Shown here: piece after piece, positions 1-64,000 of the stretch | Layout: each line of letters starts with the position of its first letter | Position numbering within the stretch: position 1 is the stretch's first letter | Virus record (IMG/VR): IMGVR_UViG_3300013383_000004 | Span: 32,756-96,755 of that record | DNA from: a virus | Taxonomy: Duplodnaviria > Caudoviricetes | DNA length: 64,000 nucleotides | Reading direction: 5' to 3' (one strand) | Notes under the pieces: model-generated | What the model saw: the letters and a program-made list of their open reading frames with translations, nothing else | Told to the model about the DNA's origin: nothing | Database searches by the model: none | Program-made: the position numbers and the translations under genes

Positions 1-28
1 AAAAATCATTATTAGAAGACGGGATATT

Positions 29-298
29 ATGATACAACAATTAGTAAACACTCTTAATAATGTTTTGAAAGGCAGTAATTTAATTCTTCATATTGAGGAG
101 GAACAAGGTAGAAGTATTAAATCCATAGTGTATGTTACTTATTCTGTTTATATTAATACAAAGAGTAATCCTAAACCAATAAAATTAGTTTCCCTCACTA
201 GAACTAAAAAATTAAATGAGGATAACTATGCTATTGAAAAGGAGTTTACAGAAAGTTTTCTTATATATATAATAAATGGAGGATTACAGAATCTATGA
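29..298 (+). CDS. hypothetical protein upstream of terminase
   Basis: 89-aa ORF; its stop overlaps the terL start (ATGA), suggesting translational coupling. Confidence 0.6.
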   Translation: MIQQLVNTLNNVLKGSNLILHIEEEQGRSIKSIVYVTYSVYINTKSNPKPIKLVSLTRTKKLNEDNYAIEKEFTESFLIYIINGGLQNL

Positions 299-2508
299 AT
301 AAATATCAAACAGAATATACCACAGAGTATTTAGATTCCTTACCTAAAGAAGTACAAGAGCAGTATTATGATTTTGTGACATCTGTACCTTATATTAAAG
401 AGTTAATATCAAATGACAGATTGTATGCTAAAGATCTTTCTAGAGATTCTGAAAATAAGATTATTATAGACGTTACTAAGCCTCATATTTTAGAAGATAC
501 TGATTATTTTAGACCTTCTGCTATTCATTTTCAAAAATATGGTTGTTATACTAAATTAAAACCTAATGCTAATCCTAATAGTGAATATGGTAAATGGATT
601 AGGGAGGAGGTTAGAAGATGTTGGGAAGGGTATATAAGACCTTCTGATGGTGAATGGGTTACAGGAGATATGTATTTTTTTCTTAATTATTGTCCCATAC
701 AACTTATTAAACATAATGCTAAAGGTAACTCTATTAGAACTATTGATTTTCCAAAGTTTTGGGATGGACATTATTATAAATCTCATTACTTGAATCAATG
801 TAGATTGAGTGGATGTCATGCTGCAGAATTAGCAAGTAGAGGTAGAGGAAAGAGTTATTTTGCAGCAGCTATGTTGGCTAAAAGATTTATACTAGGAGAA
901 TCTAAGGAAGTAAAGAAGAAAGTACAATGTGTAGCCACTGCATCAGAAAGAAAATATATTCAAGGTGCTAATCAACTGTTAGATATGTTTCAATACTATA
1001 TAGATTTTTGTGCTAATAACACTGAATTTCCTAGACAAAGAATTACCTCTTCTTTGCAGAATTTAGCATGGACTATGGGATATATAGACAGTGAAACAGG
1101 TACTAGAAGAGGTACTGAAAATAGTGTTATAGGCATTACTTCTAAGGATGATGAGTCCAAACTTAGAGGTTCCAGAGGTGTTTTATATCTCCTTGAGGAG
1201 GCAGGTTCTTTCCCTAGATTACTTAATCTTTATCAAGTGTTAAGACCTTCTGTAGAGGATGGTAATAGTGTATGGGGATTAATATATCTTTATGGTACTG
1301 CTGGTGATAATGACAGTGACTTTAGTTCTATGCAAGAATTAATGTATAATCCTGCTGGTTATAATATACATTCTATTTCTAATGTTTATGATAAAGAGGG
1401 ACAAGGTAGAAAGCAGTTTACATATTTTTTTCCTGGTTATATGAATAGGGCCGATTGTTATGATAAAGACGGTAATAGTGATGTAAACAAAGCATTGATT
1501 GAAATCCTTCTTGATAGATACAAAGTAAAGTATAATAGTACAGATATTAATGCTATTACTAAGAGAATAGCAGAGATTCCTATCACACCTCAAGAGGCTA
1601 TATTAAAGACTAAAGATAATATATTTCCTATAGTAGAGTTAACTAAAAGACTTAATGAAATAGATAACAATCCTACCTTTTTTGATGATGTTTATATAGG
1701 AGATTTAGCTTTTAATAAGCAAGGTAAAGTAATATTTGATGCTAATACTCTAGATATTCCTATTAGGAATTTTCCTATTAAGGATAACAAAGTTCAAGGA
1801 GCATTGGAAATATATGAAATGCCACAAGAAACACATGGTAAAATACCTAATGAAAGATATATTTTAAGTCTTGACAATTATGAAAATGACTCTGCTCAAT
1901 CCATGTCATTAGGTTCTATTTTTGTCCTAGATTTATGGACTGACAGAATAGTAGCTGAATATACAGGAAGACCTATGTTTGTGGATGACCTTAATGAAAT
2001 ATGTAGAAAATTATGCATATTTTATAATGGTAAAGTAATGGTAGAAAATAATAAAAAAAATACTTTTGCTTACTTTAGTAGAATGAATAGCTTACACTTA
2101 ATGGCTGATACTCCAGAATATTTAAAAAATAGGCAGATACTAAAAGCTAGTACTTTTGGTAATGCAAGTAAGGGGTGTCCTGCTACAGTGCCTGTAATAA
2201 ATTTCGCTATGGAAAGATTGAGAGATTGGTTGTTAAAGCCTATAACTACTACAGAGGAAATTAATGGTGAAGTTATATCTACTACTATTCCTAATTTACA
2301 TTTTATTAAAAATAGGGCTTTACTTAAAGAATTAATACTTTATAACCCTGCTATTAATGTAGATAGGATTATGTCTATGTGTCAACTAATGTTATATAGA
2401 GAAGAAAAAATGATTATCTATCAAGGAAATCCCCAAAAAGCAGAGAAAAGAATAAACTTTAAATATTTAGGTAATGATCCCTTCTTTACTAATAATTACA
2501 AGCAGTAA
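295..2508 (+). CDS. terL: terminase large subunit
   Basis: Walker A-like ASRGRGKS, Walker B LLEEAG, motif YGTAG, RNase H-like nuclease residues (SLDNY, VENN, NVDRIM); directly precedes portal. Confidence 0.95.
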   Translation: MNKYQTEYTTEYLDSLPKEVQEQYYDFVTSVPYIKELISNDRLYAKDLSRDSENKIIIDVTKPHILEDTDYFRPSAIHFQKYGCYTKLKPNANPNSEYGKWIREEVRRCWEGYIRPSDGEWVTGDMYFFLNYCPIQLIKHNAKGNSIRTIDFPKFWDGHYYKSHYLNQCRLSGCHAAELASRGRGKSYFAAAMLAKRFILGESKEVKKKVQCVATASERKYIQGANQLLDMFQYYIDFCANNTEFPRQRITSSLQNLAWTMGYIDSETGTRRGTENSVIGITSKDDESKLRGSRGVLYLLEEAGSFPRLLNLYQVLRPSVEDGNSVWGLIYLYGTAGDNDSDFSSMQELMYNPAGYNIHSISNVYDKEGQGRKQFTYFFPGYMNRADCYDKDGNSDVNKALIEILLDRYKVKYNSTDINAITKRIAEIPITPQEAILKTKDNIFPIVELTKRLNEIDNNPTFFDDVYIGDLAFNKQGKVIFDANTLDIPIRNFPIKDNKVQGALEIYEMPQETHGKIPNERYILSLDNYENDSAQSMSLGSIFVLDLWTDRIVAEYTGRPMFVDDLNEICRKLCIFYNGKVMVENNKKNTFAYFSRMNSLHLMADTPEYLKNRQILKASTFGNASKGCPATVPVINFAMERLRDWLLKPITTTEEINGEVISTTIPNLHFIKNRALLKELILYNPAINVDRIMSMCQLMLYREEKMIIYQGNPQKAEKRINFKYLGNDPFFTNNYKQ

Positions 2509-2544
2509 ATTTAGTAAAATGTTATTATTAAATCATTTAAACTA

Positions 2545-2575
2545 TTGTTTAATTAATTTTTTCTATGTAAATTTG
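2545..2575 (+). promoter_or_regulatory. Bacteroidetes sigmaA-type promoter for portal operon
   Basis: TTG (2545-47), 20-nt spacer, TAAATTTG (2568-75) matching the TAnnTTTG -7 box. Confidence 0.7.
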
Positions 2576-2597
2576 CAGTATATAAATATATAGAACT

Positions 2598-4991
2598 ATG
2601 AGTGAATTTTTGCAGTTTCCATCTCAGCAACTTCCTATGAGTAAGAAAACTAAGACTTGGAGAAAGCAAATTCTTGATTGGGGTTCTAGTAGAGCTACTA
2701 TTAATAGTTCATTAATTAGGAAAAGTGTTATACATAAAAGAATTAACTATGATCTATTGAATGGTATAGTGCATCTTAATGATATGGCAGCTATAATTAA
2801 TCCAAATGATATTAAGGCACAGTTTATCCCTTCAAAGATACAACATTATCCTATTATGAACTCTAAACTCAATGTTCTGAGAGGAGAGGAATCTAAAAGA
2901 GTCTTTGATTTTAGAGTTATTATCACTAACCCTAATGCAATCTCAGAAATTGAAGATAACAAGAAACAAGCTTTACTTCAGGATATACAACAAGCAGTTG
3001 CTGACACTTCTCAATCAGAGGAGGAGTTTAATGCTAAGTTGGAGAAACTAAATGATTATTATACATTTGAATGGCAAGATATGAGGGAATTAAGAGCCAA
3101 TGCTCTCCTTAATCATTATGCCAAAGAATATAATATGCCTTTATTATTTAATAGAGGTTTTGTGGATGCTATGACAGTAGCAGAAGAAATATATCTATGT
3201 GATATAGTAGGAGGTGAACCTGTTATTGAAAAGCTTAATCCTAATAAAGTCAGAATATATAAGTCTGGCTATTCTAATAGAATTGAAGATGCTGATATAG
3301 TAGTTATAGAAGACTATTGGAGTCCTGGCAGAGTAATTGATACTTACTATGATGTTCTTAGGAAGAAAGATATGGAGTATATAGAGAAACTTCCTAATAG
3401 ATTGGATCAAGGTTCTATTGACTCTATGGATAATATAGATGAAAGAGATGAGTTTATTAGAGCAGATGATACTTCTATAGGAGATGCTATTTTCAAAGAT
3501 GGATTCTTTTGGTCTCCAACAGGCAATGCTCATGGAGAGGAAAACTCAATGCTACCTTATGATATTGAAGGTAATATCAGAGTAGTAAGAATGTTTTGGA
3601 AATCCAGAAGAAGGATTAAAAAGATTAAATACTATGATGAGCAAGGGGAAGAGCAATTTAAATTTAGAGATGAAAACTATGTTACCAATAAGAATTTAGG
3701 AGAAGAAGAGCAGATTCTTTATATTAATGAAGCTTGGGAAGGTACTAAAATAGGGGAAGATATTTATGTTAATATGAGGCCTAAGACAGTACAATATAAT
3801 AGACTAAGTAATCCTTCAAGATGTCATTTTGGTATTGTTGGTTCTATTTATAATTTAAATGATGACAAGCCCTTCTCTTTGGTAGATATGATGAAGCCTT
3901 TTAACTATCTATATGATGCTATTCATGATAGACTTAATAAAATAATAGCTAAGAACTGGGGGAAAATAGTCACTCTAGATTTAGCTAAAGTTCCTACAGG
4001 ATGGGATGTAGAGAAATGGCTTTATTTTGCTAAGACTAATAGTATTGCAGTAGTAGACAGCTTTAAGGAAGGTAATATTGGTGCAGCTACAGGTAAATTA
4101 GCTGGTGCTATGAATAATGCTTCTAGTGGTGTTATTGATGCTGAATTAGGTAACTCTATACAACAGAATATTAATTTACTTGAGTTTATTAAGATGGAAA
4201 TGTCTGATGTGGCAGGTATATCTAAACAAAGAGAAGGCCAGATTTCCAATAGAGAAACTGTTGGTGGTGTAGAAAGAGCTACTCTTCAATCTTCACATAT
4301 TACAGAATGGCTGTTTGTTACACATGAAGATGTAAAGAAGAGAGTACTTGAATGTTTTCTTGAGACAGCTAAGATAGCTCTAAGAGGTAGAAGTAAGAAA
4401 TTTCAATATATCCTTTCTGATGGCTCAATGAAAGTCATGGACATTGATGGCGATGAGTTTGCTGAGTGTGACTATGGTTTAGTAGTAGATAATAGCAATG
4501 CTATACAAGAGCTTCAACAAAAGATGGATATGCTAGCTCAAGCAGCTCTACAAAATCAAACATTAAATTTCTCTACTATTATGAAATTATATAATAGTTG
4601 TTCTATGGCTGAGAAACAGAGAATTGTTGAGAGAAATGAACAAGAAATGATCCAAAGACAGCAAGAGACACAACAGCAACAGTTACAACAACAGCAACAG
4701 CAAGCTGAAATGGAAGCTCAAGCTAAGGAACAAGAGATGCAATTAAAAGACCAAATGAACCAAAGAGATAATGAGACTAAAATTCTTGTGGCTACTATAT
4801 CTGCTGATAGTAAAAATGATGGTATTGAAGAACCTACATATTCTCAAGAAGCCAAAGATAAACTAATGGAGTCAATGAGACAATTTGATGAAAGACTTAA
4901 ATTAGATAAAGAAAAACTTGAGTTTGATAAAACCAAAGCGAGAATTGATGCTCAACTTAAAAAACAAACATCTAAAATAACAAAGAAATGA
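2598..4991 (+). CDS. portal protein
   Basis: 797 aa after terL; crAss-type portal motifs (IQHYPIMN.KLNVLRGEE, GISKQREGQISNRETVGGVER); Q-rich coiled-coil C-terminus. Confidence 0.92.
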   Translation: MSEFLQFPSQQLPMSKKTKTWRKQILDWGSSRATINSSLIRKSVIHKRINYDLLNGIVHLNDMAAIINPNDIKAQFIPSKIQHYPIMNSKLNVLRGEESKRVFDFRVIITNPNAISEIEDNKKQALLQDIQQAVADTSQSEEEFNAKLEKLNDYYTFEWQDMRELRANALLNHYAKEYNMPLLFNRGFVDAMTVAEEIYLCDIVGGEPVIEKLNPNKVRIYKSGYSNRIEDADIVVIEDYWSPGRVIDTYYDVLRKKDMEYIEKLPNRLDQGSIDSMDNIDERDEFIRADDTSIGDAIFKDGFFWSPTGNAHGEENSMLPYDIEGNIRVVRMFWKSRRRIKKIKYYDEQGEEQFKFRDENYVTNKNLGEEEQILYINEAWEGTKIGEDIYVNMRPKTVQYNRLSNPSRCHFGIVGSIYNLNDDKPFSLVDMMKPFNYLYDAIHDRLNKIIAKNWGKIVTLDLAKVPTGWDVEKWLYFAKTNSIAVVDSFKEGNIGAATGKLAGAMNNASSGVIDAELGNSIQQNINLLEFIKMEMSDVAGISKQREGQISNRETVGGVERATLQSSHITEWLFVTHEDVKKRVLECFLETAKIALRGRSKKFQYILSDGSMKVMDIDGDEFAECDYGLVVDNSNAIQELQQKMDMLAQAALQNQTLNFSTIMKLYNSCSMAEKQRIVERNEQEMIQRQQETQQQQLQQQQQQAEMEAQAKEQEMQLKDQMNQRDNETKILVATISADSKNDGIEEPTYSQEAKDKLMESMRQFDERLKLDKEKLEFDKTKARIDAQLKKQTSKITKK

Positions 4992-6004
4992 AAATTTTGA
5001 AATATATTTCAGAGGGTGCAATAGAGCCCACACATAATAATTTATGGCTATATAAGGGAGAACTCAAATACTATGGAACTAATGGATGGACACCTGTACT
5101 TAGTGCTCCTTTAAACATTCCTACAGCCTCTGCTTCCACTTTAGGAGGTATTAAAATAGGTTCAGAGTTTTTAGTTAATGATAAGAAAGAACTTACTATA
5201 AAAAGTATCCCTCAGGATAAACTTCCTGTAGCTAGTATCTATAAGTATGGGGCAGTTAAGTTAGGTGACGTTGATGATTCGGGATTATATATTGATGAAT
5301 CTGATGGGACGTTAAGGATAAATCCACGTGTCGCTATCTTTTCTACAGTTTATCTTCAAATGAGTTCTTTTATTACACATATGAATAAAGTTGAGGCAGA
5401 GATAGATAAAAAAGTAGATAAAGAGTCTGGTAAAGGATTATCTACTAATGATTTTACTAATGCTTATAAAACTAAACTTGAAAATATCTCAGAAGGTGCT
5501 ACTAAGGTTATAGTAGATAGTAAATTAAATTCTGACTCTACTAATGCTATACAAAATAAAATTGTAACTTCAAGTCTTCAAGGAAAAGCTAATTTAGGAG
5601 CTGACAATAAACTATCTCCTGATGAATTTCTTTATAATATGGTTACTTGCCCACAGTTTTCGGGACTACTAGTTGATCCTGTAACACTGAATCTAATCTC
5701 ACCTCCTTCTGAAAATGGAGATGTAGTAGCCTGCGTAGAGAAAACCTCTGAAGATATAATATTTGCCTATAGAGTTGGAAACTCGGAAGGGTCTTACACA
5801 TACTATAATAACTGGTCAACACGTGCCCAATACTGTAATTCTGACTTAAGGCCTTATGAAGGTAAGCTCTATTATAATAATGCTTACGTTGGAAACCTGG
5901 CAAAAGGTCTTTGTTTAGGACACTCTGTGATGGGTATGATTGGGCCTATTATACATGCAGTCGAAACTTGCACAGAAGAAGAGATTAATAATATATTTAA
6001 ATAA
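4988..6004 (+). CDS. putative head/tail fibre protein
   Basis: Fibre repeat motifs PTASASTLGGIKIG, KVDKESGKGLSTNDFT, VDSKLNSDSTNAIQNK; position after portal. Confidence 0.65.
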   Translation: MKILKYISEGAIEPTHNNLWLYKGELKYYGTNGWTPVLSAPLNIPTASASTLGGIKIGSEFLVNDKKELTIKSIPQDKLPVASIYKYGAVKLGDVDDSGLYIDESDGTLRINPRVAIFSTVYLQMSSFITHMNKVEAEIDKKVDKESGKGLSTNDFTNAYKTKLENISEGATKVIVDSKLNSDSTNAIQNKIVTSSLQGKANLGADNKLSPDEFLYNMVTCPQFSGLLVDPVTLNLISPPSENGDVVACVEKTSEDIIFAYRVGNSEGSYTYYNNWSTRAQYCNSDLRPYEGKLYYNNAYVGNLAKGLCLGHSVMGMIGPIIHAVETCTEEEINNIFK

Positions 6005-6012
6005 TAATTATT

Positions 6013-6351
6013 ATGAAAGTAATAGATTTAAATGCACTTAAAATATTTTATACAAAGATTAAAACTGATATACTTACTTTGGTACCTGTTTTTAAAGGGC
6101 CTAGTGGTAATAAAGAAGGTGAAAGTGGCCTTGTACCAGCACCTCCAATAAATCTTGGACAGGTTTGTTTTCTAAGAGACAATGGTAATTGGCAGGAACT
6201 CCCCTCAGCAACTACTGATACTAAAGGCTGTGTAAAAGCTGCTGCTAATATAACAGATGTAGTAAATGAATCGGACCTATTAAATGCTTTTAATGCTCTC
6301 TTAGAAAGTTTAAGAAATGCAGGAATACTAAAGACAAAAATTAGTAGTTAA
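6013..6351 (+). CDS. putative head fibre protein
   Basis: GLVPAP...FLRDNGNW fibre motif and C-terminal head-fibre-like PSATT...FNALLESLRNAGIL. Confidence 0.6.
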   Translation: MKVIDLNALKIFYTKIKTDILTLVPVFKGPSGNKEGESGLVPAPPINLGQVCFLRDNGNWQELPSATTDTKGCVKAAANITDVVNESDLLNAFNALLESLRNAGILKTKISS

Positions 6352-6509
6352 ATTACATTTAATATAATAGGTTAATTTAATTTATTAATGATCCCTAATG
6401 TATTATTTTTAAAGTAAAGATATAGAAATACTGAAGTTACTTTTTACTTTAATACAAAAGCATTATGGTTTATTATTGTAAATTCATTTAAATATATAAT
6501 TATTGTAAT

Positions 6510-9437
6510 ATGTTTTTTACTAGAGAAGATATAGAAAAAATTCATCAAAGTTTATTAAGCCTTGGTGTTAAAGATAGTGAGCTTCCTTCTACTACTAATA
6601 TTAATAGTGATGATGTTTTAACTGTAGTTCAAGAAGGTAAAAATAAAAAGATTAATATTGAAGAGTTCTTTAATAATATATCTCTTTTTAAAAAAGAAGG
6701 CTTTATTAATATTACTGATAGATTTAATAAACACTCAATATCATTAATAGAAGCTATTCAAACTGTACCAGCCCATCAGAAAATAGATGGGTTGGTCATT
6801 ACATTTGAAGATATTAATAGAGACTGGAGAATATATCAGTTTAGGGGAGACACAGCAGACTTTTTTGACGAAAGTAAGTGGACTGATTTATATGATTATA
6901 CTAATTATATAGTAGATTCTATTACTCCAGATGAAGAGGATTTAACTGTCTCTAAACCTGATAAAGAGGGTAATGCTGTAGTATCCTTAAAAGACAGAGT
7001 TTATGATGAATCCAATTTTAGTGGTAAAGGATATAGAATAGTAAGAAAAAATATTTTAGAAATAGATGGTACTAGAAAAAATATCCTTACTCAAGATATG
7101 ATTAATGAACCTAATACTGTATATGAGATTAGGTATAATTTTGATTTAAATAACAAAGAGATTATTATCCCTAAAGGTTGTACATTAAAATTTAATGGTG
7201 GAAAACTAACAAATGGCAGCTGGAGATATAGTTCTAAATATAATAAAATAGTAAAAGCTTCAGAAGTAGGATTTTTAGAAGAAAACTCTAAAGGAGCCAA
7301 TATTTTTAATGGCACTTTATTTGTAAATCTAATGGCTGCAAATATAGGTATAGATTTTGAAAATAATACCTATAATTTTGAAATTACTTCTGTTACAAAT
7401 TGTAATTTTATATATATAAAAAATGGTACTATTAATATAACATTAAATAATAATACTTATTATGTGTTTAAAGTAACGAGTGACAGTAAAGACAATCCTA
7501 TTATACATATAGAGAATATTACCATTATAAATAGTGGAGTAAAAGATGTTACATCTTTGCTATTATCAGAAGATAATCTTGATTTTTATTATGACTATAT
7601 TTTATGTAAAAATAGTACTTTTAAATCTTTTGGTTTTGCTAGATTTAATTTTGGGGATTTTAATTCTGATGTGCATAAAGTAGGAGTCAGTAATACTATT
7701 ATCAGAGATTGTGTATTTCAAGATTTATTAGGTACTTTTTATATATGTAATGATGCATATTATAATAGTGTCTCTATAGAAGGAAATTATATTAGAAACA
7801 GCAAATATACTGTATTTTATTATGCTGTAACTAATGAATATAAGAACCATAACTTAGATAAGAAAGGAAAGTTTATTTTTAAGAATAATAAACATATAAA
7901 CGATTCTAATTTCTTAGCTTCATCTACAGGTGGAGGATATATATGCTCTCTTTTAATAGAGGGGAATGAAGTATATATGAGTAATAATGTATTTGAAAAC
8001 ATCAGAGCTTTTAATAATGTAGTTTATGCTTTTTATGTTTCCTCAACTTATTTTGAATGCACTAATAATACAATTAAAAATGTTTTCAATTTTAACCAAT
8101 GCACATATCCTGTTGTTAAATTAAATTATGAAAATTCATATAATGAAATATTCAAAAGCAAAGGAGGATTAGGTACTTGGGAAAAGCCAGATACTCGTAT
8201 TTTTACTAACAATACTGTTATAATTGAAAGAGACAATTATATAAATGCCATGAAGCTATCTTCTGAATTTCCAGAAGACTATGCCCATTATAATGAAGTT
8301 CAGCTTTTTACATCTTTATTTAGGCCAATGCAACCTCAGAATATAACTTTTATTAATAATGATATAAATATTGAAGGAGTATTATCATTGGCTACTTCCA
8401 CTGAAGATATTTGTAATATTAAATTTAATGATAATAGACTTAAATTTTTTAATGCTTCTATATTTAATGGTACTAACCCTCTTTCTGTCTTAGATAACAC
8501 CTATCCATATTCTTTGATTAATTCAGTACAATGTAAGTATGTTACACAATTTGAAATATGTGGGAATATCTTTGAATGTACTAATTCTAATAACTATTCT
8601 TTGTTAGCTTTTACCTCTTTTTCTGTTTTAGATTCTTTTCCAGAAGATAATTCTATAATGCAGATAAAAATCACAAATAATATTGGAAATAATGTTGTTT
8701 TTTATTTGCCACAAAGACAATTTTCATTAGAAAGTACAAAAGCAGTTAAAGATATATTAGTAGAAAATAATACAAGTAATTTATCACAAAAGACTATTCA
8801 AATTAGATCTTCATTAACACAATCTGTTTATCCTACTATAGGGAGTGTAAAAATAAAAGGGTCATATATTATAAATACTGTTTTTCTTTCTAAACTTCTA
8901 GATTTAGACTTGGATATTTCTAGGGTTATAAGTATTCAGAGCGGTGATTATAAAGCGTTATCTTTCCCATTTATTTGTCCAATATTAGATTCTGAAAATG
9001 AGTGTTATTTGTTGGAATATACAAGAAAAGATGGTATCTCAGATACTTTGGAAATATATAGAAAGAATAGGGCTATTTATGTTACGGCTAAAAATAATAT
9101 AGAAAAACCAATAAAAGAATATCTTCTATCTAACAATATATATCTTGTAATGAAATCTGATCAATCATATGCATACTCTGGTATTGTATTAAAAGAGAAA
9201 GACTCTTCTAAGATAGAAATAAGTATATGGATAGGGATTAATAATTTTTTACAATCTTTTAAGTTAAGATATTATCCATATAGAATGAATATAAAAGCCC
9301 TTAAAGGACAATCTTCTCTCAGACCATCCTTAGATACTAATGATGAAGGGTATGAATTTTATGATTCTACTCTGAAAAAGAAAATCCTATGGAATGGTTC
9401 AACGTGGACTAATTTAGATGGATCAGTATTGACATGA
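6510..9437 (+). CDS. tail fibre / tailspike with beta-helix-like central region (putative receptor-binding protein or depolymerase)
   Basis: crAss fibre N-terminus (PDEEDLT, KNILTQDMIN.PNTVYEIRY.FDLN), N/I/F-rich beta-helix-like repeats, C-terminal RP...YEFYDSTLKKKILWNGSTWTNLDG. Confidence 0.75.
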   Translation: MFFTREDIEKIHQSLLSLGVKDSELPSTTNINSDDVLTVVQEGKNKKINIEEFFNNISLFKKEGFINITDRFNKHSISLIEAIQTVPAHQKIDGLVITFEDINRDWRIYQFRGDTADFFDESKWTDLYDYTNYIVDSITPDEEDLTVSKPDKEGNAVVSLKDRVYDESNFSGKGYRIVRKNILEIDGTRKNILTQDMINEPNTVYEIRYNFDLNNKEIIIPKGCTLKFNGGKLTNGSWRYSSKYNKIVKASEVGFLEENSKGANIFNGTLFVNLMAANIGIDFENNTYNFEITSVTNCNFIYIKNGTINITLNNNTYYVFKVTSDSKDNPIIHIENITIINSGVKDVTSLLLSEDNLDFYYDYILCKNSTFKSFGFARFNFGDFNSDVHKVGVSNTIIRDCVFQDLLGTFYICNDAYYNSVSIEGNYIRNSKYTVFYYAVTNEYKNHNLDKKGKFIFKNNKHINDSNFLASSTGGGYICSLLIEGNEVYMSNNVFENIRAFNNVVYAFYVSSTYFECTNNTIKNVFNFNQCTYPVVKLNYENSYNEIFKSKGGLGTWEKPDTRIFTNNTVIIERDNYINAMKLSSEFPEDYAHYNEVQLFTSLFRPMQPQNITFINNDINIEGVLSLATSTEDICNIKFNDNRLKFFNASIFNGTNPLSVLDNTYPYSLINSVQCKYVTQFEICGNIFECTNSNNYSLLAFTSFSVLDSFPEDNSIMQIKITNNIGNNVVFYLPQRQFSLESTKAVKDILVENNTSNLSQKTIQIRSSLTQSVYPTIGSVKIKGSYIINTVFLSKLLDLDLDISRVISIQSGDYKALSFPFICPILDSENECYLLEYTRKDGISDTLEIYRKNRAIYVTAKNNIEKPIKEYLLSNNIYLVMKSDQSYAYSGIVLKEKDSSKIEISIWIGINNFLQSFKLRYYPYRMNIKALKGQSSLRPSLDTNDEGYEFYDSTLKKKILWNGSTWTNLDGSVLT

Positions 9438-10054
9438 AAAATTTAGTAATTTTATTCTTTACAATCTTTTTCTTATGTACTATATACACATTATGTCAAA
9501 AAAATATTAAACTAAATAAAGAATTATCTATAAGTAAAACTAATGAGAAAGCATTTTTATCTGAGAACTCTACTCTAAAAGATAATAATAAGGCTTTTCA
9601 ATTTACTATAGATCAGCTTAATTACTTTAATGATTCTTTATTACAAAAGATGAATGAAGTAAGAGAGAGTTTAAACATTAAAGACAAAGATGTAAAACAA
9701 ATACAATATATTACTTCAGAGGTTGTAAAAAGTGACACAGTAATATTTAGAGACACTCTATTTAGAGATACTCTATTTAAAGAAAGAAAAGTAAGTATAG
9801 ATACTATTATTGGCAATAAATGGTATCAAACAAAAATTGAGCTAAGGTATCCTAATACAATTATTACTATACCTAAATTTATTAGTGAAAAATATATAGT
9901 AGTCAATTATAAGAAAGAAACTATTAATCCCCCTAAAAAATGGTGGATTCTTAGATTATTTCAAAAAAAGCATAAAGTAGTAGAAGTTCATGTAGTGGAG
10001 AAAAACCCTTATATTACAACTAAAGAACAAAGATTTATTGAAATTATAAAGTAA
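9434..10054 (+). CDS. putative spanin (Rz-like)
   Basis: N-terminal TM segment, then coiled coil; lies in the lysis cassette; contains a 15-nt tandem duplication (FRDTL x2, ~9746-9775). Confidence 0.5.
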   Translation: MKNLVILFFTIFFLCTIYTLCQKNIKLNKELSISKTNEKAFLSENSTLKDNNKAFQFTIDQLNYFNDSLLQKMNEVRESLNIKDKDVKQIQYITSEVVKSDTVIFRDTLFRDTLFKERKVSIDTIIGNKWYQTKIELRYPNTIITIPKFISEKYIVVNYKKETINPPKKWWILRLFQKKHKVVEVHVVEKNPYITTKEQRFIEIIK

Positions 10055-10056
10055 CA

Positions 10057-10428
10057 ATGGTTAGTTTAGATATATTAGTTACGGGAGGGGTAGGAATTAC
10101 TACTACAATACTTAGTAGTTGGATTTCTTGGTTTTTTGCAAGGAAGAAATATAACTCAGAAGTAGATTTAAACTTAGTAGAAAAGATGGAAAAATCTCTA
10201 GAGTTCTATAGGTCTTTATCAGATGATAATAGGACTAGACTTGAAGAGATAACAGAAAGAAATAATGAATTAGAGAAAGAAGTGCAGGAGTTAAGAAAGC
10301 AAGTTCTAAACTTAACCATGAATATATGTATGGACTTAACTTGTGCTAATAGAGTTAGAGAAACAGTTAGAAAATATGAGAAAAATAAGAGTAGGCTCGA
10401 TGAAACAGTTAACCCTAGTAGAGGGTGA
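10057..10428 (+). CDS. putative holin-like membrane protein
   Basis: N-terminal hydrophobic segment plus coiled coil, next to endolysin. Confidence 0.45.
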   Translation: MVSLDILVTGGVGITTTILSSWISWFFARKKYNSEVDLNLVEKMEKSLEFYRSLSDDNRTRLEEITERNNELEKEVQELRKQVLNLTMNICMDLTCANRVRETVRKYEKNKSRLDETVNPSRG

Positions 10429-10594
10429 TGTTAATCTGTTGGCAAAAAATGAAATTCTTATTTCTGAAGAAGAAGGGTATACTATTCTCAGAAAGAGACT
10501 ATACAATGGTGAAATAGAAACTTATATAGTAGTACCCCTAAAAGACTTTAAGAAAGATGGAGATAGTACTGAACAGAAAGTGGAAGAAACCTAA
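10376..10594 (+). CDS. hypothetical protein
   Basis: ORF overlapping both neighbours; likely start ATG 10376 (MRKIRVG). Confidence 0.5.
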   Translation: MRKIRVGSMKQLTLVEGDVNLLAKNEILISEEEGYTILRKRLYNGEIETYIVVPLKDFKKDGDSTEQKVEET

Positions 10595-11012
10595 TTACAC
10601 AATAGGTGTACTCTCAATAGATGGAAAGTTCTTCTGTAATACACTCGAAGACACTGACAGAGACCTTAAAGATACAATGGATGTAAGTGAAATTAAAGCT
10701 ATAAAGAAGCCTCATATTACTGCTATTCCAACAGGGACTTATCAAGTGACACTTAATACTGTTAGTCCAAAGTTTGGTTCTAGAAAGTTCTATAAAGAGG
10801 TTTGTAATGGTAAAGTACCTAGGCTTCTTAATGTAAAGGGCTTTGATGGTGTATTGATTCATGCTGGTAATAAGGCAGAAGATACTGATGGGTGTATCCT
10901 AGTAGGGAAGAACAAGGTAGTAGGACAGGTAATAAACAGTCAAGCTACATTTAGAGAATTATATAAACTACTATCAAGTAGTAGAGATAACATAACAATT
11001 AAAATCATGTAA
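10557..11012 (+). CDS. putative endolysin (DUF5675-like, L,D-transpeptidase-like peptidase)
   Basis: Motifs YTIG.L.IDG.FFC.TLED, TAIPTG.Y, GVLIHAGN...DTDGCILVG (HxGN...GC catalytic pattern). Confidence 0.75.
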   Translation: MEIVLNRKWKKPNYTIGVLSIDGKFFCNTLEDTDRDLKDTMDVSEIKAIKKPHITAIPTGTYQVTLNTVSPKFGSRKFYKEVCNGKVPRLLNVKGFDGVLIHAGNKAEDTDGCILVGKNKVVGQVINSQATFRELYKLLSSSRDNITIKIM

Positions 11013-11014
11013 TT

Positions 11015-11125
11015 ATGGCTAAGGCAAAAAGAACATCAAAGAAGAAGTCAAAACCAATGTCTCCTAAGTCTGGTATAGGCGGTGGAACTAAATATGGTTG
11101 TGGTGGAAAAATCAAAAGAAAGTAA
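11015..11125 (+). CDS. 36-aa highly basic peptide (not in ORF track)
   Basis: MAKAKRTSKKKSKPMSPKSGIGGGTKYGCGGKIKRK; starts 2 nt after the endolysin stop. Confidence 0.6.
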   Translation: MAKAKRTSKKKSKPMSPKSGIGGGTKYGCGGKIKRK

Positions 11126-11318
11126 GTATAAACTGCTAATAATAGTTCTAAAGTTTATACCAATGCTTATTGCTCTATGTTATATGTCAAGTACTGTATT
11201 TAACTACTTTGGCTATAACATAGAGCCATTAAGTAACATAGGAGGTATGTCTTTATTAACTTGGCTGTTTATATATCTAGTATCTGTAGTTTTTAATTTC
11301 TGTGCTTATCATAGATAG
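11094..11318 (+). pseudogene. membrane protein, probably 3'-truncated
   Basis: Two TM segments ending abruptly at FCAYHR*; directly abuts a start-less HTH reading frame. Confidence 0.45.
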
Positions 11319-11539
11319 TAGAAGTTATTAAGTTTTATACTGATAAAACACAAAAACTTAGTAAGTATCAAGTTTGTCAGAAGCTTAATATAAGTAGGAC
11401 AACCTTTGACAATTTAGTCAGAGAGGGAGTAATACCAAAAGGTCAGAAGGTAGCAGGATTTAAGGAGTTATTTTGGACTGAGAAAGACCTGAATAAAGTA
11501 GTAAAGAGTAGAAGAAATAACAATAAAAAAGATAATTAG
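11315..11539 (+). pseudogene. 5'-truncated excisionase/AlpA-like HTH protein
   Basis: Open frame IVEVIKFYTD..LSKYQVCQKLNISRTTFDNLVREGVIPKG..GFKELFW; no ATG and an in-frame TAG directly upstream (11312-14). Confidence 0.55.
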
Positions 11540-11590
11540 AATACCTATTAGTACTCCTTTTGTTATATTATAAGTGAATTTATTATATAC

Positions 11591-11621
11591 TTGTTTAGTA
11601 AATTTTTTTTCACTACCTTTG
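11591..11621 (+). promoter_or_regulatory. sigmaA-type promoter for scaffold/MCP operon
   Basis: TTG (11591-93), 20-nt spacer, TACCTTTG (11614-21). Confidence 0.75.
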
Positions 11622-11649
11622 CACAGAAGTTCAATAAAGAAGTAAAAAC

Positions 11650-12792
11650 ATGGAAGGTTTATCATTGGATAATATTATGACTGGGGATGAGGCTGCTGCT
11701 TTGTTTGACCCAGAATCTAATCAAGAAAAAAAGGAGGAAAAACCTCTTGATAATTTTGATGATAGTAAAGAAGAAAAGAAAGAAACTACTGAGGTTGTTG
11801 ACGTAGATAACCTATTTACAGAAAAACCAGAGAGCGTAGGTAGTGAAGAAGATAATAAGGGTAAGGAAGGCACCTCTTCTAAAGAGGATACTTCTCCCAA
11901 CTTCTACTCTTCCATTGCCAAAGCCTTTGTAGAAGATGGTGTCTTCCAAGACCTTAATGATGAGGAACTTTCTAAGGTTACTGATGCCGAGTCTTTTAGA
12001 AACATGATTGAGCAAACTATTCAATCTCAACTTGATGAAAGACAAAAGAGAGTTGATGAGGCTCTTAATGTAGGCATTGAACCTACTCAAGTTCAAAGAT
12101 TTGAGAATAGCATGAAAATACTTAATAATATTACAGAAGATGCTATTGCAGAAGAAGGAGAGAAAGGTGAAAATCTTAGAAAGAATATTATTTATGAGGA
12201 TTATATCCAAAGAGGTTTCAGTAAAGAGAGAGCTATAAAGGCTGTTGAAAGGTCTATAGCTGCTGGAACTGACATAGAAGATGCTAAAGAATCATTGCAA
12301 AGTTGTAAAGAACAAATATCAAAATCTTATAATGATGCAATAAAAGAAGCAAAGGAAGAGAAAGCAAGAGAAGATGAAGAATTAAAAGAACAAGCAGAAG
12401 CTCTGAAGAAATCCATTCTTTCTGATAAAAAACCTTTTGGAGAATTAGATTTAGATAAAAAAACTAGACAGAGAGTTTTTGATGCTATTTCTAAACCAGT
12501 ATTTACTGATCCTAAAACAGGTGAAAGGTATACTGCAATTCAAAAGTTTGAAGCTGATAATCACAATGATTTTATGAAATATGTAGGACTTACTTATGTA
12601 CTTACAGATGGATTTAAATCATTGGATGGCTTGGTTAAAGGCAAGGTTAAGAAAGAGATTGGTAAAGGACTAAGAGAGTTAGAGCATACTTTAAATAACA
12701 CTGCTAGAAACTCAGATGGTACACTTAAATTTACAAGTGGTGTAGGCACAGACCCAGAGTCTGCTTTTAGAAAATTTACACTTGATATTTAA
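11650..12792 (+). CDS. putative capsid scaffolding/assembly protein
   Basis: Acidic, helical 380-aa protein immediately upstream of MCP. Confidence 0.55.
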   Translation: MEGLSLDNIMTGDEAAALFDPESNQEKKEEKPLDNFDDSKEEKKETTEVVDVDNLFTEKPESVGSEEDNKGKEGTSSKEDTSPNFYSSIAKAFVEDGVFQDLNDEELSKVTDAESFRNMIEQTIQSQLDERQKRVDEALNVGIEPTQVQRFENSMKILNNITEDAIAEEGEKGENLRKNIIYEDYIQRGFSKERAIKAVERSIAAGTDIEDAKESLQSCKEQISKSYNDAIKEAKEEKAREDEELKEQAEALKKSILSDKKPFGELDLDKKTRQRVFDAISKPVFTDPKTGERYTAIQKFEADNHNDFMKYVGLTYVLTDGFKSLDGLVKGKVKKEIGKGLRELEHTLNNTARNSDGTLKFTSGVGTDPESAFRKFTLDI

Positions 12793-12817
12793 TTTTTAAT
12801 GTTTAATTTATTTATTT

Positions 12818-15800
12818 ATGGCTGGACAATTAGGTAAGTTTCAGATGGTTGGATTTGATGGTTGGAAAGGTTTGACAAAGATGAATCATTTGTCATCCAT
12901 TTTTCAAATGGCACCTCAGAAAGCCTCAAATCTAATGGTACAATTATTGGCAGCAAAGAGAGGTAAAACACTTGATACATTCCTTTCTCAATTTCCCGTT
13001 AAATCTTAGCGGCTTAATAAAGTAATTTATTAATGATAAGACATTAAATTGCTGGAAGTTCTTTAGAGCTTTTCTGCTAGTAAGTTATTTTTTAACATGG
13101 GCAAATATTATACAATTAAAGAGTATAAAGAGTACTTTACTACAAAGAATGGTAAGAAAGCTTTCATTACAAAAAATAGAGTAATGCTTAAGCGTTATAA
13201 AAAATTAAAGTATAAAAAAACAAATAGACTCTCTGTAGAAGATCAAGAAATAGAAATTCAAAGAGGCTTAAGAAAGATACTGTGGAAGTATTATATAGAA
13301 CATAAAAAGATTAAAACTATTAAGAGAGAAACAGGGTTTTTTTATAGTTATATTTTACAGATAGTTAAAGGCAAAAGATACCCAGAACAAGTTAATAAAT
13401 ATTTATTAGAAATAAAGAAAAGATTAGATAATCAGCAGCCAAACCTTTTATAGGGAGGTTCAACGACTATAATATGTCTATCCTACTTTTAGGATAATGG
13501 TATAGTCTGAACTGTATAGAGATATACAGGTAACATAGTGTAAGGAATTTGAAGATGATAATGAGTACTATTGGGATGTAGTAGGTTCTAGTAAAAAGAA
13601 CATTCCTCTTGTTGAGGCTAGAGATGAAGATGGTAATAAGGTAGAGGCAACATCTAGCCCTGTAGGTGCTGGCACTGCTCCTTTTTATCTTGTTTTTGCA
13701 GAGGATTATTTTGCTGATGGTGAAGTAATCTTTGGTAATCTTAATCAAGTTTATCCTTTTAGAATCCTTGGTAATGCAAGGATGGAGGGGACAAATGCTG
13801 TGTATAAGTGTGAGCTTATGGGTGGTAATACTACAGGATGTCCTGCTGATAGACTTCAAGCAGGTGAAAGATTCTCTGTAGGTTTTGCTCCTGTCGAAAA
13901 AGAATTAAGCCGTAGACAGACCTTGCGGCATATACTAGTAATAGTATATTAAAAATGGGCAAAATCGGTGAAACTCCTTAAATAATAAGGACAATACCGA
14001 GCTAACTTAAAAGTAATAGTTTTAAGTAGTGTAGAGAATAGAATTTGAAAATAAGATAATTGTAAAATGGAAGGGTTCATTTATAAAGTCACCAACAAGG
14101 TGAATGGAAAATCTTATATTGGTCAAACAAGAAATACAGTAGAATTTAGGTGGAGACAACACTATAAGGCCAAAGATAATAAGTATTTTCATAGAGCCAT
14201 ACAAAAATATGGTAAAGAGAACTTTGAAATTATAACATTAGAAAAATGTGAGGTAGGAAAACTTAATGATAGAGAAATCTTTTATATTAATAAATATGAT
14301 ACATTTAATAATGGATATAATTTAACCAAAGGTGGCTCTACTTACACTCCTAATAAAAAATGTCTGAATGGGTATATTGAAGTAGATGATAAATATGAAG
14401 AAATAAAAGGTATGTACTTAGCAGGATATAGTACAGCTAAAATATCATGTTTATACAATGTTGATAGACACTGCATTTCTAATATACTTAAAAGTCTAGG
14501 AGTTAAAGTAAGAAAAAGTGAAAAAATTAATATTAATGCACAAGAGTTTGAAGAACTTGTAAGCAAATATCAAACAGGCTATTCTTTAAAATCTTTAGCT
14601 AAAGAATATGGCTGTACAGATGTTGGTTTAAAAGAATATCTTCAAAAAAGAGGGATTGATATTAAAAAGAAATTTTCAATATTAAAAGATGAACCCAAAC
14701 AAAAAGAACTAATAAATGATTATTTAAAAGGTACTTTAAAGTTAAAAGAAATTCAACAAAAGTATCATTGTGAATATAGAACATTTTTAAAAGTTCTTTC
14801 CAATCATGGTATTAAACAAAGAGGTTGTAGTGGTAATTTTAAATTATCTGACAAAGATAGTTTAGAAATCATTAAACTTTTTAAAGAAGATAAAAAAGTC
14901 ATTGAATTAGCAAAACTTTATAATGTTGATAAATGTACTATATATAATCTTCTAAAAAGGTATCATGTTAATTATTAAAATATAATAATTCCACGAGTGT
15001 CCAAATCCTAATATTAAGTTAAGGGTTAATATTTATTCCGAACTATATGGTAACATATAGAACTATAGGATAAAGAGCCTATAGGATAACATCCGAGAAG
15101 GTCGGAGACATTAGATTTAGTACACCTGTTTCTATGAGAAATGAGTGGACTACAATCAGAATCCAGCATAAAGTTACAGGCTCAATGCTGGGTAAAAAAC
15201 TTGCGGTGGGTATTCCTATACTTGAGGAAACCACTGATGGAAATAAGGTAAGAAAAGTGGCAAACCTTTGGATGCACAATGTTGATTGGACTCTTGAACA
15301 GCAATGGGGTGATTACAAGAACATTGCTATGGCTTGGGGCACATCCAATAGAAATGCTAACGGTAGATTATTTGCCGCCTAATAAAGTAATTTATTAGTG
15401 TAAATTCTTAATATAATTTAAGAAGAAAAATTGGGAAAAAACGGTGAAGTCCATTACCTTTGTATTAAAAAATAATATGGAAATTTGGAAAGATATAGAG
15501 GGATTTAGAGAACTTTATCAAGTTAGTAATTTAGGTAGAATTAGAAGAAAGGATAATCATAAAGTTTTAAAGCCTTTAATTTTAACAAAAGGCTATAAAG
15601 GAGTAAGATTATACTATACAAAGAAAGATGCTGTAACTAAAAAAATACATAGACTTGTAGCTAAATATTTCATTGGAAATCCACTAAATTTACCACAGGT
15701 AAATCATAAAGATGGAAATAAAAATAATAATAAAGCTATAAACTTAGAGTGGTGCAGTAATGAATATAATATGAATCATGCTATTACTAATGATTTAATA

Positions 15801-17739
15801 AAATTAGGAGAGGATAGAACTTCTTCTAAGTGTACAGAAGATTCTTTGCAATATATACAAAAATTAATAGATTGTAAATTTACAATTAAACAACTTAGTA
15901 TAGTCTATTGTATATCAAAGAATAGTATGAAAGATATTATAAGAAATAAATCTTACACTCATTTACATTTGAATATAAAATATAATAATCCTACTGAAAA
16001 AAGATTTAACCATAAAATTATTGATAAAGATTTATATAATAAATTGAATAATTCTCTAAAGGATAATACCGTGCTAAATACACTTATTAAAGAAGGGTAT
16101 ATAAGTGTACAGTGTAACGCATAGTAATTGAAATAATATTACCAAGAGTTCCCAAGTTCCTTTTTAGTAAAAGGAATAAAATATATGCTGAACTATTGAG
16201 ATAATAAATCAATAGAATTAAAGGATAAAAAGCCTTTAAGATAACATACTTGGAATATCTTAATTATGGCAAGTCAGGTGAAGTTATCAGAATGGGCGAT
16301 GGTTTGTTTGCCCAGATGGAAGTAGCTAATACTATGTACTACAATAACTTCTCGCTTAAGCTTCTTGAAGATGCTCTTTATGAGCTGTCAGCAGCTAAAC
16401 TTAATATGAATGAAAGAATCTTTGTTATTAAGACTGGTGAAAGAGGAGCTATTCAGTTCCACAAGGCTATCCTTAATACAGTGTCTGGTTGGACTCAGTT
16501 TGTACTCAATGGGGATGCTCTTAAGGTAGTAGAGAAAACACAGAGTAATCTCCATGTTAACTCTCTTGCTGCTGGCTTCCAATTTGTAGAGTACAGAGCA
16601 CCTAATGGTGTTAGAGTTAAGGTAGAAGTAGACTCATTTTATGATGATCCAGTACAAAATAAGATACAGCACCCACTTGGGGGTCCTGCAAGCTCTTATA
16701 GATATGACATCATGGATATTGGTTCTATGGATCAACCTAATATCTTTAAGTGCCAAATTAAGGGTATGCCTGAAATCAGAGGCTATGAGAGTGGCTTAGC
16801 TGCCTAAGGTCACTTTAAACAAGGTTAATTGCTGGAAACTCTAAAACTTAATACTTCAAACATTTAAATATGGAAGAACAATGGAAAGAAATCCCTTATA
16901 CTAAAGGATACTATATATCAAACTTTGGTAGGGTGAAAATTGAGAAATGCCATAAATATCCAAATGGTGTTATCAAAGATAACAATTCTGGATTTTATGA
17001 GGATAAGGACGGTTACTTTAAATTATCATATAGGATGATTAATGGTAAAAGCACAGCTTCTTTTATACATAGATTAGTAGCTCAAGCTTTTATAGGCAAT
17101 CCAGATAATAAGAAGATTGTTAATCATATAGATAGTAATAGAAAAAATAATAAAGTAACAAACTTAGAATGGTGTACTGATAAAGAAAATGTATATCATG
17201 CCTTTATTAAAGGTAATAGAAAACATTGTTTAGATGTTCCTAAACAATCTAAATTAACACCTTATCAAATATCTCAAATAAATAATCTGAGACAATATTA
17301 TTCTTTAAGAAAGATTGCAGATTTGTATAATATAAGTTATACTTCAATGAAGAATGTAGTAATTAGATTAAAAAGATTAAGTCATGACAATCAGCAGCCA
17401 AGCATCTATGGTGAAAGCTACCACATAGATGAAGGTTCAACGACTATCCCTTATGGGAGTATACTACAAGCTAATGGTAGTGGAAATGCCTTGCCCACTA
17501 AATAGTGGTGAAGATATAGTCTAAACACTAGAGGAAACCTAGTGGAGTTAAACTCAATATAGAAGTTGCGTTCTATATAAAAATGTAATGTTAGGAATCC
17601 TTTCACTGGAGAGGTAAATATCCAGTATATGTCTCATGATGAGGATAGTGCAACAATTCATAAAATGGCAACATTTGGTATTTGTGTATTAGACCCAACG
17701 AGAACAATGTCATTAATTCCTGCTATTTTACAGGGTTAA
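12818..17739 (+). CDS. major capsid protein, spliced from 5 exons (12818-12999, 13541-13913, 15098-15364, 16253-16796, 17591-17739); 504 aa
   Basis: Exons sum to 1515 nt (504 codons + stop) and join as FPV|KEFEDD, ELSR|KVGD, NANG|EYLNYG, ESGF|RNPFTG, ending PTRTMSLIPAILQG*; matches the crAss-type MCP sequence as I recall it. Confidence 0.93.
13000..13540 (+). mobile_element. group I intron 1 in MCP (541 nt)
   Basis: P1 CCGU|UAA-AUC-UUAGCGG with U.G pair; P10 CUUA/UAAG; core AAUUGCUGGAA, AAUCAGCAGCC, GUUCAACGACUA, UAUAGUCU; ends in G13540. Confidence 0.92.
13097..13453 (+). CDS. intron-encoded basic HTH-like protein with no recognisable nuclease motif
   Basis: 118 aa, K-rich; HTH-like segment IKTIKRETGFFYSYILQIVKGKRY; no HNH, GIY-YIG or LAGLIDADG motif seen. 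Confidence 0.6.
   Translation: MGKYYTIKEYKEYFTTKNGKKAFITKNRVMLKRYKKLKYKKTNRLSVEDQEIEIQRGLRKILWKYYIEHKKIKTIKRETGFFYSYILQIVKGKRYPEQVNKYLLEIKKRLDNQQPNLL
13914..15097 (+). mobile_element. group I intron 2 in MCP (1184 nt)
   Basis: P1 GCCGU|A...UGCGGC; P10 GACCUU/AAGGUC; P4 AAUCGGUGAA/AAUACCGAG; P7 GAGAAUA/UAUUCC; ends in G15097. Confidence 0.9.
14067..14978 (+). CDS. GIY-YIG homing endonuclease with repeated HTH domains
   Basis: GFIYKVTNKVNGKSYIGQT, R.RQH, FHRAIQKYG, ERE..YI, GYNLT.GG; four HTH-like repeats in the C-terminal part. Confidence 0.92.
   Translation: MEGFIYKVTNKVNGKSYIGQTRNTVEFRWRQHYKAKDNKYFHRAIQKYGKENFEIITLEKCEVGKLNDREIFYINKYDTFNNGYNLTKGGSTYTPNKKCLNGYIEVDDKYEEIKGMYLAGYSTAKISCLYNVDRHCISNILKSLGVKVRKSEKININAQEFEELVSKYQTGYSLKSLAKEYGCTDVGLKEYLQKRGIDIKKKFSILKDEPKQKELINDYLKGTLKLKEIQQKYHCEYRTFLKVLSNHGIKQRGCSGNFKLSDKDSLEIIKLFKEDKKVIELAKLYNVDKCTIYNLLKRYHVNY
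15431..15462 (+). promoter_or_regulatory. candidate sigmaA-type promoter inside intron 3 driving the HNH gene
   Basis: TTG (15431-33), 21-nt spacer, TACCTTTG (15455-62), ending 14 nt before ATG 15477. Confidence 0.55.
15477..16124 (+). CDS. NUMOD4-HNH homing endonuclease
   Basis: MEIWKDIEG...YQVSNLGRIR (NUMOD4); IHRLVA..F...VNHKDGNKNNN...NLEWC (HNH); likely start ATG 15477. Confidence 0.92.
   Translation: MEIWKDIEGFRELYQVSNLGRIRRKDNHKVLKPLILTKGYKGVRLYYTKKDAVTKKIHRLVAKYFIGNPLNLPQVNHKDGNKNNNKAINLEWCSNEYNMNHAITNDLIKLGEDRTSSKCTEDSLQYIQKLIDCKFTIKQLSIVYCISKNSMKDIIRNKSYTHLHLNIKYNNPTEKRFNHKIIDKDLYNKLNNSLKDNTVLNTLIKEGYISVQCNA
16797..17590 (+). mobile_element. group I intron 4 in MCP (794 nt)
   Basis: P1 AGUGGCU|...GGUCACU; P10 CCUAA/UUAGG; core AAUUGCUGGAA, AAUCAGCAGCC, GGUUCAACGACUA, AAGAUAUAGUCU; ends in G17590. 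Confidence 0.92.
16870..17505 (+). CDS. NUMOD4-HNH homing endonuclease
   Basis: EEQWKEIP...YYISNFGRVK; IHRLVAQAF...VNHIDSNRKNNKVTNLEWCT..EN..HA; C-terminal HTH. Confidence 0.92.
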   Translation: MEEQWKEIPYTKGYYISNFGRVKIEKCHKYPNGVIKDNNSGFYEDKDGYFKLSYRMINGKSTASFIHRLVAQAFIGNPDNKKIVNHIDSNRKNNKVTNLEWCTDKENVYHAFIKGNRKHCLDVPKQSKLTPYQISQINNLRQYYSLRKIADLYNISYTSMKNVVIRLKRLSHDNQQPSIYGESYHIDEGSTTIPYGSILQANGSGNALPTK

Positions 17740-17743
17740 TATA

Positions 17744-17779
17744 AAAGGGGGAGGTATTCTCCTCTCCCTTTCATTTTTT
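17744..17779 (+). terminator. intrinsic terminator after MCP
   Basis: AAAGGGGGAGG-TATTCT-CCTCTCCCTTT hairpin followed by a T-rich tract. Confidence 0.7.
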
Positions 17780-17802
17780 AATTTTATTGGAGAGGTATAA
17801 AG

Positions 17803-18786
17803 ATGGCAACAGAAACTAAAATTATAGTAGATGATACTATGGAAGAGAATATGATTGAAAAACCTATTGAGAAGTCTAAATCCAAGCAAAGAGTTAAAGC
17901 AAAGGAAAAAATAGAAGAACAAGGGCTTATAAACTGTCTTAGAAATGAAAAAGTTATTATAAGACATATCCCAAGACAAAGTAGGATGGTAAGTAATCCA
18001 AAACATATTTTATATGGAGGTATGGCAGAAAATGCTAAAAGAACATTTGTAGTACCAAAACTTTCCTCTGGAAGATATGTTAATGTTCTTACGGATGCTG
18101 AGAAAGACTATCTTGAAGATATTATGGGTCTTGAAGTTAATGCAATGAGTATTTATAATAAGGTCAATAATTTTTGGGATGATAGTAATGAACAGGGTGT
18201 TTCTAAAGTAACATTAACTAAACAAGATAATTTTCTTAATCTTAGTGATCCTGAAGATTATATTAGATATAAAATACTTTTAGCTAATAAAGATTATATC
18301 GCACCTTCAATGAAGGAACTTGAAGATAATCCTAAAGCAACTTATCAATTTGTTATTATTTCTGAGGGAGACGAGACCAGGGCAGCTAAGAAGGGAATGA
18401 CTACTATTATGCAATGTTATACTTTGTATGGTAAACTTGAAGATGACGTAGATGCCCTTAGAGTAATTGTTGAAACTCTTACAGGTGTAACTATTCATCC
18501 TAATACAAAGAAAGATTTCCTTCAAACTAAAGTCAATGAGCTAATTCAGAGTAATAGTAAAATGTTCTTAAAAATAGCTTCTGATCCTCTACTTCAAACT
18601 AAAGTGCTTATTAAAAAGTCTATTGAAGCAGGATTAATTGCTCATAGGGGCAACCAGTATTATATTAAAGAAGGAAATATTCCTATGTGTGATAATGGCG
18701 AGCCTACATTAAATGTAGCTTCTCAATGGCTCAATCAGCCAAAGAATCAAAATATTAAATTTAGTTTAGAAGCTAAACTTAAATAA
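17803..18786 (+). CDS. conserved crAss-like protein downstream of MCP
   Basis: 327-aa ORF in conserved syntenic position; function unknown. Confidence 0.6.
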   Translation: MATETKIIVDDTMEENMIEKPIEKSKSKQRVKAKEKIEEQGLINCLRNEKVIIRHIPRQSRMVSNPKHILYGGMAENAKRTFVVPKLSSGRYVNVLTDAEKDYLEDIMGLEVNAMSIYNKVNNFWDDSNEQGVSKVTLTKQDNFLNLSDPEDYIRYKILLANKDYIAPSMKELEDNPKATYQFVIISEGDETRAAKKGMTTIMQCYTLYGKLEDDVDALRVIVETLTGVTIHPNTKKDFLQTKVNELIQSNSKMFLKIASDPLLQTKVLIKKSIEAGLIAHRGNQYYIKEGNIPMCDNGEPTLNVASQWLNQPKNQNIKFSLEAKLK

Positions 18787-18797
18787 ATAGCTAAGAA

Positions 18798-19949
18798 ATG
18801 AATACTGAAGAATTTAGTAATGAGTTTGATATACTTTATAACAGTATAACAAGTAACCAAGCTCCAGGACTAGATGAATATGAGAAAAGTGTATTTCTAA
18901 CTAGAGCACAAGAAGAATTAATTAGAAACTATTTTAATCCCCTTCATTCAAAAGATGGACAAGGGTTTGATGGTAATCAAAAGAGACAATATGATTTTAG
19001 CACACTATTATGTACTGCTGAACTTCAAGATGTTACAATGCTTGCAGAAGATGTTATTCCTAGTATAGATCCAAGTTTTAACTTTACATCTTTTGATTCT
19101 AGATCTTATATTTATAAAGCCCCTACAGATTTATTTTTATCTGTAAATGAGAGTATTGAAGATAGTGCTAAAAGAAAATATTCTGTATTGCCTATATCTT
19201 ATAATGAGTATATAAGACTAATTAGTAAACCCTATGGGTATCCTCTTAAAAGACAAGCGTGGAGATTAATAACTAATACTTCTTCTATATTAGCAGGATG
19301 GGGATGCCATACGTCTAGGAATAGAGGATTCTATGCTTTTAAAAGTAAGTATAATAAACCATTACTTATAACTGTAAATGTTTATTCTTCTACAAGCACT
19401 TCAGATTCTCTTATTGCACCTACCATTACAGAAAGTAGTGATATTGTAGATATAAAATTACAAGTTCCCTCTAATAGGTTTGTACAATATTGGACTAGTT
19501 ATTTAGCATCTGATTCTGCCTTAAAGAAGGCTGGACTAGATAAATATCTTTATCCTCTTAATTCTTCGAGTGGATTGTTTCCTACAAGTGATGATGTAAA
19601 AACATTTACTATAAATATAAGTAAAGCCTATAATGAGGATGCTTCTAAGGTTAAAGAATTGTTCTTTGAAATTATAGGTAAATTTAGTGGAACCTTTGAT
19701 TATACTATAAGATATGTAAGAACTCCTAAACCTATTATTTTAGTAAATTTAAATAATATAGGAGAGGGGCTATCTATAAAAGGGTATAACACTATTTCAG
19801 AATGTGAGCTTCCTGTCAATACTCATTATGAAGTACTTCAAAGGGCAGTAGAATTAGCCAAGGCTGCTTATCAAGGAGATGCTGCCTCAATACTTCAAGT
19901 AGGAAGTGCTAGTGGTACTGATATGGGCTATGTTAGTCAAAAGCAATGA
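18798..19949 (+). CDS. tail ring protein (crAss R4/5-like)
   Basis: EEFSNEFD..YN.I.SNQAPGLDEYEKSVFLT.AQ N-terminus; YVRTP.PIIL...CELP...H.E.LQRAVELA C-terminus. Confidence 0.75.
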   Translation: MNTEEFSNEFDILYNSITSNQAPGLDEYEKSVFLTRAQEELIRNYFNPLHSKDGQGFDGNQKRQYDFSTLLCTAELQDVTMLAEDVIPSIDPSFNFTSFDSRSYIYKAPTDLFLSVNESIEDSAKRKYSVLPISYNEYIRLISKPYGYPLKRQAWRLITNTSSILAGWGCHTSRNRGFYAFKSKYNKPLLITVNVYSSTSTSDSLIAPTITESSDIVDIKLQVPSNRFVQYWTSYLASDSALKKAGLDKYLYPLNSSSGLFPTSDDVKTFTINISKAYNEDASKVKELFFEIIGKFSGTFDYTIRYVRTPKPIILVNLNNIGEGLSIKGYNTISECELPVNTHYEVLQRAVELAKAAYQGDAASILQVGSASGTDMGYVSQKQ

Positions 19950-20635
19950 ATACAGAAGAATTTTCTAATGAATTTGATACTCTATTAAATAGTTATACTA
20001 ATACTTATCAAGGAAATCTTAATTTTGATGAGTATGAGAAGTCTGTATTTTTAACTAAAGCTCAAGAGGATATAGTAATAGGATTATATGATGGTAATAA
20101 TATATTATCAGATACTATAGAAAAAACTGAAGAGAACAGAAGGTATTTAAGTAATTTAATACATACTTATATAACTTCTGACAAGAAAGAAGGTCCTATA
20201 AAAATATCTAAGGACTCAGTGTTCTTTCAGTTACCTGATGATTTATGGTTTATTACCTATGAGTCTGTAACACTTAAAGATGATACTTTAGGATGTAAGA
20301 ATGGTGAAAATATTCCTGTAATACCTGTAACTCAAGATGAGTATAGTATAATTAAGGAAAATCCTTTTAGAGGAGCAAGTAATAGAAGAGCTTTAAGATT
20401 AGATGTAGATAATAATATTGTAGAGATAATATCAAAATATAATATAGACAAGTATCTAGTTAGGTATTTATCTAAACCATCTCCAATTATATTAACTGAC
20501 TTTACAGACTCTCTGTCTATTAATGGAGAAAAAATAAAAACAGATTGTAATTTAAATCCTGTATTACATAGGTCTATACTTGAAAGAGCAGTTAAATTAG
20601 CTGTTATGAGTAGAGTAAATAGAACAGGATCTTAA
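19946..20635 (+). CDS. tail ring protein (crAss R3-like), paralog of the previous gene
   Basis: Same MNTEEFSNEFD / DEYEKSVFLT.AQE and P.PIIL...C.L...H..ILERAV motifs. Confidence 0.75.
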   Translation: MNTEEFSNEFDTLLNSYTNTYQGNLNFDEYEKSVFLTKAQEDIVIGLYDGNNILSDTIEKTEENRRYLSNLIHTYITSDKKEGPIKISKDSVFFQLPDDLWFITYESVTLKDDTLGCKNGENIPVIPVTQDEYSIIKENPFRGASNRRALRLDVDNNIVEIISKYNIDKYLVRYLSKPSPIILTDFTDSLSINGEKIKTDCNLNPVLHRSILERAVKLAVMSRVNRTGS

Positions 20636-20661
20636 AAGTGTATAATTTAATTTAAATTAAA

Positions 20662-21726
20662 ATGGCAACATTTTCAACAAATCAAGTAAGACAGCTTTAT
20701 GTAGCAAAAAGCACAAAGAGTGATGTAACTTCTGTAGATAGTGCCGGCACTATTGCAGTTAAAGGAAGTACTGCAAAGGGTACTTTATACTTTAAGTATA
20801 AAGGTGCAGATACTATAATGAGAAGTGATTTAATTAATATTGATAACATTCTCTATGCAAAGGCTACTGATGCTGATAATATGGCTTATCAGATGAGTAC
20901 TTTCAAAGTAACTCTTGATAGTGCTATTAATGGTGGTGATCTTATTATAGGTCAAGATTACATCCTTAGAGTGGCATTTAAACAATACATAGGAATATCT
21001 GACAAAGACCAGTACTTTAAATATGGTATGGTTCATGCTTATAAAGGTATGACAGCGTCTGATTTTTACAAGGTTCTTGCAGAGTCATTGGCTAAAAATT
21101 TTGTTAGGGAGGCTGTTCCTTTGGTAGATATTTCTTTGGTAGATCATGATACTTCAAAAGGAGATACCACTGATACTGATGTAGTAACTCCTGTACTAAA
21201 AAAAGGTGAAATACAAACCCTTACTACTCTTGCAAGTGGACATGCTTATACAGCAGTACTTATTAGTGAGGTAGAACAACCATGGGAATTGGGCATTAAA
21301 AAGCAAACTCCTGTAATCTTTGATGTTTATGCTACTAGCATTGTTTGGGATGGAGATGATGTTATTTGGGGCAAAGCAGAGAAGATAAACAGTAATAATA
21401 AAATAGAGAATGGCCATATAATTGCAGATCTTGAGTACTTCTGTATGGGAGAGAGAGGAGATCAGTATAGAAATATGGGATGGCCCAATGTTATTAAGAC
21501 TAAATATCTTGTAGATCCAACTCAGAAGTATAATACTATTGACATTCACTATGCTTATGTAGGTGATGGTATTAGTGTACAGAAATCTGAGAAGGATATT
21601 ACTATTGTTGTTCCTAAGGTTGGTGCAACCAATAGTGTTAGCAATGCACTTACCAATACTATTATTGGGGCTATTAACACTGCTACAGGTCTCAGTATTG
21701 CTGAACTTGACAAGTCAGCAGGCTAA
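20662..21726 (+). CDS. auxiliary capsid protein-like
   Basis: MATFSTNQVRQLYVA start and ADLEYFCMGERGDQYR motif; syntenic position; followed by a terminator. Confidence 0.7.
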   Translation: MATFSTNQVRQLYVAKSTKSDVTSVDSAGTIAVKGSTAKGTLYFKYKGADTIMRSDLINIDNILYAKATDADNMAYQMSTFKVTLDSAINGGDLIIGQDYILRVAFKQYIGISDKDQYFKYGMVHAYKGMTASDFYKVLAESLAKNFVREAVPLVDISLVDHDTSKGDTTDTDVVTPVLKKGEIQTLTTLASGHAYTAVLISEVEQPWELGIKKQTPVIFDVYATSIVWDGDDVIWGKAEKINSNNKIENGHIIADLEYFCMGERGDQYRNMGWPNVIKTKYLVDPTQKYNTIDIHYAYVGDGISVQKSEKDITIVVPKVGATNSVSNALTNTIIGAINTATGLSIAELDKSAG

Positions 21727-21733
21727 AAATAAT

Positions 21734-21768
21734 ATAAGGTAGGTATAAAAACCTACCTTATTTTGTTT
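21734..21768 (+). terminator. intrinsic terminator
   Basis: ATAAGGTAGGT-ATAAAA-ACCTACCTTAT hairpin followed by TTTGTTT. Confidence 0.75.
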
Positions 21769-21785
21769 AATATAAACATTAAACC

Positions 21786-22340
21786 ATGTTACATTTTAAT
21801 AATCTATATATTACAGAAGATGGTAAAAATCTTGTTATTGATGTAGCAATAGATGATATGTCTTATTTTAAAGATGTTTACTTAAATTCTATTGCTATTG
21901 ATACTCAAGATTCTTATGTTGAAGGAGGCCCAAGTAAAAAAGCTGTTATATTTCAATTTTTAAAAGATAATAAAATAAAAGAAAAGCAACTTATAGTAGA
22001 TGCTACAGCTTTAGGAGGCGATTTAAATAAAAAAATGTTTTTTGTTTATGCTACTACTATAGGTACTCCAACATCAGACACTCCCTGTGGTTATGATGAA
22101 AATATTATATTAGGTGTAGTATATAACACTTATCCTATATATAACTCTATTATATCAATAGTAAAAAATTTAGAAGAAGATTGTTCTGAACCAATACCTC
22201 TTATTAATAGAGTATTACAAGTAAAAGTTATAGAATATGCTATTAAAACACATAGATATTCTATAGCAATTAAATATTGGAAAAAATTCTTTATGGATGA
22301 TTCTACTCTATCTATAAATAAATGTAAGTGTAATGGATGA
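21786..22340 (+). CDS. tail hub protein A-like
   Basis: Synteny with crAss tail module; MLHFNNLYIT.DGK.L.IDV start, TPCG motif. Confidence 0.55.
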   Translation: MLHFNNLYITEDGKNLVIDVAIDDMSYFKDVYLNSIAIDTQDSYVEGGPSKKAVIFQFLKDNKIKEKQLIVDATALGGDLNKKMFFVYATTIGTPTSDTPCGYDENIILGVVYNTYPIYNSIISIVKNLEEDCSEPIPLINRVLQVKVIEYAIKTHRYSIAIKYWKKFFMDDSTLSINKCKCNG

Positions 22341-22674
22341 ATTTAATTATATAATATCAGATAACTTAGACAAGTTATTCTCTAAATTATCAAGATTAGG
22401 TACTTTAGATTCATGTACTATTAATAATAGTATAGCTGTCATATTTCTATGGGAATTACTCGATAGTTATAGTGCATATATAACAGAAGAAGATTATACA
22501 TCTATTTTAAGGGCTATTAACTGTATCTCTAGTAATATATGTTCTATAGCTCTTCCTACATTCAATCAGTATAAAACATACTTAAATACAAGAACTATAC
22601 CTAACACAATAAAACTTACTGAAGACTCATTAGGAAGGTTCTTAGAAAATGGTAGACAAAGAGTATTAGATTAG
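22333..22674 (+). CDS. tail hub protein B-like
   Basis: Synteny; overlaps previous gene; ITEEDY..I..A..C motif. Confidence 0.5.
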   Translation: MDEFNYIISDNLDKLFSKLSRLGTLDSCTINNSIAVIFLWELLDSYSAYITEEDYTSILRAINCISSNICSIALPTFNQYKTYLNTRTIPNTIKLTEDSLGRFLENGRQRVLD

Positions 22675-22696
22675 TCTTAATTAATTAATTAACCTC

Positions 22697-22727
22697 TTGT
22701 ATATAAGATATATATTTAGTATCTTTG
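22697..22727 (+). promoter_or_regulatory. sigmaA-type promoter
   Basis: TTG (22697-99), 20-nt spacer, TATCTTTG (22720-27); implies the downstream gene starts at ATG 22754, not 22697. Confidence 0.7.
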
Positions 22728-22753
22728 TACAAGAGTTTTTTATATATAGTAAT

Positions 22754-23473
22754 ATGACATACAAAGAAATAATATATATGTGTTTAGATGCTCTGAAGAT
22801 TACTTCAGATGACTCTGTTTATAATGAAATGCACATTCTTTTCTTATTAAATAAATATAGAAGTCTTTTCTTGCAACAAAGATATTCAGATGTAAGAAAA
22901 CCAATGCCAGAGAGTAATTACCAAACAATATGCTTAGATTTAATTCAAGATAGCTCACAATCTATAGATAATTGTAATCAAAATATTCTTAAATCTAAAG
23001 ATAAGATACCTAGCTTATTAAATGTAGGTAATGCAGAAGTGTTTCCTTTAGATTATTATTTAGGGAATATTACTTTAGTATCTTACAATAGAATGAAATT
23101 TGTAGGATACAATAAATGGTTAAAAAATATTATTTACTGTTCTATAGGCCCAGATAATTACTTATATTTTAAGTCTGCTGCTCCTACTTACAGTCAACTA
23201 GAAAAAGTGCAATTAAAAGGTGTTTTTGAAAATCCTGAAGAAGCAAGCAAGTTAACTTGTAATGAATCAAATATTTGTGATGCTTTTGATAAAGAATATC
23301 CTATTGAAGAAGCCTTAGCCTCTCAATTAATAGAGACAGTAGTTAAGTTTATGACCAGTGGCTTGTATAAACCGGAGGATACTGAGAATAATGCTAGTGA
23401 TGATATGTCTTCTATGGTAGCATTTATTAGAAAATATATGAAGTCTGACTTACAGAAACAAATAGAAGGATAA
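22754..23473 (+). CDS. tail ring protein (crAss R2-like)
   Basis: MTYKEIIYMCLD.LK..SDDS, ESNYQTICLDL, GVFENP, D..NNA.DD motifs; synteny. Confidence 0.7.
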   Translation: MTYKEIIYMCLDALKITSDDSVYNEMHILFLLNKYRSLFLQQRYSDVRKPMPESNYQTICLDLIQDSSQSIDNCNQNILKSKDKIPSLLNVGNAEVFPLDYYLGNITLVSYNRMKFVGYNKWLKNIIYCSIGPDNYLYFKSAAPTYSQLEKVQLKGVFENPEEASKLTCNESNICDAFDKEYPIEEALASQLIETVVKFMTSGLYKPEDTENNASDDMSSMVAFIRKYMKSDLQKQIEG

Positions 23474-24006
23474 TGGATGACTTTAGAAAGAAAGTACTTA
23501 AGGTAGACAAACATAGGACTCATAAGATAAACAATTCTTTAGGAGTGTATGATGCCTATAAGTGGCTAAGAAAGAACAGATGGTTAAATGTTGGAGCTAT
23601 TTCAGAGCATAATTATTATGCTATAATAAGAGCTGTGAATAAATCTATGGCACTTAAATTTCTGACAATAGGATCTATAAGATTACCTGAATACATGGGA
23701 GAAATAACTTTAAGGAAATATCCTACTAAGATAACTTTAAGTAATGGTAAATTACAAACTAATCTTCCTATAGATTGGGATGCTACTCTTACTTTATGGG
23801 CAGAGGATAAAGAGTCTTATGAAAAAAGAACTTTAGTCAAAGCAGAGGAAAAAGAAGTTTTTAAAGTACTCTATAATAAAAATAAAGCACTATATAACAA
23901 TAAAACTTTCTACAGCTTTGAGCTTAATAGAACTATTAAAAAGGCTCTGAAAGATAAATTAAAAACAGGACAATTAGATGCTTTTATGTTATGTGGAAAG
24001 ATTTGA
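23473..24006 (+). CDS. putative IHF/HU-like DNA-binding protein
   Basis: Basic 177-aa protein with LP..MGEITLRK...IDW.AT..LW; syntenic position in crAss tail module. Confidence 0.5.
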   Translation: MDDFRKKVLKVDKHRTHKINNSLGVYDAYKWLRKNRWLNVGAISEHNYYAIIRAVNKSMALKFLTIGSIRLPEYMGEITLRKYPTKITLSNGKLQTNLPIDWDATLTLWAEDKESYEKRTLVKAEEKEVFKVLYNKNKALYNNKTFYSFELNRTIKKALKDKLKTGQLDAFMLCGKI

Positions 24007-24953
24007 ATATGAAAGAAAAAGCAGCATTTATTAGAGTTGCGGTAAATAATGGCATAGTTGATATTGATGATATAGCAAACAGATATAATGAAATTATAGC
24101 TGATAGAGAGGATACTCTTAGCTCTCCAAAGGAAACAGAAAGTATAGACAATGACACAAGTTATATATATGCTAAAGGAGGAAGAAAATCAAGAGGAAAT
24201 CCTAATGCTGCTAGAGCATTGCAGTTTTTTATGAATAAAGGATTAACTAAACAACAAGCAGCAGGTATAGTAGGCAATTTTATGGTAGAATCTGGAATGA
24301 ATGCCTCTGCTGTAAATCCTTATAGTGGAGCTTATGGTATAGCTCAATGGTTAGGTGGTAGAAAGAAGGCATTATTTAAGAGATATGGCAACAAGCCTTC
24401 ATTAGATCAACAATTGGCTTTTGTATGGGATGAATTAAACTCTTCACATTCTAATGGATTGAAGATGATAAGGCAGAGTAAAAATGTTAGCGATGCTGCT
24501 GCTAATGCTTTTGGTTATTATGAATTTAGTGCGGGTCCTCAAGCTGCTGTAAGAGCAATGAATGCTAGTGGAATGAATACTAAATGGAAAAATCCTAATG
24601 GTACCAAAAGACTTAATCAAGGAATTAAAAATGCTAATATACTATTAGGAATGAATCCCAATTACAACCCTGCATATAATATTCCTCCTATAAGTACTAC
24701 TATAAATCTACAATCTCCAATAAACTTACCTATTGACAATGAGCCTATAGAAATACCACAATTAAAATTTGGGGTAGCTACATCTGATGAACCTAAAGAT
24801 AATAAAGAGGATTTATTTGAAACAGATATTCTGCAAGAAGAGCCTCAAAATAATTTCAATGACTTATATAATATAATGGGATTATTAAAAAGTATAGGAA
24901 GGCCTTCTGAGAGACAAAATAATGGAATTAATAATTATTCAATACATATATAA
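23991..24953 (+). CDS. virion protein with phage tail-type lysozyme domain
   Basis: FFMNKGLTKQQAAGIVGNFMVESG...GAYGIAQW.G.R...L...QL.F...EL (Phage_lysozyme2-like). Confidence 0.8.
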   Translation: MWKDLNMKEKAAFIRVAVNNGIVDIDDIANRYNEIIADREDTLSSPKETESIDNDTSYIYAKGGRKSRGNPNAARALQFFMNKGLTKQQAAGIVGNFMVESGMNASAVNPYSGAYGIAQWLGGRKKALFKRYGNKPSLDQQLAFVWDELNSSHSNGLKMIRQSKNVSDAAANAFGYYEFSAGPQAAVRAMNASGMNTKWKNPNGTKRLNQGIKNANILLGMNPNYNPAYNIPPISTTINLQSPINLPIDNEPIEIPQLKFGVATSDEPKDNKEDLFETDILQEEPQNNFNDLYNIMGLLKSIGRPSERQNNGINNYSIHI

Positions 24954-25627
24954 TGAATGAGTTTATATCAATTAGAAGAATATTAGATGACTTGCTAGAC
25001 AATCCTCTACTTCAAGATTTAACACTTGAAAGAGTAGTAAACTATACTGTAGAGTTTATTAGAAAAGTAGGAATGCCTAAAGTATACTTAGATAAAACTG
25101 TAGAATTAAATATTAAAGACTATAGAGCACCACTTCCTTGTGATTTAGTAAGTATCATACAAGTGAAAGATAAGAAGCTTGATTTGGCATTAAGATCTAA
25201 TTCAGATAGTTTTTATTTGTTTAGTAAAGAATCTAATGGTTATACTTATAAAGTACAAGGAGGGATAATTTACACATCAATGAAAGAAGCTGTACTCATA
25301 GTAGCTTATAAAGCTATTCCTATAGATTGTGATGGATACCCTATGATATTAGATAATAGTTCCTTTATTGAAGCTTTAGAATTATACATTACTAAAAAGA
25401 GATATAAAATACTATTTGATGTAAGTAAGTTGAGAGGAGATGTGTATAGTTCTACTTGTCAAGATTATGCTTTTGCAGTAGGACAAGCACAGAGTAGTTT
25501 AATTATGCCATCTATTGATGAATTGCAGAGCATTAGTAATATGTGGAACTCTGTTTTAGCTAGAGTAGATGAACATACTAATGGCTTTAGTAATAATGGC
25601 TCTAAAAATGTTTTAAAAGTACAATGA
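24953..25627 (+). CDS. tail ring protein (crAss R1-like, tail tubular)
   Basis: YRA.LPCD, Y.AIP.D.DG.P.I.DN..F..ALE.YI motifs; precedes muzzle. Confidence 0.7.
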   Translation: MNEFISIRRILDDLLDNPLLQDLTLERVVNYTVEFIRKVGMPKVYLDKTVELNIKDYRAPLPCDLVSIIQVKDKKLDLALRSNSDSFYLFSKESNGYTYKVQGGIIYTSMKEAVLIVAYKAIPIDCDGYPMILDNSSFIEALELYITKKRYKILFDVSKLRGDVYSSTCQDYAFAVGQAQSSLIMPSIDELQSISNMWNSVLARVDEHTNGFSNNGSKNVLKVQ

Positions 25628-28600
25628 TAAAGCAGGATAACCATGTTTTTCAAGGAATAAAACAAGATAGTTCTCCTATTACACAGGAGTCTAAATTTCT
25701 TTGGGATGCATTTAATATAAGATTTACAATCAGAGATTATAACACCTCTACTTTAACAATGACTAATGAAAGAGGCACAACATTTGTAAGTGAAATGAAA
25801 GGTGTTTATGTTGGTTATTGTACAGTAGGCAGTTATCTAGTTGTATTTACATCCTTTACAGAAAATAATGAGCATACAAACTATATTTATAGAATAGGAA
25901 ACAATGCTTTAGGAAGGGTAGATAATATATATATAGGTAATCTCAATATAAGACCTGAGAATGAGTTACAAACACTAGGAATCTATGAAGGAGATTTAGT
26001 ACAAAAAGTATATTGGGTAGATGGTGTAAATCAGCCTAGAGTAATTAATATTATGGCTGATAAATTACTTTACAATAAAGATTACCCAGATTTATCTGTG
26101 ATAGAAAAATCAAAACTTTACCCAAAAGGATGTTTTGATTTTGTACAGGAGCTTTCTCTTGATGAAGAAATTTCTGTTAAAAGAGAAGAAGGGGGAGGTA
26201 CTTTTTCACCCGGTATTATACAATATGCTTTTTCTTATTATAATAAATATGGTCAAGAGAGTAATATTTTTTATACTACTGAGTTATTTAATATTTCCTA
26301 TGTTACTAGAGGAGGAAGTCCAGAAGATGTTGTATCTAATTCTTTCCATATATCTGTAAAGAATCTTGAGACTAATTTTCAATATTTAAGAATATATTCT
26401 ATACATAGAACATCTCTTAATGCTACACCTAATGTCAAGATAGTTACTGACATAGAACTTAGTAGTGCAGGGGCATCTGAGTCTGCTGAAATATTATATA
26501 TTGATACAGGCACAACAGGTGATAACATAGACCCTTCTAAGATGTTATATATAGGAGGAGAATCTATTATTGCAAGTACTATTACTGAGAAAGATAATAC
26601 TTTATTTTTAGGAAACATAGAACTTAAAAAAGATTATATTCCTAGTGCTGTAAAAGAAAGTCTTAGGGAATTATTTAAAAATGATAATGTAGAACATACA
26701 ACAAGAACTATAACATTTAAAAATATTGATGATGATAGTTCTTTATATGATTATAATAATCAATTAATAGCAGGTAATACATCTACTTTTAAAGTAGGAG
26801 ATACTTATAGATTAGGATTACAGTTTCAATATAAAAATGGAAAATGGTCAGAACCTTGTTGGCTAGGTGATTACACAGTACCAAGATATAATAAACCACA
26901 TAGAGGTAAAGATAAAAGTGGTAATGATACTCTTACAGTCCCTAGTATGTTCATTAGTAATTTAGGCAAATCTAATATTGATACATTAAGCGAACTAGGC
27001 TATAAAAAAGTTAGACCTTTAGTTGTTTTACCAACTACTTATGACAGAACAGTGTTAGCACAAGGGATATTATGTCCTACTGTATTTAATGCAAAAGAGA
27101 GATACTCTAATACTCCTTTTGCTCAATCATCATGGTTCTTTAGACCTATATCTGCACAAGCAACTAATAGTACAGGAATAGAGAATGGAGCTACAGTAGC
27201 ATTTAAACATCTAGAGCCATTATTCAGTGAAGATAATAGAGGAGCAGAAATTCAAAATATGCCTTATCTTCCATTTGATTATGTTAATAGAGAAGTAAAA
27301 AACAATAATACTTCTATCAATGCTTTTTATGTAGATCAATCTATACTTACTATGCACTCTCCTGATATAGAGTTTGATGATAGTACAAAACAAGCATTAG
27401 AGGGCAATGATTTTGAACTTGACATAGTGGGAGTAGCATCTTTTAAAAATAATGCTGGGGATATATCTATTCAAACTTCTTCTGCTGTACCTGCACCTGG
27501 TGATGAAGGATTTTTTCATAAGTCTTTCTTTACTACTAACTATGAAAATAAAGGAATGGTAGCAGGAATGTTTTATAAAAGTCATCTTGTAGATGAGAAT
27601 GAGAATGCAGCAGAGTATTCTCCTTACTTAGCTAATGATAAAAATTGGGAATTTAATTTTCTTGTTTACCCTTGGCATAGAAGTGGATCTTTAAATAATG
27701 ATTGTACTAGACCAGAAGGAAAGGGTGTTAGGACATCTGTTTTAAAGAGAAAAGTAATATCTAATCTTAGATTTTCTCCAGATACTGCATGGTTAGATAA
27801 TATATGGACAGCAGAGAAAACAGAAGGCAGTGCAAAAAATGGTATAACTCCAGTATCTATATTTAACAGCAATGAAGTGTCCCTCATTAAAATTCCTGTA
27901 CCAAAGAACTCTGGTATAAAGGCTTTAAATTATTATGGTAATATTGACACTTTAGTTACAACAAATATAGATTATAGTTTTTATGTATGCCCTTCTAATG
28001 TTGTAAAAGATCCTTTTACATCAAGTTTACAAAATATTAGTAAGGACTATGCATCTTTATCTTCAGGAGGTAGTTTTGTAGGAGATTACAATCCTCAATT
28101 AAAAACTACAAAAGAGCCTGTCAGAATGAAATATAAATCTACTCCTCATGCTGTCTTTGCTTTTAATTATAGTGATGTGGAAACTCCTGTAATATTACCT
28201 AAATTAAATGACCTTAATGTATTTGATACTGTTCTTATTAATCCATTTTGGAGTAGTAATCAGTCTGTAGACCCTAGATTTGATAATCCTATAATAGCTG
28301 AAATAGCAGATAGTACAATATCTATGTCTTGGGAAAAAACACCTAGTGAAATAGAGAAGGAAATTAAAGAAACTTTATTAAAAAAATATCCTAATGCAGA
28401 AAATGGATATTATGCTATATGCAGTTGTTCTTCAAGACTGGGAAATGTATCTTTAGCAGATCTTTATAAACTAACTATAACTACAAAAACTGATCAAAAT
28501 AGTGCAGGGGGGCAAACTATAACCACTATTAAATCATGGGATAAGATAAAATTAGAAGAGAAAGATGTTGGTACTATATACCAATATAAAGGTACTAATT

Positions 28601-30168
28601 TATTTTGGGAAGTGAGTAAAGAGAGCTTCGGTTATTGTCTACAAGCGGCTGATAATAATAGTACTAAATATACTGTATCACAAGATAGTATTAATTATGA
28701 TGGTTCTGCAAAAGCCTTCCTATACATAGCAGAGTTAAAGAGAAAGTCTACCCCTATAAACAGGTTTGGAGGAGATACTTCCGAAGCATTGAGAAATAAT
28801 TTATGGCTTCCTGCTGGAAAAGCTGTTAGCTTACAAGAGGAGATTAACTTTGAGTATGGAGATACTTACTATCAAAGATATGATTGTTTAAAGACATATC
28901 CATTTACTTCAGAAGATGAAAATAGTGTGGTTGAGATAGCCTCTTTTATGTGTGAGAGTAGAATTAACTTAGATGGAAGATATGATAGAAACAGAGGGCA
29001 GCTAAGTAACTTAAATATGTCTCCACAAAACTTTAATTTAATTAATTCTGTTTATTCTCAAAAAGATAATTTTTATAATTATAGGATTCTTGATGATCAA
29101 TATTACAGAACTATTAAATATCCTACCCAAGTATTATGGTCTTTAGAAAAAACTAACCTTGAGGATATAGATACATGGACAAACATTACTTTAGCTAATT
29201 CCCTAGACCTTAATGGTAGTGCAGGCAGTGTTACCTCACTTGCAACATTTAATGATACTCTTTTTGCTTTTCAAGAAAAGGCTATAAATCAAATACTATT
29301 TAATAGTAGAGTGCAAATTCCTACAGCAGATAATATTCCTGTAGAAATAAGTAATAATTATAAAGTTGATGGAACTAGAGTATTAAGTGATATTATAGGA
29401 TGTCAAGATAAAAGGGCTGTAGTAAAATCCCCTTATGGCCTTTATTTTATAGACAAGTTTACTAATGCTTTATATTGTTTTAGTGGGGAATTAAAAAATA
29501 TCAGCATACAAAATGGAATGCAGAGATATATGATTCTTAATAAATCCAATATTTTAAAATTATATTATGACTCAAAGAATAAAGATCTTTATATTACATC
29601 TAGTGGATCACCTTCATTATGTTACTCAGAACAATTAGGTTGCTTTACATCTTATTTTGCATATACATATAAAGATGTTATGTTTTCACTTGGGGATAGG
29701 TTCTTTACCTTAAGAAATAGTAATGAAACTACTCTTAAATTATGGGAGAATTTTACAGGGGATTACAATAATTTTTATGATGAGATCTACATGCCTTTTT
29801 TTACTTATATAAGTAATGAGGACCCATTGTATACTAAGATATTTGATACTATAGAATATCAAGCTGATTTCTATGATGCAGAGGGAAATCCTTTACCTAA
29901 TAAATCATTTGAAACTATTCAAGTTTATAATGAATATCAAGATTCTGGAACACATAATTTTAATCAATTAAGAAGGATTATTAATAATAAAGACAACTCT
30001 CTTAGAAAGAAGTTTAGAATATGGAGAGGTCAAATTCCTAGGGATGGAAGAGAAAGGATTAGAAATCCTTGGGCTGCTATAACTATAGGCTTTAAGCCTT
30101 CAAGTAGTGAAGAAAGTAGTAATTTCTATTTTACTCTTCATAATATATCCACTAAATATACAATATAA
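25624..30168 (+). CDS. tail muzzle / stabilisation protein
   Basis: 1514 aa; YWVDG.NQPR.IN, GDTYYQRYDCLKTY, ESRINLDGRYD, KKFRIWR..IPR motifs; syntenic position. Confidence 0.8.
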   Translation: MIKQDNHVFQGIKQDSSPITQESKFLWDAFNIRFTIRDYNTSTLTMTNERGTTFVSEMKGVYVGYCTVGSYLVVFTSFTENNEHTNYIYRIGNNALGRVDNIYIGNLNIRPENELQTLGIYEGDLVQKVYWVDGVNQPRVINIMADKLLYNKDYPDLSVIEKSKLYPKGCFDFVQELSLDEEISVKREEGGGTFSPGIIQYAFSYYNKYGQESNIFYTTELFNISYVTRGGSPEDVVSNSFHISVKNLETNFQYLRIYSIHRTSLNATPNVKIVTDIELSSAGASESAEILYIDTGTTGDNIDPSKMLYIGGESIIASTITEKDNTLFLGNIELKKDYIPSAVKESLRELFKNDNVEHTTRTITFKNIDDDSSLYDYNNQLIAGNTSTFKVGDTYRLGLQFQYKNGKWSEPCWLGDYTVPRYNKPHRGKDKSGNDTLTVPSMFISNLGKSNIDTLSELGYKKVRPLVVLPTTYDRTVLAQGILCPTVFNAKERYSNTPFAQSSWFFRPISAQATNSTGIENGATVAFKHLEPLFSEDNRGAEIQNMPYLPFDYVNREVKNNNTSINAFYVDQSILTMHSPDIEFDDSTKQALEGNDFELDIVGVASFKNNAGDISIQTSSAVPAPGDEGFFHKSFFTTNYENKGMVAGMFYKSHLVDENENAAEYSPYLANDKNWEFNFLVYPWHRSGSLNNDCTRPEGKGVRTSVLKRKVISNLRFSPDTAWLDNIWTAEKTEGSAKNGITPVSIFNSNEVSLIKIPVPKNSGIKALNYYGNIDTLVTTNIDYSFYVCPSNVVKDPFTSSLQNISKDYASLSSGGSFVGDYNPQLKTTKEPVRMKYKSTPHAVFAFNYSDVETPVILPKLNDLNVFDTVLINPFWSSNQSVDPRFDNPIIAEIADSTISMSWEKTPSEIEKEIKETLLKKYPNAENGYYAICSCSSRLGNVSLADLYKLTITTKTDQNSAGGQTITTIKSWDKIKLEEKDVGTIYQYKGTNLFWEVSKESFGYCLQAADNNSTKYTVSQDSINYDGSAKAFLYIAELKRKSTPINRFGGDTSEALRNNLWLPAGKAVSLQEEINFEYGDTYYQRYDCLKTYPFTSEDENSVVEIASFMCESRINLDGRYDRNRGQLSNLNMSPQNFNLINSVYSQKDNFYNYRILDDQYYRTIKYPTQVLWSLEKTNLEDIDTWTNITLANSLDLNGSAGSVTSLATFNDTLFAFQEKAINQILFNSRVQIPTADNIPVEISNNYKVDGTRVLSDIIGCQDKRAVVKSPYGLYFIDKFTNALYCFSGELKNISIQNGMQRYMILNKSNILKLYYDSKNKDLYITSSGSPSLCYSEQLGCFTSYFAYTYKDVMFSLGDRFFTLRNSNETTLKLWENFTGDYNNFYDEIYMPFFTYISNEDPLYTKIFDTIEYQADFYDAEGNPLPNKSFETIQVYNEYQDSGTHNFNQLRRIINNKDNSLRKKFRIWRGQIPRDGRERIRNPWAAITIGFKPSSSEESSNFYFTLHNISTKYTI

Positions 30169-30170
30169 TT

Positions 30171-30210
30171 TAATAGGGGTATAAGAGCAATCTTATATCC
30201 CTATTATTGT
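30171..30210 (+). terminator. terminator-like hairpin after muzzle gene
   Basis: 16-bp stem TAATAGGGGTATAAGA-GCAA-TCTTATATCCCTATTA. Confidence 0.7.
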
Positions 30211-30223
30211 TATAATTAAATAC

Positions 30224-30254
30224 TTGCTGATTTAATATATTTTATATATCTTTG
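30224..30254 (+). promoter_or_regulatory. sigmaA-type promoter for cargo-protein operon
   Basis: TTG (30224-26), 20-nt spacer, TATCTTTG (30247-54). Confidence 0.75.
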
Positions 30255-30274
30255 CACTAATAAATATATAAATT

Positions 30275-33001
30275 ATGGCTTATAAAATTAATAAAGGAAA
30301 ATATAATAAATTATTAAGTTATAGAAATCGCTATTATAATTTAGGAGGTGATATTAATGAACTACCTCTGTTTTATCAATATGCGGATTCTAATGATAGT
30401 TTTATAGGAAATCCTATCTCTAATATATATCAAGGAGATAGTGCTACAGATGCTTTAGTACAACAAAATATAGTTCCCTCACCTCCTCCTTTACAAAGAG
30501 TAGATATTCCTAAACAACCTAATAAAACTCTTCAATCCCTTGAAGATATGTTTAACTCAGGAGCTTTAAATAATGCTGCTACTGCATTAGGAAGTATGGC
30601 AGGCAGTGGTATAGCAGGGGGTTTAGAAAGTGGAGCAGGTAGTGTTTTTAGTAGCCTAGGTAATATTGCAAGTACTATCCCTGGACCTTGGGGTGCTATC
30701 GCAGGAGCAGGACTTAATGTTATAGGAGGCCTTACTAATAGAATGTTTGGCTCTAAATTGAATCAAGAAAATATTAATGCTACTAATTCTACTATAAACA
30801 GACTTAATAATTTTCAATCAAATGCCAATAGCTTTGATACTTTAGCGGATATTTGGGGAAGTACAGCTTTAGGTACTAATTTCTCTGATAGTTATATAGG
30901 CAAAGATGGATGGTTCTCAAATAAGGCAAAAAATAAAGCTAAACAATTAAGAGAAAGGATGAATCTATCTAATGCCTTTGCTGAAAACTCATTACAAAAT
31001 AATGCTGACAATCTTACAGAAACTACAATGAACAATCTAGAAGCTAGTTATGCTGCTCTTGGGGGTCTCTTGAATCAATATGCTAATGGTGGTGGAATAC
31101 ATATAGACCCCAGAAATAAAGGTAAGTTCAATGCCACTAAAGAGAGAACAGGAAAAACTACAGAAGAGCTTACACATAGTAAGAATCCACTTACAAAAAA
31201 GAGAGCTATATTTGCTCAGAATGCAGCAAAGTGGCACCATGCTTTTGGTGGTGACTTAAACACTGCTGGTGCAGACTTTCCAACAGGACTTACATTTATT
31301 AATGAAGGAGGCACACATGAAAGTAATCCCTATGAAGGTGTTCCTATGGGTGTAGCTCCTGATGGTAAACCTAATTTAGTAGAAGAAGGAGAAGTAGTAT
31401 ATGATGACTATGTGTTTAGTAATAGACTTACTGTTCCTGATGCTGTTAGGTCTAAATATAAATTAAAAGGAAATAAAGATTTAACTTTTGCTGATGCAGT
31501 TAAACAACTTTCTAAAGGTGTTTCAGAGAGACCTAATGACCCAATAAGTCAAGAAACCCTGCATGAGATAATGTCTGACTTAGCACAAACACAAGAGGAA
31601 GTTAGAGAAGCTCAAACTGTAATTAATAAATACTCACATGGTGGTAAATTAGGCACCCTTCATGATGGAAAAGAAGCAGGATGGCAAGTACTAAATATGG
31701 ATAATAAGACTCCTAATATTACCTTTGGGGTAGAAGGCTTTAATCCTTATGACTCTCAAGGAAATATTGATTGGGATATAATGTATCGGAATGACAGCCC
31801 TTACATGAAAAGAAGGCAATATGTTATAGATAATTGGAATGATCCTAAAGTACAGCAATGGCTTCCTGAATATGTAAAGGAGATAAATAAATATAATGAA
31901 GGTAGAACAGGCTATACTCCAATGAAAGTATCTGACATTACACCTAAAGTATTTAGAGATAGAACTTTTGATAAGTCATGGGGAGCTATGCACGCCGGTA
32001 TTCTTAATGCAGAAGACGTTACTTTAAATAAAGCTAATAGATATTTTTTAAGAGGAAAAGATGCTCAAGGTAATCCTATTGTTACTCCATTAAATGCAAT
32101 TCCTTGGGAAGGATTAAATGATAAAGGTTTAACTTTTGAGCAAGCTTATCCTAACTATTCTTTTGTAGGCAAGCAGGAGAGGCCTAAAGAGGGTGATACT
32201 ATTTACACTGACTACTATTATGATGAAAATAAAAAGGAGAATAAAGAAAAAGAAAAACTTGACTTAGGAACTTCTGATGAAAGACTTAGGTATGCTCCTG
32301 TAGTAGGACTAGGATTAGCAAGTTTAAGTGATGCACTAGGATTGTCTAATAACCCTGATTATAATGAAGCATCAATGATAGAAGCTGCTACAAGAGGAGG
32401 CTCTTATATGCCTGTATCATGGAATCCTATTGGCAATAAACTTACTTATAGACCATTTGACAGAGACTATTATACCAATAAACTTAATGCAGAGTCTGGT
32501 GCTACAAGAAGAGCTTTAGCTAATCAAAGTGGTGGTAATAGTGGTAGAGCCATGGCAGGTATTCTTGCTGCTGATTACAATGCTCAGGATAAGTTAGGTG
32601 ATCTGTTCAGAAAGTCTGAGGAATATAATTTAGAACAAAGACAAAAAGTAGAGGACTTTAACAGAGCTACTAACCAAGCTAATTCTCAAGGTATGTTACA
32701 AGCTGATATGGCAAATCAACAAGCATATAATAGTACTAGAGATTTTAATCTTAGAGGTATAATGGCTGCTGCTGAGATGAGACAAAAAGCCAGACTTGCA
32801 GCAGAACAGGCTAAATCAGCTAATTTAAGTGGATTATTACAAGCACTTGGTGATATTGGCTATGAAAATAAGGGCATGAACATGATAAGAAGGCTTGCTG
32901 AAGCAGGTGTTATTGGAGGAATGTCAGAGGGTCATCCAATGTTTAATCTTTACACTACTCCAGCAAAAAATAAATCAAAGAAAAATTTAACAAAGAAATA
33001 A
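30275..33001 (+). CDS. virion cargo (ejection) protein 1-like
   Basis: G/A-rich hydrophobic segment, GGTHE.NP.EGV...NLVEEGEV motif, repeated aromatic-xx-GG motifs; follows muzzle. Confidence 0.7.
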   Translation: MAYKINKGKYNKLLSYRNRYYNLGGDINELPLFYQYADSNDSFIGNPISNIYQGDSATDALVQQNIVPSPPPLQRVDIPKQPNKTLQSLEDMFNSGALNNAATALGSMAGSGIAGGLESGAGSVFSSLGNIASTIPGPWGAIAGAGLNVIGGLTNRMFGSKLNQENINATNSTINRLNNFQSNANSFDTLADIWGSTALGTNFSDSYIGKDGWFSNKAKNKAKQLRERMNLSNAFAENSLQNNADNLTETTMNNLEASYAALGGLLNQYANGGGIHIDPRNKGKFNATKERTGKTTEELTHSKNPLTKKRAIFAQNAAKWHHAFGGDLNTAGADFPTGLTFINEGGTHESNPYEGVPMGVAPDGKPNLVEEGEVVYDDYVFSNRLTVPDAVRSKYKLKGNKDLTFADAVKQLSKGVSERPNDPISQETLHEIMSDLAQTQEEVREAQTVINKYSHGGKLGTLHDGKEAGWQVLNMDNKTPNITFGVEGFNPYDSQGNIDWDIMYRNDSPYMKRRQYVIDNWNDPKVQQWLPEYVKEINKYNEGRTGYTPMKVSDITPKVFRDRTFDKSWGAMHAGILNAEDVTLNKANRYFLRGKDAQGNPIVTPLNAIPWEGLNDKGLTFEQAYPNYSFVGKQERPKEGDTIYTDYYYDENKKENKEKEKLDLGTSDERLRYAPVVGLGLASLSDALGLSNNPDYNEASMIEAATRGGSYMPVSWNPIGNKLTYRPFDRDYYTNKLNAESGATRRALANQSGGNSGRAMAGILAADYNAQDKLGDLFRKSEEYNLEQRQKVEDFNRATNQANSQGMLQADMANQQAYNSTRDFNLRGIMAAAEMRQKARLAAEQAKSANLSGLLQALGDIGYENKGMNMIRRLAEAGVIGGMSEGHPMFNLYTTPAKNKSKKNLTKK

Positions 33002-33002
33002 T

Positions 33003-34319
33003 ATGCAGTTAGTTATAGATAGTAAATTTAGACCATTTGCTTTTGATGAGCTTATTAAGCCTGCATTATTATATAAGGAGGCTTATGATAAAGTAGAGGC
33101 TGATTACTCTAACTTAGCTGCTCAGACAGAACAATGGAAGGATATTGCAAATCAAACTCAAAGTCCAGAAGCATATGCAATGTATAGTAAATATGCAAAT
33201 GACTTAAATAGTGCAGTAGATGATTTTAGTAGAGGAATGACCCTTCAGAATAGAGGAAACCTTCTTAATATGAAGAAGAGATATGCAAGTGATATAATAC
33301 CTATAGTAAAAGCAGATGCTGCTATGAAGGAAGCCAATGATCTTAGAGTTAAAGCTGGTCCAGACGCTATATTTGAAGTAGGAGAGTATAATTCTTTAGA
33401 TCAATTTCTTCATGGTAAGAAAGCTAATAATAAATATACAAGTAGAGACGCTCTAACTAAAAGAACAGCAGCTATGACAGAAGCAGCTATGGCCTCTGCT
33501 TTAAGAGATCCTGAATTTAAGAAAGTTCTAGGAAATCAATATTGGATGCTAACCCAACATACGGGAGGTTCTTATGAAGATCTTAAAGCAGCAATAGCTA
33601 ATAATCCTCAAGCTCAAAATAGATTTGCTGAAATTAAAGCTCAAGTAATGAAGGATGCTGGTTATGATAGATATGATGCAAGTGGCAAACAAGCTATAGA
33701 AGATGCTATAAATACTGGCTTATATGCAGGATTAGACAAACCGGCTAGATCATTCCAAGCTAATCAAGCTTATCTTAATCCTTTACAAGCAGAACAGCTG
33801 TCCCAAGCTAAAACAGAATTTGAATGGAAAAAACAAGATAGGCAACCAAAATCTGTTGGTAATAATCAATACCTTGATCCTACTAATGGTTTAATTTTTA
33901 CTGTGGATTCTAAGGGAAAAAGAATTTATAATATAGGCTCATCATCTGATCCTAATGGAGGCAGAACAAGTAATTCTAATGGAAGTAAGGCAGGAAGTGG
34001 TGGAAGAAAAACTGCAACTACAAGAGCAGATAGAATAACAGAGCCTGTGCAAGTTAGAATAAATGGTAAACAAACAGAAATTGAAGCAAGAGGAGAAGAT
34101 GTAGATGATACAGAGTACAATGTTGTATCTTGGGATAAATTAACTGAAGCACAAAGAAAAGCTGTTAAAGATATTATAGGAAATGATACTCCAAGTGGGT
34201 ATGAAATTTTATATAAACAAGATAACGGAGGTTGGTTTAATAGCACTAAAGATGATTTAATCATTTTAAGACCTAAAAAAGGTGTAATTTTAAATAGTGA
34301 AGATCCAAACCAGTTATAA
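33003..34319 (+). CDS. virion cargo protein
   Basis: SKFRPF.FDE..KP start typical of the crAss gene at this position. Confidence 0.6.
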   Translation: MQLVIDSKFRPFAFDELIKPALLYKEAYDKVEADYSNLAAQTEQWKDIANQTQSPEAYAMYSKYANDLNSAVDDFSRGMTLQNRGNLLNMKKRYASDIIPIVKADAAMKEANDLRVKAGPDAIFEVGEYNSLDQFLHGKKANNKYTSRDALTKRTAAMTEAAMASALRDPEFKKVLGNQYWMLTQHTGGSYEDLKAAIANNPQAQNRFAEIKAQVMKDAGYDRYDASGKQAIEDAINTGLYAGLDKPARSFQANQAYLNPLQAEQLSQAKTEFEWKKQDRQPKSVGNNQYLDPTNGLIFTVDSKGKRIYNIGSSSDPNGGRTSNSNGSKAGSGGRKTATTRADRITEPVQVRINGKQTEIEARGEDVDDTEYNVVSWDKLTEAQRKAVKDIIGNDTPSGYEILYKQDNGGWFNSTKDDLIILRPKKGVILNSEDPNQL

Positions 34320-34337
34320 TTTTTAATTGTAAATAAA

Positions 34338-37300
34338 ATGTATTTAAGAGGATTAAAAGGACTTAGTGGTATTAATGCTCTTTCTGGTAAAGAGTATAGT
34401 CAATGGTATAATAAATATAAAGGAGTAACCTTAGACCAACTAGATAGAATATATAAAAACAATCAATTTGTTAAAAAATATGGACGTGCTGCTTTTGATT
34501 CTTATGATGCAAATCAAAGAGATGAGATACTTAGAAAAGGATTTATTAATGAGGCTATAGTAGACACTTATAGTCCCTATACTAATAAAAAAGGAGTTAA
34601 TGGTAGGTATATTATTGACCCTAATAAAGGTGTAGGGGATGAGAGTATTTTTCAAAGAATTTCTTTAATGGATGATGACTCAAAACTATCTCTATTAAGA
34701 AGTGGATGGAAAACAACTCCTCAAATTAATACTTTTTTGAAGGAAGAGCAAAAGAAAAGACAAAAAATTAATAATAGTGTTTATACTGCTCTAGCACCTC
34801 ACACAGTTTTATCTTTACCCTCTAATGATCCTGCATTTGATAAAAGAGTTGTGTCAGATAATAATCAAATATTTGAAAAAATATGGGCAAATGATTTAAA
34901 GAAGAAAGAAAAGGAGCTACAACCAGATATTATTAATTATAAAAATAATGTTATTTCAAAGTTAAATGATACACAAGTTAAAACACAATTCCTAAAAGCA
35001 ATAACTCCGGAGAAAGGCAAAAATGTAGGCAATAGTCAATTTGCAGCATTTTTTCATGATGGTAAGAATATAGAGGATGAAGTTAAAAACTTTAGTATAG
35101 ATGATATGAGAAATTATTTAGCTAAAGAAGCAGTTTTTAACGAGAGATTAGGTGCAGGCGTAACCACGGATGCTTTAAATAATTATGCTAAAGAATATAT
35201 AAATGACCATCAAAGCTTAGGTACTTATACGGGGTTATTAGCTAAAGACATTGGCATAAGTGTTTTATCTTACTCTGCAGATAAACTGAATAGTTTTAGG
35301 CTACTCTATGATTTAACCCAAGGAGACTCTAATGTATGGATAGACAATCAAGGAAATGTTGTAGCCCCAAATAAAGTTAAGACAGCAAAAGATGGTAGTA
35401 AATACTATATTAATGATGATGGAGAGTCTACTAAAATAAAGCAAACTAGAATGAGTGTAGCAGACTTAGATTACTTAGGAAAAGATGCCCAAGGTAATAC
35501 TAGAGATGCTTTATGGAATAATCAATATTGGTCAGATGCTGAACAGTATGGTACTCTTGATTGGGATTTACAAAAACAGTATAAGAAATTAGGCGCTTCT
35601 CCTTATAAGGTTGTGTATAAACCAGGAGATGAATCAGATCTTTTTTATGAAACTGCTAAAATGTTATCTTTTGGTATAGCTGACGTTGCTTCTACTTTTA
35701 TACCTGTAATAGGTCAATCATTAGGTAGTGCAATGCAAATAGCCAAAGCTTCTTCTGCTGTTAGTAAAGCTTTTAATGCAATAGGTAAAGGCGTATATTA
35801 TGCAGGAAAAGCAGCTCAAGCTGTCCAACCTACTATGGGAGCTGTAGCTATAGGTCATGCTTATGGAAGAGGGGTTTTTGGAGAAGCCCTATCTCAAAAT
35901 ATGCAGCAATTAGAAGAATCTACCTATAATCATGCTCAAAAGAATGTATTAAATAGTTATAACACTAATAAAAAGTTTAAAGCCCAAGTAGATAAAGATA
36001 TACAAGCAGAGTTTAGAAGACTTAAAACTGCTCAAAAGACAGAATTAAAAGCATCTGGTAATTCTGAAGGTGGGTATACTGATGAAGAATTAATGGATAT
36101 ATCTAAACAAACAGTTTTTGATTCTTACATTAATAGGGGAGCTAAAGATATACAAAACTCTGATCAATACTATGATATGGTAGGGCAAGCAGCAGAGAGT
36201 GCCAGTGATGGAGCTATGATAGCCTCTATTACAGATGCTGCTAAATATACTATAGTTAATAATTTTGGTTATAGAAAATTCTTATTTAATAATAGTGCAG
36301 ACAGAGCTGCCTCTGCCTTTAGAAGAATGAAGGAGTATATAACAGAAGCTAAAAATGGTACATTAAATTTTAAAAGTATCCTTGATGGTAATAAACTTAA
36401 AACTATAGGTAAAATGACAGCAGCTCAGGCTTGGGGTGGAGGATGGACTAACTTTACTGATGAAATGCAATCATGGGGAGGCAAACAAATAAATCAAGAC
36501 AGGTTCTCTGAGTATTTAAAAGGTGCTTACAATGGAGAAGCTGATGATACTACTTATGGTGCAATGGATGCTGTAGCCTCTTATATAAAAGGAGGTAGAG
36601 GAGCTTTAGATTTAGGGACTACTTGGAAAGCTGGTCTTGTTGGAGCATTAGGTTCTATTACTTCCTTTGTTCCTAATCCAATGGCTATATTAAATATTAG
36701 AAATTCAAGAGGGGCAAGAGAAGCATGGAGAAAGGCAGATAATAGAGGAAAGATTAAAATGCTTCTTGAACATGGTATTATTAGTAATGGTATTATTAAT
36801 AACTACTATGCTAAGAAACAAGGAGAAGCACAAATACAAGAGCAGGTAAATAATTTAAATAAATTACTTGATGAGCAAGAAAATTTTTCTATACTGAGAA
36901 AGGCAGTAGCTCTGGATTTAGCATCTATTGATGCAACTAATCAAGAAGATAAAAATGTCCTTACTTTTTTAAAAGCTCTAAACTCAATATCCTTGCTTCA
37001 TCAATTTCAAGAAGATGCAGGAGTAGGAGAACAAGCAGGTTCTAAAATAAAAAGGTGGTTTAAGAAAAGATTTGGAGAGCAAGGTAATGCTATTGCAGAA
37101 CAATCTTCTATTCTTACTAAAGCCATGATAGAATTACAAGAGTTATCTCAAGATAATTTAAGTGAAGATGCAGCAAGAGAATATTTAACAGAATATTATG
37201 CCAAACATCCTACAGTAGAGCAATCAGCAGAAAATAATGAAAAAGCATTACAAGAAATTTATCAAAATGCTAATACTCTTTTAGAGGCAGAAAATACATG

Positions 37301-40300
37301 GCAAGATGTTAACTCGAAACTAAATGAGGTAGAGCAAGAAAGAGGAGTTGCCATATCTCAAGATGTGAGGGGTGTATTACTTGAAAGAGCTGCTCTTGAT
37401 GGTTTTTTAGCAAAAAGAATAGGCTTTAATGAAAAGAAAATATCAGGAAGAGAAGAAGTAAATTCTGATAGATCCTTCAATGCAGCAGTATGGGGTACTA
37501 AAGAAGCTATTGAACAACAAATAGTAGCTATTGAAAAAACTCAAGAAGAAGCAGATAAACTAATAGAGGATTCTAAAAGTAAATTAGATGATGCAACTTC
37601 TAGAGTTAAAGAGTTTGAAGAGTCTCATGATATGGATAGTCTTAGGAAAGAAGATATTACAGACTATAATGAGTTAATATCAAAAAGAGATGCTGCTAAA
37701 CTACAATATGAGTACTCTAAAAATAATAAAGATATTCTTCTTAGTAGAAAAACAAAGATGGAAACTATGAGCAATGATGCTCAAGAGGCTCCTGTATTAT
37801 CTAAAGAGGAAATTCTGTCATTACATCCTGAAGACAGAGCTAGAATGCTTGATGATACTAATAGAAGTAATTACAGTAAAGAGCAATTAGAGGTGATTGA
37901 CAACCTTAAAAAGGAATTAACTTTAAAAGATCCTTCTATATTACAAACTATTGAAGACCAAGCTATACTTATGAGACACAAGGATGCTAATGCTAGTGCC
38001 TATGAAATGATGTTAAATAACCCAGAGGCTGCTGCTTCAGAGTTTGAAGCTCGAGATGGTATAGAAGGAACTATAAATAAAAATAGTAACTTTGTTAGAG
38101 TTGGTGATAAAATTAATTCTTATTTAGGCAAACTACAAACTGAGGAAAGAATAGACGATGGCACTAAAAAAGCTATAGTTTATAGAGGCATTAGAGAATA
38201 TCATCCTACTCTTCTTAATTATTTACTTAAAAATTATGATAAAGACAAAAGATTGTCTAATCTGTCTACATATGGAGAAGTAATTAAGAAGGCTATTGAA
38301 TGGTCTAAGATGACTACAGATATAGATAATGCCCTTGAACAAATGAATCTTGATGATTCTATTAAAAAAGCATTTAGAAATAATATAGACAATCTTATAA
38401 ATGAGGCAGATTCTACAAATTCTGCTATGGAAATTTTGAAAAAAGTAAGTGAATCTGCTGAAGTTTCTAATGAAGACCAAGCTAAATTTAAGAAGTTATT
38501 AAATATAATTAATGGTGTAGAAGAACAAAAGAAATCTACTAAAACAGAATCTAAAGAAGAAAAAAGAGCAAGAGAAAAATCTCAAGAGACTCAAACCAAG
38601 CAAGAAGAAAAGAAAGTACAAGATGCTGAAAAGGAAGTAGAAATTAAATCTAGTGCAAAAAATGGTAGAACTTATTGGGAAGCTTTCAAAGAGGTAGGAT
38701 TCAATGAAGGGGAGCATGCTGGGTTTATTGAGAATAATCCTGCTAATAAAACAGCAGGTGTGACTAGTACTTTGAGTCATGCACAAGCAGAAGTTGTTAG
38801 AAGAAAAACAAGAAACGTTTTTGAAGATGCAGCTAACTCAGATAGGCAAAGATTACATGATGCTGTAACCTCTAATGCACATGCTACTTCAGCTAATGTA
38901 AATTTACTAAAATATCTATACGCAGCTCTAGATGCTGTTAAAGAAGGGAGAATGTCCGCAGATGAAGCTATGGCAATAGTTGAATATCATTTAAATGCAG
39001 AAGATAGTACCCATAAAGAGTTCATAGCAAATTTACATAGTCAAAGAAGCTCTCAATTAGTAAAAGAAACCAGAAACACACAAGAAGCTACTGAAGTAAC
39101 AGCAAAAGAGAAGTCCAATGAAGAAAATGCACAAGAAGCCTATCAAGAAACAGAAAGAGAGAGATCCAATGAAAAAAATGCTCAAGAGGTTTATACTGAA
39201 ACAGAGCAAGAAAGAAGTAATCAAGAAGAGGCAGAAAAACAAATAAAAACTTATAACCAAACAGAAGAAGAGGTAATAAAAGAAGAGGAAGCAAAAAAAC
39301 AAGTTAAAGAAGGATTAGACCATTCTTCTGAAACTGTTGATCTTGAAAGCCCAAATTGGAAAGAACAGGTAGAGCAAGCTAAAAAAGAAGGATATAAAGT
39401 AGAAGAAGGATTAGTTGCTAAGGATACTCCTGATACTACTGATCAAGGTAATATTGTTGCTGATACTACTGATAATATGCTAGGTAATACTATGTATGGT
39501 TATGATGTTACTTCCCTTAAAGAGGATGCTAAAGAAGTAGAAAGGACAGGTAAAGACCCTAATGATACTATGAGTAAATTCTTTAATTGGTTTAAGAATG
39601 CTGGTATAAAACTTCAAGAAATCATTGACAATGAACTTAAAGATATAGTAAAAGCTAATAATAAAATAGAAGTTCTTTATATTAATCCTCAAAAAAATGC
39701 CACAGATGATGCAGCTTTAAAGAAGTTTACTTTATTGTGTGTAGAGTATACTGATGCTGTTAAAAAAGTGCATAAAGAAGATAGAGGAGGAGTAATTACT
39801 GCTAATGGAAAGAAGTATTTAATAATAGGTTCTTTAGGATTTAATAAGTTTAATAGAGCACAAGGAGATGCTTATAGAAGTGCATTAGCTTTGGGAAAAG
39901 AAAGATTTGAGTATTTTAAACAAAATCCTTCAGAAAGATTTTATGTATCTCCTATAGGACATACTGAAATAGAACAAATGACTTCTGGTAGAATTGTAAG
40001 AGAGATGATAGGGGACAAAGAAACTAAAGTTAGACCTATTACAGAGTTACTATCTGATGCTAAAAGAAATCCTAAAGGCTTAAAGCTAGAAGATCTTAAA
40101 TGGGGTATAATGTATGAGGATGGTTTACATTATGTAAATATTTCAGAAAGAAATACTGTATATCCCCCAAGAGATACCCAAAGTAATTTAGGTGCAGTAT
40201 TCCTTCTTATGGAAGCTGCTAATGGTAATTATATACCAGTAGCTATAGCTCCTACTATGTTATCTGATTTACATGAGGGATCATTAAAAAGTCAATTAAA

Positions 40301-41567
40301 TGAGTTATTTAATGAGCTAACTTCTGTAAAATACTCTGATAGAAGACAAGCTATTAATAAGTTAGTTCAATTACTTAATTTAAATTCAGAAGGAGATAAT
40401 ATTCTTATAGGTAAAGAAGATTCTCCTACTATTAGTACAGTTAAAGGAGGGACAGTATTAAGGACTTTTAATTTAAAAGACCCTAATTTTAGTAGGATAG
40501 ATTTAATAAGTGCTATAGAAGAGTTAAATCCTAGAGTTAATATTACCTTATCTACTTTAAGTGATCCTGTACAATTAAGAATGTATGCAGAAGCAGGGGC
40601 CTTAAATACTGATATAGCCAAACTAAATACCTCCAATGCTAGTTATACAGTATATGCTATGGATGGTAATGGCAATCCTATTAAAACTACTCCTGTGGAG
40701 AACCATTCTACAAATTTGAAAACTAATAGTGACTTAGAAAAGGCTGATTATAAGAAAAAGCATTCTGTATATTATAAAGGATTACAATATAGAGAGAAAA
40801 AAGGTAAGTGGTATGATGTAAATTGGAAAGAAGTAAAAGACCCTGTATTACTTAATCAAATAAAATGGAGTAGTTATATTAGAGCAAATGATTTATCTCC
40901 TGATATGGTTAGCAATGATAAATATGGTAATAAAGAAGTTAAATACTATATTATTGACTCTAATAAATCTACTGCTAAAGTACTTAAAGTATTCAAAAGT
41001 GGAGCTATTGCAGAATTAAGTATTGAGGAATCAAGAGCAGCAATTGATATTATAGAGAAAAAAGAAACTAAAGCAAATCAAGAAAGGATAGCAAAAGAAG
41101 AAAAAGAAAGGATAGAAAAAGAGAGCTCATCGCTTAATCCTATTAAACAAGTAGAGAATGATGAAATTGTAGACTTAGGAGAAACTCTAACAGAAGAACA
41201 ACTTTTAAATCAAAGTAGAGGAGACTTTTCATCTCTTGCTAATTCACAGGAAAGTAATTTAAGGAGCAAGGATAAAGAAACTCAAACTGATACTTCTAAA
41301 CAACCCACACCTACTAATGAGGATATTAATAAAACAGGGCATTTATCATTAGCTAGTTTAAAGGCAAGTAGTGATGCAGAGCCTACAAATGCTTCTTCTA
41401 TTCTAAAACATAGAAAATATAGCAAAAGAGTGAGAGAAATATTAAGAAAGAAAGGGTTTAAAGGAAAGCCTTCTGAAGTAGAGGCATGGTTAAAGCAGCA
41501 CAATATGCCAATTGGTAATATAGAAGATGTAAATTCTTGGATTGATATGTTAGAAAATTGTAGATAA
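34338..41567 (+). CDS. giant virion cargo protein (2409 aa)
   Basis: Uninterrupted ORF; A/G-rich hydrophobic stretches then long coiled coils; last gene of the + operon. Confidence 0.7.
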   Translation: MYLRGLKGLSGINALSGKEYSQWYNKYKGVTLDQLDRIYKNNQFVKKYGRAAFDSYDANQRDEILRKGFINEAIVDTYSPYTNKKGVNGRYIIDPNKGVGDESIFQRISLMDDDSKLSLLRSGWKTTPQINTFLKEEQKKRQKINNSVYTALAPHTVLSLPSNDPAFDKRVVSDNNQIFEKIWANDLKKKEKELQPDIINYKNNVISKLNDTQVKTQFLKAITPEKGKNVGNSQFAAFFHDGKNIEDEVKNFSIDDMRNYLAKEAVFNERLGAGVTTDALNNYAKEYINDHQSLGTYTGLLAKDIGISVLSYSADKLNSFRLLYDLTQGDSNVWIDNQGNVVAPNKVKTAKDGSKYYINDDGESTKIKQTRMSVADLDYLGKDAQGNTRDALWNNQYWSDAEQYGTLDWDLQKQYKKLGASPYKVVYKPGDESDLFYETAKMLSFGIADVASTFIPVIGQSLGSAMQIAKASSAVSKAFNAIGKGVYYAGKAAQAVQPTMGAVAIGHAYGRGVFGEALSQNMQQLEESTYNHAQKNVLNSYNTNKKFKAQVDKDIQAEFRRLKTAQKTELKASGNSEGGYTDEELMDISKQTVFDSYINRGAKDIQNSDQYYDMVGQAAESASDGAMIASITDAAKYTIVNNFGYRKFLFNNSADRAASAFRRMKEYITEAKNGTLNFKSILDGNKLKTIGKMTAAQAWGGGWTNFTDEMQSWGGKQINQDRFSEYLKGAYNGEADDTTYGAMDAVASYIKGGRGALDLGTTWKAGLVGALGSITSFVPNPMAILNIRNSRGAREAWRKADNRGKIKMLLEHGIISNGIINNYYAKKQGEAQIQEQVNNLNKLLDEQENFSILRKAVALDLASIDATNQEDKNVLTFLKALNSISLLHQFQEDAGVGEQAGSKIKRWFKKRFGEQGNAIAEQSSILTKAMIELQELSQDNLSEDAAREYLTEYYAKHPTVEQSAENNEKALQEIYQNANTLLEAENTWQDVNSKLNEVEQERGVAISQDVRGVLLERAALDGFLAKRIGFNEKKISGREEVNSDRSFNAAVWGTKEAIEQQIVAIEKTQEEADKLIEDSKSKLDDATSRVKEFEESHDMDSLRKEDITDYNELISKRDAAKLQYEYSKNNKDILLSRKTKMETMSNDAQEAPVLSKEEILSLHPEDRARMLDDTNRSNYSKEQLEVIDNLKKELTLKDPSILQTIEDQAILMRHKDANASAYEMMLNNPEAAASEFEARDGIEGTINKNSNFVRVGDKINSYLGKLQTEERIDDGTKKAIVYRGIREYHPTLLNYLLKNYDKDKRLSNLSTYGEVIKKAIEWSKMTTDIDNALEQMNLDDSIKKAFRNNIDNLINEADSTNSAMEILKKVSESAEVSNEDQAKFKKLLNIINGVEEQKKSTKTESKEEKRAREKSQETQTKQEEKKVQDAEKEVEIKSSAKNGRTYWEAFKEVGFNEGEHAGFIENNPANKTAGVTSTLSHAQAEVVRRKTRNVFEDAANSDRQRLHDAVTSNAHATSANVNLLKYLYAALDAVKEGRMSADEAMAIVEYHLNAEDSTHKEFIANLHSQRSSQLVKETRNTQEATEVTAKEKSNEENAQEAYQETERERSNEKNAQEVYTETEQERSNQEEAEKQIKTYNQTEEEVIKEEEAKKQVKEGLDHSSETVDLESPNWKEQVEQAKKEGYKVEEGLVAKDTPDTTDQGNIVADTTDNMLGNTMYGYDVTSLKEDAKEVERTGKDPNDTMSKFFNWFKNAGIKLQEIIDNELKDIVKANNKIEVLYINPQKNATDDAALKKFTLLCVEYTDAVKKVHKEDRGGVITANGKKYLIIGSLGFNKFNRAQGDAYRSALALGKERFEYFKQNPSERFYVSPIGHTEIEQMTSGRIVREMIGDKETKVRPITELLSDAKRNPKGLKLEDLKWGIMYEDGLHYVNISERNTVYPPRDTQSNLGAVFLLMEAANGNYIPVAIAPTMLSDLHEGSLKSQLNELFNELTSVKYSDRRQAINKLVQLLNLNSEGDNILIGKEDSPTISTVKGGTVLRTFNLKDPNFSRIDLISAIEELNPRVNITLSTLSDPVQLRMYAEAGALNTDIAKLNTSNASYTVYAMDGNGNPIKTTPVENHSTNLKTNSDLEKADYKKKHSVYYKGLQYREKKGKWYDVNWKEVKDPVLLNQIKWSSYIRANDLSPDMVSNDKYGNKEVKYYIIDSNKSTAKVLKVFKSGAIAELSIEESRAAIDIIEKKETKANQERIAKEEKERIEKESSSLNPIKQVENDEIVDLGETLTEEQLLNQSRGDFSSLANSQESNLRSKDKETQTDTSKQPTPTNEDINKTGHLSLASLKASSDAEPTNASSILKHRKYSKRVREILRKKGFKGKPSEVEAWLKQHNMPIGNIEDVNSWIDMLENCR
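39108..39236 (+). repeat. degenerate 51-bp (17-aa) tandem repeat, about 2.5 copies
   Basis: EKSNEENAQEAYQETER / ERSNEKNAQEVYTETEQ / ERSNQEEAE. Confidence 0.7.
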
Positions 41568-41572
41568 AAAAG

Positions 41573-41602
41573 AAAGCCAGCAGGAAAATTCCTGTTGGCT
41601 TT
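41573..41602. terminator. bidirectional terminator between convergent operons
   Basis: AAAGCCAGCAGGA-AAAT-TCCTGTTGGCTTT with A-run on the left and T-run on the right. Confidence 0.8.
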
Positions 41603-41612
41603 TATTATGTTA

Positions 41613-44600
41613 TTACTTTTGTAGATTATTTTTTTCAAATATTTTAAACACACTATCATCAGTGCCCATCTCACTTAATTGTTCAATTTGACCATAGAAA
41701 GGAATTAGGTATTTTTTAATATTTCTAAAGTATCTATTCTCTCCTTTATGTTTTCCCGATTTAATTTCTTCATCAATATCTCCTATACCAACAATAGGAT
41801 ATAAAAATGAGTTAACTGTATTAGTAGCAGCTATAGGACTATTAATTAAAGTAGTAGCTTCCAAAGGTATTCCTATAGGTGTAGACCCATTAACATCTGT
41901 TATAGCTCTTTTTGTTTGATATATCCACATTCTCATCCACCATTCTTTTTTATGATCTTCTGGTTCTCCAAGAGCAAAAGAAAGAGTAAGAAGACTGCTT
42001 AAAACAACTAATTCTGAGAGTGCTCTTTTAACATTAGCTTTCTGCATGGTATTCATATCTTTCCAATGTATCATTGATTCTCTTTGAAATCTAAATATAT
42101 CCCCTACTAAAGCATATACGAATTTAGCTGAAGTATTATAAAATCCCTCTCTAAATTCTCCTAAAGTAGCATCATAATGAGAGCTTCTATATCTTCTAGA
42201 GTAATGTTCTACCATCCATTGCCTTAGGTTCATAACAAATCTTCCTACCATATGTTGATGGATTAACCCTTTGTCTTCTTCATTCATTGCTCCATGCATA
42301 GTTTGATTGGTATATCTAATTCTCTTTCTAATTTTCTCTATAAAAGCATCATCAATAGGCACTTCCTTACCCTCATCATTAGTATAAGTAGCATCTTTAT
42401 TAATAATCAATTCTGAGTTACCGTCTGATTTATTTCCTATTGAGAATACATCATACAAAGATTTAGTTTTTCCATTTATTTTAACTTTAGTATTATGTAG
42501 TATGGCATACATAGTTACAAAATGAATCATATGTTCTCCCATACCATAGCCTATAAATGAAAAATCCTTTCCTAAAAGATGTCTTAAAGGACCTCTATAA
42601 TATCTTTGATGTGCTTTTGATTCAAAATTATCATTAAGAGGATCAAACATTTGAGACAGCAATACTGGTTTACTATTAGTGTTATTAGTCATAAAGTCCA
42701 TTATTCTGCCTACTGATCTTATAGTATTATCCCCAAATACCATAGCATTTGCCCATATATAATCAACAGGATTAAAGAACTCTGCTGCTCCAGATTCTAT
42801 CAGCATTTGCAATTCTCCTACAGTATAATTAGAAATCATGCCTTTTACATTCACAGCCAAGCTCTTTAAGGAGGTGTAAGCCAATAAATTTCTTAGAAAA
42901 ATATGATACTTTCCGGGATTCTTAATTGATACCCCATAGATAAATTTATCTATAAAACCGTCAACAATACCAATAGTATTAGAGTTACTGGCAAAGTCTC
43001 TTAATTGTTTATATATTTTAATACCAGCATCTTCTACTTTGTCTACTTTCTTATTACCATTCCCAGCAGACACTTCTTGATTTTTAATATAATCAGCCAT
43101 AAATTCAACAGTATCTTTAATATTGTTAATAGCTTCATAATTTATTGCAGTACCTGCTAAATGTTGAATAGCACTTGAGAAATCCTTTAGCAACTCTTCT
43201 TTATCTTTAAGTTTATTGATATAAAATATGGGTATTTGTCTAAATGGTGTATTGTCTAATTCTCCACTAGTAATATTATAATTTTCTCCATTAATTATAC
43301 CATTATTAGCATATCTTTCATCATCCTCTCTTATAGTAGTATAGTCTTTAAATTTATTTCTAAAGGCTTTTATTAATCCTCTGATACTTCCCTTTTTGAT
43401 AGAAGCACTCAATGCGTCTATAAAAGATCTTCTTATTTGAGGTGGAATATATTGTTTCTGTGCATAACTAGGAAGCAGTGTCCCTAATTCTCCTTTTATT
43501 TGCATCATTGTACTATAATATTCCTGTTGTTCAGGAGATAGTGTAGGAAACTCTTTTCTATAATTATTATTAGGAACTCTTTCAGTTCTTCCCGAATTAT
43601 AATCCACCACTCTATTTTCAGTATTAGCAGCTTCCCAATCTTTTAGAGCCTCACTTAAGGAAAGGCCCTTGTATCCTTGTTTTTGAAGTCTCTTTTTTTG
43701 TTTAGCTTTAGCTTTATTATAAGTATCCCAATCAATATCACTTATAATATAACCATTATCCTCATACATAAAATCATTTCTAAATCCTGCTTTTTTAAGT
43801 TTATTCTCTGCCCTTCTTATCCTTAAAGAAATATTATTTATTTTAGCATCTCTTGAAGATTGAGCATCTCTTACAATATTACCCATAGTAGCAATTAAAG
43901 GATTAGAAACTCTTCCTATACTATATAGATAATCAAAGATAGTAGAATCTTTTTCAGCCATTTCAACTATATTAACTATTGCTTCTCCATTAGATAATTT
44001 ATCTCCTAAATACTCAATAGCTATATTAGTCATTGTTTCCTTTCTTAACTCTTTTATAGTAGTATCATATTTATTAAAAAAGTTTAGTAATTTAGTAGCT
44101 TGAGTTTTAATATTCTGAATATCAGCATCACTTAATTTCTCATCCATAACTAGGCTATCTATATTAGATAATGCCATAAGAATATTTCTATAACCTTCAG
44201 TAGTAGCTTTAATCTGCATTAAAGTTTTAGCTATTGCTGAAGATCTTTCTAAAGTAGCACCTGTCTGAGGAGTATTTATTAATAACTTTTCTAATCCTCT
44301 AATTTGAGTAGCTGCTTCACTAAGAAATCCTAAAATTCCTGCATAATATTTGTTTCTATTAATTTCTTTTACAAGAGTTCTCAATGCTTTTTCCATTGAA
44401 TCAACCTCTGGTGTAAATCCTTGTTCAGCTCTTAGTTTTTTTAATTGTCTTTGTAAAGTAATAGCAGCATTAGAGGCAGCTTGAGATAAACTTCTAATAT
44501 TATTACCAATTAATAATATCTCATTAAAATCTAAGTTATATTTTTTATTTAATGCTTTTAAAGTATCTCTTATCTTTACTTCTTCCACATCACTAAAGGA

Positions 44601-45455
44601 AGTATCTACTTTGTTTAATTGATTTAAAATATCATTAAGATTTAACCCATTAAATTTTTTACAATTATTTAATGCTGCATCTATTAATCTATACTGAGCA
44701 TCAGTTACTCCACCACTTCTATAGCAATCATATATTTTTTGAGCAACTTCATCTAATGAGCCAAACATTTGTTTAAGCCTCTTTACTTGAGAAGAGCTTT
44801 CGTTAAATACTAAAAGATCTTTTATTTCATTTCTATCAAGATACTTATTACTAGTATTCTGAACATTGATCATTTGTTTAGCAGCATTCTTAGCATTAGT
44901 AGCATTAAATACTGCTTTGTTAAGATCTGCATTTTCAATATCTATCCCTATAGAATTAATTGCCTGTCTCAGTATATCCCACTGTTGTAGTTGTTTAGAT
45001 ACTTGAGCATCTCTTATTTGAGTTCTAGAGTTTTTCTCTTCTACAACTATATTAAACTTACTACCTTTTGAATATACAGCAGCTACAGTACCTTTGCTAT
45101 TAGAGTTATGTTGCTCTGCTATTTCCAAAGCTTTTTTAGCATCAGTATAATTAATAGGGTTTCCTGAAGCATCAATAGCTCCTATTCTCTTAGAAGTCTC
45201 ATATACCTTCCCCTCTGTAGATTCTCTCATATAATTCATTACATCAAGATATTTTTCTACATCAGTACTACTATGTTCATTCTGTTCATTCCTCTTATAG
45301 CCTAATCTATCCATCTCAGCAGCTACCTCTGGTTGGAGGTAGACTGCATAGATGTAATTAGTTTTAGGCCTATTTCCTATAAGTTTTAATAAATCCTTGT
45401 AAAGTTTACTAGGTTTATCATTAATCATAGGATATAATATACACGAATTAGCCAT
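41613..45455 (-). CDS. large virion protein adjacent to RNAP (1280 aa)
   Basis: Starts immediately after the RNAP stop; SC...P..N..PSKLYKDLL N-terminus; helical. Confidence 0.7.
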   Translation of the reverse strand: MANSCILYPMINDKPSKLYKDLLKLIGNRPKTNYIYAVYLQPEVAAEMDRLGYKRNEQNEHSSTDVEKYLDVMNYMRESTEGKVYETSKRIGAIDASGNPINYTDAKKALEIAEQHNSNSKGTVAAVYSKGSKFNIVVEEKNSRTQIRDAQVSKQLQQWDILRQAINSIGIDIENADLNKAVFNATNAKNAAKQMINVQNTSNKYLDRNEIKDLLVFNESSSQVKRLKQMFGSLDEVAQKIYDCYRSGGVTDAQYRLIDAALNNCKKFNGLNLNDILNQLNKVDTSFSDVEEVKIRDTLKALNKKYNLDFNEILLIGNNIRSLSQAASNAAITLQRQLKKLRAEQGFTPEVDSMEKALRTLVKEINRNKYYAGILGFLSEAATQIRGLEKLLINTPQTGATLERSSAIAKTLMQIKATTEGYRNILMALSNIDSLVMDEKLSDADIQNIKTQATKLLNFFNKYDTTIKELRKETMTNIAIEYLGDKLSNGEAIVNIVEMAEKDSTIFDYLYSIGRVSNPLIATMGNIVRDAQSSRDAKINNISLRIRRAENKLKKAGFRNDFMYEDNGYIISDIDWDTYNKAKAKQKKRLQKQGYKGLSLSEALKDWEAANTENRVVDYNSGRTERVPNNNYRKEFPTLSPEQQEYYSTMMQIKGELGTLLPSYAQKQYIPPQIRRSFIDALSASIKKGSIRGLIKAFRNKFKDYTTIREDDERYANNGIINGENYNITSGELDNTPFRQIPIFYINKLKDKEELLKDFSSAIQHLAGTAINYEAINNIKDTVEFMADYIKNQEVSAGNGNKKVDKVEDAGIKIYKQLRDFASNSNTIGIVDGFIDKFIYGVSIKNPGKYHIFLRNLLAYTSLKSLAVNVKGMISNYTVGELQMLIESGAAEFFNPVDYIWANAMVFGDNTIRSVGRIMDFMTNNTNSKPVLLSQMFDPLNDNFESKAHQRYYRGPLRHLLGKDFSFIGYGMGEHMIHFVTMYAILHNTKVKINGKTKSLYDVFSIGNKSDGNSELIINKDATYTNDEGKEVPIDDAFIEKIRKRIRYTNQTMHGAMNEEDKGLIHQHMVGRFVMNLRQWMVEHYSRRYRSSHYDATLGEFREGFYNTSAKFVYALVGDIFRFQRESMIHWKDMNTMQKANVKRALSELVVLSSLLTLSFALGEPEDHKKEWWMRMWIYQTKRAITDVNGSTPIGIPLEATTLINSPIAATNTVNSFLYPIVGIGDIDEEIKSGKHKGENRYFRNIKKYLIPFYGQIEQLSEMGTDDSVFKIFEKNNLQK

Positions 45456-48400
45456 TTAACAAAACTTTTTATATTCTTTATTTATTAACTCTTCATTAAA
45501 TTTAATACCCAAATCATTAAGTCTTTTCTTCATAAAATTTTTGACTTGTGATTCATAAGCTTTTTTATCACTTTCACTTTTATTCTTATAGTTTTGAATA
45601 GTTTTTTCAGCATCTTCATAAGTTCTACCATTCATCATGTAAATTCTATGTAGTAAATCTATCTGTTCTTGATTACTCATAGTAGAATTATCTGACTTTG
45701 CCTCTTCATTAACCAAAGAATTTTGAACTTCTGATTCTGTATTATCTTCTAATGTCTTAGTAGTAATTTCAAGAGGTTTCTTTATATCATTAGTACTAAT
45801 TTCTAGATAATCATGATTACTTCCCAAAGGACTAATTTCTTTGTATTCAATAGCATTATCTTTTAACAAGACTTGTTGATACAGTTTATAACCATCTTTT
45901 ACTTTCATTTTAAAATAAGGGGTATTCTGTAATTCTGTCACTTCCCCTTCTTTATAAACCTCAAAATTTCCATTTTCAAGTTTTGCCATTGTAGCCTTTT
46001 TTATAGGAACAAGTTTATTATTATCCCAGTTATTCCTAATAAACTGGTCCATAACTACTTCTGGAGAAGTGGTAGGAAGTACTCTAAAAGTATCAGTATA
46101 CCCGTCAATTCTTTCTTTAACGTATACAGGAACTAAGCTCATAAAGGATTTAGGAGAAAATCCTAATCCTGCCCTAAAGAAACAATATTTAAAGAGTTGC
46201 TTAGACAGCTCTGGATTCTCCTTATGTAAGTCAATCCAAGCGTTACCTAGTTTCTCTTTTTGAGCAGTATCAAGACCTGTAATTTCTATTTGAAGGGTTG
46301 CTCTTCCTGTCTTATCAGTACCATACTTAATAGATTGAATTAAGAAATTATCTTTATATTTTTTCTTATAGTCTTTCTTCATAAATTCTATAGGAAATTC
46401 TGAAATAGTTCTACTTAATTCCTTAGCATCTATTACATTTCCTGCAACAGCTAAATAAGACTGGTAAAAATCACTTAGACTACTAAGAATTTTTCTATCA
46501 TTAAGTATAGTGTTACCTAAAGGGGTTTCTCCAATATAATCAATAATATTCCTAAATCCTGTACTGTTAGCAGGCATATTACTAAATATTTCTCTAGCTA
46601 ATCCTAAAGTTCTATTAAATTGTTTTAATATAGGATGAGCATTAAAAATATCCATAATGCTAACTTCTTCTCCATAAGAATCAAGAATATTACTTTCTGA
46701 AGAGAGTTTATTTAACTTATATTCAGTAATGAGATTATCAACAATTAATGGGCCTACAGCACTACTAATAGAATTAAATCTAGTAGCAAAAGTAGGCATT
46801 CTCATGGCATCTGCTAATCTTTGAAAATTTCTAAATGCTTTAAGAGTTTTATACTCAATCCTTACATCATCAGATTTTAAGCCTTCAATTAATTGTTCTT
46901 TGGTTAAACCTTCCTCATTTAATACACTGTCTTCATTAATATCATGCTCTTTTTCTATTTCATTAATTCTTTCTTCTATCACCTTACTTAGAGAAGTAAA
47001 TCCTGTAATATTCTCACTACTAAATCTTTTAAGAATATCAGATACAGCTCTTTGAGATAAGAAAAGTGCAGCATCATCAAAAGGCATACCCATTCTTATA
47101 AGAGTATTAAGTATATTAGCAGTACTACTATTAATGTTCATTAAATTAAGTACAGGATCTTTAACAGCATCAGCAGCACTAGCAACTAAACTACCAAGCA
47201 CTTTACCTATAGATTGCCCTGTACTGTCTATCCTACCATCAATACTCATATTACTACCAAAGGTCATTCCTGCTACAGTAAATGGTTTTTCAATCATGCA
47301 AGCATTATCTACATTTACCATATAACCTTCATTTTCTATAACAGCATGAGCAATTCTATTAACTGCAAATATACCAATAAGAGAGCTGGCTGCACTGTTT
47401 TGTTTGTAAAACTGTACATGAGTATCTATGAACATAAGATTTTTATTTTTATTGCTTAAATCTTTCAGTTCATCAGTTGACATCTTACTTAATTCCTCGT
47501 AACTTTTATCTGTAGTTTTATATGCAGTTACAAGATAACCCATTCTTTTTTGAGGTTCAAAGCCTCCAGGATTTAGCATCTCAGCACAACTAGTTTCATG
47601 TGTTAATACTTCATAGGTCATGTCAACAATCTTATTGTTTCTATATATCCTTCCTTCTGTAGGCTTATTTACAGTAAAAGCATTTTGAATATATAATTTA
47701 AGAAGTCTATCATATGCACTACTAGGCATTGACATAAATCCTTGTGCAGCCCTTTGAGTCATGTATGTTTTATCAAAAGGATTATCAAGAAACATTTCAA
47801 TTAGTTCACTAAGTTGCTTTTTTGATTCATAACTTATTTCCTTACTTTGAGAGTTAGTTAAATCATCATAAAGTATCTTATGAAGGTTAGATCTACTGGT
47901 TTTTGTTCTAGAAATATCATAATCTTTTCTCATAAGATACATTTTGTCTACCATTTATACTTTATATTACTATAAAGATTAGACTATATCTTTACAAATA
48001 AATTGCAATGTGTATTTCCACATTTAAGTGTACTCACAGAGTTCTTCTTCTCCGTGTTAAATCATAAGTAATCTTATGTAACATAGATGGTACTTGTATT
48101 ACATAAGGTTTAACAATATCAATGAATTTTAATCCTTCTTTAGTACCACAACATAAAGAGTAACTATCTTCTTTTTTACCTTCATGGTACATATAAAAGT
48201 TTATATCCCACTGCTCTTTAAAGTAATTTATTATTGTTTGAACTTCTTGTTTAGGTTCACAAATACTTATTTTAATATAGAGACCACAAGGTCTTCCTTT
48301 GTCCTTTCTAATATTAATATGCCCATCATCCATATACCATATAGCTATCTCTCTAGCACTTAATCTATTTAAAAGCTTTCTATTACCAATTATCTTTTTT

Positions 48401-51400
48401 CCTTTATAAACTACTCTTCTAAGTACTTTAATAAAAGGAATTGTATTAAGCTGAGTATAATAAACAGGAACTCCTATATTAAATCCTTTAGTTTTTATAT
48501 AAGAATTAAGTCCATTATTTCTTATACCACAATTCTTTAATTGGTTAATTTTCCACTCTAGATAGTCTTTCTGTGCTTCACAATGAGCTATCTTGAATAC
48601 GTTGTTATTGCATATTGTTCCATCACCTAAAAGTAATCCAATTAATAAATTTCTACTTTCTTTGTTAAACTTTGTTTTCATAACGAGAATCCGTATGTTT
48701 AAATTATGATTTAATTAGTCGTTGAACCTTTTAGCATTTCAGCTAACTTGGCTGCTGATAACCCTTAGCATTACCTATTAGGGCTTCCCAGCAATTAACA
48801 CATTTTTACTTCAACATAGAATTTATCGAAATCACTACCTGTAAGCAATGTAATATCATTAGGAAGCATAATACCATCTCCTGCCTCTCTTGGCAAGAAT
48901 CCTACAATTTTCACAGGGGCCATTGAATACTTTGCTTCAGTAGGGATTCTATAACTAACCATCTTTAATAAGTCTGGATCAAGAGCTTCTATAGCTTCTA
49001 TACTAATATTACCATCTTTATCAGTGAATTGATTAAATAAATCATTAGTATAAATAGGAGCAAATGCTTCAAAGTAAGCAATACCTCCTTGATGTTCTTT
49101 TAAATATTCCTTATAAGATAGTGTGTTACTATTATTCTTTACCCCTTTATATTTAGCATTAAATTTATCAGATTGTGAAAGTTCTCTTTTAATAGGACTT
49201 TTCTCATACTCTTTTCTTGTTTTTAAGAGTCCTCCATTCTTATCTTTAAATCTAATATTAAGCTGTCTTGAAGTTCCAAAGTTAGTGACTTGTACAACAG
49301 GACCACCAGCTATTTCTTGTTTATTAACTCTGTTTTTAATTATAGAGTTGATAAGTTGTTCAATTCTCTTACTTTGAATTGGATCTCCAAGAGGTATTCT
49401 AAATCTTCCATCGGCATCAACAGAACAAGCCTGAAGCAAATCTATTCCATATCTAGGGCTAGATAGTATTTCTCTTTGTAGTATTTTACTTATAGCAATA
49501 TTTCTATCTTTAGCACTATAACTATCTAAATTAAGAGTTTCACTTAGTTCTGATATACTATTTTCAATATTATCAGCTATAGTTTGTTCATACTCTTTTT
49601 TAAACTCTTCAGCAGATAGTTTTTTACCTTCAACCTCATAAGTCACATCATTACCAAAACTATCTTTAGTAGCTAACTCAGAAGGTATAATATATCTAAT
49701 TTGAGAACCATGGGATTGCTCATGATCTTTAAAATGTTCCGGAACTTCTTGTTGTAAGCAATAGTCTTCAAAAGGTAATTCATGAACATAGGTTTGATTA
49801 TAATTTCCTGTTCTACTATTGATAATAGTTTCTTCGGTCTTGCCTGTTTCTGAATTAGTTGTTTGTATTGTTTTAGGAGATGTTTCATATAAACAAGCTT
49901 CTAATACAGCTTTTGCTTTAGCTTCCCCATTGGCATCATTAGCATACTTATTAATATTAATTCTACCCATCAAACCTGATTTTACAGTAGATTCAAATTG
50001 AACAGTATCAATACCATCTTTTTTGTAATTGCCATTCTCATCATAATGACTTTCTTCCATTACTTCGTAAATAGCTCTAAGAAGATTGGGCTTTCCTGTA
50101 TATTCATTTTGGAGAATAGCATCAGCCATTATAAGAAGGTATTCAGAATTTTTATTTTGCACTCCCATCTTTATAGTACTAAGAGGAGCATTAACAACAC
50201 CTGTTGGTTTTGATATTTGACTATATACAAAAGGCTTTAATGGTTGAAAAGCTATGCTTAAATCACTGTAGTTATAATTTCCTTTTCTTAGTTTTTGATA
50301 TACTTCTTCTGCTTTTTTATCCCACTTACCAAAGATAAAAGCCTTCTTTCTATAGGAAGTAGGACAAGAATATCCTTGTGCATCTGCTACATTTATATGT
50401 CTAAATGCTCCATCTTTTCCTACAAGGGATTCCTTTAGTACTCTATATCCAGCTTTCTCTGACTCAGGAGCTTCTGCTATCTTTCTATCAAAAACAATAG
50501 ATACATTATCTATAATGTTGGAAACAAAGTTATCCCAATCTTTAAGATAACAAGTTCTTTCTTTTCCATCAGAAACCCTTCTCCCCTCATAGTCTACAGC
50601 TTCTACATTACCTCTGATACCGGGAGCATGAATTTGAGCTAATCTTTTTTGTAAATCTTCAGCATCTTTATAAAAAGCAATGTCTGTTATAGTCATCTCC
50701 ATAATATTCATTGCAGCAAAAGTATCATTCCATACAAAATTCTCAAGATTAGCTATGATCTCTTCTTCTGTTTTACCTATGTCTGTTATCTCTTTTACTC
50801 CTTCTATAAGACCAGAATCTACCCATTCTTTTACTATTTTAGAGGCTCTATTGTCCATAGCTTCAAATATAGCTTCATTAGCAAGGGAGTACAATCTATT
50901 TTCATCTACTTCTTTTCCATGAATTTTATCACTGATAAGTTTTCCTAATTCACTGTTTTTATGATCTCCTATAAGATAATCATTCATAAAATCAAGGAAA
51001 CAGAATTTTCTTCCATTAGAATCAAAATTCTTTATAAACCTAGGATCTTTTTTATCAAGGTTTCTCATTAAAACAGTTTGGATTCTACTTAGTTCTTGGT
51101 TAAATATATCCATTAAACCATTAGTAATAGTTTCTTTATAATTAGACCCCCTTTCACTATAGAATCTTATAAATTCAGAAGACGGCTTATTAGACATCAT
51201 AGGCACTCTAAACCATGCTGGGACTCTTGATTGTTTACTATTAGCACTTTCTGAGAAATATTCTGTTAATATAGAAAGTGTGTATTCCATATCATTCATA
51301 TTTCTCATATAGTTATGCTGATTGAAATTAAGTTGAACTTTATGCTTGAATACTTCTCTAGCTTTACTGTCTGTAGCTAAAGTTCTGAGCCAGCTGTTTC

Positions 51401-54400
51401 TCCAACCTCTTTCAATATCATTGCCTGTATGAAACCAATCAAAATTACCATATTCACTCATTATAAAGGTATCAAAAGATTCTCCTGATTGATTAAATTT
51501 AATCATTAATTTAGATAGATAAGAAGGAGTAATATAGCTTTGATACATTTTTCCACTATCATAAAAAGCAGATACAGCAATATCTTCTAAAGATTCAGTG
51601 ATAGGGGTTAAAAACTCTCTTACATTACCATTTATACTGCCTTGTGCTTTAAATGTAAAAGGCTCATAAGTAGCATTATCAAGATTATTTTTAAGAGATT
51701 TTATCATGTAAGTCAGAGCACTGTACATCCTTTTATAGTTATCAAGAGTTAGATTACTTTTAACCATATCAGGAGTTACATAGTAACCAAGTAGATTAGA
51801 GATATATCCTAATATTTTAGCTGCTTCATTCTTATTTTTTTCTTGAGATAAATCATTATCTGTGTGGTTAAATTTATCTAAGCTTTCATAGGCTTTTTGT
51901 AGTTCATTAAAGGCTGTTTTATTAATTCCTTCTGAAGTGAATAAAGGATGCTCTCCAATTTTATATTGGGTAGTAACTTGTGACATAGCCTCTTTAAGAG
52001 CAGGATGTTCATTTACTTGGATGCTTTTATATTTTCCACCATCTTTTATTACAACAGAGTAAGGTTGAAAGTGCTTACAAAAAGTTCCATAAAACTGTCC
52101 TTGAAAATCTGTTTCTTTGCCAGAAGTATCAGATAATCTATCTATAATTTGTTTTACCCAAGGATTATCTGTTTGTTTTTCTTGTAATTTAACTATCATA
52201 TCAGCCAAACTTAAAGAACCCTGTGTCCACCTAAGAATAGAATTAGTAGCTTCTCTTACATTAATTCTCTCATATATCCCAAATTCTGATTGAACTTTAT
52301 TACCATTACTATCTAATTTATAGCACTTTAATAAGGCTCTTTTAATCATCTGAGACATAGTCCCTAATACATCTTGACATCTAGATTCAATTTGCCAATG
52401 CTCTTGTAGGCTTCCTTCTGTCTCTTCTACATCTGCTTGGTCATTAGATTCATTAAAATTATCAACATCCCCTATTATATTTTCATTAACTTCAGTAGCC
52501 TTGCCATCTTGTGTAGAAATAATACTGAAATCTTCTAAGTTAAGGAGTGTATCTTGTGCAAGAAGCATAATAGCCTTCCAATTATCTGTAATAGCAGTAG
52601 CTTTATCTATAGTATCATAATTATCAAAATCATTGTGCTCAGGAGAGAATTTTTGTCTACACATTTCTATTATGTTATTTACTCCTATAGTTCTAACTAC
52701 ATCAGCTCTAGACATGGAGGAAAAGTCTTTATTAGTACCATCTGTATTCTTAAACCTATCACCATAAATAGTTTTAGCTAACTCTGGATTCTCTTGTAAT
52801 TCAGTAATATGGTCTGAAATCCAATATACTGCTTGTTCAGCTATATGCCTTATTTCTGTTGCAGAAAGAAGGTCATTATCTAATAAATCATCAATTTGAT
52901 GCATTGTTTCTTCTTGTTTTGATATATATAAATCTTGTTTATTACTCTCTTGTGTGTCTTCTGTAATTTCTGTTTCAGCAGTATCTTCAGAATACTCTTT
53001 CTCTATTTTAAGCATAGTTCTAGTTTGCATAAGAAGCCTTGGAAACTCTTTGCCCCATTTACTTTTATCTTGAGTATGAGTTAATTCTGCATCTCCTGTC
53101 TCAAGTAATCTTATAACTGCCTGTTTATTTTGAGAGAAACTATCTAAAATTAATTGTCCCATTAAAGGGGAGCTGACTTTATCCCATGCTTTTGTATCTA
53201 AGTCTCTAATTTTTCTACCTATAGCTCTGGCTGTAGCTCCATCTGCTTGCTCTAAACTTTTTAAAATATTTGTTTTCTCAGTTTCTGACATACTACTATA
53301 CCCTAATTTTTGAGCTTGAAAAGCCCCTTCAACAGTTTTGAAATGCCCCTCTATAAATACTTTAAAATTACCTGTATTTTTTGCATAAAAAGGTCTTTCA
53401 GCAAAATTACTCAAATCAGCATTTTCACCAGTACCTGCATAAATATTAATAGTTTTATCTGAGGAACTAGGAGCATAATATATATTAACACCATATAGTC
53501 TCTCATATTCTTCTACAGCATCATATAAACTCATAGTACCATCAAGAACTTGTTTATAAAGACTTGAGTCTCTAATTTCAAGAATGTCTAATAGATATTC
53601 ATCTTGTTCTCTTAGTTCTTGCTCTATAGCTTCTTGCTCTTCTCTTAATAGTTCTTCATAGGAAATCTGTTCTGCATATTCCTTTTCTAAAGCTTCTATT
53701 CTTTGCTGTTCCCTAAGTTCAGCATTTTTCTTCCTAGTAGCATTTCTTTTATTGATAGTCTCTTGAGTTACTTTTCTATTAACTTCCCACCCATTAAACT
53801 TATAGTTATATTTACCTATTTTTAGTAAACTCTCATAACCACGTATTTTATCCTCTGCTATTTTCTTTCCTTCGTCAGTATTTGATGTATGGATTATATA
53901 TTTAGTAGAAGTAAGACTGCCCTTTTTATACATCTTAACTCCATATGGGTCACTTCTTTGAGCTTCCACTAAATTATCAATAACTAAACTAGGATAACCT
54001 GATTTACTTTGTGTTGAGTTACCCTTTTCAGAAACTTCATTATGAAATCTGTTTAATTCTATTAAGCTGCTCTCAAGTATAGATCCTTTAATATTAAGAC
54101 CAAAGTTCTTATTAAAAAGACGAGCTATAGTATCAATAATACTGTGAAGTATAGATCTATTAGCTTTAGGATCTTTATACTTAGCTAATTCTCTTTGCAG
54201 TTTTTGATTAGAAATTATATCAGAAGCAAATTCATCAAGACTATTTTTGAAATAAGTAAGACCTGAGTCATTATTATCTTTAAGTGCATTTTTTGCTAAG
54301 TCCCATAACCTACTCATTTCATTATAGAATCTAACCTCCTCTTTTGTTCCTCTTCCTGCTTCAACTTTCCTAAAAGTTGAGATTGTTACAGAATGTTCTA

Positions 54401-55073
54401 ACTCATGGTGTATTTTAGCCTTAAAGAGAGTATCTGATGCTCCTTTTACATGTTTCCATTGAGCCATATTTTCAATAAGAGAAGGTAGAAACAGAGTTAC
54501 CTCAAACTGGTTTGCTTCTGCTACTGATTCTCCTTTAGTATAGGGATTAACTTTAATACTATTAGTAGCATTAATATATGGGACTCCAATCCTTTCTAGA
54601 ACTTGAACTGTGCTGTTTAATAGAATATCTCTATTACTTTGACTATTAGCATTTCTCAACTCATAAAACATTCCTTGATTTAAATTTACTGGAATGAATG
54701 AAGGTCTTCCAACTTGTACTGCAATAGAACCATCCTTTAATTCCACAGTATTGACTGAATCTCTTCCATATATAGATATGGCTTTATCTAGGTATTCATT
54801 TAGAGCTGAATCATTTGTTGAGAATATGTGTGGTTTTAAATACTTTTCTAACCACAAAGTTACCCTATTATCTTCTTTATAATTAGATAAAGAAGCTTCA
54901 AATGGTTTAGGGCTTAGTTCTGATATAATCTCAGATGCTGTAGGATAAGCTCTTCCTTCTAGAGTTCCCTCATTTAGTTTTTTATGTAGCACCATTTCAA
55001 GTGTTCCCGAAGCTATGTCTAAACTATTTAAAAGGGATTTAAATTCTTTTGAACTTGTATTAACACAACTCAT
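45456..55073 (-). CDS. virion RNA polymerase polyprotein, spliced (exons 55073-48825 and 47951-45456); 2914 aa
   Basis: Motifs ED..KR, DAQGY, KPF, K.S, SAVK-like STVK, YRIPTE; splicing restores the catalytic TGSDFD|VDK (DxDxD); C-terminal D..KDP.L..MN.N motif in exon 2. Confidence 0.9.
47952..48824 (-). mobile_element. group I intron in virion RNAP (873 nt)
   Basis: Minus strand: P1 UUCGAU|A...UGUUGAA; P10 UCUAU/GUAGA; core AAUUGCUGGGAA, UAUCAGCAGCC, GGUUCAACGACUA, AAGAUAUAGUCU; terminal G at 47952. Confidence 0.93.
48034..48681 (-). CDS. LAGLIDADG (two-motif, family 2) homing endonuclease
   Basis: LLIGLLLGDG and IAIWYMDDG motifs; H...Q.DYLEWK. Confidence 0.9.
   Translation of the reverse strand: MKTKFNKESRNLLIGLLLGDGTICNNNVFKIAHCEAQKDYLEWKINQLKNCGIRNNGLNSYIKTKGFNIGVPVYYTQLNTIPFIKVLRRVVYKGKKIIGNRKLLNRLSAREIAIWYMDDGHINIRKDKGRPCGLYIKISICEPKQEVQTIINYFKEQWDINFYMYHEGKKEDSYSLCCGTKEGLKFIDIVKPYVIQVPSMLHKITYDLTRRRRTL
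53005..53455 (-). other. NADAR (YbiA-like) domain within virion RNAP
   Basis: LSNFAERPF, FKTVEGAFQAQK, ARAIGRK, W, LLETG..L, D..KWG..F..LLM..R pattern; boundaries approximate. Confidence 0.75.
54050..54620 (-). other. zincin-like (HExxH) metallopeptidase-like domain within virion RNAP
   Basis: IHHELEH followed by Y...SLDEF.S....N..LQ..L; boundaries approximate. Confidence 0.55.
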
Positions 55074-55099
55074 AATAATATCTTAATTAAGTTTTAGTG

Positions 55100-55130
55100 C
55101 AAAGTTATATAAAAATACTTACTATACCAA
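55100..55130 (-). promoter_or_regulatory. sigmaA-type promoter for RNAP operon
   Basis: Minus strand TTG (55130-28), 20-nt spacer, TAACTTTG (55107-55100). Confidence 0.75.
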
Positions 55131-55161
55131 ATGAATAAAAGAAAATGTTAAGAGTTATAAC

Positions 55162-55196
55162 AAAAAAAATAAGGGAAGAGCCAGTTACTCTTCCCT
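55162..55196 (-). terminator. intrinsic terminator ending the accessory operon
   Basis: AGGGAAGAG/CTCTTCCCT 9-bp stem followed on the minus strand by a U-run. Confidence 0.75.
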
Positions 55197-55207
55197 ATAT
55201 TAAAATT

Positions 55208-55318
55208 TTACTTTTTTTGACTTCCAGGCCTTGTGCCTGCATTTTTACTCTGTTGATCCATTTTGTCGTAAAAATCAATACGACCCTTCAATTTATTAAT
55301 TTTATTCTTGTATTTCAT
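55208..55318 (-). CDS. 36-aa basic peptide (not in ORF track)
   Basis: MKYKNKINKLKGRIDFYDKMDQQSKNAGTRPGSQKK; overlaps the upstream gene end and stops just before the terminator. Confidence 0.55.
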   Translation of the reverse strand: MKYKNKINKLKGRIDFYDKMDQQSKNAGTRPGSQKK

Positions 55319-55529
55319 AATCCTTTACTGTAAAAGTATCTCCTAATTCATAGTCTTCTACCCTATAACTGTCAATGATTAAATTTTCATCTCTAATCCA
55401 TTCAAACTGTTCTTCTAATGAAAGAGACTTAAATTCTTTATATTCCTCATCATTAAGGATAAGTTCAATATGGCCATTTCTAAGAAATCCTTGAACATAT
55501 TCACAATTACATATTATCTTCTTCGCCAT
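55302..55529 (-). CDS. hypothetical protein
   Basis: 75-aa ORF in a tightly overlapping operon. Confidence 0.6.
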   Translation of the reverse strand: MAKKIICNCEYVQGFLRNGHIELILNDEEYKEFKSLSLEEQFEWIRDENLIIDSYRVEDYELGDTFTVKDYEIQE

Positions 55530-55740
55530 TAATTTGATTTTTAAGAGATTTAAGAAGTTCTTCTCCTTTTTCTGTTATTACATAATGTGAATTAGAAAGC
55601 TCCTCAATGTCATTAAGAACTTTCATAAAGGCGTTACCGTCCCCTTTATTAATAAATTCACCCATATCCAATTCTTTACACTCAATATAGATTCCCTTAT
55701 CAAAGAAATGTAATGTTGCTGAAATTTTTTCTCCTGTCAT
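55507..55740 (-). CDS. hypothetical protein
   Basis: 77-aa ORF with overlapping start/stop. Confidence 0.6.
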   Translation of the reverse strand: MTGEKISATLHFFDKGIYIECKELDMGEFINKGDGNAFMKVLNDIEELSNSHYVITEKGEELLKSLKNQINGEEDNM

Positions 55741-55949
55741 ACCTTTTTAAATTGGTTATAAGTATGATTTTTAATAATAGGCTTATTATTTTGTTTATTT
55801 AATTTAGGAGTACCGTCATCATTAAGAATAAGAATTTTACAGAAAGAATTTCTTACTTCTTTAATTAACCCAATACAACCTAAATCATCAGAATGGGAGA
55901 AAAGAATTTTTACTTTCTCCCCTTCTTTATAGTTTTTATAATTTTTCAT
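55737..55949 (-). CDS. hypothetical protein (KOW/SH3-like)
   Basis: GEKVKI......G..G.I.EV pattern. Confidence 0.5.
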   Translation of the reverse strand: MKNYKNYKEGEKVKILFSHSDDLGCIGLIKEVRNSFCKILILNDDGTPKLNKQNNKPIIKNHTYNQFKKV

Positions 55950-56011
55950 TTTAATTCTATATAATGAGTGTAAGCTGCATTACTATAATAAAAATATAAA
56001 GTTACTTTCTA

Positions 56012-56422
56012 CTACATGTGGCTTCTGGCAGTTTTAAGAAATTCTTTACATTTCAATAAGTGTGCCTCATCTTTATTTTTTATATACTCATAAAACTCCT
56101 TAAAAGAGTTTATTAAATAGGAGTTTGCTACTTCTTTTTCAGTAAATACTATAGAAAGTATTTCATCAATTCCTTTCTTCTGGCCTGCTATACTAGAAGA
56201 TTTCATTGTGTAATCAGATGAAAAATTAATAGGAGCATATGATGATAGTGGTATGCTACCCTTTATAATCTGATCTTTGACTTTTGGGGTAACATTAAAT
56301 GTATTATAGGTAGTGTGATTATGTATTTGTTCATCATTCAAAATATCTATAATATCGTCTTTCATAATAATAGGTCTGCCATTTATAAATACAGGCTCAC
56401 TATAAATATATTTATATTCCAT
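56012..56422 (-). CDS. hypothetical protein
   Basis: 136-aa ORF. Confidence 0.6.
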   Translation of the reverse strand: MEYKYIYSEPVFINGRPIIMKDDIIDILNDEQIHNHTTYNTFNVTPKVKDQIIKGSIPLSSYAPINFSSDYTMKSSSIAGQKKGIDEILSIVFTEKEVANSYLINSFKEFYEYIKNKDEAHLLKCKEFLKTARSHM

Positions 56423-56436
56423 AGTTATTTTTATTT

Positions 56437-57144
56437 TTAATATTCATTAGTACTATAATCAATAAAATAAAGATACTCTTTACTTTCTAAAAGGTCAGTA
56501 AGAACGTATTTATCGAAAATCTCCCGATTAATTTTCATTGCCTCTTTTCTTAAGTCAATTTTAAAAATATTTCCTACTTTTACTTGACCATGAAGCTCAT
56601 GTGCTGGAGGTGTCCATGGGGCGACTAGAGCGAACTTATATCCTCTGTCATATAGTTTTTGGTTGTTATTACATACTGACCCCATATAGTCCCCATACGC
56701 CTTTATATCTACCCTCCAAAGATTTGGATAGAGATCACAAAGATTGGGATTTACTTTCTCAATATTTCCAATAGGAGTGTTTACTTTATCTACTGATAAA
56801 TTGAGTTTCTGGGCTTTAAAAGCAGATATAGTATTAAGTGCTTGTGATTTAAAAGCTCTTTCACTACCCTTCTCTAATACTATTCTATAGATAGCAGTAG
56901 GACAGGCAGTTTTCATATACTCACAAATCTCTTTAAGACTATTAAAGCACTTAGTAAGATTTACTGCACCATGACAAGTTCTCCAAATATTACCATCTCT
57001 ATAGACTCTTATATCAAAGAATCTAACACCCCACTTGTATTGCTCTTCAATACTTCTTCTTTGGGTCTTCCAATACTTCTTAGCGTGATTATACCACCAA
57101 GAAGTACTTTTACAGTAAGTAAATGAATCGTGACTTCCAATCAT
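56437..57144 (-). CDS. PI-PLC X-domain-like phosphodiesterase
   Basis: IGSHDS, TQ...I.EQ...GVRFFDIRV, CHG: both catalytic His-containing motifs of PI-PLC-X. Confidence 0.75.
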   Translation of the reverse strand: MIGSHDSFTYCKSTSWWYNHAKKYWKTQRRSIEEQYKWGVRFFDIRVYRDGNIWRTCHGAVNLTKCFNSLKEICEYMKTACPTAIYRIVLEKGSERAFKSQALNTISAFKAQKLNLSVDKVNTPIGNIEKVNPNLCDLYPNLWRVDIKAYGDYMGSVCNNNQKLYDRGYKFALVAPWTPPAHELHGQVKVGNIFKIDLRKEAMKINREIFDKYVLTDLLESKEYLYFIDYSTNEY

Positions 57145-57162
57145 AAATTTAATTTTTAATTA

Positions 57163-57537
57163 TTATAAAAACTCTTTTGGTAAATATATATTAAATATAT
57201 TTTTTGCCTCTTTAAATAATGGGGCTATCTGTGACGGCTTAAATCCTGCTATGCCACATCCAATGGGAGTTACCAAAAACCTCAAATCAGGGTGCTTTCT
57301 TGCAAAATCAATAAACTCATCCACATAAGGCTTGATAGTCTCCACTCCTCCTTGCATAGTAGGAATGGCGTAAGACTGTCCTTGCAGCCCTGTTCCTTGT
57401 CCCCATACAGCCCCGAATTTCTTATATGCCGTCAATGCAGCCCCTCCACCATGCATTCCTTCCAAATTACTTCCAAAGACAAACACCTCATTAGGAGCTA
57501 ATTTAGAAATATATGATGGAGCTATTCTAATATCCAT
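57163..57537 (-). CDS. macrodomain-like phage protein
   Basis: VFVFGSN..G.HGGGAA..A and F.VTPIGCGIAG, resembling macrodomain N..GGG and IG.G.G loops. Confidence 0.65.
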   Translation of the reverse strand: MDIRIAPSYISKLAPNEVFVFGSNLEGMHGGGAALTAYKKFGAVWGQGTGLQGQSYAIPTMQGGVETIKPYVDEFIDFARKHPDLRFLVTPIGCGIAGFKPSQIAPLFKEAKNIFNIYLPKEFL

Positions 57538-57538
57538 T

Positions 57539-58444
57539 TTAAATTAATTCTGGGATTAAATTATAAAATACTTGATATCCTTGGGTAACAATCTTTCTCC
57601 TCTCTGTTCTAATCTCTACAGGATGTTTAGAATCAATAATAAGAGTAGGAGTATATTCTTTTATAACTATTGAATTACATTCACTTTTATCAGAAAAATC
57701 AATATATGCACTATCAAGTATGTTTATTATATTATTATCCCCGTCAATATATCCACGTTGATAAACAATATTAATAACATTCATATTTCCTACAACATAT
57801 ATTTTTGTAAATAATTCTGAATTAAAATCTTTACGTTTAGCATATCTAGTGGGAGTACTTAATACATTTCTATTTCCTTTGATATATACATATGGAGAGC
57901 ATATTTTTAAAGTTTGTTGAAAATAGTTATTATCTCCGATAGAATAGATTATTTGAAAATCTGCTTTAAACCTACAATTACGTCCAATATTATAAATTCT
58001 ATTTATGAAAGATGCAATAACATATATAGAGTGCTTATCATTTAACAAACATTTAATACCTACATGAGAAGTAGTTTCAAAATTCTTTTTGGGTACATAA
58101 AAAGATGATATATTTACATATTTATCCTTTTTATATTCTCCGAAATTATGAATAGATGTTTTAATAAGATCCGCAATAGTCACTTCTTTTATAAATCTTA
58201 TTTTAGAAGAAACTATTTTTGAATCTTCATTTATTGTATTTTCACCAATATTTCCACTTGCTTCTACTTTAAAGTATCTATCAGTAGGATCCCTATAATA
58301 CAGAAGACAATCTACTGGAAATCTACAAGAATGAAATCCTGAACGACATAATGTTATTTCATCTGAATGTTTAAAGGTTTTTCCTATTTCATATTGAAAA
58401 CCTCTACATTTTAAATCTGAATGAGTTCCTTTATATGTAATCAT
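57539..58444 (-). CDS. DUF7666-like protein, paralog A
   Basis: YKGT..DLKCRGFQYEIGKTF...LC.SGFHSC..P.DC..YY; C-terminal YIxGxxN repeats. Confidence 0.65.
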   Translation of the reverse strand: MITYKGTHSDLKCRGFQYEIGKTFKHSDEITLCRSGFHSCRFPVDCLLYYRDPTDRYFKVEASGNIGENTINEDSKIVSSKIRFIKEVTIADLIKTSIHNFGEYKKDKYVNISSFYVPKKNFETTSHVGIKCLLNDKHSIYVIASFINRIYNIGRNCRFKADFQIIYSIGDNNYFQQTLKICSPYVYIKGNRNVLSTPTRYAKRKDFNSELFTKIYVVGNMNVINIVYQRGYIDGDNNIINILDSAYIDFSDKSECNSIVIKEYTPTLIIDSKHPVEIRTERRKIVTQGYQVFYNLIPELI

Positions 58445-58848
58445 ATTTCAAACAAATTATCTCCTCTATTTATAATAATATCCTCTATGTCAGACTGTAA
58501 ATCTACTATAGAATTAGGATTAGTTATTTCCAATGGATATACTGAAAGATATAGATGTGTTGTGCAATCTTTCAATGATATACCGTCCCAAGTAACAGCA
58601 TCATCATTCTCTTTTGTATAATCATGAAAGTAAGCATATGTCAAACCATACTTTTTATTCTCATCACTTCTAAAAGAAGAATCTTTTGAACCATATTTGT
58701 AATAAAAATTATGCACATATGCTAAGGCATCCTCCCCTTTCTCAAATACACGTAATATGCAATTTGAGAGATATGGTACCCTTCTGTTCTCTCTTTCTTT
58801 ACAAGTCTTTAAGCTACATTTGTTAGCTACAACAACGAATACTTTCAT
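58441..58848 (-). CDS. hypothetical protein
   Basis: 135-aa ORF, ATGA-coupled on both sides. Confidence 0.65.
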   Translation of the reverse strand: MKVFVVVANKCSLKTCKERENRRVPYLSNCILRVFEKGEDALAYVHNFYYKYGSKDSSFRSDENKKYGLTYAYFHDYTKENDDAVTWDGISLKDCTTHLYLSVYPLEITNPNSIVDLQSDIEDIIINRGDNLFEI

Positions 58849-59705
58849 ATGTTATTTCTCATTTTAATTGCAATCTCTCTTGCCATTGGATGAGCGTCAT
58901 TAGCACATCTTTGATAAAAGAAGTTGTCCCACACATCTTTAAATCCACAAGATATTAATTCTGATTTAACGGATAAAGGAAGCACTTCCCTTGCTTGCTG
59001 TGGAGAACAATGTAGATTTTTTAGCAATCTTTTATATGTCGCCTCCACATTATAACATTGATTGATGAAATTGCCTTCCTTCGTCTCATCATCATAATAC
59101 TTGGATTGTAGGAAATCAGAATACTTCTTGAACTCCGTCTCCTCCATATCACACCAATAAGGAATAATGAAGGTTATCTGATTGTCAAACTTGTCTTTAT
59201 TATAAGAGCAATACCTTGTGCTCTCTGCGATATGGGACAGCCCTACGTGTGTCCTGAACTCATCCATAATACCCCTGTTGAGTACCATATGGCAAGTATA
59301 TCTCTTTTCAAAGAGCTTGTCGTCATATTCCACAAGACAATCTTCTACATAAGGAAATTCCTCACATAATCGTAAGAAATACCTATAATTAGTAGTGACC
59401 CACATTCCATCATCAGAGATACTCGCCCTCATCCAATCAGTGCTGTAATCATTTCTTACAGACATCTTATAGACTATACTGTCATAATCCTCTTCATCCA
59501 TTACAAGATGCACCGTGCCAAACTCCAATGGTCTATAATGACCACGCTTGATAAGCATATCCACAAATTTCTCATAAGAGTCATCTGTAATCTTATCCTC
59601 GGATTTATAAGACACCCTCGCACACCTCTCAATGAACTTCTTTATGCCATTCATTGAGAAGTCTGTTTGGGTAATCCATTCACATGATTGATTTATAAAC
59701 TTCAT
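58845..59705 (-). CDS. thyX: FAD-dependent thymidylate synthase
   Basis: ARVSYKSE, GH..PLEFG, EFRTH..LSH..ESTRYC (ThyX motif variant), QQAREVLP, R....AHP. Confidence 0.9.
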   Translation of the reverse strand: MKFINQSCEWITQTDFSMNGIKKFIERCARVSYKSEDKITDDSYEKFVDMLIKRGHYRPLEFGTVHLVMDEEDYDSIVYKMSVRNDYSTDWMRASISDDGMWVTTNYRYFLRLCEEFPYVEDCLVEYDDKLFEKRYTCHMVLNRGIMDEFRTHVGLSHIAESTRYCSYNKDKFDNQITFIIPYWCDMEETEFKKYSDFLQSKYYDDETKEGNFINQCYNVEATYKRLLKNLHCSPQQAREVLPLSVKSELISCGFKDVWDNFFYQRCANDAHPMAREIAIKMRNNI

Positions 59706-60622
59706 TCTACAAAATGTGGTATTAAATTAGTTAACTCAACATGACCTTTATAGGTCTTCTTATTACCATTTGCCTCAACTATTACTTCATTTTTAGAATC
59801 AAATACTAATTTAGGGATATATGAAGATATTTTAAGAATATTTGATTTAGATTTATCAGAAAATTCTATATACGTACAATCATATATTCTAAGAGTATTA
59901 TTTTCACCATCTATATATGCACGGCCAGTATCCACTATACATATATCATTTTCATTTCCTTTAACAGTAGTACGGAATGGATATTTTTTTCTAGGATTAA
60001 AATACATACTGTATAAATGATCATAAGGAACTGCTGTAAATAGGTTATTATCACCTTCAATGTATATATATGGATAAATGCATTTTGAGGTATGAGTAAA
60101 AAAGTTAGAATTGCCAATAGCATATATTTTTTCAAATATGCTCGTAAATCTTCCATTATCCCCAATAGTATATATATTTGATATTCTATTCGCTACAACA
60201 CATATATCTCTTTTGTTATTTAACACATTTTCAATAGTATAAGGACAACTATATCCTTCATACATTCTTTTAGGAATATAAAAATCAGTAAATATTTTAG
60301 TATTTTTTTTCTTTTTATATTTTCCAAAATTATGAAGAGTAGTTTCTATTAAATTCTTTACAGATATTTCTTTTAAGAATTTAATTTTGGAAGAGACTAT
60401 TTTATATTGAGAGTCCCTTTTATCTGTTTTTCCAAATGCTTCTACTTTAAAATATCTTTTATCTGGGCCTGAATAATAGTTTAAACAGTCTATAGGAAAC
60501 CAGCAAGAATGAAATCCTTTTTCACATAATCTAATAGTATCCTTTTCCTCAAAAGTCTTTCCAAAACTGTATTGAAAGCCCCTACATTGCATTTTAGAGT
60601 CTGTTCCTTTATATGTAATCAT
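59702..60622 (-). CDS. DUF7666-like protein, paralog B
   Basis: MITYKGT..MQCRGFQY..GKTF...LCEKGFHSC.FP.DCL.YY; collinear with 57539-58444. Confidence 0.65.
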   Translation of the reverse strand: MITYKGTDSKMQCRGFQYSFGKTFEEKDTIRLCEKGFHSCWFPIDCLNYYSGPDKRYFKVEAFGKTDKRDSQYKIVSSKIKFLKEISVKNLIETTLHNFGKYKKKKNTKIFTDFYIPKRMYEGYSCPYTIENVLNNKRDICVVANRISNIYTIGDNGRFTSIFEKIYAIGNSNFFTHTSKCIYPYIYIEGDNNLFTAVPYDHLYSMYFNPRKKYPFRTTVKGNENDICIVDTGRAYIDGENNTLRIYDCTYIEFSDKSKSNILKISSYIPKLVFDSKNEVIVEANGNKKTYKGHVELTNLIPHFVE

Positions 60623-60735
60623 AATATTATTATATAAAATAATTGAATAATTAGGAATATTGTCATTTCAAAAGCTATAAAGATTAAGAATGACAATATT
60701 CCAATTAGAAGAGTTTTCTTTATTTTACTTAACAT
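60619..60735 (-). CDS. 38-aa hydrophobic membrane peptide (not in ORF track)
   Basis: MLSKIKKTLLIGILSFLIFIAFEMTIFLIIQLFYIIIL; fills the gap exactly and its stop overlaps the next ATG (ATGA). Confidence 0.55.
   Translation of the reverse strand: MLSKIKKTLLIGILSFLIFIAFEMTIFLIIQLFYIIIL
60654..60702. repeat. 14-bp perfect inverted repeat with 21-nt spacer
   Basis: GGAATATTGTCATT (60654-67) / AATGACAATATTCC (60689-702). Confidence 0.8.
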
Positions 60736-61027
60736 TCTGTTCAAGTAAACTAGCGATTGTATCAATATTTGGTTCTAGCTGCCAATAAATATCTATTTTA
60801 TTTTCTATTTCTATATTTGGTGGCCATGGAGTGAGAATAAATTCATATTCACATCTACCCCAATATTGATACCTACATTGTGCATCTACAAATTCAACAA
60901 ATTCCTCATGAGATTTTGGCCTTCTCTCAAAGCTATTCTTATATTTATACATAAGATAAGGCATAATATCATAATGATAGAATTTTTTTGAATTAGGATT
61001 ATAACAAATTGCATAAAATGGTTTCAT
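60725..61027 (-). CDS. hypothetical protein
   Basis: 100-aa ORF, coupled to upstream gene. Confidence 0.65.
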   Translation of the reverse strand: MKPFYAICYNPNSKKFYHYDIMPYLMYKYKNSFERRPKSHEEFVEFVDAQCRYQYWGRCEYEFILTPWPPNIEIENKIDIYWQLEPNIDTIASLLEQNVK

Positions 61028-61713
61028 ATTCCTACAGGTGTATTATCTTCAAATGTATAATTTGCACAAAGGTCTTCAAATGAAACAAATATACTAATAT
61101 TATTACATCTTATACAGACCTGTCTGTCTAAAATAGCATCAATATCATATTTATATGTTCCATGTTTAATATATGAACGGTTTTTGATAATATCGAAACA
61201 CTCTTCTCTATTACTAAATGGACGATAGGGCTTGATTCTATATTTTCCATTTATAAAATCGAATTTTTGAGTATCCTTCCCTACATTTCTCCAATGTTTT
61301 CCTTTCTTATGTTGAAGATGTCCATTAGAAGTAATGAGAGAGAATATATTATCTATCCCTACATTAGTAGGACAAGGCTTGAGGTATGCTCCATCATCCA
61401 TATAATAATATTCATATAGTTCAGATGAGGTATATTTAAGCTCTCTTGTGCCTATTTTAATATAATTTGGTTGAACAGATAGTCTGAATATATCTCCATC
61501 TATATCTGTCACCCAATCAATAGATTTATGCTTCGCCATTAATGACATCATCCATACACTTGGAGAGATAGTTCTATATTCATATTTAGTAAAATCAAAT
61601 ATGCCTATATTATTAATGTCAACATAGTCATTCTTTCCAATCTCACTAAATTGTAGAATATTTCCCTTTGAACATTCTGTAAGAAGAGTTTTTATAATAT
61701 CTAAATTATTCAT
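61024..61713 (-). CDS. hypothetical protein with apparent internal duplication
   Basis: Two similar halves (FDFTKYEYRTI / FDFINGKYRIKPYRPF). Confidence 0.6.
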   Translation of the reverse strand: MNNLDIIKTLLTECSKGNILQFSEIGKNDYVDINNIGIFDFTKYEYRTISPSVWMMSLMAKHKSIDWVTDIDGDIFRLSVQPNYIKIGTRELKYTSSELYEYYYMDDGAYLKPCPTNVGIDNIFSLITSNGHLQHKKGKHWRNVGKDTQKFDFINGKYRIKPYRPFSNREECFDIIKNRSYIKHGTYKYDIDAILDRQVCIRCNNISIFVSFEDLCANYTFEDNTPVGI

Positions 61714-61715
61714 AG

Positions 61716-62024
61716 TTAATCACAATAAACCCAATCATCATCCCCTTCACCAAAAGTATAGAAGGCACAATATAAACATCCCCATTCTACAGAAAGACAC
61801 GTCATAGATATATCATTCTTGTCAGGAAGACCATCTACAAACTCTTTCATTTCTTTATCTGGAAAACACCATTTAGAATCGAAATAAATTTCTAGATTTC
61901 CTCCATCAGCAGAAAAATCTTCAATGTCAGTATTCCCCCATTCCTTAAAATAGGATTTTACATACTCTAAATTCTTTGGATTTTCTGAATACACCCGAAG
62001 AGTGTTACTGCAAGTATTTGCCAT
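61716..62024 (-). CDS. ferredoxin-like (DUF1281/YubB-like) protein
   Basis: MAN.C.N.L and L.I.FDSKW..P...E.G motifs. Confidence 0.5.
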   Translation of the reverse strand: MANTCSNTLRVYSENPKNLEYVKSYFKEWGNTDIEDFSADGGNLEIYFDSKWCFPDKEMKEFVDGLPDKNDISMTCLSVEWGCLYCAFYTFGEGDDDWVYCD

Positions 62025-62038
62025 AGTTATTTAATTTA

Positions 62039-62485
62039 TTATTCAACTATTTTAACATATAATGTGTCATGAGAAGCTGCTTTGTCAGCTTTCTTTACAA
62101 TATCCCCAATTTTTGAGAAATTCTTGTCAAGGACTATCACATCATCAACGAAATAATCACTTTCACCACGATTGTTGAAAACATTCTTAAATCCCCAAAC
62201 TTGATGATACTTTATCTTTACTTTCCATCCCTCAACCTGCGCTTTTATTAATGTGTCAATGAGCTTCTGTTGGTCATTACGGTCATTATCCATGGAGAAA
62301 GCGAATGGCTCCCCACTTGAGTTCATGCCTGTCTGGGTGATATTTAACAACCCATCCCAAGAATCCCAAAAAACTCCTGCCTTACTGAACTTAGTCACCG
62401 TACCAACACGCTCTCCATCTGAGAAATGCTCTTTGCAAGATGTCAAACATATTGCTGCCATTAAAAACAATAAAATTTTCTTCAT
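62039..62485 (-). CDS. lipoprotein
   Basis: Signal peptide with lipobox LTSC; SDGERVG...KFSK.G....WDG.L motif. Confidence 0.75.
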   Translation of the reverse strand: MKKILLFLMAAICLTSCKEHFSDGERVGTVTKFSKAGVFWDSWDGLLNITQTGMNSSGEPFAFSMDNDRNDQQKLIDTLIKAQVEGWKVKIKYHQVWGFKNVFNNRGESDYFVDDVIVLDKNFSKIGDIVKKADKAASHDTLYVKIVE

Positions 62486-62577
62486 AATGTATTAAATACT
62501 AATTTAATATTTCTAATATAGTTATCTGTTATTTCTATGAAATTAATGTGTTCTTTCTTTAGTAAATGATAGATACC

Positions 62578-62844
62578 TTAGAAATCATGTACTAAACTTT
62601 CACATAGTTCTTTAGTATTATAGAAGAGTTTGTTAAAAGGAATGTTATATAACTCAGCATACCCATCTTCATCTTCTTCATAAATAGTAGCATAGGAAGT
62701 ATTACATTCATCAGTGCTTCTAAGATTTACTTTACCAACTTGTAATACAATTCCTCTTATTTTACCTGTATGAATCTCATTATTCATAAGATAAAATACT
62801 TTGTCTCCTAATTTAAAATCAGAATGCAAATTAGTTCCACTCAT
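62578..62844 (-). CDS. hypothetical protein
   Basis: 88 aa; F..GDKVFY....I..G.I..I, LF..KEL pattern. Confidence 0.6.
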   Translation of the reverse strand: MSGTNLHSDFKLGDKVFYLMNNEIHTGKIRGIVLQVGKVNLRSTDECNTSYATIYEEDEDGYAELYNIPFNKLFYNTKELCESLVHDF

Positions 62845-62990
62845 AATTTTCCAATATTAGTAATGTTATTAATACTTCTTCCTTTATCTGTTTCCTTTAT
62901 ATATCTACTTGCCGTATTATGTGCAATAGATATATTTGGGGCAATAACAGAGAAAGTCTTAGAATTACAGTCTATTTGAAATATATACAT
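62841..62990 (-). CDS. 49-aa hypothetical protein (not in ORF track)
   Basis: MYIFQIDCNSKTFSVIAPNISIAH...GKL*; ATGA overlap with the next gene. Confidence 0.5.
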   Translation of the reverse strand: MYIFQIDCNSKTFSVIAPNISIAHNTASRYIKETDKGRSINNITNIGKL

Positions 62991-63001
62991 TATTAAATAA
63001 T

Positions 63002-63205
63002 TTATATATTATTTTCCTCACCAAATTCTTCCTTTAATTTATCAATAACCATGGTAGGATTAACTTCTGATGCTTTAATAATAGATGTAAACACATTTGC
63101 TATATTATAAGGAAGGTTTTCATCACGAGTATTAGTAGAAAGAGTATATTTAACTCCTTCCCTAGTGTAAGAAATTATTAAATCATTTATCATTGTTTTT
63201 TCCAA
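63002..63205 (-). CDS. hypothetical protein
   Basis: 67-aa ORF in operon. Confidence 0.55.
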   Translation of the reverse strand: MEKTMINDLIISYTREGVKYTLSTNTRDENLPYNIANVFTSIIKASEVNPTMVIDKLKEEFGEENNI

Positions 63206-63393
63206 CTTTTATATAACCAAATTAATATTTGAATACATAGAGATATGGGTAATATATTTATTATTAGTAATAATACCCATGTAGGTATAAATATAATAAA
63301 GATTTCCCAATGCAGTAATCCAATGCACCACATTATAATAAATATGGATTGAATTACTGCATATATTGTTAATACATATTTAAGTACATTCAT
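63190..63393 (-). CDS. small membrane protein
   Basis: Two TM segments with W..IFIPTW motif; likely start ATG 63393 coupled to upstream stop. Confidence 0.6.
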   Translation of the reverse strand: MNVLKYVLTIYAVIQSIFIIMWCIGLLHWEIFIIFIPTWVLLLIINILPISLCIQILIWLYKSWKKQ

Positions 63394-63974
63394 TTCCTTA
63401 TTAGATAGAAGTCGGCCCACAAATCAATAAACCGTTTCCCACTGTATTCTGCCAATTCCTTGCTCTTATAGCAAAGGCGAAAGCCAAAGCATGCACCCAA
63501 GGGGGCGTAATCTGAGCACGCAAAGGCGAGGCCTGCCCATTCTCCTTGGTAGTTACCAAAGTCTTTGAGAGGGTGCTCCTGCTTCCATTCATCACTCTTC
63601 TTTGACAACTCTTCATCTTTCCAGAGATAGAACCAAGGATACCACCGCCACTCATTCCGTGTGAATTGTGGCTTCCACCCCTCATTCAAGGCGGCTGTGA
63701 TGATGCGGAGTTTATGATAAGCCAATACATCGGCAATGTCCTTGCACTTATCCAAACTATCCTCACATCCTTGATACATAGAGTTCCATGTTCTCACAAA
63801 AGGATGTTCATTACCCAATTCTTTACAAGCATCCTCAAAGGTTTTGATGCGCTCTGTGACAGGGCAGTTGTACTTATCAAGATATAAGTCGGGGAATAAT
63901 GTGGACAACATTTTCTTTCCACTCTCTGTGGCTGTTCTGTATGCAGCCTTGATGTTCTTTACGTCAATCTCCAT
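63390..63974 (-). CDS. Bacteroidetes phage protein with C-terminal G[FS]RLC motif
   Basis: VTERIKTFEDAC, AY.KLRII.AALNEGW.P, YPWF, GFRLCYKS; visibly higher GC than the core genes. Confidence 0.7.
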   Translation of the reverse strand: MEIDVKNIKAAYRTATESGKKMLSTLFPDLYLDKYNCPVTERIKTFEDACKELGNEHPFVRTWNSMYQGCEDSLDKCKDIADVLAYHKLRIITAALNEGWKPQFTRNEWRWYPWFYLWKDEELSKKSDEWKQEHPLKDFGNYQGEWAGLAFACSDYAPLGACFGFRLCYKSKELAEYSGKRFIDLWADFYLIRK

Positions 63975-64000
63975 TTTCTATTAACCAATTAATATCAATT

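Follow-up and report, generated by a model that had tools for sequence, protein, structure and literature searches.

Four predicted group I introns in the major capsid protein gene of a Steigviridae gut phage

The major capsid protein gene of the phage analysed here is very probably split by four group I introns that splice and home as proposed below. The source is a gut crAss-like phage of the Steigviridae, related to IAS virus and crAss001, with a complete genome record of 96,755 bp (96.8 kb) bearing terminal repeats; the 64,000-nucleotide stretch of it under analysis is referred to as the window. Four of the five introns of this genome sit in the capsid gene. They make up 3407 nt (541 + 1184 + 888 + 794) of the 4922-nt capsid locus, as given in a preliminary description of this DNA. 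The sequence itself shows the exon structure, the ribozyme folds and the endonuclease domains.

Results

The five exons (Table 1) sum to 1515 nt, encoding 504 amino acids plus a stop codon. The protein they encode aligns from 1–504 to 1–504 with the major head protein of IAS virus, whose gene is intron-less, with 0 gaps and 92.7% identity. The intact 504-residue capsid protein of the preliminary description is thereby borne out; failure to align end to end with intron-less crAss capsid proteins had been named there as a refutation. A Pfam scan covering exons 1–4 matched Crass_capsid (PF23898) in consecutive profile order, and exon 5 was compared to IAS virus by DNA alignment. The joined product is, by profile and by uninterrupted orthologue, a Crassvirales major capsid protein, predicted at ~56 kDa. 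Its frame contains no internal stop and shows a dN/dS of 0.07 at a dS of ~0.75, indicating strong purifying selection.

Table 1. Exons, putative introns and intron ORFs of the capsid locus. Helices are given as 5′ strand/3′ strand; IAS, IAS virus capsid gene.
Feature	Position	Strand	Size	Details
Exon 1	12818..12999	+	182 nt	ATG start; PF23898 positions 2-64; IAS nt 1-182
Intron 1	13000..13540	+	541 nt	Putative group I, canonical core; RF00028 5′-truncated match; helices verified base by base: P1 12996-12999/13009-13012; P10 13005-13008/13541-13544; P2 13014-13021/13026-13033 (GUAA loop); P3 13039-13044/13474-13479; P4 13050-13055/13432-13437; P7 13465-13469/13503-13507; P8 13480-13485/13490-13495; P9 13512-13518/13523-13529
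Intron 1 ORF	13097..13456	+	118 aa	Internally deleted HNH homing endonuclease without nuclease domain
Exon 2	13541..13913	+	373 nt	PF23898 positions 64-186; IAS nt 183-555
Intron 2	13914..15097	+	1184 nt	Putative group I, divergent family; covariance-model matches; helices verified: P1 13909-13913/13925-13929; P10 13919-13924/15098-15103; P2 13930-13937/13942-13949; P3 13956-13961/14998-15003; P4 13965-13970/13995-14000; P5 13974-13980/13986-13992; P7 14034-14040/15034-15039; P7.x 14041-14045/14987-14991 (ORF in P7.x loop); P9 15043-15049/15054-15060; P9.1 15063-15069/15078-15084
Intron 2 ORF	14067..14981	+	303 aa	GIY-YIG homing endonuclease with C-terminal HTH domains
Exon 3	15098..15364	+	267 nt	PF23898 positions 199-270 (ORF part); IAS nt 556-822
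Intron 3	15365..16252	+	888 nt	Putative group I, divergent family; covariance-model matches; helices verified: P1 15361-15364/15374-15377; P10 15369-15372/16254-16257; P2 15379-15386/15391-15398; P2.1 15405-15411/15418-15424; P3 15432-15437/16149-16154; P4 15441-15446/16067-16072; P7 16117-16123/16184-16189; P7.x 16124-16128/16138-16142; P8 16157-16164/16169-16176; P9 16193-16199/16209-16215; P9.1 16218-16224/16233-16239; P5 interrupted by ORF, not drawn
Intron 3 ORF	15444..16127	+	226 aa from GTG (215 aa from ATG at 15477)	HNH homing endonuclease, I-HmuI type
Exon 4	16253..16796	+	544 nt	PF23898 positions 269-449, E 1.5e-77; IAS nt 823-1366
Intron 4	16797..17590	+	794 nt	Putative group I, canonical core, P7.1/P7.2 (IA2-like); helices verified: P1 16791-16796/16808-16813; P10 16803-16807/17591-17595; P3 16820-16825/17488-17493; P4 16830-16835/17391-17396; P5a 16846-16852/17376-17382 (ORF starts in P5a loop); P7 17442-17446/17517-17521; P7.1 17447-17450/17455-17458; P7.2 17462-17467/17477-17482; P9 17526-17531/17539-17544; P9.2 17557-17564/17571-17578
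Intron 4 ORF	16870..17508	+	211 aa	HNH homing endonuclease
Exon 5	17591..17739	+	149 nt	Includes stop codon; IAS nt 1367-1515, 87% identity (DNA alignment)

All four junctions allow T as the last exon base together with G as the last intron base, equivalent positions differing by 0–3 nt. The terminal G lies at 13540, 15097, 16252 and 17590 for introns 1–4. Unspliced read-through reaches an in-frame stop after 3, 12, 5 and 3 codons, respectively. Each junction also has the P1 (4–9 bp) and P10 (4–6 bp) guide pairings described for it earlier. P1 is formed by CCGU/GCGG, GCCGU/GCGGC, CGGU/GCCG and GUGGCU/GGUCAC in introns 1–4, with a U·G wobble at the 5′ splice site. P10, of 4, 6, 4 and 5 bp, lies immediately 5′ of the P1 strand. 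Introns 1 and 2 have the P1 target CCGU in common, for which reason exon 2 might be skipped (12999 joined to 15098). As in introns of the Rfam group I family RF00028, a U precedes the 5′ splice site within the P1 wobble and a terminal omega G accompanies P10 pairing to the 3′ exon, in all four cases. Introns 1 and 3 have a P1 of only 4 bp. Few decoy exon positions reached the real P1+P10 value (fractions of 0.029, 0.0035, 0.066 and <0.0005 for introns 1–4). P1 further co-varies with the exon in orthologous introns, reading CCGU/GCGG versus CUGU/GCAG at site aa61 and GCGGU/GCCGC versus GCUGU/GCAGC at site aa148. At site aa456, a protein-guided junction search found no T...G boundaries in the relatives L008, L012, L068 and L078, and these were left out of the P1 comparison. 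Conservation at the insertion sites falls at the 60th–88th percentile of 24-nt windows, just mildly above average.

Introns 1 and 4 have a canonical core. The 5′-truncated RF00028 match in intron 1 spans 13418-13529 (44.8 bits, E 7.5e-11; 39.1 bits in a whole-genome search) and that in intron 4 spans 17372-17544 (39.4 bits, E 5.5e-9). Introns orthologous to intron 1 are present at its position in L002, L021 and L026, accompanied by a compensatory change in P1. The ORF-less orthologues of intron 4, likewise at the matching site, scored 71–73 bits in cr116_1 (72.9 at best) and 69.7 bits in L008, against an RF00028 cut-off of 50.

For the divergent family of introns 2 and 3, two domain covariance models (5′ and 3′) were built from eight independent ORF-less relatives. 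Within the window these models matched at introns 2 and 3 only: at 13955-14046 (70.8 bits, E 2e-16) and 14984-15093 (87.7 bits, E 2e-13) in intron 2, and at 16135-16248 (3′ domain; 102.5 bits, E 4e-16) and 16033-16129 (5′ domain; 31.6 bits, E 6e-6) in intron 3. The family folds with group I topology and a P3/P7 pseudoknot, and its P7 has an invariant G-C (8/8 sequences) beside a bulged base. Paired cells amount to 99.3%, compared to 31–43% in slid controls. Compensatory changes occur in 29 of 53 pairs, the pseudoknot included, and covariation supports P3, P4–P6, P7, P7.x, P9 and P9.1. The models also match the JCL1032 tape-measure intron (69.6 and 30.5 bits), which is annotated as a joined CDS and is itself RF00028-positive at 59.4 bits. 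The R and S core elements are GAAUA/UAUUC and GCAUA/UAUGC in introns 2 and 3, instead of GACUA/UAGUC; RF00028 misses both introns because these elements have drifted. Subgroup IA1 would be the expected placement of the two.

No group I match was obtained in the whole window at the Rfam gathering score, or within 12700–17900 at E ≤ 10. A scan with group I models, proposed earlier as a check, returned truncated matches to introns 1 and 4 and nothing at gathering score on the intact window. Every window intron stays below the 50-bit gathering cut-off, which was passed only by the ORF-less intron 4 orthologues (69.7–72.9 bits) and the JCL1032 intron. Introns 1 and 4 probably fall short owing to their internal ORFs (350–900 nt in the four introns), introns 2 and 3 through sequence divergence. 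The best full-length RF00028 score in the intron 2/3 family was 18.7 bits (E 0.014), for an ORF-less relative of intron 2. Rfam at gathering score consequently finds 0 of the 5 introns of this genome, two of them from a lineage whose best RF00028 score is below 20 bits. Apart from P5 of intron 3, the P3–P9 core, the P3/P7 pseudoknot and the guanosine-binding P7 G-C are present throughout, by RF00028 alignment in introns 1 and 4 and by covariation in introns 2 and 3. Partial matches, homology and covariation together point to group I membership of the window introns.

The preliminary description spoke of three kinds of intron ORF; in fact there are two families of endonuclease, GIY-YIG and HNH, together with an HNH gene that has undergone a deletion. 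The intron 2 ORF combines a catalytic domain (PF01541 GIY-YIG, E 2.7e-10, profile 2-78 of 78) with HTH_28 and HTH_23 at aa 266–299, the make-up of I-TevI-type homing endonucleases. NUMOD4 followed by HNH_3, as in I-HmuI-type enzymes, was found in the ORFs of intron 3 (E 9e-15 and 4e-7) and intron 4 (E 6e-6 and 2e-12), which are 34% identical to each other. The intron 1 ORF lacks this arrangement and had no match in a Pfam scan. It corresponds to aa 1–20 and 170–246 of the 246-aa HNH endonuclease in the same-site cr116_1 intron, of which the HNH_3 domain (aa 57–100) is absent; what remains, in a frame that is still open, is the first 20 aa and the HTH part at the C-terminus. Because it encodes only this nuclease-less remnant, intron 1 has probably lost the ability to move by itself. 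In intron 4, the last ~50 codons of the ORF overlap the ribozyme from P5a′ through P8. Such overlap of core helices by the intron 3 and 4 ORFs could disturb folding during translation.

Among related capsid loci, 68 of 82 are intron-free, and the introns in the rest lie at six different sites. Close relatives have the same capsid protein with 0–3 introns, most with 0, and ORF-less derivatives of the introns exist among the relatives. Orthologous introns at the same sites are found in independent assemblies, namely cr116_1 (sites 1 and 4), L006 (4), L021 (1 and 2) and L026 (1). The cr116_1 phage (NC_055882) has exons 86.5% identical to those of the window and two capsid introns only, versus four. 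Its site-4 intron is homologous to both flanks of intron 4, with 89–95% identity in the core, and has lost its ORF. Its site-1 intron carries a full-length HNH gene, the source of the 118-aa ORF in the window.

Discussion

By analogy with what is established for the group I family in catalysis, in vivo splicing and homing, the capsid gene would be transcribed as a single ~4.9 kb precursor. Each internal guide sequence would pair with the last 4–9 nt of the upstream exon (P1, with U·G at the cut) and with the first 4–6 nt of the downstream exon (P10). Free guanosine bound at P7 would attack the 5′ splice site, and the released exon end would then attack after the terminal G of the intron, joining the exons. 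All four reactions would be needed to yield the 1515-nt frame. The in-frame stops 3–12 codons into the introns, correctly noted in the preliminary description, would keep ribosomes off the ribozyme cores. In mixed infections, the intact endonuclease genes of introns 2, 3 and 4 (GIY-YIG, HNH and HNH) would cut intron-less capsid alleles, leading to the intron being copied in. This accords in part with the earlier proposal of an endonuclease arsenal: it fits the patchy distribution, but would be ordinary intron homing, with one of the four endonuclease genes dead.

Every sequence-level test run backs the view that four candidate group I introns would have to be removed for capsid to be made. A variant of this reading is that they are group I by descent and at least one requires a protein helper, either a maturase-like protein encoded in an intron (the nuclease-less HTH protein of intron 1 being an example) or a host factor, on which capsid synthesis would then depend. 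The 118-aa frame kept open in intron 1 with only its N-terminal 20 aa and HTH part, the undrawn P5 of intron 3, and the overlap of ORFs with ribozyme cores in introns 3 and 4 all speak for this. The core helices are however intact in all four introns, that P5 excepted, HNH and GIY-YIG proteins are not known as maturases, and a frame left open after an in-frame deletion can be due to chance. Phage group I introns of such type, including those of T4 and Twort, splice protein-free in vitro, which also counts against a helper. We regard its involvement as unlikely. The checkpoint suggested earlier, by which the phage would use its four-intron arrangement to time capsid production or make it conditional, would draw on the obligatory nature of all four reactions and on the concentration of the genome's introns in this gene. 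Yet relatives make the same capsid with few or mostly no introns, indicating that the phages can do without them, and a conserved regulatory element was not seen. A decaying endonuclease gene together with ORF-less derivatives is, moreover, the pattern of selfish elements in a gain/loss cycle. Nothing in the sequence points to a checkpoint, which we consider very unlikely. There is a small chance that the introns are more than passengers in some way: the nuclease-less HTH protein of intron 1 may have been domesticated as a splicing helper or target-site repressor, or the four independent reactions may serve to delay or gate capsid synthesis. A lesser, related possibility concerns the intron 2/3 family, which may be a group I lineage widespread in gut phages. 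Should it be widespread and systematically escape standard Rfam screening, the intron load of gut phages would be under-counted.

The capsid gene cannot be translated as it stands, which could suggest a pseudogene in a defective phage or inserts that are assembly artefacts. The low dN/dS over a joined frame free of internal stops, the complete record with terminal repeats and the same-site introns in independent assemblies (cr116_1, L006, L021 and L026) argue against this. We hold both to be extremely unlikely. Endonuclease ORFs between capsid fragments would also be expected if the inserts were inteins or group II introns, or were stand-alone endonuclease genes dividing the capsid into separately translated pieces, an explanation with a negligible chance of being correct. 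Inteins were rejected because the inserts do not keep the reading frame and open with stops, and group II introns because a reverse transcriptase is lacking and the cores are those of group I. Separately translated pieces were rejected because the boundaries of exons 2–5 lack start codons and joining recovers the orthologue codon by codon.

A four-intron capsid gene is an already known arrangement in crAss-like phages and reveals no new mechanism. Its practical consequence is that any ORF caller will mis-annotate the capsid gene as fragments. The GenBank record of cr116_1 shows this, with separate capsid fragments annotated and introns unmarked. The spliced form is what capsid phylogenies and primers for this lineage should be based on. 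With three intact endonuclease genes, one decayed, and intron-less relatives at 87% nucleotide identity, the phage offers a clean system for homing and competition among co-infecting gut phages. Heavy intron colonisation of the capsid gene, published for the Delta and Zeta crAss-like groups, is extended here to the Steigviridae.

Related phage examples are the T4 td, nrdB and nrdD (sunY) introns, of subgroup IA2, which have P7.1/P7.2 and loop out the ORFs for I-TevI, I-TevII and I-TevIII from a peripheral helix. Their 5′ splice site has U·G, the intron ends in G and in-frame stops come early; they home into intron-less relatives in mixed infection (reviewed in PMC3073962). The window shares P7.1/P7.2, the looped-out endonuclease ORF, the U·G, the terminal G and the early stops, but has four introns in one structural gene, whereas T4 has one per gene in nucleotide metabolism. 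A close precedent is the capsid gene carried by cMAG OLRF01000054 from Zeta, a different family-level group, with five fragments and four intervening segments (Yutin et al. 2021, PMC7886860, Fig 7a). Three of them carry domains of group I-type endonucleases, and this gene uses the standard code; its introns were inferred from protein domains only, and up to 14 introns per genome occur in the Zeta group (PMC7886860). Both crAss-like capsid genes are thus in five fragments, one in Zeta and one in Steigviridae. In the window phage, ribozyme folds and splice sites are mapped and a single gene holds four of five introns. As relayed in PMC11878797, Landthaler & Shub 1999 (PMC22036) described three group I introns in the tail tube gene orf142 of Staphylococcus phage Twort, with exon skipping observed. 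It is the classical case of several introns in one phage structural gene; in that account it has three introns versus four, a Gram-positive host and self-splicing shown experimentally. Given these two cases, the "extreme load" of the preliminary description is overstated. In prophages of the Bacillus cereus group, Tourasse & Kolsto 2008 (PMC2504315) reported TMP and terminase introns (IA1/IA2) whose homologous cores have P1 fitted to distinct sites, with endonucleases that are unrelated to one another (GIY-YIG versus HNH). Introns 2 and 3 do exactly likewise, with homologous cores at different sites and GIY-YIG in one versus HNH in the other. Those prophage introns and that of JCL1032 reside in other host genes and phage lineages than the window introns.

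Results and discussion

The split structure of the capsid gene is real, and its four inserts are very probably functional group I introns. ORF listing and Pfam searches placed the Crassvirales major capsid protein (PF23898) in five pieces that follow one another in profile order along the + strand, at 12818–17739. Three of the inserts between them hold endonuclease ORFs and one a 118-aa ORF without assignment. Joining by script the five exons as delimited in the preliminary description gave 1515 nt, encoding the intact 504 aa plus stop expected. As a check against an intron-less capsid protein, the product was aligned with the major head protein of IAS virus (NC_049978), whose gene is uninterrupted; the match runs 1–504 to 1–504 with 0 gaps and 92.7% identity. 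Each exon also aligned end-to-end with the IAS gene at the DNA level, fixing junction positions within 0–3 nt, and at all four junctions one equivalent position yields the exon-final T and intron-final G originally described. Unspliced read-through at the 5' junctions reached a stop after 3, 12, 5 and 3 codons (introns 1–4), also as described. The joined frame showed a dN/dS of 0.07 (dS ~0.75) against IAS virus and the uncultured phage cr116_1 (NC_055882), which shows that strong purifying selection acts on the capsid protein and that the inserts have to come out before it is translated. These comparisons confirm, as written, the observation of a capsid gene predicted to be intron-split.

Coordinates of the capsid gene parts and of related features
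Feature	Coordinates	Strand	Description
Exon 1	12818–12999	+
Intron 1	13000–13540	+
Exon 2	13541–13913	+
Intron 2	13914–15097	+
Exon 3	15098–15364	+
Intron 3	15365–16252	+
Exon 4	16253–16796	+
Intron 4	16797–17590	+
Exon 5	17591–17739	+
Fifth group I intron	47952–48824	minus	canonical P4, P4'/P6, R motifs near 48797, 48757, 48727
LAGLIDADG_2 ORF of fifth intron	48034–48681	minus	215 aa; E 8e-25
GIY-YIG footprints (MDGKIYKIIN... and MNGFIYII...)	L022:4360–4440; L092 about 690–730		P7.x loop

All helices assigned in the four introns were inspected base by base. The guide pairing claimed at each junction was found throughout: P1 spans 4–9 bp with U.G at every cut, and P10 (4–6 bp) lies directly 5' of the P1 strand within the guide sequence. 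Decoy exon positions reached the real P1+P10 in 2.9%, 0.35%, 6.6% and <0.05% of cases (introns 1–4). P1 and exon covary between orthologues at sites aa61 (CCGU/GCGG vs CUGU/GCAG) and aa148 (GCGGU/GCCGC vs GCUGU/GCAGC), and over the four introns and a capsid intron of related locus L022 the P7 series reads GACUA/UAGUC, GAAUA/UAUUC, GCAUA/UAUGC and GAGUA/UACUC. The anatomy is weaker in that P5 of intron 3 could not be drawn and the ORFs of introns 3 and 4 overlap core helices. The guide sequence and P2 start of intron 1 (GCGGCUUAAU, 13009–13018) are perfectly complementary over 10 nt to the 3' end of exon 2 (13904–13913), and introns 1 and 2 share the P1 target CCGU. This might let exon 2 be skipped or allow the two sites to engage in reverse splicing; the 10-nt complementarity may also be due to chance.

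Introns 1 and 4 have canonical cores, with textbook P4, P4'/P6, R (GUUCAACGACUA) and S (AUAGUC) elements. Rfam gave no group I match on the intact window. The 3' parts searched alone, which Infernal handles as 5'-truncated, matched the group I model RF00028 (cut-off 50 bits), intron 1 at 44.8 bits (E 7.5e-11) and intron 4 at 39.4 bits (E 5.5e-9). A whole-genome RF00028 search returned both again (39.1 and 37.5 bits). The cr116_1 introns sit at these same two positions. Its site-4 intron, 298 nt and without ORF, scored 71–73 bits, and a second ORF-less copy of intron 4, in IMG/VR locus L008, 69.7 bits. With 89–95% identity on both flanks, window intron 4 is the cr116_1 site-4 intron, its P5a loop occupied by an inserted HNH gene. 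The final ~50 codons of this HNH ORF (17358–17505) are ribozyme core sequence, P5a' to P8, also present in the ORF-less cr116_1 intron at 89% identity. DNQQP, a peptide motif shared by the ends of the ORFs in introns 1 and 4, is the translated P4' strand.

Unlike introns 1 and 4, introns 2 and 3 share a divergent core with P4 CGGUGAA, P4' AUAAUACCGNGCUAA and shifted R and S. At a different capsid site, an ORF-less relative (L022:4241–4568) aligned full-length with RF00028 at only 18.7 bits (E 0.014). An IMG/VR pattern scan found the P4-P5-P4' signature in 24 loci, eight of them compact. The alignment of these eight folds with P3 around P4-P5-P6; a hairpin separates P7 from P3', and P9 and P9.1 follow. 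With the P7 pseudoknot put in by hand before counting, 99.3% of cells were paired, vs 31–43% with partners slid. Compensatory changes occurred in 29/53 pairs and covariation in 3/6 P7 pairs; the G-C pair adjoining the bulged base in P7 is invariant. Two domain covariance models, built from eight sequences independent of the window, matched the 64-kb window only within introns 2 and 3 (70.8, 31.6, 87.7 and 102.5 bits, plus a marginal fifth match within intron 3 at 13.2 bits, E 0.49), and the 3'-domain model found no match elsewhere in the whole genome. Both models also matched the Lactobacillus phage JCL1032 tape-measure intron (69.6 and 30.5 bits), an intron that carries a joined-CDS annotation and is RF00028-positive at 59.4 bits. 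Tourasse & Kolsto (PMC2504315) placed it among relatives of Bacillus cereus-group prophage introns, classed IA1 or IA2. The JCL1032 intron thus links the divergent family with recognised group I introns. Crass-like capsid genes in L084 (9344–10009, minus strand; also L085, L090–L092, L094) carry an intron of this family after codon ~17 (...HWKG), in L084 directly followed by a second, RF00028-positive at 88.9 bits; the capsid N-terminus is therefore another hot spot.

By Pfam, the product of the intron 2 ORF is a GIY-YIG enzyme whose C-terminal part has HTH domains, and those of the intron 3 and 4 ORFs are NUMOD4+HNH_3 enzymes, mutually 34% identical. The intron 1 ORF matches aa 1–20 and 170–246 of the HNH enzyme (246 aa) encoded by the same-site cr116_1 intron, without its HNH_3-bearing part, and is an in-frame deletion derivative lacking the nuclease. 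The first ~20 codons of a GIY-YIG gene, from ATG, persist in ORF-less introns of the divergent family (see table) as footprints of endonuclease gene deletion. Together, these ORF states are the expected cycle of gain, decay and loss of homing endonuclease genes.

For the presence of the four introns, homing is the best-supported explanation and an ordinary one. The timing or conditional checkpoint on virion assembly suggested earlier is unsupported, because relatives manage without the introns. Among 82 related capsid loci (80 from IMG/VR, IAS virus and cr116_1), 68 have none, including the closest relatives, whose capsid genes share 87% nt identity with the window's. The others hold one to three each at six sites, aa61, 124, 148, 187, 189 (neighbours) and 456; none of the 82 has an intron at aa274 (window intron 3) or four in one gene. 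The Ser-Arg codons ending exon 2 (13905–13913) are AGC CGT in intron-bearing alleles (window, L021) and TCA/TCT AGA in most intron-less ones. This synonymous recoding preserves P1 beside intron 2 and is consistent with co-conversion. Three intron-less loci carry exactly the intron-type flank, pointing to an intron lost in the past or to homing sites already in place.

Yutin et al. 2021 (PMC7886860) reported that introns are dense in the Delta and Zeta groups of crAss-like phages, and showed one Zeta capsid gene broken into five fragments, 3/4 spacers encoding intron-type domains; a 2023 review repeats these findings. That gene and the window's, from a Steigviridae phage, have four intervening segments each. 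Twort orf142, as cited in PMC11878797, has three group I introns, against four here, and shows exon skipping. Bastillevirinae genes have ≤3 introns. Gut jumbo phages average 18.5 per genome, with splicing backed by metatranscriptome reads for 37/76 predicted introns. Set beside these published cases, four introns in a capsid gene of Steigviridae are a further example close to the upper end of what is known, not a new kind; with the Zeta gene already in five fragments, the "extreme load" claimed is overstated.

Motif and endonuclease scans give five introns for the whole genome (96,755 bp, terminal repeats, rated 100% complete): four in the capsid gene and a LAGLIDADG intron in a giant polymerase gene. 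Rfam did not detect this fifth intron either. It stands between ORFs of 2092 and 832 aa, probably two parts of a single giant gene. Immediately downstream of the capsid stop codon, at 17740–17785, is a strong hairpin, rich in G+C and with a T run after it (AAAAGGGGGAGG...CCUCUCCCUUU UCAUUUUUU), likely an intrinsic terminator; it gave rise to several spurious weak Rfam matches.

Follow-up and report, generated by a model that had tools for sequence, protein, structure and literature searches.

A group I intron encoding a LAGLIDADG protein within the predicted catalytic motif of a crAss-type virion RNA polymerase gene

The gene for a single-chain, virion-packaged RNA polymerase of crAss type carries, on the minus strand of the window (the whole 64,000-nucleotide stretch of DNA analysed), a group I intron with a gene for a protein of the LAGLIDADG endonuclease family (Table 1). 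Comparison of the flanking exons with related polymerases supports the placement of the intron inside the predicted catalytic motif, DFD/VD, between the codon for the second aspartate and that for valine, and it can be stated with high confidence that the element is a mobile, homing intron whose host gene would need self-splicing for its expression.

Table 1. Positions of the exons, ribozyme elements and endonuclease gene in the window
Feature	Position	Strand	Details and basis
Exon 1, virion RNA polymerase gene	48825..55073	-	2083 codons; 3' end GGT AGT GAT TTC GAT (G S D F D)
Group I intron	47952..48824	-	873 nt; preceding nt U, final nt G; Rfam halves, covariation, P1
Internal guide sequence	48810..48820	-	GUUGAA (48815-48810) with exon-1 UUCGAU forms P1, terminal U.G
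P10 candidate	48820-48816	-	UCUAU can pair with exon-2 GUAGA; by eye from sequences
P3 5' strand AUGUGU (48803-48798), then J3/4, P4, P5, P6, P6a	48726..48803	-	Rfam positions 51-156, 32.7 bits; RNAalifold
J6/7 and P7 5' strand UCAACGACUA	48716..48725	-	Rfam; GACUA/UAGUC invariant in 44/44 aligned introns
Candidate hairpin CAUACG...CGUUAUG	48679..48697	-	Contains endonuclease start codon; read from sequence
LAGLIDADG homing endonuclease gene	48034..48681	-	215 aa; D20 and D119 in two motifs; between P7 5' and P3 3' strands
P3 3' strand ACACAU	48008..48013	-	Pairs across ORF with 48803-48798
P8 hairpin (48007-47993); J8/7 and P7 3' strand AAGAUAUAGUC (47992-47982); P9 hairpin (47977-47960)	47960..48007	-	Rfam second match, 28.8 bits
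Last three intron bases AUG	47952..47954	-	G 47952 is omega-G; in frame with exon 2; called as start codon
Exon 2, virion RNA polymerase gene	45456..47951	-	831 codons and stop; 5' end GTA GAC AAA (V D K)

In the minus-strand sequence, GGT AGT GAT TTC GAT of exon 1 is followed directly at 48825/48824 by AAATTCTATG, while at 47952/47951 the intron ends in GTATAAATG and is followed by GTAGACAAAATG; the exon boundaries given in the initial annotation (GAT TTC GAT before the intron and GTA GAC AAA after it) were found exactly so. The ORFs listed at this locus comprised 2092 aa (48795..55073), 215 aa (48034..48681) and 832 aa (45456..47954), and the further claim that the two long frames constitute one gene of 2914 aa was borne out: joining 55073-48825 to 47951-45456 generated a single open frame of that length reading LLTGSDFD/VDKMYLM, and the intron-less relative cr128_1, which reads SGSDFDVDKMYIM, could be aligned over the junction without gaps, was colinear with the joined exons, and has a continuous motif region (SGSDFDVDKMY). 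The 832-residue frame takes its start from the ATG supplied by the final three bases of the intron, which shares the frame of exon 2. That this ATG can mislead gene prediction, as had also been suspected, is apparent from GenBank, where cr116_1 and bajarodcaudo virus 1 have coding sequences that begin at the equivalent of 47952..47954; in these two records and that of cr131_1 the gene is divided into two hypothetical proteins, accompanied by an endonuclease or a further hypothetical protein.

No Pfam family was matched by the protein of either exon, and identification of the product as an RNA polymerase therefore rests on PDB 6VR4 and phage records. The tail of exon 1 aligned with residues 1324-1377 of phi14:2 gp66 (PDB 6VR4), ending in TGSDFD (E 4e-11), and the joined exons read GSDFDVDK, which corresponds to the DFDxD metal-binding motif with valine at the fourth position, where isoleucine or valine is expected. 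The phi14:2 virion RNA polymerase has the catalytic motif DFDID, each aspartate of which proved essential by mutagenesis (bioRxiv 10.1101/2020.03.07.982082), and it is this structure and mutagenesis that tie the initially proposed insertion within a catalytic motif to phi14:2 gp66.

Assignment to group I, likewise proposed at the outset, was confirmed by covariation over 44 introns and by partial matches to Rfam RF00028 (Intron_gpI) on both sides of the endonuclease ORF, the 5' half (E 2e-6) covering P3-P7 and the 3' half (E 3e-5) covering P8-P9. These two halves were recovered only in a scan narrowed to 901 nt; a whole-window Rfam scan at the gathering threshold gave no match, an E-value scan over 3 kb gave noise only, and neither score in Table 1 reached the Intron_gpI gathering score of 50 bits, probably because the 648-nt ORF and the accompanying hairpins break the model between P7 and the P3 3' strand. 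A group I scan of window positions 12300-18300 at E 0.01 or better gave no match.

The ribozyme is conserved. Over 44 non-identical related introns, P1, P3, P4, P5, P6, P6a, P8 and P9 together exhibited 93.5% standard pairs, against 34-44% in a control with the partners slid by 1-3 columns, and RNAalifold and pair counts revealed compensatory double changes in 33 of 50 pairs. These included P3, which spans the ORF with 97% standard pairs and compensatory changes at five of its six positions, and all pairs of P8 and P9. Two other candidates for P3, UUAAUU with AAUUAA directly after P7 and the 3' strand CAUACG placed by Rfam upstream of the ORF, were dropped, since it is only for the post-ORF ACACAU (48013-48008) that covariation extends to every lineage. 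The group I core, together with stop codons in every frame beyond the ORF, led to the rejection of an intein, of a group II intron and of a programmed frameshift. Introns of subgroup IA have extra pairings, P7.1 and P7.2, in the interval that separates the 5' strand of P7 from the 3' strand of P3; the hairpins and ORF of the present intron are situated in that same interval, and on this placement the architecture may be IA-like.

Pairing of the guide with the exon was equally consistent. P1 of the window intron (UUCGAU/GUUGAA) forms six of six pairs, and among 49 unique introns six pairs were found in 36 and five in 8, the other five having guides past the 45 nt scanned; by comparison, 5% of shuffled leaders attained six pairs. 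The guide covaries with the choice of Ser, Gly or Ala codon in the exon. The codon 5' of the intron ends in U at 59 of 59 loci, and a terminal G was present at 56 of these, plus L050 once its boundary was set right, while L048 and L049 lacked one at their inferred boundaries. Where the intron lies in the register designated A, the adjoining Asp codon is GAT in 19/19 alleles, and the Asp codon that opens the motif, away from the splice site, is GAC in 15/19.

The intron ORF was confirmed as the two-motif LAGLIDADG protein that the initial annotation had recognised, matching Pfam PF03161 (LAGLIDADG_2) over positions 2-168 of the 168-position profile with a score of 88.1 bits (cutoff 25; E 8e-25) and containing the motifs LLGDG (residues 17-21) and YMDDG (116-120), each with its aspartate. 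The C-terminal domain aligned to I-SceI (E 2e-4), the second motif lying opposite FMDDG of that enzyme. It is membership of this family that points to a putative endonuclease activity and to a target for it. The hairpin arrangement at the endonuclease start codon recurs in L007, L008, L009 and L028.

A survey of the insertion site, suggested by the initial annotation, revealed 58 further loci of the intron family spread across Crassvirales and at least 234 IMG/VR loci with an uninterrupted motif, the latter count being a lower bound that gives no frequency of intron carriage. Excluded from the family were 21 of 80 LAGLIDADG loci (L060, L061, L063-L083), which have no polymerase homology nearby and comprise more distant endonucleases in other genes. 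The same intron occupies the same place in cr116_1 (90.7% identity) and was found in bajarodcaudo virus 1 (73%) and in cr131_1 of the Suoliviridae (72%). The family is polymorphic for presence and absence and has spread horizontally: intron DNA is 62-74% identical to that of the window while the flanking exon protein is just ~20-35% identical, endonuclease proteins share 70-84% identity between hosts with polymerases diverged to 20-35%, and the exon protein of intron-less cr50_1 is 78% identical to that of intron-bearing L013. Among the matches listed, no intron-less allele lay close to the window's own exons, the best being ~51% identical over 57 aa, and recent homing into the lineage of the window is therefore not demonstrated.

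The survey also disclosed a feature absent from the initial annotation. Homologous introns in different crAss families occupy four registers of the motif (D/F/D/I/D, slashes marking the insertion points), with a U-ending codon and a matching guide at each, and the register-specific intron ends follow GAU, UUU, GAU or AUU. The intron bodies, compared in a tree of 47 rows, are much more alike than the host genes and have been exchanged between registers. The locus L015 has the 5' end of register C, but its 3' splice site could not be placed. Introns of the relatives often end in ACG, GCG or TCG, without the ATG of the second piece.

In the proposed mechanism, the host is a Steigviridae (Pamirivirus-like) crAss phage in which active polymerase would be made only once the pre-mRNA has self-spliced in vivo, the splice sites being set by P1 (exon UUCGAU with guide GUUGAA, U.G at the splice site) and by omega-G. 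The unspliced message would end in DFDKFYVEVKMC and a stop, and would thus specify only two of the three aspartates. The endonuclease, predicted to be a monomeric, two-domain enzyme of the I-SceI type, would most likely cut uninterrupted DFDxD-coding DNA of co-infecting relatives, after which repair would copy the intron into the cut allele (homing). A more extended proposal, which is offered tentatively and may well not hold in full, is that the 15 nt coding for DFDxD form a four-register homing hot spot in which common LAGLIDADG and ribozyme bodies are combined with register-specific ends (guide plus 3' tail), the bodies being moved by gene conversion during co-infection and the endonuclease serving both homing and exclusion of intron-less gut crAss competitors.

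Whether the endonuclease might also act as a weapon, as the initial annotation proposed, was considered separately. On this account it would, besides homing, cut the polymerase gene of intron-less crAss-like competitors too diverged for repair from the donor, and so lower their yield, an effect for which PhiPA3 gp210, which cuts PhiKZ progeny 3.7-fold in competition, provides a precedent (PMC11620839). The gene targeted is an essential one whose product has to enter the virion, the intron family has spread over families common to gut Bacteroidales-type habitats, and the exons of carriers are only ~20-35% identical, so that a diverged donor would be a poor template for repair, an argument already made for PhiPA3 and PhiKZ. 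The precedent nevertheless differs in enzyme class, subunit and site, and among the 212 distinct intron-less sites listed the nearest to the reconstituted site of the window was mismatched at 3 of 22 nt and most at 6-8, which makes cutting of real competitors uncertain. Plain homing explains all of the observations, and this additional role is regarded as doubtful.

LAGLIDADG proteins can serve as maturases. An intron that still splices but has become immobile, its LAGLIDADG protein having lost cleavage activity and being retained either for a maturase function or as a passenger in decay, would accord with such a role, with the label 'endonuclease maturase' applied by Yutin et al. in 2021 (PMC7886860), and with the truncation of the endonuclease ORF under table 11 in several relatives (L002, L010, L014, L017, L028, L038, L062 and others), which suggests either that the ORF is decaying in certain lineages or that stop codons are recoded. 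It is nonetheless improbable here: the window ORF, of 215 aa, is complete and retains the aspartates of both motifs, endonuclease identity between hosts exceeds polymerase identity, and the presence/absence polymorphism and the spread across families point to recent mobility.

A truly split gene, in which polypeptides of 2092 and 832 aa assemble into the polymerase with no RNA splicing, is very improbable indeed: both pieces are open with ATG starts, GenBank relatives are annotated likewise and polymerase genes are fragmented in some crAss groups (Yutin et al. 2021, PMC7886860), but one chain would carry two aspartates of the catalytic triad and the other chain the third, 9 unrelated residues would be added to exon 1, many relatives lack the ATG at which the second piece seems to start, and the compensatory core in 44 relatives with exon-matched guides makes sense only if splicing has been selected.

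If the homing intron is read as proposed, knowing precisely where its exons join recovers the catalytic subunit of the polymerase with which crAss-phage infection begins, and the production of an essential virion-packaged enzyme would be made dependent on RNA splicing. The intron also marks DNA exchange between crAss families, which must at some time have shared cells, and its four adjacent registers, matched guides and exchangeable bodies represent a compact natural system for intron and endonuclease retargeting within one recognition site. Were the endonuclease to cut alleles without the intron in diverged phages, it would offer a case in which interference between phages can be tested in the most abundant viruses of the human gut.

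Group I introns with endonuclease genes are known from phages, including T4 td with I-TevI, the DNA polymerase genes of SPO1, SP82 and Bastille with I-HmuI/I-BasI, and Twort orf142. Like these introns, the crAss intron combines a group I ribozyme and a peripheral endonuclease ORF with a conserved site in an essential gene and a patchy occurrence among relatives; it differs in that its host gene encodes a single-chain virion RNA polymerase, in its LAGLIDADG enzyme, phage homing endonucleases being mostly HNH or GIY-YIG, and in that its homologues are inserted at four adjoining codon boundaries within a single 5-codon motif. Related introns at nearby sites within one conserved region have been described for SPO1/Bastille (cited in PMC11620839). 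With I-SceI-type monomers (PF03161) the endonuclease shares two motifs ~100 residues apart, a single chain of ~215-235 aa and a group I intron as its coding context, yet similarity to I-SceI itself is weak (E 2e-4, C-terminal half only), and the host is a phage gene rather than a mitochondrial rRNA gene.

PhiPA3 gp210, in a chimallivirus virion RNAP gene (Birkholz et al., Science 2024; PMC11620839), serves as the model for interference between co-infecting phages. The initial annotation was correct in citing this case, which is real, but the parallel is incomplete: gp210 is an HNH nickase and not a LAGLIDADG enzyme, its host gene encodes a beta-like subunit of a multisubunit RNAP, and the site, in the region of E. 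coli RpoB D675, concerns another aspartate pair than the DFDxD metal-binding motif. Interference has been shown for gp210 and is conjectured for the crAss intron.

The kind of element described here is already known; its precise insertion site and the multi-register hot spot seem to be without a description in the papers searched. Yutin et al. (2021) reported group I introns in core genes of the Delta and Zeta crAss groups, showed, within the block of transcription genes, a LAGLIDADG protein labelled 'intron-encoded endonuclease maturase' (legend to their Fig. 3), and ascribed Zeta-group disruptions within DxDxD partly to 'yet unknown expression mechanisms', giving neither splice junctions nor ribozyme analysis for the site (PMC7886860). 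The hot-spot and exclusion proposal, if true, would explain part of those mechanisms for polymerase genes disrupted in DxDxD, and to that earlier account the present analysis adds the precise junctions, the use of four registers and the presence of the intron in Steigviridae (beta group).

On the minus strand of the window, the 5' boundary of the insert lay at 48825/48824 (...ACA GGT AGT GAT TTC GAT / AAATTCTATGTTGAAG..., a slash marking a splice boundary here and in motifs below) and the 3' boundary at 47952/47951 (...AAAGTATAAATG / GTA GAC AAA ATG...), the joined exons reading ...GATTTCGAT/GTAGACAAA... at the junction. Union of the two exons yielded a single open frame of 2914 aa (...ITLLTGSDFD/VDKMYLM...), and the final three bases of the insert, ATG, form the start of the 832-aa frame. 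The initial annotation had reported these boundaries, the 2092- and 832-aa ORFs and the joined frame, all of them correctly, and its claim of location and identity was likewise borne out: the feature is real, and is a group I intron with a LAGLIDADG gene, inserted within the virion RNA polymerase's catalytic motif.

Coordinates of features in the window
Feature	Position	Strand	Basis
Exon 1	55073-48825	-	
Intron (873 nt)	48824-47952	-	
Exon 2	47951-45456	-	
ORF, 2092 aa	48795..55073	-	ORF list
ORF, 215 aa	48034..48681	-	ORF list
ORF, 832 aa	45456..47954	-	ORF list
P1 guide	48815-48810		Pairing with exon 1
P3	48803-48798 with 48013-48008		RNAalifold
P3-P7 half	48802-48692		Rfam Intron_gpI, narrow scan
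P8-P9 half	48090-47960		Rfam Intron_gpI, narrow scan
Possible start-codon hairpin	48679-48697	-	
Stop-codon hairpin	48035-48056	-	
Copies of UCAACGACUA and AAGAUAUAGUC	13460-13469, 17437-17446, 17511-17521	+	Exact match

In 77 phage records the final 300 residues of exon 1 matched genes of crAss-like phages labelled 'putative RNA polymerase', the closest being that of the intron-bearing phage cr116_1 (Pamirivirus faecium, Steigviridae; 84%). In the intron-less phage cr128_1 the corresponding sequence (...ITTLSGSDFDVDKMYIM...) runs in one frame, and is gap-free against the joined exons at the junction. The structure of the phi14:2 gp66 polymerase (PDB 6VR4) aligned with the exon-1 tail, stopping exactly at ...TGSDFD. 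In gp66, 1361-DFDID-1365 is catalytic, any single Asp-to-Ala change abolishing activity, and the fourth motif position is I or V in all crAss polymerases (bioRxiv 10.1101/2020.03.07.982082); taken with the alignment, this indicated that the insert parts the second from the third metal-binding Asp.

With regard to gene annotation, the ORF upstream of the intron in cr131_1 (locus L002, NC_055902.1, Suoliviridae; 47198-60316) extends over ~13 kb, a very long N-terminal region being fused to polymerase exon 1. Homologous polymerase genes in the RefSeq records of cr50_1 (NC_055868.1, 65825-80149), NC_055892.1 and NC_055896.1 are labelled 'DNA helicase' or 'DprA-like DNA recombination-mediator protein', names which probably arose from fused N-terminal domains or annotation transfer.

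The Rfam Intron_gpI model scored below its gathering threshold, probably through interruption by the ORF; a narrow scan recovered both its P3-P7 half (32.7 bits, E 2e-6) and its P8-P9 half (28.8 bits, E 3e-5). The last nucleotide of exon 1 is U and that of the intron G. The P1 guide GUUGAA pairs at six of six positions with exon UUCGAU, with a terminal U.G, and UCUAU beside the guide forms a candidate P10 with exon-2 GUAGA, a pairing made by eye and unscored. When 44 distinct introns were aligned with their ORFs removed, RNAalifold recovered P1, P3, P4, P5, P6, P6a, a pre-ORF hairpin, P8 and P9; standard pairs occupied 93.5% of cells over 50 pairs, as against 34-44% with partners slid by 1-3 columns, and compensatory double changes were present in 33 of the 50. 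P3, which spans the ORF, showed covariation at five of its six positions, and P7 (GACUA/UAGUC) did not vary among the 44. The ORF and its flanking hairpins follow the 5' strand of P7 and precede the 3' strand of P3, an arrangement that may be IA-like, since P7.1/P7.2 occupy that region in subgroup IA introns. The window's intron would be expected to splice.

Two strings of the group I core, UCAACGACUA (J6/7-P7) and AAGAUAUAGUC (J8/7-P7'), recurred exactly on the plus strand elsewhere in the window. Copies of the two lie 75 nt apart at ~17.4-17.5 kb, as might be seen with one or more group I introns of the same general kind that lack an ORF; no Rfam group I match at E 0.01 or better was obtained at positions 12300-18300.

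The 215-aa ORF covered the whole of the Pfam LAGLIDADG_2 profile (E 8e-25), with motifs LLGDG at residues 17-21 and YMDDG at 116-120, and I-SceI aligned with its second domain. The 3' arm of a possible hairpin (CAUACG...CGUUAUG) contains the start codon of the ORF, and a further hairpin (CACGGAG...CUCUGUG) the stop codon, the counterpart of this second hairpin in relatives keeping its pairing despite sequence changes; as both codons fall within hairpins, RNA structure is suggested to bracket, and perhaps to limit, translation of the ORF. In a number of relatives (L002/L027 of cr131_1, L010, L014, L017, L018, L023, L028-L030, L038 and L062) the frame is broken under table 11 into ORFs of 46-161 aa; tblastn matches are nonetheless full-length. 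Stop-codon recoding, known for some crAss groups, or endonuclease decay could account for these breaks.

The endonuclease, searched against IMG/VR, matched 80 loci, to which three GenBank phages were added. A homologous intron occupied the same polymerase motif at 58 loci beyond the window (59 in total, 49 distinct sequences), and its insertion point was not uniform: register A, that of the window (DFD/xD), accounted for 19 loci, B (D/FDxD) for 26, C (DF/DxD) for 13 and D (DFDI/D) for L050 only. The codon preceding the intron ends in U in every case (GAT, TTT or ATT). Of the 19 register-A alleles, 15 have GAC as the first Asp codon, which does not adjoin the splice site, and so do 82% of the intron-less alleles among the matches listed. 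Guides differed by register, being GUUGAA or GUCGAA in A, GUUCGAACC-like in B, GGAGUC in C and GAUGUC in D, and within B varied with the paired Ser/Gly/Ala codon (TCGGAT with GTTCGA, GGGGAT with GTTCCC, GCGGAT with GTTCGC, TCCGAT with GTCGGA). In the register-C loci L053-L059 (on IMG/VR contigs of 94-174 kb) the guide was set ~40 nt further from the 5' splice site, and P5/P6 had large extensions; their polymerase gave one weak match only to GenBank phages (28%, MT835470), and they may derive from a large-genome crAss group.

A maximum-likelihood tree of the intron bodies (P4 to P7', ORF included, guide and 3' tail left out) required at least eight register changes, the minimum possible being two, and several were forced by starred branches alone. 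The window and cr116_1 (A) were sister to L009 (C), then L008 (B), and L020/L021 (B) nested beside L013/L016/L019 (A); the short 5' leaders were seemingly register-specific across body clades. These sequence patterns suggest that patch gene conversion has exchanged bodies, comprising ribozyme core and endonuclease gene, among register-specific ends. As every insertion disrupts one and the same ~20-bp site, a single endonuclease specificity may suffice whatever the register.

Intron carriers included Steigviridae (the window, cr116_1), Suoliviridae (cr131_1, L013) and relatives of the marine phage phi14:2 (L042). Intron DNA was 62-74% identical to that of the window in phages whose adjacent polymerase segments have only ~20-35% of residues in common with it and whose exon DNA beside the intron is at background (55-60%). 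The uninterrupted motif was common, at no fewer than 234 loci from two scans, with the window's junction spanned by the alignment in 154 of the 234 listed; cr50_1 (Cohcovirus), the nearest named relative of L013, is without the intron, its exon protein being 78% identical to that of intron-bearing L013. Such patchy occurrence, coupled with similarity across families, is typical of homing introns.

Many group I introns were recorded in the Delta and Zeta crAss groups by Yutin et al. 2021, whose drawing of the transcription block includes a LAGLIDADG 'intron-encoded endonuclease maturase', and who ascribed disruptions within DxDxD in the Zeta group partly to unknown expression mechanisms and described alpha-gamma genomes as lacking such insertions (PMC7886860), an account given again in a 2023 review (PMC10136315). 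On the basis of those introns and that drawing, the element type is already known and its presence in the polymerase gene block was previously glimpsed. A full-text literature search for LAGLIDADG introns in Crassvirales RNA polymerase turned up nothing but papers on other phages; the exact DFD/VD junction, the Steigviridae occurrence and the set of four registers, each matched by its guide, seem to have gone undescribed in the literature searched. The window's intron is of a well-known kind and has a family-level pattern of interest.

The intron protein is predicted to cleave its target, and any competitive effect on other phages would be conjectural. Among the matches listed, intron-less sites showed 3-9 differences from the window's joined site of 22 nt, which places in question which phages the enzyme could cut. 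The interference weapon proposed in the initial annotation is, as an argument from analogy, plausible but unsupported. The PhiPA3 example is genuine, but that system, in which import into the phage nucleus matters, deploys an HNH nickase rather than a LAGLIDADG enzyme, and its insertion lies in a beta-like subunit, adjoining another pair of aspartates than that of the window (PMC11620839).

Follow-up and report, generated by a model that had tools for sequence, protein, structure and literature searches.

Among human gut viruses the crAss-like phages rank first in abundance. This work concerns a NADAR domain found in a giant protein of one such phage. NADAR enzymes, T4 gp30.3 included, hydrolyse ADP-ribosylated guanine and do not hydrolyse ADP-ribosylated thymidine (PMC11543638, PMC11125620, PMC11825919); some of them also reverse the ADP-ribosylation of cytidine. 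The catalytic residues of the E. coli C7 NADAR are E88 and K95 (PMC11543638). A position in the last strand splits the subfamilies, it is Glu in YbiA, Asp in DarG1 and the DarT1-linked proteins, and His in T4 gp30.3 (AdfN-T4).

The DarTG1 defence system was reported in 2025 to be defeated by free phage NADARs, the AdfN proteins (PMC11825919, PMC11125620). Outside infection, the His-type T4 gp30.3 did not rescue DarT1 toxicity (PMC11125620, PMC11825919). DS-32, made up of a PRTase and a NADAR, is a validated anti-phage system that protects E. coli from phage. The ART-PolyVal domain was defined in polyvalent proteins that are injected, and mass spectrometry has found gp47, gp49 and gp50 in the virions of crAss001 (PMC10172136).

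The polymerase gene and its NADAR domain

The window, the 64,000-nucleotide stretch of DNA that was analysed, comes from a crAss-like phage record of 96.8 kb that is complete and has terminal repeats. Among named phages cr116_1 (Steigviridae, Pamirivirus) is its closest relative, with 81% nucleotide identity over the gene. The NADAR-bearing ORF (48795..55073) encodes 2092 amino acids and is located, as are all features described below, on the minus strand. High-identity homology with cr116_1 resumes at aa 705, where the polymerase core begins (aa 705-2083, 48825..52961); this core shares 82% identity with the protein of cr116_1 and, over 90% of its length, about 30% with crAss001 gp50, a 'putative RNA polymerase'. 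In crAss001 gp50 the DxDxD motif reads GSDFDVDKLY. Here GSDFD stands near the end of the NADAR ORF, with eight additional residues behind it, and M-VDKMY opens the large ORF that comes next. Rfam Intron_gpI gave two partial matches between the two polymerase ORFs (E 3e-6 and 4.5e-5), and at the exon junction (48825|47951) a U precedes the 5' splice site and a G stands at the intron end. Comparison with crAss001 gp50 and with P0314, both of which are uninterrupted across this junction, suggests that a group I intron of 873 nt (47952..48824), with a LAGLIDADG ORF inside it (48034..48681), interrupts the polymerase gene within the DxDxD codons. The predicted splicing would restore DFD|VD and add a second exon of about 831 aa (45456..47951). 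By homology the NADAR domain is thus carried by the counterpart of crAss001 gp50; this carrier is a predicted virion subunit of RNA polymerase, bears DxDxD and would be about 2900 aa long. No PDB sequence was matched by the whole protein, by the 832-aa ORF or by the 1280-aa ORF, so that sequence provided no link to the structure of phi14:2 gp66.

The initial annotation had placed a NADAR-like domain of about 150 aa in the N-terminal extension of a virion RNA polymerase, between acidic linkers. This description was accurate, as far as the carrier is concerned by homology to the packaged crAss001 gp50 (PMC10172136). The flanks are acidic on both sides: aa 440-538 contain 24 D+E and 13 K+R, and the linker that leads from the cassette to the core (aa 691-730, 52884..53003) contains 14 D+E and 3 K+R in 40 aa. 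The location given originally, 53005-53455, was right as well, its frame was not: each end was one base off, and the in-frame segment is 53004..53456, corresponding to aa 540-690.

The Pfam NADAR profile (PF08719) matches aa 551-675 at E 5.6e-13 with 49.9 bits, above the cut-off of 35.1, and scores 54.3 bits in the genome-wide scan; PHROG 1017 matches the domain, too. A profile built from 43 relatives found YbiA of E. coli at E 1.1e-13 and the NADAR of P. nicotianae (8BAU) at 1.6e-9. The AF2 model of the domain is of high confidence (pLDDT 95.8, pTM 0.90). The initial annotation had proposed a fold search against YbiA and DarG1. With the domain model Foldseek returned two structures only, YbiA 2B3W (TM 0.71) and 8BAU (TM 0.68), both of them NADARs. 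In the all-against-all structure search with VIA, which covered 48,161 chains, the Z scores were 16.4 to 8BAU, 13.9 to YbiA and 9.1 to 8BAT, the next best being 3.6. The only solved structures that match the model are thus three NADARs, and the fold is that of YbiA, in which small sheets flank five core helices. The assignment of aa 540-690 as a NADAR domain is far beyond chance.

The boundaries of the insertion could be drawn by comparison with P0314, which has the same N-terminal module (77% identity over aa 1-538) and the same core, and lacks the NADAR domain. The pairwise alignment contains a single clean indel after YAPSSS, spanning aa 539 to about 700. Judged from this alignment, the NADAR domain is a discrete in-frame cassette of about 160 aa, for which P0314 serves as the empty-site comparator. 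The cassette (aa 539 to about 697-700, 52983..53459) consists of the NADAR domain and a short acidic tail; on the right its boundary inside the linker is blurred. The N-terminal module (aa 1-538, 53460..55073) leads into the cassette through a long helix (aa 428-501). Pfam searches of the module at E<=10 yielded nothing real, and AF2 with a 30-row alignment gave a pLDDT of 45. Weak protein-atlas leads to the 'large polyvalent protein' domains LPD1 and LPD23 were not supported by Pfam, and we dropped this assignment.

Conserved residues and NADAR subtype

The motifs named in the initial annotation are all present: TVEG (E582), QAQK (K589), AIGRK (G619) and DKSKWG (D669, W673). E582, K589 and H666 are, together with about 30 further positions, invariant across 146 full-length relatives. 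The Glu/Lys pair has the seven-residue spacing of the NADAR superfamily: E582 (53328..53330) is the equivalent of catalytic E88 of E. coli C7 and E43 of P. nicotianae, and K589 (53307..53309) that of K95 and K50, respectively; the catalytic roles are known from PMC11543638. In the AF2 model H666 (53076..53078) closes the last strand, and it occupies the position that distinguishes the subfamilies. We argue from the invariance of this triad that the domain is an enzyme under selection. That the cassette is a catalytically dead spacer or structural module, an idea for which there is no specific support, is scarcely credible given a triad and some 30 other positions that stayed unchanged in 146 diverged relatives.

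The L-x-H register at H666 corresponds to L-x-E of YbiA and 8BAU and to VLKHS of T4 gp30.3, although a gap of the HMMER alignment at this point makes the register likely rather than certain. Position 663, the equivalent of D171, is not conserved: among the relatives it is T in 70, E in 40 and I in 15. The catalytic Asp characteristic of DarG1 (BC4488), two residues before the Glu position, was not found in the domain. Since H666 is invariant, its register matches that of gp30.3 and the Asp-equivalent position is not conserved, the domain is likely a His-type NADAR like T4 gp30.3/AdfN. The overall similarity to gp30.3 is marginal: hhalign gave a probability of 84% over 54 columns, all in the N-terminal half, and no T4-like phage was among the organisms matched by tblastn of the domain against phage records.

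Neighbouring domains, proposed delivery and possible targets

It is instructive to compare the region upstream of the core among the 119 closest core relatives (82-84% identity over aa 1130-1700). None of these has a NADAR domain, even at hmmsearch E<=10. In 54 of the 119 an ADP-ribosyltransferase domain, ART-PolyVal, precedes the core; a few contain DUF7831 with ART-PolyVal and cpYpsA, and one has an HD domain. In cr116_1 the upstream region comprises ART-PolyVal, HExxH in two stretches and, in the slot just before the core, a phrog_2072 domain. NADAR, ART-PolyVal, DUF7831 with cpYpsA, HD and phrog_2072 are thus swappable effector domains upstream of the core among close relatives, and such a set of exchangeable effectors in one phage protein is the hallmark of polyvalent proteins.

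The nearest NADAR sequences (60-66% identity) belong to other crAss lineages, where the domain is found at aa 49, 77, 102, 231, 362, 453 or 602, upstream of the core. There is also a second architecture, with the NADAR about 1000 aa downstream of DxDxD, between cpYpsA SLOG and SF1 helicase domains; the domain thus takes many positions in the polypeptide that contains DxDxD, on the N-terminal as well as the C-terminal side of that motif. In a library of 1.84 billion proteins the number of matching clusters was 687 for E<=1e-3 and 409 for E<=1e-10. The roughly 400 clusters with this NADAR are mostly giant crAss proteins, in which its position varies, and among the best 150 matches 71 of the 145 full-length domains reside in proteins of at least 2000 aa. 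Named carriers are cr126_1, cr130_1 and cr131_1; the GenBank label of the cr126_1 homologue is 'DUF1768 domain-containing protein'.

Because relatives pack the carrier polymerase in the virion, the NADAR domain probably arrives with the phage DNA as a ready-made antidote to host defence. According to the reading that we prefer, a His-type NADAR N-glycohydrolase cassette would be translated as part of the polymerase subunit, packed with it into the capsid and ejected into the cell along with the DNA. If active and still attached, it would then strip ADP-ribose, or a similar ribosyl adduct, from the bases of the phage nucleic acid before phage genes are expressed, and a host defence that modifies nucleic acids would be blunted. 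We assign a probability of roughly 0.55 to this co-injected, de-ribosylating counter-defence. It must be noted that crAss001 gp50, the homologue detected in virions, has no NADAR domain, which counts against delivery, and that few copies per virion are to be expected, which also speaks against the preferred reading, as does the lack of rescue by T4 gp30.3 noted above. That the eraser would work on single-stranded DNA in the transcription bubble, as the initial annotation had it, is purely conjectural. If the enzyme is delivered on the polymerase, it can act before any phage gene is read, at a time when counter-defences encoded by early genes cannot.

The time of expression has a bearing on this question. 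The gene is preceded by a strong terminator-like hairpin (55196-55172; 10-bp stem with five GC pairs, T8 tail) and then by TAACTTTG (55107-55100), 27 nt upstream of the ATG; both elements, together spanning 55100..55196, were recognized by a stem/T-tail scan and by reading the sequence. Three terminator-like sites were found vs. 0.3 expected. The hairpin suggests a separate transcription unit, which is probably late, and this fits the reported late expression of the crAss001 cargo genes. Based on a single motif match TAACTTTG can be proposed only weakly as a promoter; the search for TAnnTTTG at fixed spacing upstream of ATG codons (2 found vs. 1.7 expected) was uninformative. A late gene would also suit a domain that works in the producing cell, for example by cleaning progeny DNA before packaging, or one that is cleaved off during maturation and thus remains undelivered. 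An invariant HELxH motif (H223, E224 and H227, 54393-54407), identified in the N-terminal module by the alignment of relatives and located upstream of the cassette, could be cited in favour of the same view. We consider it quite improbable, since fusion of the NADAR to proteins of the virion cargo is the constant arrangement, its position in them varies widely and free copies are rare, and the recurrent cleavage-like aromatic-x-x-GG motif does not occur anywhere in the protein.

The substrate could also be something other than modified DNA. An injected NADAR might degrade small immune signals or toxins derived from NAD or ADP-ribose, such as cADPR variants, a role that Iyer et al. (2022, PMC9503650) argued for in the majority of NADAR, Macro and SLOG domains from phages and that would agree with the cpYpsA SLOG domains flanking the same NADAR in other crAss lineages. 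However, all NADARs tested so far, gp30.3 among them, hydrolyse ADP-ribosyl-guanine on DNA, activity of a NADAR on cyclic ADPR was not reported in the literature searched, and the SLOG partner is absent from this phage; we regard this role as unlikely. Elsewhere in the phage there is no match to ART-PolyVal, Macro or cpYpsA, hence the genome context gives no hint of the substrate. The presence of ART-PolyVal upstream of the core in about half of the closest relatives listed, and of NADAR in this lineage only, raises the question whether the eraser is aimed at ADP-ribosyltransferases that rival sister phages inject, and not at a host defence. This is very improbable: the predicted substrates of ARTs in polyvalent proteins are proteins and not bases (PMC5512222), and ADP-ribosylated protein is not a known substrate of any NADAR.

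The initial annotation had named DarT1 as the enzyme whose marks are removed. This part of the proposal was not borne out by our survey of 401 evenly drawn Bacteroidota genomes, one per species, without taxonomy labels and not restricted to gut Bacteroidales. DarT was present in 34 of the 401 genomes, and the 18 DarT partners examined were without exception macro domains, i.e. of the thymidine type, DarTG2. NADAR also occurred in 34 of the 401, yet no DarT-NADAR pair was found in the sample, and the reverse search, starting from NADAR, detected no DarT neighbour, although it relied on the same DarT model, which might miss DarT1. Genes adjoining the homologous ORF in the annotated cr116_1 include none that is DarT-like. 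Considering the nature of the sample, the hidden taxonomy and the variation of defence systems between strains of a species, DarT1 should be described as not found in the genomes searched rather than as absent. The target in these hosts is probably not classical DarT1.

The same survey pointed to another type of toxin. At 5 of the 10 non-YbiA NADAR loci of the Bacteroidota sample a PRTase-CE gene lies directly upstream of the NADAR, and 30 of the 401 genomes contain PRTase-CE above the cut-off. The phage domain could therefore be an orphan antitoxin, directed at some ribosyl-transfer toxin of Bacteroidota other than DarT, as in the PRTase-CE-NADAR pairs that resemble DS-32, and the failure to find a DarT1-type pair in the sample is in keeping with this. 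We nevertheless rate the chances of this explanation as low. The crAss NADAR profile gives weak matches, with E 1e-6 to 1e-9, to the PRTase-linked NADARs and shows no special closeness to them, these host NADARs have Glu, not His, at the distinguishing position where they could be aligned across it, and the sampled PRTase-CE genomes carry no taxonomy labels, so that a link to gut hosts cannot be drawn.

A more specific picture would combine these observations. The gap between the N-terminal module and the core may be a bay in which injected effectors are exchanged, near-identical sisters carrying either ART-PolyVal writers or the NADAR eraser, and the eraser may be a polymerase-borne orphan antitoxin against a ribosyl-transfer toxin other than DarT1, for example the DS-32-like PRTase-CE partners of Bacteroidota. 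We offer this composite as a speculation that is rather unlikely to hold as a whole. Whichever toxin is involved, the host survey makes ribosyl-transfer toxins other than DarT1 the place to look for the target, and the natural pair formed by this phage and its cassette-less relative, together with the transferase-bearing sisters, provides a direct experimental handle.

Comparison with known systems

The initial annotation regarded the locus as the best candidate for an undescribed system. This is true in part. The fusion to the crAss polymerase and its behaviour as a cassette are not described in the literature searched, and the text of Yutin 2021 mentions neither NADAR nor DUF1768. On the other hand, the class of function and the idea of delivery are already published, as AdfN (2025) and as predicted packaged NADARs (PMC9503650), and homologues already bear the labels NADAR or DUF1768 in databases.

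The domain resembles the antitoxin DarG1 (BC4488) of DarTG1 (PMC11543638) in its fold and in the Glu and Lys residues. It differs from DarG1 in that it has no conserved acid at the D171 equivalent, no N-terminal extension and, judged from the annotated relative cr116_1, no neighbouring DarT. The structural match to the G. lovleyi NADAR is also weaker (Z 9.1) than those to the generic (16.4) and the YbiA type (13.9).

The AdfN proteins (T4 gp30.3, AdfN-Bas32 as well as AdfN-Bas60) are, like the domain described here, phage-encoded NADARs, and gp30.3 shares with it the His at the family-distinguishing position. The crAss domain is expected to share with AdfN a counter-defence role as nucleic-acid ADP-ribosylglycohydrolase. 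There are two differences. AdfNs are small free proteins made after infection, whereas here the cassette lies inside a putative virion polymerase subunit of about 2900 aa, and in contrast to the setting of AdfN, DarT1 was not found in the sample of the host phylum.

With respect to the carrier, the closest parallels are T4 Alt and the polyvalent proteins (Iyer et al. 2017, PMC5512222), which include an ART fused to the N4-like virion RNAP: both are large virion-delivered proteins with swappable enzymes. The enzyme domains of polyvalent proteins are predicted to act at injection, and the sister phages of the one studied here carry ART-PolyVal. The 2017 paper does not mention NADAR, however, and the carrier in our case is the two-barrel polymerase of crAss phages, not a protein of the N4 type or MuF. 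Iyer et al. (2022, PMC9503650) later predicted that phage heads contain ADP-ribose-processing proteins of the NADAR, Macro and Nudix families for early use, and our reading agrees with this. Viral NADARs were described there as typically stand-alone and mostly from myoviruses, crAss phages were not mentioned, and small-molecule targets were favoured. The same work (PMC9503650) noted NADARs in polyproteins of animal RNA viruses, where, as here, the domain is found in one polypeptide with the viral polymerase, in that case RdRp. Those NADARs are part of a translated polyprotein, and the polymerases and hosts are unrelated; the crAss domain would be packaged cargo. To these systems the present analysis adds an empty-site comparator, a genus-level contrast between transferase and eraser, and a survey of the host phylum that argues against DarT1.

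The polymerase gene and its upstream operon

On the minus strand, the polymerase gene is interrupted by a group I intron (window 47952-48824), which carries a LAGLIDADG ORF and lies within the DxDxD motif, leaving DFD on one side and VD on the other. This same small ORF is found at the equivalent site also in cr116_1 and cr131_1, two named crAss phages; in P0314, a relative sharing the N-terminal module and the core, and in crAss001 the polymerase gene is continuous at this position.

The N-terminal module (window 53460-55073, minus strand) combines an HELxH motif that is invariant (H223, E224 and H227) with a helix of ~75 residues, and could be a zincin-like peptidase. No Pfam family was found for the module, and AF2 failed on it.

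Three back-to-back ORFs of 75, 77 and 70 aa (window 55302-55949, minus strand) are the last genes of the upstream operon, and a terminator-like hairpin (55196-55172) comes right after the operon end.

Domains in the sister phage and in binned contigs

In the sister phage cr116_1, the stretch ahead of the polymerase core (L001:9001-12360) is filled with other domains: an ART-PolyVal domain (aa 248-376), two HExxH stretches and, directly preceding the core, a phrog_2072 domain containing the motif FVFGSNxxGxHGAGAA.

Contigs L008-L015, binned in MAGs labelled Dehalococcoidia, Pseudomonadales, Bacilli, Clostridia and Saccharibacteria, carry crAss-type NADAR domains (41-53% identical); these contigs are probably phage sequence swept into the bins.

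DarT and NADAR loci in Bacteroidota

One Bacteroidota DarT (L038:2144-3803) has an N-terminal extension of ~138 aa, its partner being a 226-aa macro protein (usual DarG, ~345 aa). In G025, a PRTase-CE remnant adjoins a NADAR.

Bacteroidota genomes also contain two-gene units (L042, L043, L044, L046 and L047), in which PRTase-CE (PF24390, ~350-380 aa) is followed by a NADAR partner of ~170-280 aa. These units resemble DS-32, a validated defence system of E. coli.
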